Shown piece after piece: positions 1-51,067 of a stretch of DNA of 51,067 nt. The translations under genes were made by a program, and so were the position numbers. Within the stretch, counting starts at the first letter, position 1. Each line of letters starts with the position of its first letter. The notes beneath the pieces were generated by a model, which worked only from the letters and a program-made list of their open reading frames with translations, did not search any database and was not told where the DNA came from. This DNA is from Rhizaria sp. SCN 62-66 (lineage: Eukaryota): positions 1-51,067 of the forward strand of contig MEDY01000210.1 in assembly GCA_001724265.1 (NCBI GenBank), in the 5' to 3' direction.

Positions 1-318
1 GACTATTTCGCTCGTAGTGAAATAGAAAAGTGCGCACCAAGGCGCGAAAATCGCGGAAAACACGTTTTTTCATAAACCTCTACATCGGGGGTACATGTAT
101 TTTATAACAACAGGAAAAGCAACAGTCAAACTCAAAATTGTTTATTCTACAGCTAATGTCTCAAGGGTTAACATCAAACCTTGGACAATCACACAAGCAC
201 GCAGGTAAATGAACTATCTGAATAATCTAAGTACCGATATTTACTCTGCAAATACATAAGTACGTACTGTACGTACACATCCAACGATACAATTCCAAGT
301 GGCTTCTTCACCGTCTAC

Positions 319-1341
319 TTACACCTTGCACTTGACCATGCGGACCCAGCTCGGCAGCGTCACCGCCCCGCTCGCAGCATCCGCACTGGCGCCACTCCCG
401 CTGCTGATGCTGCTGGCGCGCACGCTCTCGGCCAGAGCCACCGCGGCCGTCGCGCCCTTCTTGGTGTTGGCGGCCGCGGCAGTAAGGGCAGGCGCTGCGG
501 CCGAGTTGGCGCTGTCGCCAGAGAGGGAAGCCAGGGCGCAGAGCTGGCTCCATTGCAAGGCCACGGCGGCCGAGGCGGTGGAACGTAGAGTGGCGACGTA
601 GCCCGAGAGCTTGACGCCGATGGCGAAGCGCTGAGGGGGCGCGACGCCCGCTGCGGCGGTGGCGCCGACGCTGTTTGTGTTTGAGAAGCCCGGGGAGCCC
701 GGGCCGGGTGGCGACGAGGGGGAGGGCGCGGTCGGCGACAGCAGGCCGGAGCTCGCACCCGCGCTGGCGTTGCTGCTGGTGTTGGTGGGAATGGTGGTGT
801 CCTTGATGGTCTTGAGCAAGGAAGAGAAGAAACCTCCGCCGGTAGAGCTGGTGCCAGAGCTTGAGTTTGAGCTAGCAGCAGTGGGACTCGCAGCAGCAGC
901 TGCGGAGGCAGCAGCAGCAAGAGGAACAGGGGCAATGGCAGCGACCTCGGTCGCGGTCATAGTCTCGGTGTCAGGAGCAGCCGCGGGGGCGACATTAGTG
1001 TCGTCGTTGTCGTCATCAACGTTTTTGGTGGCCTTGGGTGTGTTGTTGTCATCATCATCGTCGTCTTCAGCGTCTTCGCCGGCGACCATGCCCATCATAC
1101 TCGCAGCAAGCTTGTTCGCGTTGCCAGCATCGTTGTCGTCCTCGTCATCATCGTCGTCATTGCCAGCGTTGTTGTTGTTTGCCTCGTTGTCGGATCCTGA
1201 CTCAGCCTCCTCGCCAGTCACAGCTCCACCAGCGACGCCAGACGTAGGGAAGGCGTAGAACGACTGCGCGTTGTAGCCATCGTAACCATCGGCATCGTCC
1301 TCAGGTTCCTCGCCGTGATACGCGGATGCGTTGTAGGACAT
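319..1341 (-). CDS. Hypothetical protein, 340 aa, with acidic Asp/Asn-rich N-terminus and Ala/Ser-rich remainder
   Basis: ATG-to-TAA ORF filling a GC-rich block with AT-rich flanks and coding-like codon bias; no domain recognised. Confidence 0.75.
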   Translation of the reverse strand: MSYNASAYHGEEPEDDADGYDGYNAQSFYAFPTSGVAGGAVTGEEAESGSDNEANNNNAGNDDDDDEDDNDAGNANKLAASMMGMVAGEDAEDDDDDDNNTPKATKNVDDDNDDTNVAPAAAPDTETMTATEVAAIAPVPLAAAASAAAAASPTAASSNSSSGTSSTGGGFFSSLLKTIKDTTIPTNTSSNASAGASSGLLSPTAPSPSSPPGPGSPGFSNTNSVGATAAAGVAPPQRFAIGVKLSGYVATLRSTASAAVALQWSQLCALASLSGDSANSAAAPALTAAAANTKKGATAAVALAESVRASSISSGSGASADAASGAVTLPSWVRMVKCKV

Positions 1342-1815
1342 GCAAGAGTAAGTAAGACCAGCACGATTTGAAGGCGAGACTCGTGGTCTGGGTAGGAAGG
1401 AACGGGGGGGCTACAGATGAAACACCGAGAGAAGTTAGAAATGTTTAAATAAGAGGTAACAGTCGTAACGGCATGTGAGTGTACATATTACAATGACAGT
1501 GCTTTTGACGATGAATGGATTGCATGACAGCCTTTGCAAGGTGGCGTGAGGTTGGGAATCGTCGCCACATGACCAATCTGACTGTCCCAAAACATATGAA
1601 AATACTTCAAGTAAGCGGCATTAGAAGCGAAACCAAGTTCTTATAAGTTAAAATGTGCATTTTGATATTATATTATTTCAACACCTTCCAAAAAGTTGTT
1701 TCACATGTGGTATCGCGTTTTTTCCATTGTCTTGCCCCGTAGCCACTGCAACTCGCATCCGTTAACCTTTCCGGCAACTGAGCATTTCGAGTTCGAAAAC
1801 GCACCCAGTCCCAGA

Positions 1816-3420
1816 ATGCGTCACAGTGGCGTTATTCTGCTGCTTGCAGCAGCTTTATGTACTGTGCACAGCGTACTCTCTGAGTCGTTCTCGTTCCCAG
1901 TCGCTCAGCAGATGCGTTTCCCGTGGGACCACTCTCGCCCCATCACCGACAAACATAACTCCTTCGTCGCAACCTATCACCTGCACGGCAACCTCTCCGA
2001 CGTCGATACCGTGTTCCTGCTTATTAATGACGGCGACCACCGCTATGACACTGTCATGGCTTCTCGTGCCAGCATCTTCACTTCCGTGTTCGCGGACCGT
2101 TACAACGCTGCGGTGCTCTACTTCCCGCTGCGCGGCTGGGGATTCGGACCCAACGTCCCCGTCCCGGCCGATAAACGTCGTTTTCTCACTACTGCGGCAT
2201 CTATCGCCGACATCTCGCTCTTTCTTGAGTCAGTCGTGTACATCGACGACGGTGTGAATGTGAAGAAACGTGTCGTCATCTCTGGAGTCGGTCACGGTGG
2301 TGCAATCGCTGCATGGTACCACCAGGCGCACCCCAACGCCGTGCAGTTCGCGCTTCTCGACACACCGTACCTCTCGGCGCCCGTGTCACACCCGGGCTAC
2401 TACAGCCAGTCCGCCGTCACGCAGCAGGCCGCGTCGCCGCGCTGCGCCGGCGCGCTGGCCAACGTCACCGCGCAACTCGCGGCAGTGCTCGAGTCTGGCG
2501 ACCGCAGGCTCCACGACAAGTTCGCCCAGGACGCCAATCTGTGCTCGCCCATTACCCCGTGGACTCTCGGCTTTGCAGAGCAGAATAGGCTGAACAATGG
2601 TGTGAGCCTAGATGTGTACAAGGCCTTCTTTTGGCACTCGCTCTTCTACCCCATGTCGCGCGCGTACAACGCCGTCTTCCCGACCCGCGACCGGTCCTCG
2701 GCCGGCATTTGTCACCCGTGTTTCTACCTCGAGCAGAGTGACCCGTGGTTCTACTTCGGCGGCTCGTTGCGCACTGTGCGCGGACACGAGGGCTGCCTCG
2801 AGACGCGTCTGGACGCCTGGCTAATTACTTCTAGCTCCTTAGACCGCCGCGGTGCGAGCGATCGTGATCATGACATCCATGAAGAGAATATGCTGACGCA
2901 GTCTTGCCTTGAGCGCGCTGCGTTCCCCGTTGCCTCGACCGCGGGCGCGCACTTGACTCCGGTGCCCACGGTCACCAGTGTGCTCACTGAGGCTAACATC
3001 GGCACTGTGTGCGAGACCTGGCTCGGACTGGTGCCGGGTCAGGGTGTTGCAACCGCGAAGGCGGGCGCGGCTGCGCTGGCAGCGGAACACGGCGATGCGC
3101 AGACGTATACTGGTGTGAACGTGTTCGTGATTGCTGCGAAGAGTGATCACGGTATCTCGCTGGCGCCGCGCAACACGAAGAACGTAGTCGGCCGTCAGTA
3201 CGATGTGGCTTCCCGGGAGGCAGAGGTTAGCATGATTGTGTCGATGGGCACGGGCAGTGTGCGGGAGATTGAGGGCAAGAAGGGCAAGGTGTTCCTTCAG
3301 GAAGGCCTCATCGGTGATACTGAAGAGCTTAAGCAGGTGCGCAAGGAGCTCACGAGCTACTTGGACTCTGTTCTTCAGGTCAAAAACAACAACAAAGCTA
3401 TGAAGATGCACTGCATGTGA
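1816..3420 (+). CDS. Secreted peptidase S28 (prolylcarboxypeptidase/DPP7 family)-like alpha/beta-hydrolase, probably inactive; 534 aa, intronless
   Basis: ATG 1816 gives a signal-peptide-like start (MRHSGVILLLAAALCTVHSVLS). S28-like segments: 'QQMRFPWDH', 'VFLLINDG', 'FLTTAASIADISLF', 'VVISGVGHGGAIAAWYHQAHPN' (cf. FGGSYGGMLAAWFRLKYPH), 'ANLCSP', 'QSCLE', 'NVFVI'. Ends TGA. Confidence 0.75.
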   Translation: MRHSGVILLLAAALCTVHSVLSESFSFPVAQQMRFPWDHSRPITDKHNSFVATYHLHGNLSDVDTVFLLINDGDHRYDTVMASRASIFTSVFADRYNAAVLYFPLRGWGFGPNVPVPADKRRFLTTAASIADISLFLESVVYIDDGVNVKKRVVISGVGHGGAIAAWYHQAHPNAVQFALLDTPYLSAPVSHPGYYSQSAVTQQAASPRCAGALANVTAQLAAVLESGDRRLHDKFAQDANLCSPITPWTLGFAEQNRLNNGVSLDVYKAFFWHSLFYPMSRAYNAVFPTRDRSSAGICHPCFYLEQSDPWFYFGGSLRTVRGHEGCLETRLDAWLITSSSLDRRGASDRDHDIHEENMLTQSCLERAAFPVASTAGAHLTPVPTVTSVLTEANIGTVCETWLGLVPGQGVATAKAGAAALAAEHGDAQTYTGVNVFVIAAKSDHGISLAPRNTKNVVGRQYDVASREAEVSMIVSMGTGSVREIEGKKGKVFLQEGLIGDTEELKQVRKELTSYLDSVLQVKNNNKAMKMHCM

Positions 3421-3685
3421 GCATTCGAAACTTAAATCATCCATCTTCACACACACTCCTATTGTGAAGTGGTGCTAAGTCGTTGCAACATGCCAGAAAC
3501 CAAACTCTTATCATTACCTCTACGTACGTACGTACTATTCATCTTGTCCTAGTCAGGACTTCAAAAATTGTATTATTTCAAAAATATTAGTTAATCAAGC
3601 TTCATAAACTAAGAAACACGCGTATATCTAATTTACATTCATTTCTACACTGAATAAAAAATAGCGCATCATTTCTGACACGGAT

Positions 3686-6600
3686 TCACTGGAAGTCCTC
3701 AAGACTACCCGCGCCGCCAGCAGCCCCAAAGGCGTGCCTGGCCGCATTTCCGACCTTAAGCGCCCACTGCCGCGCAGCCTCGCACGCGGCGTCGTCCCGC
3801 CCTTGCGAGCGCAGCCGGCCGAGCTCCTTGGCAACCGCGCTCGGGTGCCGCGGCGTCAGCACCTCGGTCAGCAGCCGCCACGCGCCGGTGCGCAGGGCCG
3901 CCACGGGGGCGCCCAGCTGCGCCGCCAGCGGGGTGGTGATGTACGTCGCATGCACAGCGTCGAAATCCCACGGGCAGCCGAGCCCGGCGCCGAGGCCGCC
4001 CGCAGCAGCGTTGGAAGTCGCGCTAGAGCCAGCGCCGTCAGCAGGCAGAGAGCTTGAGCTCGAGTTGTTGCTCGATGTTTGCAAGTGAGGGTCTGTGGCA
4101 GATGTGACTGGTGCGCAGTAAGCGGCGCTGTAGGCAGACACGTCCTCCCGGTTAGCGATCGCGTACTGTGGCCAGCGGTACACACAGCGGCCCAGGAACA
4201 CTGCGAGCGTGTGCATGTACGTCACCTGTGTGCTGACATCAGCGTCGTCGAGCCGCTTCACAAGCGTCTGGTACGTCTCGTTCACCTCAGCCTCGCTGAC
4301 CGTGGCAGTGGCCGGGTTGAGCCGAGAGAAGACTAGCTGGAGGCACTGGCCCGCGTTGAGGCGCACGGAGGGCGCGTCGTCGTCGGAGCAGCTGAGCAGT
4401 GCAGGCAGCAGGCGGGGCAGGGCCGCGGAAAGCACAGAGGCTGGGAAAGCAAGAGTTGCGCTGGTCCGCACTCCGGCAGAGCCAGCAATATTGGCACTGG
4501 GATCTGCGTCAGCAGACACAGGAACATTGTGCAGAACGAGACCGAGAGGCAAGGGCTTAGCGCTAACACTGTCACTATCGTCATCAATCGACTGAAAATT
4601 GCTCGCACTAGCGCCGGTATAGTTGTAGTCACGGCAGTGCAACACGGCGTTGAGCGCGCTAACAGCCAGCAGGCGAATCGCCTCGTTGCCGAGTCCGGGC
4701 TGCCATACCAGACTGGGAAGCAGGCAGCCGCGCAGCAGGCCCGTCCAGACGCCCTCGGCGACGCTGTGCGTGTAGTCGCTCACGAGCACGCGCTGCTGCA
4801 CCCCGCTGGCGCCAGAGCTTGAGCCGTTGGTGTTGTCGGTAAAAAGACTGACGACAACTAGGAGAGCGCGCGCGCGAAGGGACAACGCGTTTTTCGGTCC
4901 AGCGAGCGCGGACAAAGCATTCACAATGACGACGCTGCTCTCATCTTCCAGGATCTGACTGGCGATGTTTGCATCGTTGTTACCGCTCGTGTTATTTAGA
5001 GTGCCGAGAGTGAGCGGCAGAAGAACGCCCGACGCAGCGGCCAACGCAAGCAGCAGGAACGCCGCATCAGCCGCTGCAGCGGCGAGCGGGGCGGCGTCGA
5101 GCTGCTCGCGCGTCGCCAGCGGCCGCGACTCGCGCAGTAACTGTTGCAGGCGGGCAAGGTGCTCCTCCTCGACCGCGTTGCGCGTCAGGTTCGTCGTGGG
5201 TAAGGGGGTACTGACATTGTCTCCGATAAAACCGTCATCAGCATCGTCAGTGTTCGCGCCAAAGCTGGTGTTGTTGGCAGCAACGCCGATCGTGACTGTG
5301 AGGCGAGACAGCAAGGGGCGAATGTAATGGCAGCACAGGTAGGCCACATCCTCCCTCTGACTGGCACGAGCGTCGCCAGAGCCCTTGTCACCCAAAAGCG
5401 ACTTGAAGTGCGAGATTGTGGCCAAAACAGCGACCATCGACCGGGCATCGGCTTCGGCCTCGGCGTCATCGCCGTTAGCCACCGCGTATACGTCTTTCTG
5501 AGCCTGTGCACCAAGAGCGACTGGCGCCAATACGGTTGTAAGAGCCTTGGAGGGCACCTTCGCGCCGAGCTTTAGAGTAAGGAGCACAAGCTCGCCAACA
5601 AGATCGATCTGTGCAGTCTTAACAAGCCCGCCGCTGACGACGCTCTCTCCGGCAGCCACAAGTCCCCGCGCGGAGTCTGAGGGGGTACCTACACTGCCAT
5701 CGCCAGGCACTGTGCGGAGCCCGAGAGTGAGCAGTAGCCGCACAGTGCGGAGAGTCACGTTGCGCAGTGCACGCGGGGCGGCGGGGCCGGTCACGTCGGG
5801 CCGGTCCAAGGCGCGCAGCAGCGAGACGATTGTGGCTGGAGCAACAACGATGCCTGTCGAGCTGAAATTAGTCTTCGTGTTCGTGTTGCTTTGAGTAAGA
5901 GCGCCGGTGATGAGAGGCACCAAAGCAGTGATGAACGAAAACACTGCGACACTGCTCTGCGACGCGGCGGCAGCACCGGCGCCATCGACGCCGGCCTCAC
6001 CGCCGTTGTCGCAGTTAGCGTCATCATTCGCGGCGAAACGGTTCCGCTGGGCAGCGCTCGTCGCCACAGTGAATGCGAGTGCGCCGGCGGGGCTAGCGGC
6101 CGCGGGCGTGGAAGCGAGCCAGACCGAGGGCGGCAGCGCGGCGCCGATAAGGCAGAGCACACGCCACAGCATTGCGCCCGTCGTCGAAGCCGCAGCAGCC
6201 GCAGGCGTGGCGCCAGCACCCGCACTGGCACCGGCACTGGCGGCGCTGTTTGTGTTAGCCGTGGTACTGTGCGTCGTACTCGTCGTCATCGCTGTCGTCA
6301 AAGTGGCGAGCACGTGCGCCAGCAGCGGCAGCGGCAGCCGCGCGAGAGCGCAGTCGCCGCCGCTCTCACTCTCGGGCTCAGCGTCGCGGTCAGTGCCCTG
6401 CTGTTGCGGCGGCGTGCACGCGAGCGCGAGACAGGCCCACAGCGCCGCCGTGGCCGCGGTGCGGGGCGCCTCGGCCCAGTCAAGCACTGCGCGCAGCAGG
6501 CCGCCCTCCTCCTCGACCGCGGCCGCGACGCCGGTCCCCACGGTCGCGGAAGCAACGCCAATGGGGCCGCCGCCGATGCTCACAGTCACCAGGGCGCCTG

Positions 6601-8383
6601 AGTCGACGCTCGCGGCGCTGCTAGCGGTGGCGGTGCTGCTGGTGGCGAGTTTGGAGTGCGCAGTGGGACCGGTGAGGATCGCGGGCAGTAAAGGACTGAG
6701 ATACTTGGACAAGATGGACGCCGCGGAAACGGGTAAGTAAGCGATCGAAAGAGGCAAGTAGTCGCTCCGGAAAAAGCTGCCCAGAACGGAGTCGGATGAA
6801 GAGTGATCCTTGTTTGACTTGGACGCAGAGTCGCCACACTTCGACTGAGCGTGCTGCTGATAAAAAGCTGTTGCAACCAGCTCATAAATCGCAACCGCGC
6901 CGACGGTCGCAGTGCCACTCACGGTCACGCTAGCGGTCACAGTCTCGACTTCGATAACAGCGCCGCTAGTGCTGCTGCTGCTGGTCGTGATGTTGTTGTT
7001 GTTATCATCCGACGTAGCCAGCGCTAAGAACATGCGCACCAGCGACAGCAGCTGCGCAGGCATCATCACTGCGCGCACCGGCGCGGCCTGACTTTGAGCA
7101 GCCGCAGCGGCCTGACTTAAGTGCTCCCAAAGGCGCAGCTGCGCGCCCGCCGCGGCGGCCGCGGTGGTGCGCACAGTCGCGGCGCGGTCGCTGCGCAGCG
7201 CGGATAGCGCGGCCCACGCGGTGGTGACGCTGTCCGGGGGACGGGAGCAGACAACGCGCAGACACTGCAACGCCGAGGCGCTGCCCTCAGTCTCCGTCTC
7301 TGCGGCCTTGGACTCAGCAGAGTCAGAGGGAATGCTAATACTGGGGGACAGAACCGAGGCGGCAGCAGCAGAGGCGGCAGCAGCAGCAGCGGACACAGAG
7401 GCGAGACACGCAGTTACGGCAGCAACAGCAGGACCCAACGCCAGAGCATTAGCGCTCGCACTCGCATTGCTTGTGTTGTAGTGCACAGTATCAGCCTCCT
7501 CGGCCGCAGTCAACGCAGCGGCGGCGACCGCGGCCGAGGTCGTGACCGACAGCGCCGCGGCTGCCGCGGCGCGGATGCGGGCGTGCGCGTGGCGCAGCGC
7601 AGGGGTCAGAGCCGCGGTCAGCGTGGTGGTGTGGGTCGCTAGCAGCGACGGGCGCACTTGAGGCAGCGGCATCATTGTCACACTACCGCTATTGTTGTTC
7701 ACTGCGGCGGTGCGCGTAAGAGCGACAAATGTGCTGGTGGCCGCCGACGCACGCACGATGGTGTCGGGGGCGTCGGCGAGGGCCTTCGCGAGCGCGGCCG
7801 TGGTCGTCGTCGCAGCAGCAACAGCGGCGGCGGGGGCACGGGCAATGATCACCGAGATGACGTCGACGAAGAGCAAGCGTGCATGATCAGACGGGTCAGC
7901 GGCGCTGTTGAAAACGCCCGCGGATGGGTTTTTGCCCGCGGCAATCGTTGCAGTGTATAGCGGACACGGGGGCAGGCCAATGTTTGCGCCGAGCGCGAGA
8001 GCAGAGGCGTGCAGCAACGCGGTGGCGACATCATGCGAAGGCGTCAAGACCGCGAGAAGAGACAGCAGAAGCGTGAGGGTGCGCTCACGGATAACGTCCG
8101 ATGTGTGGGAAAGGTGCAAAAGCAGCGCGGGGAAAAGGACATTCTCGAACAGAGCAGGCAGGTTGTGCAGCTGTGAGTCCGCTGTCGCAGCGGAGTCGAT
8201 GGTCGCGCTCGAGCTCTTAGCTGTGTGCTTAGAGATCAAATCAGTGATAATATGACTCAAGGATAGCATGCCCGCGTCGCGAACTCGGCGGTCACGCTCG
8301 CAGGTGTTGTCCAGTGCGAGCTGCAGACCGGCGGGAAGCGCCACGGGAACGGCGGCGTCGTGCCCAACAGAGGTTGAAGCCAT
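3686..8383 (-). CDS. DNAAF5: Dynein axonemal assembly factor 5 (HEATR2) homologue; HEAT-repeat protein expanded by low-complexity inserts, about 1565 aa
   Basis: First in-frame ATG at 8383. HEATR2-like segments in the expected order: 'DPSDHARLLFVDVI', 'LRHAHARIRAAA', 'VLDWAEAPR', 'LLPSLVWQPGLGNEAIRLLAVSAL', 'LLSCSDDDAPSVRL', 'YQTLVKRLDD'. Ends TGA. Confidence 0.8.
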   Translation of the reverse strand: MASTSVGHDAAVPVALPAGLQLALDNTCERDRRVRDAGMLSLSHIITDLISKHTAKSSSATIDSAATADSQLHNLPALFENVLFPALLLHLSHTSDVIRERTLTLLLSLLAVLTPSHDVATALLHASALALGANIGLPPCPLYTATIAAGKNPSAGVFNSAADPSDHARLLFVDVISVIIARAPAAAVAAATTTTAALAKALADAPDTIVRASAATSTFVALTRTAAVNNNSGSVTMMPLPQVRPSLLATHTTTLTAALTPALRHAHARIRAAAAAALSVTTSAAVAAAALTAAEEADTVHYNTSNASASANALALGPAVAAVTACLASVSAAAAAASAAAASVLSPSISIPSDSAESKAAETETEGSASALQCLRVVCSRPPDSVTTAWAALSALRSDRAATVRTTAAAAAGAQLRLWEHLSQAAAAAQSQAAPVRAVMMPAQLLSLVRMFLALATSDDNNNNITTSSSSTSGAVIEVETVTASVTVSGTATVGAVAIYELVATAFYQQHAQSKCGDSASKSNKDHSSSDSVLGSFFRSDYLPLSIAYLPVSAASILSKYLSPLLPAILTGPTAHSKLATSSTATASSAASVDSGALVTVSIGGGPIGVASATVGTGVAAAVEEEGGLLRAVLDWAEAPRTAATAALWACLALACTPPQQQGTDRDAEPESESGGDCALARLPLPLLAHVLATLTTAMTTSTTHSTTANTNSAASAGASAGAGATPAAAAASTTGAMLWRVLCLIGAALPPSVWLASTPAAASPAGALAFTVATSAAQRNRFAANDDANCDNGGEAGVDGAGAAAASQSSVAVFSFITALVPLITGALTQSNTNTKTNFSSTGIVVAPATIVSLLRALDRPDVTGPAAPRALRNVTLRTVRLLLTLGLRTVPGDGSVGTPSDSARGLVAAGESVVSGGLVKTAQIDLVGELVLLTLKLGAKVPSKALTTVLAPVALGAQAQKDVYAVANGDDAEAEADARSMVAVLATISHFKSLLGDKGSGDARASQREDVAYLCCHYIRPLLSRLTVTIGVAANNTSFGANTDDADDGFIGDNVSTPLPTTNLTRNAVEEEHLARLQQLLRESRPLATREQLDAAPLAAAAADAAFLLLALAAASGVLLPLTLGTLNNTSGNNDANIASQILEDESSVVIVNALSALAGPKNALSLRARALLVVVSLFTDNTNGSSSGASGVQQRVLVSDYTHSVAEGVWTGLLRGCLLPSLVWQPGLGNEAIRLLAVSALNAVLHCRDYNYTGASASNFQSIDDDSDSVSAKPLPLGLVLHNVPVSADADPSANIAGSAGVRTSATLAFPASVLSAALPRLLPALLSCSDDDAPSVRLNAGQCLQLVFSRLNPATATVSEAEVNETYQTLVKRLDDADVSTQVTYMHTLAVFLGRCVYRWPQYAIANREDVSAYSAAYCAPVTSATDPHLQTSSNNSSSSSLPADGAGSSATSNAAAGGLGAGLGCPWDFDAVHATYITTPLAAQLGAPVAALRTGAWRLLTEVLTPRHPSAVAKELGRLRSQGRDDAACEAARQWALKVGNAARHAFGAAGGAGSLEDFQ

Positions 8384-8814
8384 CTGAAGCGCAAGTTCAA
8401 AGAAATGGTCAAACACACACTACATGAGCTAATTTCAAAACATAATTACGTTAAAGTAGTTTAAACTATAGTTTGCCAAGTAAAGTATCACTTTAATTGC
8501 TATTGTCGATTATCATATTGCGATAATCATCCTCAAACTGAAACCACTTTGAACACCCAACCCGAAAACGGCTGGCAGTCAAATTCGTCACATGTGGTTA
8601 GAGCGTAATTATCAACATATTACATGTGAAATAAAGCGCAGCCAAAGCCTCGTTCAACCATATGATAGTGAAAATAAAGATGTAACTATTTATTGAACTC
8701 AATACTCTTCATACAAATATCCTCAGCCACCGAACCTACTATAACAAAAGGGCCTCGGACATGCTGCGTATCTTAGACGACTTTAGTCAAGTCGCTCACA
8801 TGTACTGATAGCAA

Positions 8815-11355
8815 TCAGTTGCGGTAGTTCTGGCTGCCATATGGCAGCGTCTGCGCGGCCTGGAGCATCCTGGTCGGCGGCACCTGCAGCTCCGTGTTAA
8901 TCTTGGAGCCCAAGTACTGCTGCAGCAGCACCTTGAGCTCCTCGTTCTGCCGCGCCAGCGCTGTCGTGTCCTCGACCAGCCGCGAACGTTCCTCCAGCAC
9001 GCCACCGTACTTGCGCAGCCCAGTGGACAGCGCGTCCCACATCCGCCCGCGCGCGTCGCCCAGGACGTTGCCGAGATTGCGCCAGAAGCGGCGCTCACGG
9101 TCCTTCTTGCGCATACGGCGGTCCGCGCCCTCCGCCGCGGCTGCAGCGGCCGCAGCGGTGCCGGGCGGGCCGCGCGCCGTGCCGGACACGCTGCCGCCCG
9201 CGGCCGCAGCGCCACCGCGACCGGTAACGCCGCCGTTGGCCGTGCCGGTGCCCGATGACGCGGCGCCGCCGTCGCCGCTGGTGTCGCCGACCGCGGCCGC
9301 GATGGCGGCCGAAGCGGAGCCACCGACGGCGGCCTGGCGGGCAGCAAGGTACTCGTGGATCGTCTTGACCACGTCGTTGGGGTGTTTAGCCTTGTCGCTG
9401 CCGCCGTTGCCGCCAGTCACAGTCGACGCAGCGGCCGCAGCAGCGGCGGCCGCAGCAGCCGCGTCACCGCCGGCAGCCACCGCGGCAGCGGCGGCGGCGG
9501 CGGCAGCGGTCGCGGCGGCGTTGCCAGTGCCGTCGTAGAAGTGCGAGACCAGCTCGTCGAGGTCGTCGCGGTCCTCGATGCCCAGCACGGCAAGGATCGC
9601 GTCGACGCTGCGCAGCGTGTGCTCGGCCTCGTTGCCGTTGCTGGCCACGCGCGCGCCTTCGCGAGTGCGCGCGTCGAGCAGGAACCCGCCCTCCTGCGCC
9701 AGCAGCTGCAGCACCGTGCGCACGCGCTGGCGCTGCGCGGGGGCGCTCGACAGGCCCAGCGCGGCGGCGGCGCCGGAGCTCAGATTTGCGTTGCTGGAAT
9801 CGGCGTTGCCGTTGTTCTCGCCGTTGCCGTCCTCGGGGCTACCGTTGCCGTTGCCGTGGCCGTCGTTGGTGGCAAAGCCGTCCTTCATGCCGGACATGGA
9901 GCGGCCGCCGAAGCCCGTGGAGTTCATCGACGACATATTGCCGCTGTTGCCGGAGATGCCACCGCCGACGCTCGAACCGGAGCCAGCGCTGCCACCGAGC
10001 AGTTGCCGAGTCAAATCGTGGATAGCAGACCGCTCGCCGGCGCCCGTGGCCGCCATGAACATGATGTCCGCGGCGCACAGCTCGTTGGGGTCAGTGAGCG
10101 GGCGAGCGGTACGTGCGCTGCGGACGGGACACACCCAGGGGATGGCGAGAATCTGTTCGTGGATGAGCTTGTCGGCCAGGAGCACCTTGCGCGCGAGAGC
10201 GAGGACCTCGGTCTCGTTCATGGCCCAGATGTCGCGGAACTTGGCCTCCTCAACCAGCTCAAAGTGCCGGTGCTTCTGCTGCAGATCCTTGAAGTGCTCC
10301 GTAACGCGCTGGAACTCGGTCGTCAGCGCGGCGTTTTCCTTCTGGAACTTGGCGTCCTGCGCGTTGAACCGCGTCACGGCAGCCGAGAGCTGCGAGCGCA
10401 GCTGCACGGCGCGCTGGCGGTACAGCTCCATCTTGGCCTTGTTCTCGGCGTCGCGCTCCTCGAGTACCGAGTGGTTGTACTCGAGCTTCTCTGCGTTGAG
10501 CTGGTAAGTCGCGCGCATCTGTTCCAGCTGCTGCTCGAGCAAATGCACGTTGTTCTCCAGCGTCACCTTGAGCGCGCCGTGGTCGTGCGCGTCAAGCGTG
10601 CGGATGCGCGCCATGTCCGACTGAAAACGCACTTCGCGGTCGTGTGCGTCGGTGAGGATCTTAAGCTCCATCTCGGTACGGCGATCAAACAAGGCCTTAA
10701 TCTGCGCCATGTTGCTGTCTATCACGCCGCGGCGTTGTGCTACGAACTGGCGCTCGATGTGGTACAGCTGCGTCTCGCACGTCTCCACGTGGCGCCGGTA
10801 CTGCTCCTGCATGCGGGCAATAATGTTCGCAACGTCGTCCTGGTGCTGCGCCAGGAGCAAGATGTACTCCTCGTCCTTCTCCTTAAGCTCGCGCTGCAGA
10901 GCGCGGATGAGCCCGTCCTTGGAGTCGAGTAGCAGCTGGGACTGCTTGTACTGACTGCCAAGCTCCGCGTACGTCTCCTGCGGCACCGTCAGCGCGGCCG
11001 CGGCGGCCCAGCGCGCGTGGATGTCGCGCGTCGCATGCGTCGCCGCTGCGAGCTCGCGTTCGAGGGTTTCGGTACGGGTGTCGCGCGCGGCTGCGTCGCG
11101 GGCGCGCTTTTCACTCTCCTGCGCGTAGCGCTCAACAATCACGCCGCGGAGGGCCTGCTTGGCAGCATCGTTGCTCGTGTCGACCATGCGGCGCGACTCG
11201 GCGATCTGAACCTTGGAGATGGCGACGGGGGCGGCCTCATCACGCTTCGAGTTGGCGTTGGGCTCGTCGGCATGTGCCTGGCGCTGCTTGGCAGCGACGC
11301 GCTCGCGGCGGACCTGGATACGTTCGGCCTTGGTAAGACCCTTGGGTTGGTCCAT
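8815..11355 (-). CDS. DRC1: Dynein regulatory complex subunit 1 (CCDC164), 846 aa
   Basis: Coiled-coil protein with DRC1 signatures 'LLDSKDGLIRALQRELKEKDEEY', 'LEQQLEQMRATYQLNAEKLEYNHSVL', 'KVLLADKLIHEQIL', and C-terminal 'LRKYGGVLEERSRL...QNEELKVLLQQYLGSKINTELQVPPT'. ATG 11355, TGA stop. Confidence 0.92.
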   Translation of the reverse strand: MDQPKGLTKAERIQVRRERVAAKQRQAHADEPNANSKRDEAAPVAISKVQIAESRRMVDTSNDAAKQALRGVIVERYAQESEKRARDAAARDTRTETLERELAAATHATRDIHARWAAAAALTVPQETYAELGSQYKQSQLLLDSKDGLIRALQRELKEKDEEYILLLAQHQDDVANIIARMQEQYRRHVETCETQLYHIERQFVAQRRGVIDSNMAQIKALFDRRTEMELKILTDAHDREVRFQSDMARIRTLDAHDHGALKVTLENNVHLLEQQLEQMRATYQLNAEKLEYNHSVLEERDAENKAKMELYRQRAVQLRSQLSAAVTRFNAQDAKFQKENAALTTEFQRVTEHFKDLQQKHRHFELVEEAKFRDIWAMNETEVLALARKVLLADKLIHEQILAIPWVCPVRSARTARPLTDPNELCAADIMFMAATGAGERSAIHDLTRQLLGGSAGSGSSVGGGISGNSGNMSSMNSTGFGGRSMSGMKDGFATNDGHGNGNGSPEDGNGENNGNADSSNANLSSGAAAALGLSSAPAQRQRVRTVLQLLAQEGGFLLDARTREGARVASNGNEAEHTLRSVDAILAVLGIEDRDDLDELVSHFYDGTGNAAATAAAAAAAAAVAAGGDAAAAAAAAAAAASTVTGGNGGSDKAKHPNDVVKTIHEYLAARQAAVGGSASAAIAAAVGDTSGDGGAASSGTGTANGGVTGRGGAAAAGGSVSGTARGPPGTAAAAAAAAEGADRRMRKKDRERRFWRNLGNVLGDARGRMWDALSTGLRKYGGVLEERSRLVEDTTALARQNEELKVLLQQYLGSKINTELQVPPTRMLQAAQTLPYGSQNYRN

Positions 11356-12713
11356 CGTCAAAGGCAGGAAGCGCGATCTGCGTGCGCGGGGCTTAGGAGT
11401 GGAGTGTCTTTGTTCTGGTGATGCTGGTTAGGGCCTCGTTGAAGAGGAGGTGAGATAGAAGGGCGAATTGAGCCAGGCAAGAGTTTGACTTGCTGGTTGT
11501 GGGATCTTAATAGGTTCTGTGGTTGCGTTAAAGTAATCAAGAGTGACCGATTTGTGTGAGGGGCGACCAAGTTGTGAGTTGAGAGAGTGGTCAACGGGAG
11601 GGAAATGAGGACGAAACTGGGGAGGTAGTTGGCAGGAAAGACAGACGGATGTCAAACTTTAAATAAACAAAATAGCTACGAATTCAACGCGAACTCCCAC
11701 GAATCCAACCACTTCGACATTTGTCGATGTCTATATCTTGGGGTGGCATCGTTTTTATCACTCAATGAACGTTACTTTTCATCGGCCATCGCGGCCATTT
11801 TTCGGTCCAAGAGCCAATCTTATGACAACCAGACAAGATAATATCAATATTATAGCAAACACACACTAGACATAGCAGTTTGATGACTAAACCAAGGTTT
11901 TTTGCAAAGAGTGGTATGCTAATAATTTTTATGAATGTATGAATTGCTTTATCTAGAAGGAAATATGTTGGATTAACGCCGCGACTAAGTACGTGTACGA
12001 CATGCAGTCTGCAGACGCACTTGAAGTATTGTGTGACTGTGAACTAAAAAAGTACAGTTTGATTCATCTCTAACTGCAACAGTTACAAACGCATCATTCA
12101 CATCTTAAAACGTGTGCTTAATAGACACAGACGTGCCTCGGAGCAACCACGTCAACAGAAGAGGAGTGAAATGTGACAAGCTAGCGTAACCGGGGGTATG
12201 TAAAGTGAGGAATCAGAGAGAAACAATGGGAAAGGAAGAGAGAAAAGAAAGTGGCTGAAAACTGAACACTGATGATTGACAAATGGGAATGAAAGTGCGG
12301 CGCAACAGTGCAAATCACTTTACTCACTAGTCGAACATGGCAGCAAATATTTAACGTTCAAACATAACAAAGACCCTGGTTAGGGTCGAAAGTAAGAAAC
12401 GAAATATACAAGTATACGTTACCATAAAAAGAAAAACATCGTTGACTTGTCGTTTTGGTCATGCATCGCGAAATAGGTCTTCTATTGTAAGAACGTCAAA
12501 TAGAAGCCTGTCACAATCACATAAGACCAGACAAGGCAGCAAAGAACAACACAAAATGAACTCAAACAAAAACACTACGGGAAATATGAAAAACCGAAGA
12601 CAATATTAAAGACAAAGCCATTCTTCAATCAACGAAATGCAACAACGACATCTCAATGAAGAACAGTTCTGCTAACGTCTTCGTTAACGAAGACGTATGT
12701 TATAGCTAGCAGC

Positions 12714-15700
12714 TTAGACCCAAGTCTTTTTGGGCGGCTCTGGCGCCTTCTTGGGCTCCACGGCCGCGCGCGCGCGCTGCGCCGCAAGCTGTGCCTCGAC
12801 AAGCGCGGGCATCTTCATGCGCTGTGGTTCGAATGAGCACTCCGCAAGCTCGCGCTGCTCCTTCTCGCGGCGTGCACGCTCCATCTTGCGCTCGCGCTCC
12901 GACACCTGCTCCTGGACGGAGTCCATGTAGCTGGGGTCGCGAACATTGCGCGCAGAGAGGTGAGACTCGTAGTTGGCCGCGAGCGCGCGCGAGGATGAGA
13001 TGAGCGTGGGCTGAAAGGTAACGGCTTCCATCTCACCGCGCAACTTGTCGGCGCGCCGCGCCTGCAAAGCGCGCTTCTGGCGGACGAGGTCGCCCGTACT
13101 CATGTCTTCGACGCTGCGGCGCGGAAGCTGCTGCGAGTACGGGGAGATGGCCGGCGCAAACGTCTCCTCGGCGTACACGGCGTGCTTGGCGGCCGCAATC
13201 GACGCCGCGGCGTGCTTCATCTTGACGCTCATGTCCACGCGTGAGTCGAAGTCCCCGGCGTGGCGCTCGGACCGCGCGACGATGCGCTCGGACTTGGGGT
13301 TCACGTAGGGCTGGCGCAGCTCCCGGTCTTCGCGCAGCTGCGACTGCAGCAGGTCGTCGCGGCGCTGCTGCACGGCACGGCCACGGTCGTCGATGCGGTC
13401 GAGCACGGCGCGGAACGACGGCGTGGGCTCCAGCGCGGCCGGGTCCACGGGCCCCTCGTCCGGATAGTGGCGCGCAAACAGCGCCGAGTCGAAGCGCGGC
13501 GCCGTGCCGTTGAAGGGCGCGATGCGCGGCGCCGGGGAGGCCGAGGCCATGCGGCGGCGCTGCGACGCGCTGTTGCCGCCCGTGTAGTCGTAGTTGGACA
13601 CGCTGGTGTTGTACGACTGGCCGTTGCCGCCCGAGAGACTGCCGCGGCGGGAACCTGCGCGCGAGCCGGAGCGGGAGCCGGGACGCGAGGACACCGAGGC
13701 GTCGAGGCCCACACCACGCGACAGCGCCTGCTGGCGCTGCTCCTGGCGCTCGGCGTGGCGGCGCGACGACATGCCGCCGCCGGCAGTGCTGCTATTGAGC
13801 GGGTACTGCGACAGCGACTGCGAACGCGACTGCGAGCGGCCCGCGCTTGCACCGCCGCTAGCACGGTTCTGCGCGTATGCGTCGTAGGCAGAGTAGCGGT
13901 TGCCGGCGCCGTTGGCGGGGCGGGACGAGCGGCCGTATTCGGCTGAGTCGTCGACGTCGTCGGCGTTGAGGTAGTTGCCGCGGTGCGACAACGACTGCCC
14001 GCGGTGGCCGTTGTTGCTGTTGTACGCCATCGTGGCGTTGGCAGCAAGGTCGGCCTCCGCGCCAGAGTCGTTGTAACGGCCGCTGCTGCGGGCGCTGCCA
14101 GTGCTGCGCACGCCCACAGCAAGGGGGTCGTAGCGCCGGGTCGTGGCAGCCGCGGCGGCCATCGATGCAGGCGGCGGGGCATACGCAACCTGGGCCTGCG
14201 CACCGCCACCGGTGTTGTTACCGTGGTCATCGGCGTTTGACTGCGACTGCGACTCCGGGTGCGGCGAGGCCGAGGTGGCGCGGCGGGCCTCGGACTTAAG
14301 CGCGCGGCGGGCGGCGTCAATGCGGTCCTGCGCGGTCGGCGAGCACACAGGCGTGCGGCGAGAGTGCTGGTGCGACGCGGGCGCTCTGCCGTCGTCGTCC
14401 TCGTCGTCGTTGGCGGCGCCGGTGTTGAGTGGCGGGGCGCGGTTGGGGTGCTCGCGGCGGGCGAAGCTAGTCAGCGCGGCCTCGGCCTCGGCCATGACGG
14501 CAGCGAGCGCCGCCAGCTCCGGTTCGTCCTCAGCGTTCGCCTCCTCGGACTGCGGCGGCTGTGAGGGCTCGCGCTCGCCCTCGCGGTCAGCGGCGTCGTG
14601 CTGCTGCTGGCCGACGGAGCGGAACCCACTGGCGCTGGTGCTCATGTTGCGCGGGCTAGGACTGGGACCGTTGCCGTGAGCTGAGTTGGGCGCGTTGGCC
14701 CCCGACGGGGAGCGCGAGAGCGAGCGCGTGAAGGCGGCGGCCTCCTCGGCGCACGACTTGAGCCGGCGGTGCGTGCGCTGGGCGCGCACGAGCTCAACGT
14801 CGATGTCAACGCCACTGTCGTCGACTGGGTTCGCGTTGGCGTCGGTGTGGCTGAGGAGCTGGTTGGTAGCGGCAGCGCAGTCACCGCCGTCGTTATTGCC
14901 GTCGTTGACAGCCACGTCGGCGTCATCGGCGCCGTTCTGGTCGATATTTGCGTCACTGCTGTTCTGCATAGTCGCAGCCAGCACGCCCGCGTACGAGTCG
15001 CCGATGTCGGCGTAGATGACGTCAGCATCGTCGTCATCGTACGCGTCGTCGTCACGACGCCGGTGCGACTGACGCTGCGATTGCGGCTGTGCCTGCGGCT
15101 GACGCACCTGGGTCTGCGCGGGGCGGGACACAGAACCACGGCGGCTGTCATTGGCACGCGACGTGTAGTAACGCTCGATATCGTCATCGTCAAGCTCGTC
15201 GCCATTTTGGTACTGCAGCTGCGGCGCCTGTGTGCCGTTGCGCGTGCGCGACTGCGACGACGCGCGAGACCGTGCGGAGCCAGCGCCGCCGGCGGGGCCC
15301 TGTTGCATGGCGAGCATCTTGCGTCGCTGCCGGTCCGCGGCCTCAAGCGCGACCGACTGCTGCGCCGCGCCGGGGGCGCCGCGCGAGCGCGAGCTGCTGC
15401 GGTCGCGAGCGCTGTACGGGCCCGCTGCGTTGCCGCCCCCGCCGTTGTAGTCGCCCATGCGAGAGAGGCTTGTGTTGTAGCTGTGGCCGCCTCCGGCGCC
15501 GCCCGTGGAGGACATGGGGCGTCCGCTGCGGTCGCGGCCGCGCGCCGTGGTGTTACCAGAGGGCTGGTGCGAGCGCCCGGGGGACTCGAGGGAGTAGTAC
15601 TCGGTGGCAAGCGCGCGGGAGCCGGTCATGCTGCCGCCGTTGCCGCCCATGACGGCACCGGGGCCGCCACTGATGCTAGCGGCGCGCGAACGCGAGCCGG

Positions 15701-18700
15701 CGCGCGACGCGGGCCGGGACCCGTTCCGGCCATCGTTGTTGTGGCCGTGGCCGTCGTCGTGGTGGAGCAGCGCACGCATGCTGTTGGACGTCCCCATGAG
15801 CGAGGTGCCGTGGCCGCCGCCGCGCGTGGTGGACGCGGAGCGCGAGCGCGCGCGCGTGCGGTTGGCGTCCTGCACGCGGTCCCACTCCTGGCGAAGCTCT
15901 TCCGCACTCTTGTACGGGCCGCGGCCGAAGCCGGTGCGCATGTACCGGCTCCCGCCCTTGGACGGTGTCGCACCGGCACCCAGCGCGCCCGTGGTGGTCA
16001 TGCTCACGCTCGTGTTGAGGCCGGCGTCGCGGCCGCGGCGGGTCGTCGAGGCGGACCGAGGGGCGCACATCTGCGGCTCGCCACCGGCAGCACCGCCGCC
16101 GCCCAGCTGCGGGTCGCAGTCGCCGTCCAGGTCGCCGCCGTCAGCGTGGTCGCCGCCCCGGGCGAAACGCGCGTCGAGCGCGGCCTCGTGCTCCTCCAGC
16201 GCGCTCTGGCGAGCGGCGGCGGTGGCGCGCGAGCGGGACGCCTCTCTGGCGCGCGCCATCTCGACCGAGCGCGCGTTGAGCTGCGGGCGGAACGTGCAGT
16301 TGCGCTCCTCTTCCTCGCGTGCCGCGGCCTCCTTTGCGGCGCGCATCTCGAGCACACGCTGCGTCGGCACGCGCGGCGCGAACAGCCGGCGGCGGGCCGC
16401 GGCGGAGGCCGAGAGCAGCTGCGCGTTGGCGCCACCGTGCTCGCCCGCCTCGTCGCCCTCGTCCGCGCCGTCGCCGCTGTTGTTGTAGGCGTACGAGGCC
16501 TGGTTCTGCGCGGCGGCCGCGTTGCTGGGCGTCATTGGCACCGGCTTGAACGGGTGTTCCTTGGCCCACGCCTCCTCCTGCTCGCGGCGCCGGTTGGCCA
16601 GCGCGGCCTCCTTTTGCGCGATGAAGGCGCGCTCGCGGTCGAGAAGCGCAGAGAAGACGGCATCGCGCTCGCGCACGCGGCTCTCGCGCGCCTCGCGGGA
16701 TCGGTCACGCGCCGACACCGTCGACGAGGCAGACGACGGGACCGCGCCGCGCTTGCTGGCGGGGTGGGACGCCGAGGCCGCGGGGGCCGGGACCGGGGCA
16801 AGCTCGGAGTGCTGCGGGTAGTAGCTGCTGGAGCTGTTGTCGTACGCGTTGGACGGCCGCTGGAACTGGTCGTAGTTGTAGGAGCTGTCGTCCTCAGCGT
16901 TGGGGCCTGGAAACGACTGCGACTGCGGGTGGCCGTGGCCGTGGCCGTGGCCGTGGCCGTGGCCGTGGCCGTGGCCATGCGACGCATACTGCTGAGCCTG
17001 AGGCTGCGGCTGCAAAGGATGGTAGCTGTTATCAGTGGGACCCATGGGATCGCTCTGATGCTGTGGAAACATGTGCTGCTGGTAGCCCGTGTCGCTCTCG
17101 CCGGAGAACGACGTCGTGTCGGCGTCCGTGCGGGGACGGCCGCGCGTGTAGCCGCCGCGGGGCGGCTGGTGCCTCACGCCGCTGCCCAAGATCGCGCCGA
17201 CTCCAACGCCGTGGCCGTGGCTGTGACCCTGGTCGTGGCCGGCATCGGCGATGGCGGCCGCGGCCGCGGCGCCGCCGAAGGAATTGCTGTTGCCGAGCGT
17301 GTGGTCGCCGTGGTGGTGCATCTGCGAGTGCGAGCGTGAGCGCGAGCGCGAGGTGGACGCCGGACTGTGATAATAGCGCCCGTCGCCCAGGTCGTAGCCC
17401 TCGTCGTTGGGTTCGGCGCCGAACTGGAGCGCGCGGAAGCTCTCGTTGGCGCCGGAGTCATTGTCGATAGCGCCACCGTCAGCGTTGTCGAGGTCGTTAT
17501 TGCCGTTCGACTGGGGGTCCGAGGACGAGGCGGGGAGGCTGCCATTGGCGCCGCCGCGGGTGCGCAACAGCGCGGCGGCGGCGGCAGCGGCGGCAGCGGG
17601 GGGGCGCAGACCGCTGCCACGGATCTTAGCGCGACCGTTGCCGCTGCCGTTGCTGCTCGCAGTGGGCGCGTTCTTCGCGTTGTCGCCGTGCTCGTTGACA
17701 GCAGCCGCGGGGCCGTTGGCCTCGCTATGTTGGTCGTTCTTGTCCCTCTGCTGCTGCTCTGAGAGGTCGATGTCGAGATCAAGGTCGCTGTAGTCGAAGT
17801 TGTCGACAGCAGCATGCAACTCCTGCGTGGTCATGCCCACGCCGCCGCGGCCATAGATGTCGCCGTCGTTGTTGGAGCTGTTGGCAGCGTCGGCAGCAGC
17901 GGCGGCAGTGACACCGGCGGTGGTGGCGAAAAGCAGGTTGTTCGCATCATACTCGTCGCCGCCCTCGTGACCGTGAACGTGGCCGTGCTTGCTGTGATGG
18001 GAGTCAGCAGCAGCAGCGTCGGCCTCAGCCTCAGCCTCAGCTTCGGCCTCGGCGCGCGAGTCTTCGTGGACAGCGCGCGACGGGCTCTGCAGCGTCCCGC
18101 TCGCAGGGCCCTTGCCCTTGACCTTCATCCCGTGGCCGTGACCGTGGGCGTCGTCGTGGGCGGCGTTGTTCGCGGTGATGTAGCCGGGCATGGGGGCGTC
18201 GCGCGGGGTGTAGAAGGCGCCGCCGTCGTCCGAAACTGCGTCGTCCTCAGTCTCACCGTGGCCGTGGCCGTCGCCGTGAGCGCCGTGAGCACCCTTTTGA
18301 CCCTTGTGAGCTTGAGTGGCGGAGACGCTGTCGTCGTGCGCGTCCAGGTCATGGATGTTGTTGTCGGCGATCGTGGTGCTAGCGGCAGCGGCAGACTCGC
18401 CGACGACGCCGCTCGCGCTCGCAGTGCTGCTCTCAACAGCAGCAGCATTGGCACCGTTGCTGTTGTTGGCGCTGGAACCGTTGGCGGCGGCGCTGACGAT
18501 GAGGGGCACATCTGTCTCGGTTACGCCGGGGGGGCAGTCCCAGGACACGGCAAGGGTTAGCGTGTGGAAGTAGTACGTGCGGCCCTTCTTGTCGATGGCG
18601 CGGCGCCAGAGCGTGTCGGCCGCGAGCGACGAGGGCGACACGGGCACACTCGCGTGGTGCGCGTTCGAGGGGCGCGCAACGTTCTCGCTCGCGTTCGCGC

Positions 18701-19079
18701 CGCTGCTACCGTTGTTATTGTGGCGCGAGCGAGCGGGCGTGGGGGCGACGGAGGGTGTGGACAGCGAGAGAGTCGAGGAGTCGGCCTCGTCGTCAGCGTG
18801 ATTATTGTTCTGCATCGACGACGACTGTGACTGCTGCTGCTGTTGGCGGGAGCCGGCGAGCGGGTGGCGCGGCGGGGAGGCGCCGATGGCCGCAGCGGAC
18901 AACGCGGGGGCAGGCGCAGAGGGCGAGCTGAGTGGGGATGCCGCCGCGTTGTTGTTCTGCTGCTGGCGCGGGGGCGCCTTGTGTGTGGTGTTAAAGAGCA
19001 TGGCATCCATGTCAACACCCCCGTCGTCGCCGTCGTCGGAAGCGGAGTCGAACGAGTATTCGCGGCGGTGCGAGGCCAT
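12714..19079 (-). CDS. Giant, largely disordered protein (about 2121 aa) with an N-terminal WW domain and repeated (C/T)xFxP motifs; possibly microtubule or basal-body associated
   Basis: WW: 'LWRRAIDKKGRTYYFHTLTLAVSWDCPPG' (~18530-18612). Repeats HPFKP, NCTFRPQLN, ETFAPAIS, VTFQPTL, ECSFEPQ, each after a charged helix. Ends TAA before AT-rich DNA. Confidence 0.8.
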   Translation of the reverse strand: MASHRREYSFDSASDDGDDGGVDMDAMLFNTTHKAPPRQQQNNNAAASPLSSPSAPAPALSAAAIGASPPRHPLAGSRQQQQQSQSSSMQNNNHADDEADSSTLSLSTPSVAPTPARSRHNNNGSSGANASENVARPSNAHHASVPVSPSSLAADTLWRRAIDKKGRTYYFHTLTLAVSWDCPPGVTETDVPLIVSAAANGSSANNSNGANAAAVESSTASASGVVGESAAAASTTIADNNIHDLDAHDDSVSATQAHKGQKGAHGAHGDGHGHGETEDDAVSDDGGAFYTPRDAPMPGYITANNAAHDDAHGHGHGMKVKGKGPASGTLQSPSRAVHEDSRAEAEAEAEAEADAAAADSHHSKHGHVHGHEGGDEYDANNLLFATTAGVTAAAAADAANSSNNDGDIYGRGGVGMTTQELHAAVDNFDYSDLDLDIDLSEQQQRDKNDQHSEANGPAAAVNEHGDNAKNAPTASSNGSGNGRAKIRGSGLRPPAAAAAAAAALLRTRGGANGSLPASSSDPQSNGNNDLDNADGGAIDNDSGANESFRALQFGAEPNDEGYDLGDGRYYHSPASTSRSRSRSHSQMHHHGDHTLGNSNSFGGAAAAAAIADAGHDQGHSHGHGVGVGAILGSGVRHQPPRGGYTRGRPRTDADTTSFSGESDTGYQQHMFPQHQSDPMGPTDNSYHPLQPQPQAQQYASHGHGHGHGHGHGHGHGHPQSQSFPGPNAEDDSSYNYDQFQRPSNAYDNSSSSYYPQHSELAPVPAPAASASHPASKRGAVPSSASSTVSARDRSREARESRVRERDAVFSALLDRERAFIAQKEAALANRRREQEEAWAKEHPFKPVPMTPSNAAAAQNQASYAYNNSGDGADEGDEAGEHGGANAQLLSASAAARRRLFAPRVPTQRVLEMRAAKEAAAREEEERNCTFRPQLNARSVEMARAREASRSRATAAARQSALEEHEAALDARFARGGDHADGGDLDGDCDPQLGGGGAAGGEPQMCAPRSASTTRRGRDAGLNTSVSMTTTGALGAGATPSKGGSRYMRTGFGRGPYKSAEELRQEWDRVQDANRTRARSRSASTTRGGGHGTSLMGTSNSMRALLHHDDGHGHNNDGRNGSRPASRAGSRSRAASISGGPGAVMGGNGGSMTGSRALATEYYSLESPGRSHQPSGNTTARGRDRSGRPMSSTGGAGGGHSYNTSLSRMGDYNGGGGNAAGPYSARDRSSSRSRGAPGAAQQSVALEAADRQRRKMLAMQQGPAGGAGSARSRASSQSRTRNGTQAPQLQYQNGDELDDDDIERYYTSRANDSRRGSVSRPAQTQVRQPQAQPQSQRQSHRRRDDDAYDDDDADVIYADIGDSYAGVLAATMQNSSDANIDQNGADDADVAVNDGNNDGGDCAAATNQLLSHTDANANPVDDSGVDIDVELVRAQRTHRRLKSCAEEAAAFTRSLSRSPSGANAPNSAHGNGPSPSPRNMSTSASGFRSVGQQQHDAADREGEREPSQPPQSEEANAEDEPELAALAAVMAEAEAALTSFARREHPNRAPPLNTGAANDDEDDDGRAPASHQHSRRTPVCSPTAQDRIDAARRALKSEARRATSASPHPESQSQSNADDHGNNTGGGAQAQVAYAPPPASMAAAAATTRRYDPLAVGVRSTGSARSSGRYNDSGAEADLAANATMAYNSNNGHRGQSLSHRGNYLNADDVDDSAEYGRSSRPANGAGNRYSAYDAYAQNRASGGASAGRSQSRSQSLSQYPLNSSTAGGGMSSRRHAERQEQRQQALSRGVGLDASVSSRPGSRSGSRAGSRRGSLSGGNGQSYNTSVSNYDYTGGNSASQRRRMASASPAPRIAPFNGTAPRFDSALFARHYPDEGPVDPAALEPTPSFRAVLDRIDDRGRAVQQRRDDLLQSQLREDRELRQPYVNPKSERIVARSERHAGDFDSRVDMSVKMKHAAASIAAAKHAVYAEETFAPAISPYSQQLPRRSVEDMSTGDLVRQKRALQARRADKLRGEMEAVTFQPTLISSSRALAANYESHLSARNVRDPSYMDSVQEQVSERERKMERARREKEQRELAECSFEPQRMKMPALVEAQLAAQRARAAVEPKKAPEPPKKTWV
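16929..16976 (-). repeat. Perfect hexamer repeat (GTGGCC)8 encoding a (Gly-His)8 tract
   Basis: Read directly; in frame in the 12714-19079 gene. Confidence 0.95.
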
Positions 19080-19879
19080 GGGGCAAAACAGCACGGGCGC
19101 AAGCGCGGAGCCAGGAAAAGCGCGAGTGCGAAGAAGAGGAACTGGAAAGCACGCGGCAAGGCGGGAGCTGGACGCTGTGCGGTGGCGGTTGGCTAGTGGT
19201 GAGAAAGGATGGGTGACGAGTTAAAGCTCGCTGAGGCAGGGTGAAACAACGAAGGAATAAAGCAGCGGTTGGTGAGAGCATATAAATTGAAGTAAATAAG
19301 CGGGTCAAGTTACGGCAGTCGTGAGTAGTGAGCGAAACCTGGGCTTTATGAGCCGAGAAAGAAAAATGGCAGACCAAATTAACAGCTTGGCCTGGGACTC
19401 AATACAACGCTTCATGTGATCCAGAATCATTGAGTATAACGAAACAAATGGGGAACGGTGCAGAAACCATGACGGCTCATCTTCAAAACCCGGAAATGAC
19501 TCTTCAAAACGTCGATGGGTTTCACTAATGCTTCAGATTACATCGACCTGAAGAAACCGCGAGGCTCGGGTCGCTGCAGTCGAGAGCGCCCGGCTTTTTT
19601 ACGAACCAGCCTGAGTGAACGTAACGACTCTCTGCTACTAGCCCCTTCTTTAGCAATCTGCAGCGAGCTCAGTTCTCCGTCAATACGAATTCTCCGATAG
19701 TTGCAATATGTCTATGATAAAATCTATCAAATTCACAAATATCATTTCTTACAGACTTTCCTCTTGCCATATCTGTTTAGTTTCCCAACCCCCCCCCCCA
19801 GCGACCGCTCCCAACCTCCATTTGGTTTTACCATTCGGAGACACTTGCTCAAGCCCATCAACCTCCCGGACCGTGTCCG

Positions 19880-22800
19880 ATGAGCCTCGCGTCCCTTAGC
19901 ACTGATGTTGCGCGGTTCTTTGACCGCGCGGTGACCCCCGAGCAATTGGAGCGCATGTGGGAAGCTGCCGACAATGACCACAGCGGCACATTGTGCAGTA
20001 CCGAGCTCAGCACACTCGTCAAGCCCATCCTCGCACAAGTCACCGCAGACTTTGCCGTCCGCGTCCGTGCGTTACTGAACCCGATTTCCTCTCTAACGGA
20101 CGAGGAAGCGGGCAAGATCGTTACGCGCATCGTCGACGAGCTCAACGCGCGTCCGCAAGCCGCGATTGTCACTTCTTTGTTCCGCGACATCGACAAGGAC
20201 CGCAGCGGTAGCGTCAGTAAGGCCGAATTTCTTTCCACCTTCAACTCTGCGCTCTCGCGCACGATGCTTATTGATTTTGACACCAACGCCGTCGTGCACC
20301 GCTACGTTGACCCGCTCATGGAGCTCGACATGGAGGCGCAGATGGCCGATCTCATGCTTCTTGACGACATCGCAGAGACGGTGGCGTCGGCCGGCGCGAC
20401 CGTGTCCGAGACGGGCGCGATCCACGTCGGCGACAAGGCCGCCGGCACGCTCAAGGATGTTGTGGCCAACACGCAGGAGGAGTTCCACGCCAAGAAGCGC
20501 CAGCTCATGGACGGCGGCGGCTCCACTGCTTCAAACAACGCTACCACAGGCGCGAGCGCGGGCGGCGCAGCTGTGCCGCAGACGCCTCTGCTGCAGGGCA
20601 ACAAGACTAAGATTAACTTGTTTGACCTAGCGCCCACATTGTCGGTGACCCCGGCGTCGGTTGCATTTGGCCCCGCTCCCACCCCAACCAGCGCCAGCGC
20701 CGCCGCGGCCGCCAATGCCACAGCGCCGTCAACCAGCTCTAGCTCCGGCAGCAACGTGCCGCTGCACGCGCTGTCTCTGCACACGGGCCATCCGCCGTCA
20801 CACAGCGCCAACACGGCCAACGGCAGTGGTTTGCTCTCGGTGTTGTCAGGCGCGCACGGCTCAACCGCGGCTAACGGCAACAGTCTCGCTACGACGCAGC
20901 CGGTCAGGGGTTCCCTGGCCCGCGGGTATTCGATGTTTTCCCCCACGAGCTCCATTCTTGCTCCCGCGAACGCAAGCATTGCTGTGGCTGGTGGGCCGCC
21001 TCCTGCCTCTCTTGGGGCATCGTCCGCCAGCCATGCCAGCGCAAACAGCGGCAACCTTAGCGGTGCTGGTCTGTCGCATCCGCGGTCGCTATCGACCGGC
21101 GTTGGCAACAGCTCAGTCTTTGGCCCGCTCAGCTTGAGCACCAACGCGAACAGCAGTAACCCGATGTCGCCGACTGGCGCGGGTGGCTCGCTGCACTTGC
21201 ATGGTCTGAACAACGGCAACGGCGACACTGCTACGAATAACACCACCTCGAACAATCCGTTCAGTCTCGGCGGAACTGCGTCTGGCACGGCAGGCGCCTA
21301 CACTGGTGCGATGCTGCAAGCAGATGTGAGCGATTTAGCTGCTGCGTTGGCTGCTGCTATCGGCGCAGCTGACAGTGGTGCGCTGCATAAATCACGCGCA
21401 AGCAACAATTACAACCACTACAACAGTGGCGCCGCGCTGCCCGCTGGCACGAGTCCAGTCTCTCCATATCCGAACTATAACATTAGTCCCAATGCGAGTC
21501 ATGGCATCAGCTCGAATCCATTTGGACAGCCGCAGTCACATATGCTGCACCATCAAACGCCGCAACCGCCTCAGCAACAACAGCAGCAGATGCGCGGTAT
21601 GAATGAAAGTGGTTACCGCATCGGTCCCTTGGGCGAGTACTTAGCCTACATCCCCACTTACACGCCGTCGCTAACAGCGGGCGCTGCGAGTATGTCACCG
21701 CCTATGACGCGCACTAGTCAGCCGATCACGTCGCAAGGTCACCCGCATCCGCATAGCGGCACTGCAACGACTCTGTTGATGCTGCCAAGTGCGAACAACG
21801 CCAATGACGACAACGGCCTCAATAACAATGCTAACGCTAACGCCAATACCAATCCCTCTCAGGAACGCGATGCAACAAATCATCCTCAACAACAACAACC
21901 GAGTCAGCATAAGTACTATACTGAGGCCGTTGCATCGCTGGAAAACAGCGGTGCTAAGTCAAAGGGTAACAGACCGAAGGGTGTTTCGACTGGGGTTGGG
22001 GCTGCGAATGATATCTTCACAACACCGGCTCACGGGCGCCAGTCATTCAACGCGTACAACGGCAACACCACACACGCCCAGAACAGCGCTAGTCGGAGCC
22101 GCCGGAAGAGTGGTGGCAACAGTATTCGTGACAATAGTCAGCGCGATCACAACAGCAGCCACAATATCAGTCACCGCGACCGTGACCGAGATCTCGATTC
22201 TGACCGAGACCGGAACCAGGACCAAGACCGTAAGCGTGAGCGCACTCGTGCAAATGCAAGGGTGACCACCTACGACTCGGCTATCTCCGACTCTGACCCT
22301 GACTTCGAGACGGTTGGGGACAGGGACAGCGGCAACCACAGCACTGCAGACAAGCATGCACTCCCTAACGCGAACAACAACAAGCATCGGCATCGCGACA
22401 ATGCAAGCGATGATTTGAACGCAAACGATGTCAATAGCAAGAGTGATTTGGACGCGAGCGCGCGCCTTGCTGCGAACATTGCTGGAGTTGAGCCCGCGCT
22501 GCTTGCAACTGCAGTCGACGCGTATCTTAAAACACGCTACCCGCACGTTCTCGCCCAGTCAAAGGGAGGCACTGCATCGCAGAAGTCTCTGGAGAACGAT
22601 GATAATAGCAAGGACGACGCTGTGAATGAGGTGACGCATGCGTCTCCCCGCAAGCAGAAGCATCAGCGGCAGCTCCAGCAAGCTCAAGAAAACAAGGAAA
22701 AGGAGAAGAACCACAATATCACCTTCACCGATACCAGTGCTACCGCGAGCAACATTGATGACGGTGATAATGCGTCCACCAGTGGTAGTTTGGATGAAAT

Positions 22801-25800
22801 CCGTACACTGCCTCAAGACGAAGTTCCGTCATCTGACAACGGCAACGCGCCAGAGGGTGTTGTTTCTGAGCCTGCAGCTGCATCAAACTCTGTTATGGCG
22901 AACAGTAGCACCAGCGAAGACAACACCGCTGAGACACCTGAGCCTGCTCAATCACAGTCGTTGTCGCCCGCGCAGTCACTCGCCCAGTCGCAGCCAATCT
23001 CCCAGGCTTCTCCGACACAGCCGCAGCCACAGCCACATGCATTGGGGCAAACTCTGCCCACGGTCAGCCACACCGGCACTCACCGCCACCGCCACCGCCG
23101 TGCCGTCGCTGCCGTCTCTGCCACGTTCACGCCCACAGTTGCGACGCCGGCCCCGCCGCCCGCTGCCGTTGCGCTGGCCGCGGCGCGTGCAACGGCTACA
23201 GCGCTGTTGCGTTTGTGTCTGCCGCACAGCAACAGTGCAAGCACTGCAGATCTAAGCGTTCCTTTAGATATGCCAGCAGGATGGCGCCTTGCAGCGGGGC
23301 CGTTGGCAAGGCTTGCGGCACTCGTGCCAACATACATCACGTCTTACGCCGATGCGCTCACCGCTCACAGTCAGCTCACCGCGGTCAATAGCTACAACCA
23401 CACGGACTGCAATCTCAGTACTCCCGGCAATCTAAGTGGTCGCAGCAATCGCTCTCATTGCCAGCTTCGCCCACAGCTTTCGCCGCCGCCGCGCTCTCAC
23501 CCCACGACCCCTTACACCAGCAACGCAGGTACTAACGCGGGTAAGGACCTCGGCACTCCCCGCGATCACCTTGCGGTGAGCGCCCCGTCAGTCAGCGCCC
23601 CCGCTGTCGACCCATCCGGTCTCTTCCTGCCTTTCTCCAACGCGCGCAACGCCCTGTCCCTGCGCCGCCGCTGCGACGCTCTCCGGACCGCACTTGTCGC
23701 TGCCTCTGCCAGTATGGCGCGGGCGACAACGCTCGCGGTGTTGGCCGCACTGGCGCCGGCTGTGGCGGCGGCGACGACCGCGACTGCTGCAGGGTGCAAC
23801 TCGCACCCACGGTCGCGGTCGCAGTTGCAGTCTGGATCTGCAGCAAGCAACAGTGCAAAGGAAAACCGCGGCAATCGCCGTGGAGCGCATCGGGTTGCTG
23901 CTGATGGTGGTTCTGACTCGGATACCTCCGGTTCGGATGCGAGCTGCGACTCTGATGACAGCGACGACGAGGGCGACAGTGCTCAGACCGAGACAAAAGA
24001 CACTGCCGCTGAAGCTGTGCGGAAAGCGCTGGCCCGCGTGCGCGCCGCTGCAGCCGCTGAGGAGGAGACAGCTGCCAACGCGAGTGTTGACGGACTTGGG
24101 GCTGCAGGTGCGGCGCACACTGAGGCTGCGCTGTCGCACCTTGCGGCACTCATGCTCACAGCTGCTGCGACGAACAACAACAGTGCAGATGGTAGCGCGA
24201 GTGCAAGCGATAAAGCTAAGCCGCGGCTTACGTTCCAGTCGTTTCTCGCACGCGTCACACTGGCGCTCGCAACACTGCACGCGAACACGCATAGCCAGTC
24301 TAGTGCGAGCAAACGCACTGCTCATCATAATGACAGTGGTCGTGAGCAACAAGTTCCGCTTTTGCTTTTCTCAGAACCTTTGTCTGCCGCTGCTTCGAGC
24401 GCTACTGCGGCGCCGCACGCTGTGCTTCCGCTGCCGCTGTGGACTCTCAAGGGCGACGCCCTGCACTCGGCAGCGCTCTCCCGCTTGCCGCATGCAGCGG
24501 CTGTTCTCCGGACGCTGTCTGCACCCCGCGCAGGCTCAAGCACACACGTGGTTTTGAGTGAAGCGACGGTGGCGTCCCTTGTGGTCCGCGCAGCTGCTGT
24601 CACGGTTGCCGAGTCGTTATTGTCGCCGTGGTTTCCTCCTTCTGTCATTCCGCACAACATCAGCAGCGACAAGCTCAACACCAGCCGCGGCCGTGACGCG
24701 AATTGCGCTCTTGTTGGTGCTGGTGCTGGCGTCGATGGCGCGTCGGTTGGTTGGTCTCTCTGGCTGCCCCCGAACGCTGCGGCCGCCGCCGGGACGTCTG
24801 CCCCTGCATTTCTGCGGCCGTTGCTCTCAGCCCCATTGTTGGCTCCAGTGTGGACAGCTTCCGCGGCCGCTGCGCTGCCCGGTAAGCTTGAGGTCGCTCT
24901 TGACAGGGCGCTGAGGATCAGCATTGGGACTGATAATGTTGCTGACATTAGCAGCAGCAGTAAGAATGACGCCAGTATCGTTACTGAAACCATGAGTCGT
25001 GCCGCTGTTGAGGCTGAAAGTGCCTAGCAGCGTCGGTTTATGGCTGGGCTTGCTAAGGTTGTTGCAGCTGTGGCTAAAGGTGAAGGGTGTCAGCTGCTGT
25101 TGCAGCAACAGCAAGAGCAGGAGCAGACACGTGCGCTGAGTGATCGTGAGCAGCGGGCACGAGCGAAGGTGGCGGCTGATGCGGCTGCCAACACAATGTA
25201 TGGTGTGTCGTCCACGTTTAAAAATGACAACGAAAATCCTGCTAATGACGGCAATTGCGACGTTAAGGATAGTGACGACGATGATGATTTGGCAAAAGCG
25301 CTTGCCAGTGGTCTCTGTATTTCCCTTCGTGGCAATCACAACGCAGGCAGTGACAATGGCCGTCTGAACAGCGGTGCATATCGCACTCCTAACGGTGTTC
25401 CTAATCACCACGATAGCAGCACACGTCCTCGCTTTATCAACTCTGATTCCGACGATGAAGTCGGTGTAGGGTCTGGCTCTGACTCTGATACGACTGAGCT
25501 TGCTCTTACTGCTGCAAATGCGCTCGCGAAACAGCAAAAGCGTGTGCAAAAGCAGAAACTCGCGCATGGTGATGATCATATCCGTGACAACTTCACATAC
25601 TCATTGAGTGGTAGTCTTGACCAATCTACGTATTCTGCCCAGTATAAGGGCCCCCGTAAGACCTGGATTGGCCACACCCCGCTACCTGATAGCCCCGGTG
25701 GACGCGCTGTCACGGCCTACACCAGGCCTCGTCTAAGTACCCACGTGAACGAAAATGCGGATGATGATGTGAATAATAACGATGCGCTCGTCGTTGCTGC

Positions 25801-28702
25801 GGCTGTCTCCGCTGCTGCTGCGTCGCGCGCAGTGCTCGCTATCACTCCAGACGGTCGGCTGACGACGAAGCGAGGCGTGATCACCAGGACTGTCTCGTTT
25901 GCTCCCAATCACTCAACGAGCAGCAATAGTAACAGACACGGCGGCGTGCTGCGTGGTATCGGGCACACGCCTGTTGCGGCCACACCCGGTGTCGATAACA
26001 ACGGCAATGCTGCTGACGCCAATATCACTCTCACGGTTAGTCGAAATACCACCGGCGTCAACGGCTCGACCGCGCCTCGCACTGCAACTGCAACACCAGC
26101 TGCGAACAGCAAGAGCATTAACGGAACTACGACTGTCAATGGCAACGGAAACAGTGGTAACGCTGCGGTCGCAGTTGCTGTTGCCGACGCTCGAGCACTC
26201 GCAACAACGGTGCGTTCAAAGCCCCAGCGTTCTTCCAACACCAATGGCCAGACTGTCAACAAAGACGCTCGGGCGATTACACCGGTTGGGCAGTTAGATC
26301 TCTCCGCCGCGTCATCGTCGTCAGCGTTGCTTCCCTCACAGTCACAATTGCTGTCGCAACCTCTGTCGAGGCCACCACCACAGCAGCAGCAACACGGCAC
26401 TCAACGCGCTGCCACTGCTGCGTCATCCGCCTTTACTCGCTCTCACCCCACCATTGCAAACACCACATCGCATGGTGTTAACGCGCCTCTGCCCCGTGGC
26501 TTCTCGTCGTCAGCTCGCGCAGCCCCTCTGCGCCGTCCGCACGCGCTGCTCTCAGCGTCTACAACTGCACCCGCACTCCCCCGCATCGCTCCTATGGGCG
26601 GCAACGCGCGCCAAGAGGCAGGCTCTCCTCACACGACAGGTATTGCAGCAATGCTCGGCCGGACGAGCGCTGGTGTCTTAGCTGCCATTGGCCTCAGTGG
26701 ACTCAGTCGCGGCCTTACTTTCGCTGAAGCAGAGGCTATCTACACTCTCTATTCAGACCCGACAGACGCGATTCCTGGTGGATCTCAGCAGAGTACGCCC
26801 TTAGAATTAAGCAAGAGTGGTCTGTCTGTGTATGCTGTGAAGCGTTTTGCTGAGGACCTCGCGACTGTGGTCTACTTACACTTCGCGGGAGTGCTTACAC
26901 GTGCGCGTATTCCGCCGCCTGCTGCGGACATCAACAAGAGCAATGCTGATGTTGCGTTTCATAGCGACGCTGTATTCGCCGAGTCCGCACAGTTCCTCCC
27001 GTCAGAAGTACCGTTTTACCCTTCTCTAGCGGCGGTGCTTTTCTCGCCAACTGCACTTCAACGCATTGCCCTACTTCTTGCACCGACTGCACTCGCACAC
27101 GGCCACCTCAACAACGATCCTGCGTGCCCGCTGCCGCCGTCCGCGGCCGCCGCCGCCCGCCCTGCTGCCCCCGCGCCCGCCGCACTGCGGTCCTCGCTCG
27201 CATCGCGGCAAACATTCACTTCGCATCACATCATCTCACGCCTCGCCTCTGTCACTAGCACCACTGCCGAAGCTCGCGGGAGCGCCAGCAGTGGCGCGGT
27301 GACGGTGGGCTCGGTCGCGCTTGATCTGATGCTCATGCTCGGTCCCCTGTGCCGCCGCGCAGTCACTGCGACGGCGGAAAATCACTGGCGCTCTTCGGAC
27401 GCCACGCTCGCCGCCACCACCGCTACTATGGCCGGGGCGGGGGACATGCTGGGCGAGGACCAGCGCAAAGCGCGTGAGCGCGCGCGCAGGCTGTTGCTCA
27501 CGTTGCTCGGTCGCTTGGGACCGGTCCCGGCCACTGCGTCTGCCCCCGCTTCAGTTGCTGCACCTGTGCCGGTGGCGACGCAAGCTGTGGCCGTTGAGGA
27601 GGTGCAGCGTGCCAGCGAGCCGATCGAGGTGCCCGAGCCCGAGCCCGAGCCAGCGCCTGTCGCCGACCTAACTGAAGACCGCAGTGATGAGAAGCAGAGA
27701 CGCAGTCAGAGTGAGAGCGACAGTGAATATGACGACAGTGAGGACCGCGAGGTCAAGCCTAGGGGCGGCTTGTTTTCCATTCACGCGCACAGTCACTCTG
27801 GCAACAACGGCGCCGCCGAACTCGCACAAGCAGCCGCCGAGGAAGGCGCACGTCTGGCGAACCTAGCACTAGCGCTTGCGCGGAAAGATGAAGCTGATGC
27901 TAAAGCGCGCCGCCTTGCTGCTCTCAACGCTGCTGCCGCCGGCCTGTCCGGCGGGCTCAATGACCGCGAGCGGGCGTACAACGAGTGGGTGCAAGAGCGT
28001 GAGAGGGAGATCGCACGCGCCTTGAAGCATTTGTCGCGTATCGTTCGTAGCGCTTGGGTTGTCAATGCCAAGCAGCAACAAAACGTGCTCTTGGATTACA
28101 ACGCCAACGCTCCTGAGCAACGAGAGGGTAGCTCAACTTCTATTAAGAACGGCCCTAAGAGTGGCAGTGCTGCTGCTAGCGGTGCTGCCTCTGTTCAATC
28201 TCTGTGGTCTGACCCCCGCGTTGGCGCGATTGATCCCCGCGACATGCGTGTATTGTCCACCGATAAGGACATTGTATACGTCAAGGGCACGAACGACAGC
28301 AAGAACAATGAGTTAGAAGCAGCGCTGAGCGATGTTAGTAACTTGGCGCAGAGTCTAAGTGCAGGCTCGAGCGATCAGCTCTCCGCTGCGGCGACGCTGG
28401 CGAAGCGTCTCGTGCTCGCCATGCGTGAATCTGGACTGGCGCCTATCTGGGGCCTTGCGGACTCCGCTGTCTCGAACAACGCCGACGGCAGCAACGCCGA
28501 GAATGATGGTGACGGTGCAGCGAGGCGGCGCAGGGGCAAGAAGCATTGTGACAGCAACTCGGATGGTAGAAAGGGGTGGTGGCGCGCGGTGAATGGGCGG
28601 TTTAAGCTGAGTGAGATCCCGCCGTTGGCAGCCTCGTACGGTTACCCGCCGTTCGAAATCGTGCTCAAACAGAAGACATTACAAAACAAAAATGATTCAT
28701 AA
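19880..28702 (+). CDS. Giant EF-hand protein, modelled as one gene of about 2940 aa with a single in-frame TAG at 25025-25027 (alternatively two ORFs, 19880-25027 and 25040-28702)
   Basis: Two canonical EF loops near the N-terminus (DNDHSGTLCSTEL, DKDRSGSVSKAEF). The two ORFs share a frame (offset 5160 = 1720x3), joined by GCC TAG CAG CGT CGG TTT ATG with no AT-rich spacer. Final stop is TAA. Confidence 0.7.
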
Positions 28703-29110
28703 GCGAGTGAGTGCTGTGGTGGAAAGACACAAACCAGTGGATATCTCGAGATGTCGCAAGTACATAGTTTGAATTGAATATACATAGGATATATACCGTG
28801 TTTAAATACCGCATACAGAATGAACTAATCTAGTCCAATTTGTTTATTCTGCGTTTCAAGTCGCTTTATCTATTTTATTGTCCAACCAAAACGGAAGTTG
28901 CCCCTTGTCCGTCCGAACTTCGAACTTGTTAAATGAGTCAAATACGATATACTCTAACTGTCGCGAAGGTGTTTACAAATGCTCTGACAATATTGGTGTA
29001 TTGTCTAGTTAATTTTATTTTTAGTATCTCCTTATCAATTGATTTCATCGCAAAATAACTCAATAACTTATCATATCCCGACTCACGTCTTCGTCGTTCT
29101 TCCAGGTAGG

Positions 29111-30965
29111 ATGCCGTCGCCCTTCCCACGTCGTATCCTGCTTGCCTTGGCGGTAGCACTGCTTGCCAGTGCTGCTCATGCGTTAGCCTCTGTGGACCCT
29201 GTCCCGTGGCGTGCCCCTAAGCTGTCACATCTGACGATGTCGTGGGAGCGTCCCGACTCGCTCTTCTTCTTCAAGATGCCGTATCACACCCTCAGCTACA
29301 AGCCGCCTACTGCTTCGGAGCCTGCATCTCTCACTGAGCAGACCGACGCTGAGGGCGCCGAAGACGGCAACAAGAAGGCCCGCGCGGTGTTTATTATCTT
29401 AACTGATGAGTTCCAGCGCCTGGACGCCTATGCCGAAGTGCAGAGCCACTTCTCTGCTGTCCTCCAGCAAAAGTACGCCGCCACTGTGTACTACCTGCCC
29501 TTGCGCGGTTACCACGGCGAGACAACCCTGAACCCTCACGTGCGCGCGCAACTGACTACGGAGAACTCGATTGGTGATGTTCACCAGTTCATCACCACCG
29601 TCGCCAACCCGAAGGGCAACAAGAAAGTCGTACGTCACGCTCCGTCGCTACTTGAACAATGCATTACGGAGTGTTGATCGACACTAATCTTCCGGACTCG
29701 ACACAATAACGCATTTCATTGTAATATGTAGGTTATGTCTCAAGTTGTACTTTGTATCTCCTCACTAACTCTGTATAACAATGCACTTTCTCTTTTGCTT
29801 TTCGTTTGTTTCTATGGCGCACCTTTGACAGGTTCTCGTTGGAGCTGGCCACTCCGGCACAATCGCCGCCCTGTTCCGCGTGGCGCACCCCGACCTCACC
29901 GTTGCCGCCATTGTCGACACCCCGCAGCTTTCTGCGGCCGCGCAGTACGACATCTACGCGTGCTCCGCCACGTGGCCGATGATGGCAGACCCGTTTTGCA
30001 TGGCCAATTGGATCAACGCCACCGAGTCCCTCGCACAGAAGCTCAAGACCGAAACACCGCGGTGGATTGCCAAGAAGCTCAATCTCTGCGCCCCCATCAT
30101 CGATGACAGCGCCACTGCGCTCACGCCCGCGCTCCTCGGCGGTGGCTTAACTTTCGACGCGGCCGATGTGCCGTACACGATGAGCCCAGAGCAGCACGGG
30201 TTCCTCTGGCACTCCCTGGTGAACCCGATTGTGCGCACGTTTAATACGCAGTTCACATCTTCCATCACGGCCTCGGGGGCCGACAAGCCGGTGCCGGTGC
30301 CGTACGCGAGCTACAAGTCCGTCTGCAAGGCGCTGCAGGACGGCGGGCTGACTCCGATCGACGTGCTGGGGGACATCTTCACTAAGACACGCGAAGGCAA
30401 GTGCGTTGAGGGCCGGTTGAAGGAGTGGGCGCAGGGGCGCGTGCACGCCAGTGAGCAAGTAGTTATGGCGCGTGCATGCCTCGAGTGGCAGCGGTTCAGC
30501 GTTGGCCTCCCGACTAACCCTGACAGCGACAACGATGCTGAGTTTGCCAAGTTTGCGCGGGAGAACAAGCTGTCGCCGAATGTTGGCAACAATTTTATTC
30601 CTGACATGACCGACATCACCATGCCGCTGTTCAACTCTGTGTGCACCACACTGCTCGGCGACGAGTTCACGCTAAAAAACGCACAGGCCAATGCGGATGC
30701 CCTTAAGGAGAAATACGGTGATCACAAGAGCTACAAGGGCACCAACGTGTTTGCAATCGCAACGCAGTACGACTCGTTCTACCTCACGTCGCTGATTCGC
30801 CATGCCGGTGAGTTCGACACGAGCGTGCAGCTCTTCACCTCGAACTACCACATGCGCGGCGCCGCTTTCCGCATCCGGGCGCTGCACGACACGGCCGAGT
30901 TGGCGGACCTGCGTCGGTTCATGGAGCAGTTCCTTGACGAGCACCTTCTTGGGAAGAAAATGTGA
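29111..30965 (+). CDS. Second secreted S28-like alpha/beta-hydrolase, probably inactive; exons 29111-29629 and 29832-30965, about 550 aa
   Basis: Signal-peptide-like start MPSPFPRRILLALAVALLASAAHA. Splicing restores 'KKV|VLVGAGHSGTIAALFRVAHPD'. Shares 'YxPLRG', 'LTT', 'LDTP/VDTP', 'NLC', 'WHSL', 'CLE', 'YxGxNVF' with the 1816-3420 gene. Confidence 0.8.
29630..29831 (+). other. Spliceosomal intron, 202 nt, phase 0
   Basis: GTACGT...TTTGACAG; AT-rich, CACTAAC branch-like site near 29764, pyrimidine tract; removal restores the frame. Confidence 0.9.
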
Positions 30966-32239
30966 AGTCCGTGTTCTGCAGCACACGTACACACAACTGC
31001 ACATTGTATAGAAATATCGTATCAATTTGAGTCAGACGCGAAAGGTTCGAAGCGTGATACAAGAGCTTAATTGTAATGTGTTGAGCTCAAACGAAGTTTG
31101 TTGTTCTGTTTGTAAAGTCAGCTTGTCAGTTATCTCCGTCTTCATTTTTCTGAATGACATGTATCGTTCATATTAATACATGTGAATCTGTTCAAGTTGG
31201 TGTGAAGTTACGCTACACTTGATGCTTCCCCTTGCTGAATGGTCATTTTGAATACCCTCGAGTCCTTTTTTTTAAAAACCTGTCGCTTCGAACGTTTAAT
31301 CATTTTAGACTCCTTAATATTCCATTGTGAAGTTTAGGCGTGACTTAAAAGTCACGCTCAAAGAAAATTAAGAAGAATTTCGTATCTTTTATAATATGAC
31401 TATTAAACCCGCCTACATACAATGTGCAAGGATTAAATACAATTTATTCAAATAATTTAATTTATTATAAATGTAAAAATAAAACCTCCAACTTGGATGT
31501 AGCTATTAACAATATTTTTGACAGAAAATTACATAATTTGGCCTTGTGACACTTGAAGCGCGACAGCAAAACACACTCTGACAAGTTTCAAATCACATTT
31601 TCAGCAAATAACAACGCGATTTAATGGCCAATAAAGCAGTTTTAAAAACATTTATCGGAGCAACTATATCAATAAACTTTTTCTTTGCGCGATGTCGGTG
31701 TTGTTTCATTTGAAAATGCGATTAAAATCCATTTTATTTTTCGGTCCCCTCGATTTTGGCCCAAGCCTTCAGAACGAGACAGGTTGGGAGTAGAAAACGC
31801 TACCTGTTCTCGCTAGTGCCCTTAACCCGATTTTCTTCACTTTTGTCAGAGTATTGTCCGACTGTACAGTGTTGTTGCGTATACCTCATAAGCTAATGAC
31901 GGATATTTGGGCGTCCCAGCTCGCCAATGCACGAGTCACCGCCCGAGCAACCATACGCCCATGGCACTTTTTCTTTCGCGACTGGCTGCTGCTTTAAGTG
32001 CATCTTTGAATGTTAACCTCTTTCACAACGATTTTAACACAACCTATACGCTCAAATATTGTTGTATTTTCTTCTAGAGCCTACTTCGTGGTCCTCAAGC
32101 CCGGTTCTGTTTCCCCTCTTGGGCACACCTCGACACCCCTCGCCTTTCGCTCCTTCTTGCGCTCCCGGCACCGGCCCCTCACGCCCGTTCGAGCCTCTCG
32201 GCCTTTCAAGCCACCAGAGCGGCTCTAACTGCGAACGCC

Positions 32240-33667
32240 ATGGACTTCCGCGCCCCCACGGAAGTGGCCCCGCAAAGTGCGGCGCTGTATGCGGTCCTGT
32301 CAGACCAACAGCACCAGCAGCTCATGCTTCAGCAACAGCAGCAGCAACAGCAGCAGCAACAGATACTTGGCTTTGGCGGCAGCCAGCTTGGCGTCCCCAC
32401 GCAGCAGCAGATTTTGCAGCAACAACAGCAGCAGCTGTACTATCTCCAGCAACGGCAACAGCAACAACAGCATCAACAGCAACAACAGCTCAACACTGTC
32501 GCGATGCCCGTTGCACTCTCATCATCACCATCCTCCTCGTCATCGGCGTCGTCATCGCCCAACACCACCAACAACATCAACGGCAACAACACCGTCGTTT
32601 CCGTTACGGGCCCCGTCTTCTACGACATCCCCACTCTGGCCGCCGCCGCCGCCGCCGCCGCGCTCTCCAGCGGCGCCTCTGCCACTGCCTCCGCCTCTGC
32701 GTCCACTCTCTCCGTCTCGGCCTCGGCCTCGGCTTCCGCGGCGGCCTCGGCGGCGGCGTCCGCGGCGCACTCGACGGCGAGCAACAGCGGCAACATCAAC
32801 ACACTCGCGCTCACCGGGAGCGGCATGAACAACGCCAGCAGCAACGGCGACCCTTACGGCCCCAGTCAAGTTGGACCGAGTCCGGTGTACTACCCCCTCG
32901 GCACGCCCTCGCCCACCCAGAACCACAGCAACAACAACGGCGCGATGGCTGGGATTGCGGCGGCGAGCCAGCAGCACTTACAGCAGTTGCAGCTGCAGCA
33001 ACAGCAACAGCAGCAGCTTCAGTGGCAGCAGCAGCATCAGCAGCAACAGCAGCAGCAACAGCAGCAACAGCAGCAGCAACAGCAGCAACAGCAGCAGCTG
33101 CAGCTTCAGCAGCAGCAACAACTCCAGTACCAGCTTCAGCAGCAGCAACAGCTGCAACAAGCCGCTGCCGCTGCTGCCGCGGCCGCTGCCGCAATGCATG
33201 CCAACGCCAACGCTCTGCCTCCTCCGGACAAGTCTATCAACGGCAGCGGCAACGGCAACGGCAAGAAGGCTCGCGCGTCGAACAAGACGTCTCGCCACAG
33301 CAACAGCAACAACAGCAACGTGAGCACCAGCCGCACGCGCGCTGCCGGCGCGAACGGCAACGACGCCAAGACCGGCAGCGACGACGCCGACGCCGACGCC
33401 GACAACGCTGCCGCCGCCCACAGCCACAGCGGCGGCGCGCACCCCGGCATGGGCACGAACCCGCGCCCCGGCGCGAGCTCTGCCGCCGGCGGCGCCGAGG
33501 CGGCCGAGACGGCCGAGGAGGAGGCAGCACGCAACCGCGAAGTCGAGGGCATTCCGCTGGCGCTACTGTCGTCGGCGCGCGGCAGCCACAACAGCGGCAA
33601 CGGCAAGGGCAAGCACAACATGAGCCAACAGCAACAGCTTCAGCAGCTGCAGATCTTGCGCCAATCT

Positions 33668-33715
<48 letters not shown>

Positions 33716-36700
33716 CAGGACTTTGGTATGTTTGGTTTCAACGGCTCGAACGCATTTGGCCATAACGACTCGTTCTTCTTTTCCAACGAGGCTGCCGCTG
33801 CTGCCAACGCTGCTGTCGCCGCAAGCAACACCAATGGCAATGGTAACACTGGCGGCAGCAACAAGAGCCGCAGCCACGGCAAGAGCAACAGCAACAGCAA
33901 GAACAAGAACAACGCCGCCCTCGCGAACAACAACGGCGACATCAACAACGATCTCACCGACATGTTTGCCCCGATCAACTCCGCCCCGTCCTCGGCCGCC
34001 CTCACGGCTGCCGCCTCCGCCGCTGGCGCGGCCGGTGGGAACCAGGGGACTTCGCCGACGCAGACGATGTTCCCCAACACATACCCGTTCTCCTCGCCGT
34101 ACTTCTACTCGCAGTCGCAGTCGCCGTCACATCCGCACTCACAGACGCAGTCGCCCGCGCAGGCACACGCGCACATCGTTGGGCAGAGTCCGTACAAGAA
34201 CCCGTACTATGTGTCGCCGTCGCAGTCGTCGCAGCAACCGCACCAGAATACGAGCGCGTTCACAAACAGCAACGGCCATCACAACAACGGTGGCAGCAAG
34301 CACAACATGCAGCAGCAGCAGCAGCAGATGCTGGGTCAGAACAACGGCATTCACGACTCAGGGACGAACACTGCTGTCGGCGGCGGCGGCCACGGCGGCG
34401 GCACTCAGCCGCTGTTCATGATGCCCTCTCTGCTGGACTTGCCACATGGCCACACACAGGCGCTGGACCTCATCGACAGCGCGAACCTGGGCGACAACGG
34501 CAACACGCTCGCGGGCGAAATCGGGCCCCACGCGGATGACAACAACGCCGACGACGGGCCCGGCGCCACGGGCATGGTGGGTAGCAACGGCTACCGCCAC
34601 CTCGCCAGCAACAGCAACAGCCACAACAACTACAACGGCACTGCTGGCAACACGGCGAACAACACCAACGACAACAGCAACGGGACAAACTTCAACCACT
34701 CACGCAGCGCCTACAACGCCGCCGCGCTCGCCGCCGCCGCGGGCGCGTCGCCGGGCAAGGCGTGGCTGCTGCACCGGCGCTACTGCGCGCTGCTCACGGT
34801 CATGTCCGTGATCGCGTTCGCCATCTCGCTCTACGCCATCGCCTCCATCTCGGTCGAGGCGGCCCCGCGCACGCTCTACGGACCGCAGTTCCGCACGGGT
34901 TTTGCGGCGACGCAGATCTCGTCCGACAACGCGATCAACGCCGAGGCGCTGGCCTCCAACGCGGCGGCCGTGGCATCAACGCGGCTCATGGGCCACTCGC
35001 TCATGGTCTCCAAGGACGGCCTGCCTTTTTTCGCCACCATCTCGTACCCGACGTACAGCCTGTTCGCCGTGCGCTGCAGGGACATTTTGTGCCAGGAGTT
35101 CTGGTCGCGGCAGATCGACACCGAGCAGGGTGACACGGTTACCACGGACACAGGCTCCAAGAGCTACGTCAGCGACGGGAGCATCACCAATGAGCTCGTG
35201 CCTGCCACGGGTGGCGCGGTCACCGGTGCAGAGAGCGTTGTGGCCACTCAAAGCTTTGCTAGCGCGAGTCTGAAGGCGAGTGCCGTTGTTGCCAACGTGG
35301 TTGATACCATGCGTGCGGGTCTTATCAAGAGCAATGTCAACGTTTACACTCTTGCTGCCACTGCCGCGACAGATTCTGCTTTGGCCAAGAAGCTGCATAC
35401 AATCACGAACGCTGCTTACTCTCACATGCAGCAGCTTCAGAGCGCTGGGTTGAAGACTGCGACCAAGAAGAGTGCTTCACCCAGCTCCCAGTCGGTGTCG
35501 TCACAGTCGTCCTCGTCGTCGTCGTCACTCGCGTCTGTAACGGCGTTGACCGAGAAGGCGAGCTCGTGGCTGCGCACCCGTATCTCCGCGTCCCTCGCCT
35601 CGCTGGCCGTTTTCTCGCCGTCTGCGGCCGCGATTGACACTGAGAGCGCAGTTGATACTGGTGATTCTGCTGACGCCGATGCTGATGATGACATTGACGC
35701 GCGTGCCGGCCGCCTGCTCGCAGTCTTGCTCACTGAGCGTGCGCAGCAGCTCGCCGCAATCACTCTCAGCAACAACAACGCCGAGGGTCTCAGCGCCGAC
35801 TCTACGTCGGCGTCTAAGCTCCCACTGGCGCGCACGGTGGGCGCCCTGCCGTTCTCGACTCGCCCGCGCTCGCTGCCTCCGCCGCCGTCGCTAACCGCGG
35901 CGCTCACCTACCACGGTTTCGCGGCCGAGGGCGACAAGAGGGCTGTCTCTGTGCTCGCGAGCGTCGCATACGGTCTCAAGCAGACGCTGCGCACCAATGC
36001 GAACGCGAACGTCAACACGAACACTGCGATGGCGACTGCCTCTGTTGAGAGCGATGCCGTGACTGAGACTGAGCTGAGCAGTGAGGAGCAGGCGACGACC
36101 GTGCTCGACCTCCTGTTCTCTCTCTTGCCCGCTTCTTCTATTCTCGCCACCAGCAACACCAACGGTATGCAGGCTCAGTCCAAGAGCGGTGAGAATGCGG
36201 TGGGCATATACGACGACGTGGCGCAGTCCTACGGTGAGTCTCTGATCTCGTTCGTGCCCCCGTCTCAATCCGCGGCTGCGTCGGATCGTGCCACGCGCAC
36301 TCAGACTCTCCAGGACCTCGTGGGCGACGTCGCCTTCGCCGCTTCTGCCTCTGCATCTGCGTCTGTTGAGGCTGCGCCCAAGCGTGACTTGTTCACTTCA
36401 CTCAGCGAGAAGCTTCACTCGAACTCCCGCGCTAGCTTCAGCTCGAGCTCGAGCTCCAGCTCCGACTCGAACGCTGGTGACTTTAAGACTACCGTTTCGG
36501 TCTCGACCTCGATCCTGGTCCCCATCACCCGCGCCCTGCTGGCATCGACGGGCTACCCCATCATCGCCTACACGACGACGACCAACGACCTGTACCTCAC
36601 GCGCTGTGTCTCGATGGGCTGCGGCCGCGACACAGTCACCTCGTACTTGTCGACCCACGTCGCGATGCCTAGCATGGACATGGCCCTAGATCCCCTCGGC

Positions 36701-37963
36701 TGCCCCATCATCGGCTTCTCGACCTCACTGACCACGTCGCCGCGCCTTCTGCGCTGCGTGTCCCCCACCTGCGAGGCTCTCACCACGAGCACCTTCGTCG
36801 GCCTTCGCGTCCACCAGTCGTCGCGCGTGCGCGTCTTCACGGGACTTAACGCGCGCCCGCTGCTCATCTTCTTTGGCCAATGGCAGGGCGGCTATGCCTC
36901 CGAGTCGGCGTTTGTGTCGCCCAACGTGGCCGCCGCGCAATCGGCCACAGCGTTCGAGGACCTGCTGGAGTACGGCATCGTCGACAACGCCGGCAACGTC
37001 CGCAGCGACTTCGACCCCGTGACGACGGACCTGTCGTTCCTGTACACCAACACAACCGATGCGACGCTGCGCGCGGCACAGATCAAGGAGACGGCGTCGG
37101 TGCTCACGGCGCTGCGCGGGCCGCCCGACTGGGAGCCCGAGCCGCAGCAGATGTACAGCAGCGACGGCACCACCCTCGACCCCAACGCCTACTTTGACAC
37201 TGACCGCGAGGGCAAGACTAACAAGGATGGTTTCTCTACGTCCAGCAATACGCGTACTCGTGCTACCCGTGCTCAGAGCAAGAGCAAAGGCCCTACTCGC
37301 CGTTTCAAGACTAAGGACAACGGCAGCGACTCGAGCAACCTCGGCGCCGGCTTCGACAACCGCTCCGCTCGCCAGGTCATCCTGGTGTACTGCGAGTCGC
37401 TGAGCTGTGCCAACGGCCAGTATTCAATCGCGCTGCCCTGGTCCAACTCCGCCAACATTACCGACATCGCCGTGGTGCCCTCGCCGTCGGGGCTGCCGCT
37501 GCTCTTCGCGATGCACGAGGCCGGCACCGAGCGCGGGCAGCGCACGTCGTCGCTGTCGGTGCTGCAATGCGAGCGCAGCGACTGCCAGGCGCAGCGCACG
37601 GTCAACAACCAGACGTACGCGTGGCCGCTCGACGGCGCCAAGGCGCCCACGGCTGTGGCGACGGAGATTCTCTCCATGACGGGCAAGATCTCGGTTAAAA
37701 CACCCCCTCACACGATCACGCAGCCGTGGGTGCAGTACGAACAGGACGGGCTCGTCGTCATCTCGCGCTGCTCCGACGCCAACTGCTCGCGGCTCAACAC
37801 GCCGCCCACGTTTGACCGCACCAAGTCGTGCGACGTGGCGCCGTGCGCGGACCTTCGCGTGTCGTCGGTCGACTCGCTACCTGTGGTCGTGTACGGCACG
37901 CAGCCGCCCACGGTGATGCACTGCGCCAACTCCTTCTGCGTGCCTTTTATGAACGGCAGTTAA
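32240..37963 (+). CDS. PolyQ/Asn-rich single-pass membrane protein (1907 aa) with a C-terminal seven-repeat CxxxxC domain (putative beta-propeller)
   Basis: Long ATG-TAA ORF; Q/N/A-rich first ~840 aa; one hydrophobic helix 'ALLTVMSVIAFAISLYAIASISV' (~34787-34855); seven repeats ending in CxxxxC. Confidence 0.85.
32969..33160 (+). repeat. Interrupted CAG/CAA polyglutamine tract
   Basis: Read directly, in frame. Confidence 0.95.
33668..33718 (+). repeat. (CAG)14-CAA-(CAG)2 microsatellite encoding Q17
   Basis: Read directly, in frame. Confidence 0.95.
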
Positions 37964-38240
37964 AGTGACGATGCTCCGCTCAAGTTCAGCAAACCCACCC
38001 GCAGCGTTTTAGTATGGTTGGCTATGTGATGTAGTCGCTCGATCAGTCTGTACTTCGTGTATGGATTGAAATCATTCGACTTGCGATGAGACAGCGCTTT
38101 TCTTTTTAAATCATGTTTAGAATACTCTTTTGTTTTCATCAAGATTGATTTCGTTTGTTTTTGTATCTGCATTTGTGTTATTGTTATCTTATTCGTCTGG
38201 AAGTGCTTTTTGTTAAGAGGGAATTTGTTTCTCTTGCGAG

Positions 38241-38257
38241 TTTTTTTTTTTTTTTTT
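38241..38257 (+). repeat. T17 homopolymer in AT-rich 3' region
   Basis: Read directly. Confidence 0.9.
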
Positions 38258-39245
38258 AAAATTAAAAAAAGTGCTTATTGTATCTTGGCGTATCTAATCT
38301 TATATTATATTTAGCTTTGCTTTGGCTTTTGCTCAGGCGTTGCTATGTGTTGTGTTCCGTGTGTCTGTCAAAGCTTTTGTTGAGTGAGCGCACCTCAGTT
38401 GTATCCGTGTCGACTGTGTCCGTGGCAGTTTGTTGTGGATGCGCAACATACCGCACTGTGTTTTTTTCTTCTTTTCATTTTTATTTTTTGCCAATCTTCT
38501 TCCTTCCCTCCCCATCTCCCCCCCTCTGTGTGCGTCTTTTCAGGCTGTCGCCAGACCTTTTTTTTCTTATCTCGTTTTTCTTTGAATACTTACCTTTTTG
38601 TTATTCTCTTACTCACTCAAATCTTTTATTTTACTACGCGCACACCTCTTGCGTCTATACATGTCGAATAATACATCCTGTTCGGATTTCATCATCATTC
38701 GTGTCAAGCTTCAAGTTGCGTTGTTCGAGTTGACATGCCCATTGGCGCAGCAGCTGGGGGTGCCGATAGGCTCTAAATGCCCCGATGAGGGCAGAAAAGA
38801 AACACGGGTTCTCGCGACAATCCCATCGTTGTATCAGGAAAGAAACAGTTTGCAGGGATAGAGCGCGACGCGGAATACGTGTTTTTATTTCAAGAAAATA
38901 TTTAATGAACTGTTCTGGGCAAGAAACCGTTGTTCCGAAATGATGTCCGCCCGCATCGATCAGCCTATCCTCCGGGCAACATCGGAACATCCATTTTACC
39001 CCATTTACTCTCTTTTCTTTCGCAACTAAACAACGGCTCTGCTAGCAAGCATATTTTCTTCATGTTTTTGTGCTGCTCGTTGTTCGCGATCGGCGCTCCT
39101 CGCAGCTCATATCTGCCCCCTCCCGTGCTCAAAGACCATGGTCTAAATTATGACCACCAAGATCCGGCCCAATCCGTGCTTCGCAGCTCATCTTCCCTTC
39201 ACACATACGCATTTTTAACCGCTCAACAGACGTCCATTTAACGCT

Positions 39246-40607
39246 ATGATGCGTTCCACGATCACAACTCTTGCTCGAACTAGCGCCAAGACCACCACGG
39301 CCGTCGCCGCCGCCTCGTCGACCGCCTCCGCCGCCGCCCGCCGCTCGTACGCGTCTCCCGCGTCCTCCACGGCCGCGACGTCCTCCTCGCCTTCGGGCCT
39401 CACCGCGCCGCGCATCCTCGTTACCGGCGCGGGCGGCCAGGTCGGCATTGACCTTGTCTCTGAGCTCCGCACCCGCTACGGCGCCGCGAACATCATCGCG
39501 ACCGACATCCGCCGCCCTGAGGTCGCGTCGGCGGTGCCGGGCCCCTTCCACCACCTCGACGTGTGCTCGCGCGACGACGTCATGAAGTCGGTCGTCGACA
39601 ACAACGTTACCCAGGTCGTCCACCTCGCCTCGATGCTCTCCGCGGTCGGCGAGAAGAACCCCCAGGCTGCGATGCTGCTCAACACGCGCGGCATCGAGAA
39701 CGTGCTCGAGGCCGCCCGCGTCCACAACCTCCGCGTCTTCGCGCCGTCGACCATTGCGGTGTTTGGCGCGAGCACGCCGCGCCACCAGACCCCCGACGAG
39801 ACGATCATGCGCCCGTCGACGATGTACGGCGTCACCAAGGTCTACCTCGAGCTGCTCGGCGAGTACTACAAGAGCAAGTTCGGCGTTGACTTCCGCTCCG
39901 TCCGTTACCCGGGCATCATCAGCAACAGCGCGATGCCCGGCGGCGGCACCACCGACTACGCCGTTGACATCTACCACCAGGTACGACGACACACACCAGT
40001 AGCAAGCATCATTTACTTTAACAATATTCATTTGTTGAACACGATACGTATTTTTTTCGTTGAAATGTGTTTTACTTAGGCCCGTATCAACATATCTGAT
40101 TCAAGTCCTTTATATTCATCTTTCGAAATCCTCATGTCTTCTTATATACTCAATTGTTCCCTTGTTTAGGCGCTTCTCGCCGGGAAGTACGAATGCTTCC
40201 TGGGCGAGGAGTCCGAGATGCCGATGATGTACGCGCCCGACTCGACCAAGGCCGCCGTGGAGCTCCTCGCAGCGCCTAAGGAGCGCCTCACTCAGTGCAC
40301 CTACAACGTCACCGGCTTCTCCTTCACCCCGGCCCAGATCGCGGCCTGCATCAAGCAGCGCATTCCGTCCTTCGAGGTCTCGTATAAGCCTGACTTCCGG
40401 CAGCAGATCGCCAACTCGTGGCCCGCGTCGCTGGACGACAGCATCGCGCGCCGCGACTGGGGCTGGCAGCCCAGCTACACGGTCGAGCGCATGACCGACG
40501 ACATGCTCACGGTGCTGCGCGCCAAGTACGGCGTGTATCCCGGTGCGGAGGGCAGAAAGGCTAAGGAGGCCGCCGCGACCTCCCCTGTGTCGCCCGCCTC
40601 CCAGTAA
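39246..40607 (+). CDS. TDH: Mitochondrial L-threonine 3-dehydrogenase (extended SDR); exons 39246-39980 and 40170-40607, about 390 aa
   Basis: Arg/Ser/Thr/Ala-rich presequence; '[11 protein letters not shown]' Rossmann motif; '[11 protein letters not shown]', 'PSTIAVFG', 'MYGVTK' (YxxxK), '[13 protein letters not shown]', 'PMMY', 'RQQIANSWP'. Confidence 0.95.
39981..40169 (+). other. Spliceosomal intron, 189 nt, phase 0
   Basis: GTACGA...TTGTTTAG; AT-rich; joins '[16 protein letters not shown]', as expected for TDH. Confidence 0.92.
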
Positions 40608-41476
40608 GCGAGTTGGCGCTTCCACTAACGACTCTAAGCGAGGCAAGGAAACAAAGGACAGATTAGTGAGGCAGAGCTATGCCGTGTAAACATGTGTTAT
40701 GACTTGCTCCGCCTAGTAGTGTTTTAACTGCTCCGAGTTTGCGCAGTTGAGTAATTGTTGTGTAATTACTCCATATGTTCGTATGTGTATGAAGCTGCTT
40801 GCGTTCATGTCTCGTTTGTTTTTCTGTTTCTGTTTGTGTTTGTGTTTGTATACGTGTTTGAGTCACAACCAGAGTGCGAGGTTTAATGCAGTAGAGGATG
40901 TTGGTGTTTGGGTGTATGAAATAAGCTACACCAAAGGCAACAACACCGATTTTATTTAAGAACAATTATAACAAAAACAAACGTGATCTCCATATCGTGA
41001 TGGACGATCACGTTTCAATTTCAACCACAATACCAATGATACTGACGACGATACGCAGGAGTAACAGTAAGTACCCTTTTTGTACTGATATGACCAGAGC
41101 GATATTCAGACCAGAATTAAGACTAGCAGTGACAACATTGAGAACTTTTTTAATACATTGTGTGTGTGTTCAAGGAATCTGTCTTAGCACGCTGGGATGA
41201 TCATTAAAAAAATGACAGCTGCATGAGACAAGATACGGCTAGCAACAGTTCTGTATAGTGTAAAGTCTGCAGTGGCCACTCACACCCACATATTCATGGC
41301 ACACAGAGTAACGCAACTGATCGTGCGTGACTTAATTATACCCCCATTCAACGTAGTTCTTAATAAATAACCCCAATCACAATAAACGAAACAAGGCAGT
41401 TTAGATCGAGCCACAATCAGATCCTCTCAAGGCATAGACAGATCAGCATGCCGAACGATACAAGATAGAATTTACT

Positions 41477-42162
41477 TCACATGGTGCGGTTGCGGAAGTG
41501 GAAGCGCTCGTTGAGCGCAATGTGCCTGCGCACGTCCGAGTCCTGGAGCGAGTCGTTGTACCGCCGCGAGCGCTCCAGAATCGCCGCCTCGCCGCTAATG
41601 ACCTGGCCGTCCTTAATCATAAATGTCCCGGCCTCGCCGCGCTGCACGGCGGAGAAGATGTCCTTTAGCGAGTCGGGCACGCGGGGCCGGTTGCGGGGCG
41701 ACACCTGCATGCGGATGACCGAAAGCCGTTGCCAGACCAGCTTGACCGTGGACTCGGTGGCCTCGGGGTCGAAGTCCGTCGCCAGACGGCGAAACGAGTC
41801 GCGGGCCTCGGTCAGCAGCTCGGCGTGTTGCTGTGGGGCGACGGGTGAAGAGATACATAGAGCACAGTGACGACGAAGATGACACGTGAGAGATAGTCGG
41901 GAGGTTGATGACATGCTTGTGTTTTTGTAGGAAGGTCACAATTGTATAAGAGCATTACAGCATTGAAGCAGGAAAAATCAACGTCTACAAGTGAGAGGAC
42001 ACGTCTTGCTGGCTAGTTCCGGAGCCGCGTGTTTTGTGAGGTTGCGAGCGAGGCTTTGTTCTGGAGCATGCACTGTAGACGGACCTCTTTAGGGGCAGCG
42101 CGGATGTTCCGAAGGATGAAGCGGTAGACGCGCGGGAATACAGCGGTGCCAGGGTTGCTCAT
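41477..42162 (-). CDS. Small LYR-motif (Complex1_LYR-like) protein; exons 42162-42085 and 41830-41477, 143 aa
   Basis: Spliced product MSNPGTAVFPRVYRFILRNIRAAPKE|QHAELLTEARDSFRR...: VYR variant of LYR plus a downstream 'RxxFR' motif. Ends TGA. Confidence 0.75.
41831..42084 (-). other. Spliceosomal intron, 254 nt, phase 0
   Basis: GTCCGT...CCCCACAG on the minus strand; removal fuses two frames into a LYR-like protein. Confidence 0.8.
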
Positions 42163-42678
42163 GGTACTGGGGCACGGCTGTGTCGCAAGTAAAACGTGCT
42201 TGAGTTCTATAGAGGGTGTGGTGACAAGCGAGTGCGGTGGGCTTGGCTGGAGTGAGATAGAGGGATACAGAAAAGTGCATATAAAGAGCAAGACGTGAGT
42301 GTATAGATATACAATTAAAGAAATGTTTCCAAAGAACTGCGAATGGTATCGGTTGAAAACAATAATGCCACAGACGGTCGGTATGGCGCAACGTGGTGTT
42401 TTCTTAACTGTCTCATCGACTCGCATCGTGTCATGACCCATCTACTAAACTAGTGCATGGTCACATATGTGTAGCTTCTTAGTCGAGACACCATTGAACT
42501 TTCTCTCCATGCCTCTTAGTTAAATTTCGGAATCTTTAAAATTATCTCTTGTTGATCTTGTTGTAGCGCACAATCCCCTTCGTAATCGCCTGACACCCTC
42601 GTAGGCGCACTCGCATCATCCATAAACCTGAACTCTAACGCGCCTGATCTGCTCCCAACAACTGTGCCTCGCGAAGCG

Positions 42679-45600
42679 ATGCTCTCCGCCCAGTATGCCC
42701 CATAGGTGGGCCCCGACGGCGGAGACTTTTTGCGTCTTCTGTACACAACCACCGTCCCCACAACTCTCCTCGTCCCCATTCCCCCGGCAGCCCTTGCTGC
42801 CGCCGCCGCCTCTGCCTCCGCTGCTGACGCCACATCTTCCGCTGCTGATGCGCAGACGCAGCTTACAGGATTTCTTCCGTTGCTGTTGTCGCTGGTCTCG
42901 TGCGGCGGTAGCGTCAATCTCGCCTGCTGCGGCGCCGCGGCCGGCTCAGACGCGCTGCCCTCACCGCTGCCACGTAGCCATGGGCACCACCAGCAGCAAC
43001 TGCTTCTCAACAGCACCTCGAAATGTGATAGCGCGAACGGCGATGTGGGGAGCAGCCACAGCTACGAGAGTACGAGTGGGTTCAATGCTAGTGGCATTGC
43101 TACGACGCCGTTGCTGTCGGCTCCCGCTCCCGCTCCTGCTGCTTCGACAACCAGTAGCAGTTACAGTGCGACCGCGACAGCAATGCACAACGAGACTAAC
43201 TGCACAGGTGCTTACGCGCTTGGTGACAACAGTGAACGTTATTCGCCCCGCACTCTGACGTACATTCAGCAGAACATGTTTTCTCGCGCCACTAACACAA
43301 CTGCTAATCTCGAGTACTTGCAGTTTCACTTGCCTGCTGGCTCTATCGTCAAAGTCGTCCCCTCCGCAGCATCATCGGACTCTCGCACGCAGCCGCCGTC
43401 GCAGCTGGTGACCGTGTTTGTCGTGCACTGTCCCGCGCCCCTCACCGCTGTCGCTGCCGCCGTCGCTGCTGCTTCGACTGGCATTGCAAACACCGGTGAC
43501 GACGAGAATGACGACGCTTTCTTCGCGGCTGCTGTTGCTGCCGCAAACAACAACAGCAACCTTACGAACGACGCCGACGACAACGATGGTGACGACGAGA
43601 GCAATGAGTACGTCTATGATTACGCAGATTCCGGCTACTTTGCCTCAGCGCGCGGCTCCGTCAACAGCGCCTTCGCGCTGGCCAAGGCCGTCTACAAGTC
43701 GATTCGCGCTGGCATGCGCTCTAGCAACAACAACAGCAGCACGAGCGCGGACAGTCAATCTGTTTCGGGCGGTTATAACAATTTTAGTAGCTACAGTAGC
43801 GGTACTTCTGTGCCGCGGGCTGTTGTGGGACTCAAAGGTTCTGTGTCTCAGTCGTTGCTCGTGCCCACGGTCTCTGTGCCCGCAGCGGCTGCCTCGACTA
43901 GAGCTGCTGCATCGACAGGTAAAGCTACAACCGCTGATGCTGCAGAGGCTGTTGTGAGTGAATGCAGTAACTCCGAGTCAACGTCTTCTGACGGCGACTC
44001 TAAGGGTGTCGACGGCGAGTCTAAGGGTCAGGACCCATTACTCGCACAATCGCTTCACCAGCTTCTTGCATCTCTCTCACCCAGCAACACGACCACAAGT
44101 CCGGGTGCGCATCCTGCGGCCAGCGCGAGCGCGACTGCCAGTGCATCTGCCACTGCGAGCGCGGCCGGTTTGCCGCTCATGGTGACGGCGGCCCACGCTG
44201 TCGGCGTCGTGCGCTGGCTCGCCTGCCACATCGCGGCCTCGCAGCGCGGCGTCGCTCTGAACATGAGCTATACGTTTTCCCGCACGCTCACTCTGGCGAC
44301 CAACGCTGCCGCTGTGAGTCCCCGATTTGATCGGGACCATGGTGACGCAGCTCGCTTGCCCGCTGCGATCGCCGACGCTGCGTTCGACAGTCTCGTCACC
44401 GCGTCGCACCCCAGTGAAACAGGCAGCCATGCGGGGGGCTCTAGGGCGGACGCCAACGCACATGCTTCATGGATTGCACCCCCCACGTTGCCCACCCGCA
44501 CCCCCGCCACTGCGGCGCTAACAACAGCGCTCGCGGCCACCGGCGAGATCCTCGCCGACGATTCCCCCGCTGCATTACTATTGCGACGCCTAGTCGACCG
44601 CGCCCGCACCGCCGACGCCGCCGTGCTGTCCGCTCTCGCGCGCATCGCCACTGGCACTTTTACCGGACCTAAGGGTAGCGCCCCTTGCACCGGCCGCCTC
44701 CGCGTCAGCCCGAGCCTGCTGCTTCCCCCTCTCCCGGCCCCCGGCACCTACATCTGCGGCAGCGGCGAGGCCGCGGGCACGTACCTCTCAGCCGACTGCG
44801 GCGCCGCGGGGCTGCTGGGCGCCGCGTCCAAGGGCGACTGGGGCGCGGTGTGGCACTGGCTGGGGACCGAAAAAATCGCGCTGTCCGGAGTCGTCGTGCG
44901 CAATGTGCTCAAGCAGATGTTGCCACCGGCGGCCGCTCTCGTGCTCGGTCTCACGAATAGCAGTACGCATGGTACCACTGGTGCGGGTGATGACTCAGCA
45001 GCAGCAGCTGCGGCGGCAGCGGCGGCGCATGTCACCGCGTTGCTGAGCAAAGCCGCGCCCGAGGCTCGCGCGCTGCTGAACACGGCGACGTTCATTCTCA
45101 AGTCCATCAAGGGCGTGCGCACCGACGGCAAGGGGAATCTGCTGGTCGCGTATGACTACAGCCAGGGCCAAGCCGCATCTGGCTCCGGCGCGAAGGCGGC
45201 CGCTGCGTCCAAGTCCGCTGCCGTGGCAGGAGGTGCTGCCAAGGCGAAACCTGCTGCTGCTGCTGTGGGCATTGGCGCGAAGGCCGGAGCGAAGGCTGCA
45301 GGTGCGAGCGCCAGCGCCGGCGGCGTGAGCAGCTATGAGATTGTTGTTCCCGCCACGCACACGTGGGTGCTGCCGACAACGCTGACCTCGATCAATACCA
45401 ACATCACGTCGGCGGCCACGGCTGCTGCCTCGAATGTCGCCTCAGACGCGTCCGCAGACGTGGTTGCGAATGTCGTGTCGCGTGCGGTTGGAGCGGCTGT
45501 CAGCGATGCATTCAACGCTGGTATCGCTGCTGGCACGACAATGTCTGTTGCTGCTGCGTCGTCCGTTTTCAGTAGTAGTAGCAACAGGGCGGGCGTTGAC

Positions 45601-46653
45601 GGCAACCCTGCGTTTGTTGAACCTATCTGGAGCAAGACTGACTCGGTCAAGATCACTCTTAAGGACAGCGTCAAGCTCCGGATCAATGCGCCGCGATCTA
45701 TCACCGCGACTATCACACCACTGCCCTCGAGCTCCAGCCTCTATAAGCAAGTCCCTCCGCCGGCCGCAACCGCCCCCGCGCTGCCGACCGCGCCGGTGAC
45801 CGTGACCGTGTGCACCGGCGGCGGCGTCAAGGGCATCGGCGAGGGCGACGTCACGGCCAACCTCGCCGGCGGCTGGCTGTCGCTGGCCCTGTCCGTATCT
45901 CTCGGCTATCACAACCAGCCGTCGAACCATCCGTGCCCACAGTCACCCCACGCGACAGGTGCGAGCGACGATAGCGCCCCCATTCACGCTGCCGCGGACG
46001 AGGCTAGTGCTGCTGCGAACGCTGATATCGCGCTCTTCTCTCCCGCACACGGCCACCCGTTGTATTTCACTCTGGATGCCGCCGCACACAAGGCACTCGC
46101 CACGCTCACGAGCCACATCACTAGCGCTAAGAGCAACCTTGGCACCAGCGCCAGTAACAGCAACAACAATAGCCACAGTGCGAGTGCGAGCGCGGCGACA
46201 CCTGCCGCTGCTGCTGCCGTTGCGGCGGCGCGGCGCGCGCTTGCGGCCTCTGCTGCGACCGCCTACGGGCTCACCGATGCATGGCCCATTGACCCCAGTG
46301 CAAGCGTCCCTTGCCCCAGCACAGCCGCGCGCGACTGCGGTTATAGTCGGAGCACCGTGCAGCTGCAGCTGCAGTGCGACGCCAAGGGCCGCCCCGTGCT
46401 GCCCTTGGACCTCGCCACTCTCCGCCCCGACGAGGCCGCACATGCTGGCGCTAATGCCGATGATGGTGCAGCTCCAGTGTATCGCGAGGCCGAAGACTGG
46501 GTGCGCGGGGTCAACGCCGCGCTCTCGGCCACGCCGCAGGGCCGGCCTGTGGTCGACGCGTGGGGCCGCTGGGTGCCGTCGGGACAGGGCAAGTATTGGC
46601 TTGCGGTCGGGGTCGGGCCGATTGGCGCAAAGATTGCAATCCCCGAGATTTAA
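42679..46653 (+). CDS. Large Ala/Ser-rich hypothetical protein (about 1320 aa); start uncertain, in-frame TAG at 42703-42705
   Basis: Open from 42706 to TAA 46653. The nearest upstream in-frame ATG (42679) is separated by a TAG; the next in-frame ATG is 43183. No domain recognised. Confidence 0.7.
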
Positions 46654-47574
46654 ACACTTTCCGACATGAGTAGCACAACAGTATCCATATTTATTGATTG
46701 TTAAATACTATCCAACAAGTCGACTTGTTGATGCGACTAAATACAAGGAGTGTATGTTGGCTTCTCTTGCACGTTTTCTGGCTAGTATGCGCGCGATACG
46801 GCCTGCCAAGAACCAATTAAATATACGATCAAAAGAGTCCGTGTTGGTATATAAATAAAATACCATAATATTTAAATTCCGTGATCAACTAGCCATAAAG
46901 CCTGCGAATTGTCCCCACCTCAAGATGCGGGCGATCAAGCAAGTGTGCTCTGGCACGGTTCTGAAAAAAGACTGCGAGAGTGTGGTGGTGGAGCGGCGAC
47001 GAGGACACTATAGCCCCGGTTTCGCGACGATACATGCGTGATGCTGAACATCAGATAACTTGTATCAAACCTACCCAGCTGCCACGTGCATGATCTGTCT
47101 ATTTTAAATCTTTGCTTTTTACGGTGACGACAGGGTGTCGTGATATGATTTCAAATTTTGAAACGCTTCTCCCTTTGTCCCAGATTCCAGCGCCCACCTA
47201 ACTATTGCCTTCTCTAGCTCACTCTCACCTTGTCCCACTGTTCTCTCACACCTTTGCCAACATTTACGATTTAATTTATTATCCCCCCTTTTGCTCAGCG
47301 GCCTAGAAAGGATCAACTTCCTCCTCGGACCCGCACATTCCTTCCTACTCGACTACTGCTCAGAAGCTCCAATCCACCCGCAGAGCCCTGTGTATTGTTG
47401 GTTTCAGTCTGTCTGATCCCTTTTGTGATTCCACAACAGAACCACAATAAGGACACCAACTAGAGCCACGAACCACGATCAAGACACACCTGGTCGTTTC
47501 GCTAGAGTTCTTGACGCACGCGAACAAAGAGCAACTTCCCCACAATCGAGCCCTCTCGCAACACACAGCAAACC

Positions 47575-50500
47575 ATGTCTGTGTCCGACAATTCCTCCGC
47601 ATACGCGGCGTCCCTCGCTGCGTCTTCCGCGACCCTGTCTTCCCCCACGGCCTCTGCGCTGATCTACACCACGGCCGACAACGCCGCCGCGCTAGCCGCT
47701 CTCGACGCCGAGCGGCCGCTGGATCCCGACACTCTGCGCTTCATCGACCAGCAGCTTATCGGCGACACGCATCAGGAGGTCTACTACAAGGGCTGGGCCG
47801 ACATCGAGTACGTTGACAAGAAACTCAAGCCGCGCCTCATTGTCGTCTCCACGTTCCGCCTCTACGTCCTCAAGCCTGGCGCGCTGGGCGGTCTCGGCAT
47901 CCGCCAGTCGTTCCCGCTCGCCCACCTCCGCGCAGTGGCCCCCGGCACCGTGCCCTCGGCTGCCGGGCTGCGCCAGGTCTGCCTCACATTTGACGACGAC
48001 GCGGCCGTGCAGAAGGAGTTTTCGCTCCCGCTGGGCAACGGCGGCGCCATCACGCTCGCGCACGCGCGTGTCGACGTCATCCTCCAGGCCGTGCTCTTCG
48101 CCACACAGTCGGTCCGCCACGGCCGCCCCGCCGTGTGCACGGCCGCGCTCACGGGCCCCGCCGCCTCGCCTTCGGTCGCCGCCTGGCTGGCCGGCTTCAA
48201 GCCGCCGTGTCCCGACGCCCAAGACGGGCTGCTGGCTGCGTACCTGGCTGAATGCAACCGCGTCGGCATCGCGCATCGCGTGTCGGTGCTCGACTACTTC
48301 ATGACGTGTTTCCAGCTCGACGACGGCATGTTCGACTTCAAGGCCGCGCTGGCGTTCCTCGACGGCAAGGACTGCACCAAGGACGTCCTCGCCATCGTCT
48401 CGGCACTCAAGTACTCGGCCCTCTTCACCACGCTCGTCTGCGTCGACATCGCGCTCGGCAACAACGCCGCCACCGCGCTCGCCACGGCATTTGACGTGCC
48501 CACCGCTTTCACCAAGCTCGTGCTGGTCAACTGCCGCATCTCGCGCCCCTCGATGACAGCGCTCGGCGCCACCCTGGCTGTACGTCGACTTTGTTCATTG
48601 TTAGAATGTTGTAATTAGGAACATGTTTTTATGCATCTCACGTATATTATTTTTTTGGCTTTTCTTGTTTTCTTGTTTTCTGCGAGCGTAGAAGGGCGGC
48701 CAGAAGCTGGACCACCTGATCATCTCCAAGAACGACATCGGCGACGACGGCGTCATCGCCCTCTCCAAGGGCCTCGGCGACCCGCGCGGCAACCGCCCTG
48801 TGGAGTCTCTGTGTCTTTCTGGCGTCGGCATGGGCTCTAAGGGTCTCCGCGCGTTGACCCAGCTGCTGTCGCAGGGCAACTGGCCCGAGTCGGTGACCAT
48901 TCTCGACCTGTCGGACAACCCGCTGGGCTCCAAGGGCTCCGAGGTGCTGGCGTCGACCGCGGACGGCTACCTCTGCAATCGCACGCTGAAGCTCGACCAA
49001 CTGGCGCTGCGCCGCTGCGACCTGGAGGTGGACCGCATCACTGCCGGACTGCTCTCGGAGAAGTCCGGGCTGATTCACACCACCATGTCGATGCTCGACC
49101 TCAGCGGCAACCGGGTCACCACGAAGGCGCTCTCTCCGCTCACGCAGCTCGTGGCTAGATCACAGTACGTCACTTCACAGATTTACTATTGTCATATGAA
49201 TCTCTTTTAACGTCAATGCATGTTGTTTTTGCAGTGTGGTGATGGGGCACATATCTCACTTTTTACTTTGTTTATTCAATTTTGTTGTTCGTTCACAGGT
49301 TCCTGTCTTGCCTGAGCATCAGCGCGTGCCGCATCGACGCCCCCGCGATCGCGGACCTGCTCTTCGCGGCCCTTAACAACATCCACGGTGTATCTTTCTC
49401 CTTCGACCTTTCGAGCAACGACCTGGGCGCCAAGGGGGCCCGTGACCTGACGTCTCTGCTCGCCGACCGTCTCTCGCGCGCCGGTCTCGCGCCCACGCCG
49501 CAGAGCATCGACACGATCCAGTACCTGGACCTCTCGGACACCGGGCTCGGCCACGAGGGGCTCGCCGCGCTGCCCGGTCTCCTCGCACCCTTCGCGCTGC
49601 GCGGCCTCAAGCTCGACCGCTGCTTCAAGACGTCTTTCTTTGCTAAACCCGCCGAGGCCGGTGCCGCGCTCGCCGCGCTGCTGCCGACGCTGCCGCACCT
49701 GTCCGAGCTCTCGGTCGCGGGCGACTCGGATGCCTATGTGCTGGGCAAGAACCTCGTCGCGATGCTGCGCGCCGCGGCGAAGCACCCGGCGCTCGAGTTC
49801 CTCAACGTGTCGCAGAACCTGCTCGACGACGAGGGCATGCGCGCGCTATGTTCCGCGGCCAGCTCCTCGGCTACGCTGCGGGGACTCGCGCTCGACGGCA
49901 GCCGCTTCACGCTTGAGGGGCTGCGTCTGCTACATGCGGCCGTGCAGCACAACAAGAACATCGTCAACCTGGCACTGCCTGAGGCCGACGTGGCGCGGCT
50001 GATCAAGTCGCTCCCGGCCGAGGGCGTGCGCGCAGTGCAGCAGGTCATCCACGCCATCGACACGGCGCTTGACCGCAACGAGGGCATCGCGGCCTTCATC
50101 GCGAGCAGCGGCGACGACGACCTGCTCATCGACGAAGGCAACGAGGAGGAGGACGACGAGGACAACGGGCCCGTCGTCTCCAGCTCCGTCCCCGGCACGG
50201 CGCCCGCTGCCCCCGCCGCGGCTTACAAGCCCGTCGCCGCCGCTGTCGCTGCGCCTGTGGCCGCCCCCGCCGTGGCCCCTGCCGCGCCAGCCGCGCCAGC
50301 CGCGCCTCCGGCCCGGTCCAAGCGCATGTCGGTCATGCCCGGCATTGTCGCCGCCCCCGACGCCGCCGCCGCCGCCGCCGCTGCCGCCGCCGCTGCTGCC
50401 GCTGCCGCCGCCGCCTCTGCCCCTTCCGCGGAGTCGGGCGCGGCCCCCGCGGCGCCCGCCGTGGCCAAGCCCGCACGTTCGCAGCGCATGTCCGTCGCGG

Positions 50501-51067
50501 CGGGCAGCTACGAGGACATGATGACGGGCCTCAAGAGCAGTAAGGCGCTGCGCAAGATGACCACGCGCTCGCTCGACGCCAGCATTGTCGCCATGGCCGC
50601 CGCCGCTGCCGCTGGACTCACTGAGGACGACTTTAACGGACCCCCCGCCGCCGCCGCTGCTGCTCCTGTTCCTGCTCCTGCTCCTGCGCCTGCGCCTGTG
50701 GCTGTGCCTGTAGCTGCGCCCCCCGCGCCCCCCGCGCCTCCCGCGCCCCCCGCGCCTCCCGCGCCCCCCGCGCCCCCCGCGCCCCCCGCTCCTGCTGCTC
50801 CGGCCGCGCCCCCCGCCCCTGCCGTTGCTTCTTCCGCTCCTGCGGCCCCTGCGGCACCCCCCGCGCCCGCCGTTGCCCCCGCGGCGCCGCCCGCGCCCCC
50901 CGCGCCTGCCGCGCCCGCTGCGCCTGCTGCTGCCCCGGCCGCGCCCCCCGCGCTGCCCGCCGGCTACACCGCCCCCGCGGCCCCCGCTGGGCCGCCCGCG
51001 CTCCCCGCCTCTGCGGAGCCTTCGAGCCCCGCGGTGGCCGAGGCCGGCGCAGGCGACGCAGGCAGCG
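47575..51067 (+). CDS. CARMIL: CARMIL-like (LRRC16) protein: PH-like domain, RI-type LRRs, acidic patch, WH2-like motif and Pro/Ala-rich tail; exons 47575-48579, 48692-49164, 49299->51067 (3' truncated)
   Basis: 'PRLIVVSTFRLYVLK' PH-like start; 'ALKYSALFTTL'; LRRs (ISKNDIGDDG, LDLSDNPLG, LDLSGNRV, FDLSSNDLG, LNVSQNLLDDEG); LRR cap 'HNKNIVNLALPEADV...IDTALDRN'. Frame stays open to the window end. Confidence 0.82.
48580..48691 (+). other. Spliceosomal intron, 112 nt, phase 0
   Basis: GTACGT...GCGTAG, T-rich; joins TLA|KGGQKLDHL. The acceptor is a TAGAAG tandem, so a 3-nt shift is possible. Confidence 0.88.
49165..49298 (+). other. Spliceosomal intron, 134 nt, phase 2
   Basis: GTACGT...TTCACAG, T-rich; CA|G restores the LRR frame (ARSQFLSCLSISACRI). 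Confidence 0.9.
50716..50790 (+). repeat. 9-bp tandem repeat (GCGCCYCCC)n encoding (Ala-Pro-Pro)n
   Basis: Read directly in the CARMIL-like Pro-rich tail. Confidence 0.9.

Follow-up and report, generated by a model that had tools for sequence, protein, structure and literature searches.

The stretch of DNA analysed here (the window, 51,067 nt, contig MEDY01000210.1 from Rhizaria sp. SCN 62-66) contains, on its forward strand, two very long open reading frames that share one frame and are separated by a single stop codon. The upstream ORF runs from the ATG at 19880 to a TAG at 25025-25027 (coding part 19880-25024, 1715 codons), and its product is mostly low-complexity or rich in Ala, Ser, Asn and Gln. 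The TAG, in the context GCC-TAG-CAG-CGT, is followed by CAG CGT CGG TTT and then by an ATG (25040-25042) with which the downstream ORF begins, on the same strand, to end at the TAA at 28700-28702 (1220 aa); counted from the stop itself, the downstream frame stays open for 1224 codons (25028-28702). Translating 19880-28702 gives 2941 steps with a single internal asterisk, which bears out the layout that the preliminary description had proposed, of a 1715-aa and a 1220-aa ORF in one frame split by TAG. The same 1715-aa protein has been recorded from three contigs (P0001); for the tail, gene callers give a protein of 1220 aa (P0002).

Over both strands of the whole window, 37 stops are flanked in both directions by 100 open codons or more, and the TAG at 25025 is the only one with more than 1000 on both sides (from stop to stop, its frames run for 1748 and 1224 codons). 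The runners-up (884/140, 557/162 and 236/322) are all shadow frames lying over other genes. Given that stop triplets occur at about 3% per codon, 1224 open codons cannot have arisen by chance. The two ORFs lie 12 nt apart, with no AT-rich spacer between them, while the nine other gene boundaries that we measured have spacers of 265-1352 nt with a GC content of 0.34-0.50, against 0.52 within 100 nt on either side of the TAG; the spacers of at least about 260 AT-rich nucleotides described earlier for the other boundaries are thus confirmed. The two ORFs form part of a single transcription-unit-like stretch, and the TAG is a real genomic codon within what was, and structurally still is, one gene of about 2,940 codons. 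A duplication origin of the pair was also considered: the two ORFs are not paralogues (best BLASTP E-value 1.4).

The coding signal runs through the stop without a break. The coding frame scores best in all 29 windows of 100 codons, with no drop at the TAG, the tail has acquired no further stop or frameshift over its 1224 codons, and GC past the TAG does not sink towards the non-coding values of 0.34-0.50. GC3 is 0.64 in the upstream and 0.59 in the downstream ORF, and 0.69-0.86 in nine neighbouring ORFs. Per codon, the split gene reaches a codon-usage score of about 0.1-0.4, against an average of about 0.52 for two large neighbours that had been used in the training set.

A contig from another study (X4, record 13) spans 24792-25918 and differs from the window at 7 of 1127 positions, leaving the TAG and its context unchanged. 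The alleles compared at the site are those of the window and of X4 (the contigs of X3, X5 and X9 do not cover 25025-25040), the samples belong to separate studies, one dated 2015 and the other 2025, and neither of the two haplotypes carries a sense codon at the TAG site. As the TAG is kept in a contig of a different study and haplotype, a base-call or assembly error is unlikely, and the occurrence of the 1715-aa product on three contigs points the same way; the miscalled CAG that had been offered as an alternative is now unlikely. The site is real and stable across samples from different studies. Over a longer span (24197-27153) the X4 haplotype shows 14 differences, 11 nonsynonymous and 3 synonymous, where the neutral expectation is 74% nonsynonymous. 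The ratio is 3:2 upstream of the TAG and 8:1 downstream of it, which gives the tail a pN/pS of about 1, a value drawn from 9 sites only. Strain differences therefore look neutral-like, and constraint seems relaxed. A TAG shared by two haplotypes that differ at 14 nearby sites must be older than their split, and by a rough estimate a neutral tail would have had a chance of about 10-30% of staying open in both haplotypes since then. One X4 contig also lacks 2 nt at 23100, but this deletion falls in a (CACCGC)n tract where depth is inflated, and we took it as foreign.

The X4 haplotype does differ at the first ATG past the TAG, 15 nt from it, where an A>G change at 25040 yields GTG (Met to Val); the next in-frame ATG lies about 52 codons further, at about 25196. 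This polymorphism bears on a model of two products from two transcripts, in which the upstream gene would end at the TAG and the tail would be expressed from an internal promoter, starting at the ATG after the stop. The ATG sits only 12 nt past the stop, gene callers predict a protein from it, the tail retains its coding signal, and polyA-RNA contigs are found on it. However, one of the two haplotypes lacks that very ATG, the AT-rich spacer seen at all nine other boundaries is missing here, and a common frame interrupted by one stop would have to be a coincidence. We regard such an arrangement as improbable. The RNA itself comes from X9, whose polyA-RNA contigs cover parts of both ORFs (24528-24916, 27645-27952 and 28440-28635), although DNA carry-over in the library is possible. 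Barring such carry-over, these contigs mean that an mRNA continuing for 3.7 kb beyond its stop is present and not visibly eliminated.

A first way of turning the TAG into a codon would be a change of the genetic code. UAG-only reassignments are reported for Iotanema spirale and for a rhizarian (PMC5304391), and the present gene resembles these cases in having UAG where a sense codon is expected. It differs in frequency: a UAG-only code would place UAG in many genes, whereas here it occurs in frame once in about 12,500 codons, and in none of the 9563 codons of ten other coding stretches. Glutamine is written in the usual way, with 69 CAG and 41 CAA (110 in all) and no TAG besides the candidate in the split gene, and 387 CAG and 65 CAA in the other genes. 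In favour of a sense UAG, none of the nine accepted terminators in the window is a TAG (five TAA, four TGA), and the ORF at 47575-48618, which seemed to be TAG-terminated, in fact ends inside an intron; still, zero TAG is not significant with nine terminators, and the window contains no tRNA gene. Genome-wide reassignment is unlikely, and the site is no evidence of a new genetic code. Reassignment and sequencing error, even taken together, strike us as very unlikely accounts. The decoding of UAG as Gln suggested from the first inspection of the sequence thus finds no support as an organism-wide rule, and what is left of the broader claim that UAG is decoded here is the possibility of site-specific readthrough.

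Splicing could also remove the TAG. Three introns were inferred in the window (29630-29831, 48580-48691 and 49165-49298), which all start with GTACGT, have a GC content of 0.33-0.41 and a T content of 0.36-0.49, and consist of 70-72% pyrimidines over their final 40 nt. Of the 26 matches to GTACGT in the window, on either strand, none lies in 19880-28702. Since the gene is devoid of the GTACGT donor shared by all three inferred introns, which are moreover T-rich, a standard intron over the TAG is unlikely. A non-consensus spliceosomal intron would be the alternative, since introns do exist in this genome and 203 GT..AG pairs span the TAG in multiples of three while leaving the frame open. The donors noted earlier (GTAAGC at 24882 and GTAAGA at 24960) are indeed present and in phase 1, but the conclusion that they would shift the frame, drawn for acceptors at 25027 and 25030, overlooked frame-keeping acceptors further on, such as the CAG ending at 25067. 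Two candidates result, 24960-25067 (108 nt, GTAAGA...TTGCAG) and 24882-25067 (186 nt). An intron of 108 nt holding one in-frame stop would be unremarkable by chance, and the polymorphism at 25040 falls within the candidates. Against them stand their sequence and the RNA: candidate introns over the TAG use GTAAGA, GTAAGC or GTGTGG donors and have a GC content of 0.52-0.56, a T content of 0.23-0.27 and 45-50% pyrimidines, all unlike the three inferred introns, and the X9 polyA contig passes unspliced through the donor at 24882 up to 24916. Contigs of four runs contain no joint at the candidate intron coordinates, the nearest X9 RNA contig stopping at 24916. The earlier view that no good intron is available holds in this respect, and removal of the TAG by a non-consensus intron appears quite unlikely. 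Joints such as 21593 to 25101 were found in CAG-type repeats with sides of 21 nt, and were set aside as repeat or foreign matches.

Editing of the RNA is another possible rescue, in which A-to-I conversion at 25026 would change UAG to UGG and restore a Trp under some condition, as in filamentous ascomycetes. The U at position -1 that such editing favours is present, as it is in any UAG. The edited A is, however, base-paired in all three local folds (z from -0.3 to -1.2) instead of lying in a hairpin loop, and the host is of the wrong kind. Indeed, the contig encodes a flagellar DRC1 (dynein regulatory complex) whose nearest relative is only 42% identical, which indicates that this is not a filamentous ascomycete; to our knowledge, these fungi lack flagella. 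The ascomycete-type option entertained in the preliminary description is therefore hard to sustain, and we hold editing to be very improbable. The host is an uncultured flagellate eukaryote from wastewater. Its DRC1 matches the three best DRC1 chains (8j07, 9fqr and 7ju4) at 268 bits, versus 171 and 168 for 9e5c and 9y6s, entries that we take to be from human, Chlamydomonas and trypanosome. A kinetoplastid affinity was considered and rejected on these bit scores and on the presence of introns.

The protein content of the gene is poor. The head carries a pair of EF-hands at aa 21-121 (19940-20242), the sole domain recognised by Pfam (EF-hand_1, 2.6e-07 and 30.1 bits with a cut-off of 25.4; EF-hand_7, 7.5e-07 and 29.9 bits, slightly below its cut-off of 30), and this profile-recognised pair places it in the EF-hand class. 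Its look-alikes in an atlas search are generic EF-hand clusters, every score being below 0.9. The tail has no usable atlas match and no Pfam family, and a HMMER search with its residues 21-1220 against 1.84 billion representatives returned only itself. The full read-through protein (with X at the TAG), in a word-indexed search with 8000 scored candidates that was swamped by low complexity, recovered only the 1715-aa protein itself, and the N-terminal 210 aa, among 2070 candidates in a protein search, likewise only their own sequence. Scans of metagenomes gave 597 pattern matches and no confirmed hit for a 400-aa piece across the junction, and 370 pattern matches with two weak hits (38% over residues 16-84) for the N-terminal 210 aa. 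One of these two comes from a contig of 8.4 kb on which the remaining ORFs look phage-like, and was treated as a chance match. The absence of homologues for both parts in these searches fits a fast-evolving, dispensable orphan.

Programmed readthrough has to be weighed against this background. In the Drosophila kelch gene, a UGA between two long ORFs reportedly yields two products by readthrough. By analogy, selection would maintain the UAG, most ribosomes would stop there to release the 1715-aa EF-hand protein, and a regulated fraction would proceed to a 2,940-aa protein, helped by the UAG-CAG context and by a predicted RNA hairpin at 25049-25115. The near-cognate residue inserted at the UAG would typically be Gln, Tyr, Lys or Trp. 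The two genes are alike in their two-ORF architecture, in the very long extension and in the lack of a spacer, and the terminator context here is weak, with a structure predicted downstream; they differ in that the stop here is UAG and that the extension displays no purifying selection (in a small sample). Several observations agree with readthrough. The TAG is found on both haplotypes and the following ATG is not, which makes a separate start less likely; past the stop the frame remains open with an unbroken coding signal, and the gap is 12 nt where spacers of 265-1352 nt are the rule. The base after the stop is C, which follows none of the nine accepted terminators (a purine follows eight). 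In a single-sequence AlphaFold model of the 400-aa piece, the site (residue 216) lies within one continuous helix spanning residues 199-232, a weak prediction in view of its mean pLDDT of only 47.

Other observations fit readthrough less well. The 8:1 ratio in the tail makes no purifying selection on the extension visible. AA just before a stop is favourable for readthrough, and here these two bases are CC. The type I motif of tobamoviruses is UAG-CAR-YYA (PMC3542737); UAG followed by CAG matches its first half, but the second codon is CGU, which does not fit YYA, and the setting here is a cellular protist gene. The hairpin starts 22 nt past the stop, instead of the roughly 8 nt given in PMC3542737. 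Its 120-nt fold has a predicted energy of -49 kcal/mol (z -2.35, equalled by 6 of 200 shuffles) and ranks 9 among 580 in-gene windows after GC correction, but 65 by raw energy; competing local folds, themselves not significant, vie with it, and no Rfam recoding element was found. Readthrough is in our opinion a tentative proposal and a close rival of the reading that we prefer.

That reading, to which we give a probability of about 0.4, is that the TAG is a real truncating stop whose tail has not yet decayed. It draws on the neutral-like strain differences, the lower GC3 and codon score, the lack of homologues and the otherwise normal use of stops. We infer termination at the TAG, a recent origin of the stop and a leak, along the following lines. 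A nonsense codon would have arisen in an EF-hand protein that is lineage-specific and under weak constraint, and would now be common or fixed in the population. It would work as an ordinary terminator, so that the cell makes the 1715-aa protein, and the 1224-codon tail would persist, as a young and undecayed relic, in the 3' region of the mRNA. A UAG followed by C, and then by CAG, would be a weak terminator past which a small fraction of ribosomes may continue, and such a leak may explain why the mutation was tolerated. What speaks against truncation is the 1224 codons of open tail, the unbroken coding signal, the TAG on two haplotypes, the C and CAG after it, the hairpin and the polyA contigs on the tail.

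Surveys of yeast reportedly show that a lone stop dividing two ORFs of one frame is in most cases a plain nonsense allele. The same-frame ORF pairs of yeast (strain-specific nonsense alleles or young pseudogenes) resemble the present gene in having a single stop at the DNA level, long ORFs of one ancestral gene and an open tail; polymorphism here is neutral-like. They differ from it in that here no sense allele or orthologue has been seen and that the stop is on two diverged haplotypes, from the studies of 2015 and 2025. The nonsense allele that the preliminary description named as an alternative is no less likely than site-specific decoding.

The two readings have different consequences. If readthrough were true, a 1,224-codon extension on a 1,715-aa EF-hand protein, with two products per mRNA, would be among the longest cellular extensions known, and a rare very long one outside animals and fungi, in an environmental protist. 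Its host lineage would be a deep-branching flagellate whose close relatives have been neither cultured nor sequenced, and the UAG-CAG and hairpin could be used as a natural reporter context for termination efficiency. If truncation is true, the locus presents ordinary early gene decay in an orphan gene, and calls for caution in gene calling on metagenomic protist contigs.

The layout in the preliminary description, two same-frame ORFs split by TAG CAG CGT CGG TTT, is borne out by the sequence and its translation. On the forward strand the upstream ORF (the head) runs from ATG 19880 to the TAG at 25025-25027, over 1715 codons; after the TAG come CAG CGT CGG TTT and then, in the same frame, the 1220 codons from ATG 25040 to TAA 28700-28702 (the tail). 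Counted between stops, the open frames span 1748 and 1224 codons. The window has 37 stops flanked on each side by 100 or more open codons, and this TAG alone has more than 1000 on both; the remaining 36 are shadow frames over GC-rich genes (best case 884/140). The coding frame is the top-scoring one in 29 of 29 100-codon windows of the gene and shows no step at the TAG, around which per-codon scores are 0.236, 0.237, 0.246 and 0.235. GC at the TAG does not drop towards the non-coding level; the spacers between the GC-rich genes of the window are AT-rich (265-1352 nt, GC 0.34-0.50).

As far as contigs show, the TAG is real. We compared the window over 19000-29500 with the contigs of four sequencing runs (X3, X4, X5 and X9, the last from polyA RNA), among which only X4 crosses the site, a run whose study and year differ from those of the window's presumed source. 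It behaves as DNA, since its contig reaches across the AT-rich, divergent intergenic region with a depth like that over genes. A single X4 contig across 24792-25918 leaves the TAG unchanged and differs from the window at seven positions (24860, 25040, 25179, 25267, 25286, 25545 and 25566), and three contigs are recorded as encoding the identical 1715-aa product. For these reasons the base-call error that had been proposed as an alternative, or an assembly error, is unlikely, and the presence of the stop on two haplotypes makes a rare, private nonsense allele unlikely too. With A>G at 25040, X4 reads GTG where the window has its first ATG past the stop, so this ATG is not a conserved start; that the tail yields a separate downstream product seems improbable.

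Over 24197-27153 the X4 differences number 14, 11 nonsynonymous and three synonymous, with ratios of 3:2 upstream of the TAG and 8:1 downstream, against a neutral expectation of 74% nonsynonymous; these counts are low, and every difference is supported by a single contig at a depth of 4.6-6.5. Judged from these few substitutions, the pattern is what unconstrained sequence would give. The differences are clustered, with 14 falling within some 3.4 kb that include the TAG, compared with at most one in the preceding 4.4 kb (19000-23439) and none over a 755-nt stretch close to the 3' end (27873-28627), which looks like haplotype structure, a diverged block inside one gene. A (CACCGC)n-like GC-rich tract at 23083-23135 draws foreign contigs (depth 21-22 in X3 and X5), and a 2-nt deletion at 23100 in one X4 contig, within this tract, is probably from another organism.

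A new genetic code is not indicated. The preliminary description inferred that UAG is decoded here, with Gln as the candidate residue. Reassignment of the codon is unlikely given the single in-frame TAG, which stands beside 69 CAG and 41 CAA codons in its own gene and has no counterpart among the 9563 codons of the window's ten other coding stretches. The nine accepted terminators comprise five TAA, four TGA and no TAG, a sample too small for 0/9 to be significant, and the ORF at 47575-48618, with its seeming TAG end, in fact enters an intron. The window holds no tRNA genes and no Rfam families. Taken together, UAG reassignment and sequencing or assembly error are very improbable. We regard editing of the TAG as equally far-fetched: the A-to-I rescue of the ascomycete type that had been suggested sits poorly with an organism that has flagellar genes, and three local folds place the A of the TAG in a stem and not in a hairpin loop.

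A standard intron over the TAG is unlikely. Three introns inferred in the window, at 29630-29831 (+) in a peptidase S28 gene whose following exon matches the S28 profile from its first residue, and at 48580-48691 (+) and 49165-49298 (+) in a leucine-rich-repeat gene where the exons on either side carry LRR_6, all have a GTACGT donor, 112-202 nt, GC 0.33-0.41, T 0.36-0.49 and 70-72% pyrimidines in their last 40 nt. The seeming TAG stop of the ORF at 47575-48618 sits in the intron 48580-48691, and this multi-exon gene continues past the window edge. Nine of the window's 26 GTACGT matches belong to short palindromic (GTAC)n runs at 260-276 and 3522-3535, in two AT-rich spacers. The earlier claim that splicing from donor 24882 or 24960 to 25027 or 25030 would break the frame is correct, as is the lack of a pyrimidine tract; it overlooked further frame-keeping acceptors, which give candidate introns across the TAG such as 24960-25067 (108 nt). 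These candidates (GTAAGA or GTAAGC donors, GC 0.52, no pyrimidine tract) are unlike the three inferred introns, GTACGT is absent from both strands of 19880-28702, and an X9 polyA contig passes donor 24882 unspliced. Removal of the TAG by a non-consensus intron is thus doubtful, and keeps a small share because RNA contigs leave 24917-25090 uncovered.

Plain truncation and selected readthrough fit the data nearly equally well. We give a probability of about 0.40 to plain truncation, which may include a slight leak: a nonsense codon would truncate a weakly constrained orphan gene whose tail is young. Neutral-looking polymorphism, a GC3 below that of the neighbours (0.64 and 0.59 in the two ORFs vs 0.69-0.86) and the failure of searches to find homologues all speak for it, and base rates favour it. 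A leaky stop context would let a nonsense codon be tolerated more easily, so the two readings overlap. Selected readthrough of the kind known from Drosophila kelch, one stop between two long ORFs, is a possible though less probable reading. In its favour, the stop is older than the haplotype split, yet the tail is open and coding-like; ATG 25040 is not conserved; no spacer separates head and tail; and a weak terminator context is accompanied by a nearby predicted hairpin. The base after the TAG is C, which none of the nine normal terminators has at +4 (a purine in eight). Set against the type I readthrough signal, UAG-CAR-YYA (PMC3542737), the next codon CAG fits CAR, whereas the second, CGU, misfits YYA. 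The predicted hairpin (25049-25115) begins 22 nt past the stop, competing local folds exist, and the 120 nt after the stop fold at -49 kcal/mol (z -2.35), ranking 65 raw and 9 after GC correction among 580 in-gene windows. The tail seems to be part of polyadenylated RNA, because X9 contigs sit on both ORFs, with DNA carry-over in the library possible. A single-sequence AlphaFold model runs one helix through the TAG site, at a mean pLDDT of only 47.

Pfam places an EF-hand pair at aa 21-121 of the head and no family in the rest of it or in the whole tail, and the two ORFs are not paralogues. Word-indexed searches returned only the self match, among 8000 scored for the full read-through protein and among 2070 for the N-terminal 210 aa, as did HMMER with the tail against 1.84 billion representatives. 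Of two metagenome scans, one confirmed 0 of 597 candidates and the other gave two weak chance matches among 370; an Atlas look-up gave no usable lead for head or tail.

The DNA of the window is eukaryotic and comes from the assembly of a bioreactor or wastewater metagenome. Its single-exon dynein regulatory complex protein 1 (DRC1) gene at 8815-11361 (-) matches Pfam NYD-SP28 and PDB DRC1 chains at 1e-78, and its best relative among 5.8 billion proteins is 42% identical, which points to a flagellate without a close sequenced relative, an uncultured and deep-branching one sampled from wastewater or bioreactors. A kinetoplastid origin was rejected, given the presumed source organisms of the PDB entries: DRC1 scores about 268 bits against the three best DRC1 chains and 168-171 bits against the next two. 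Very long intron-less ORFs of 1315-2126 aa, at 12714-19094 (-), 32240-37963 (+), 42706-46653 (+) and 3686-8416 (-), contain much poly-Q, poly-A and poly-S and are nearly devoid of recognisable domains, HEAT repeats and a weak WW match being the exceptions. The window also has two serine carboxypeptidase S28 genes, diverged paralogues separated by 26 kb, at 1696-3420 (+) and 29111-30965 (+), the second with a signal-peptide-like N-terminus and one intron.
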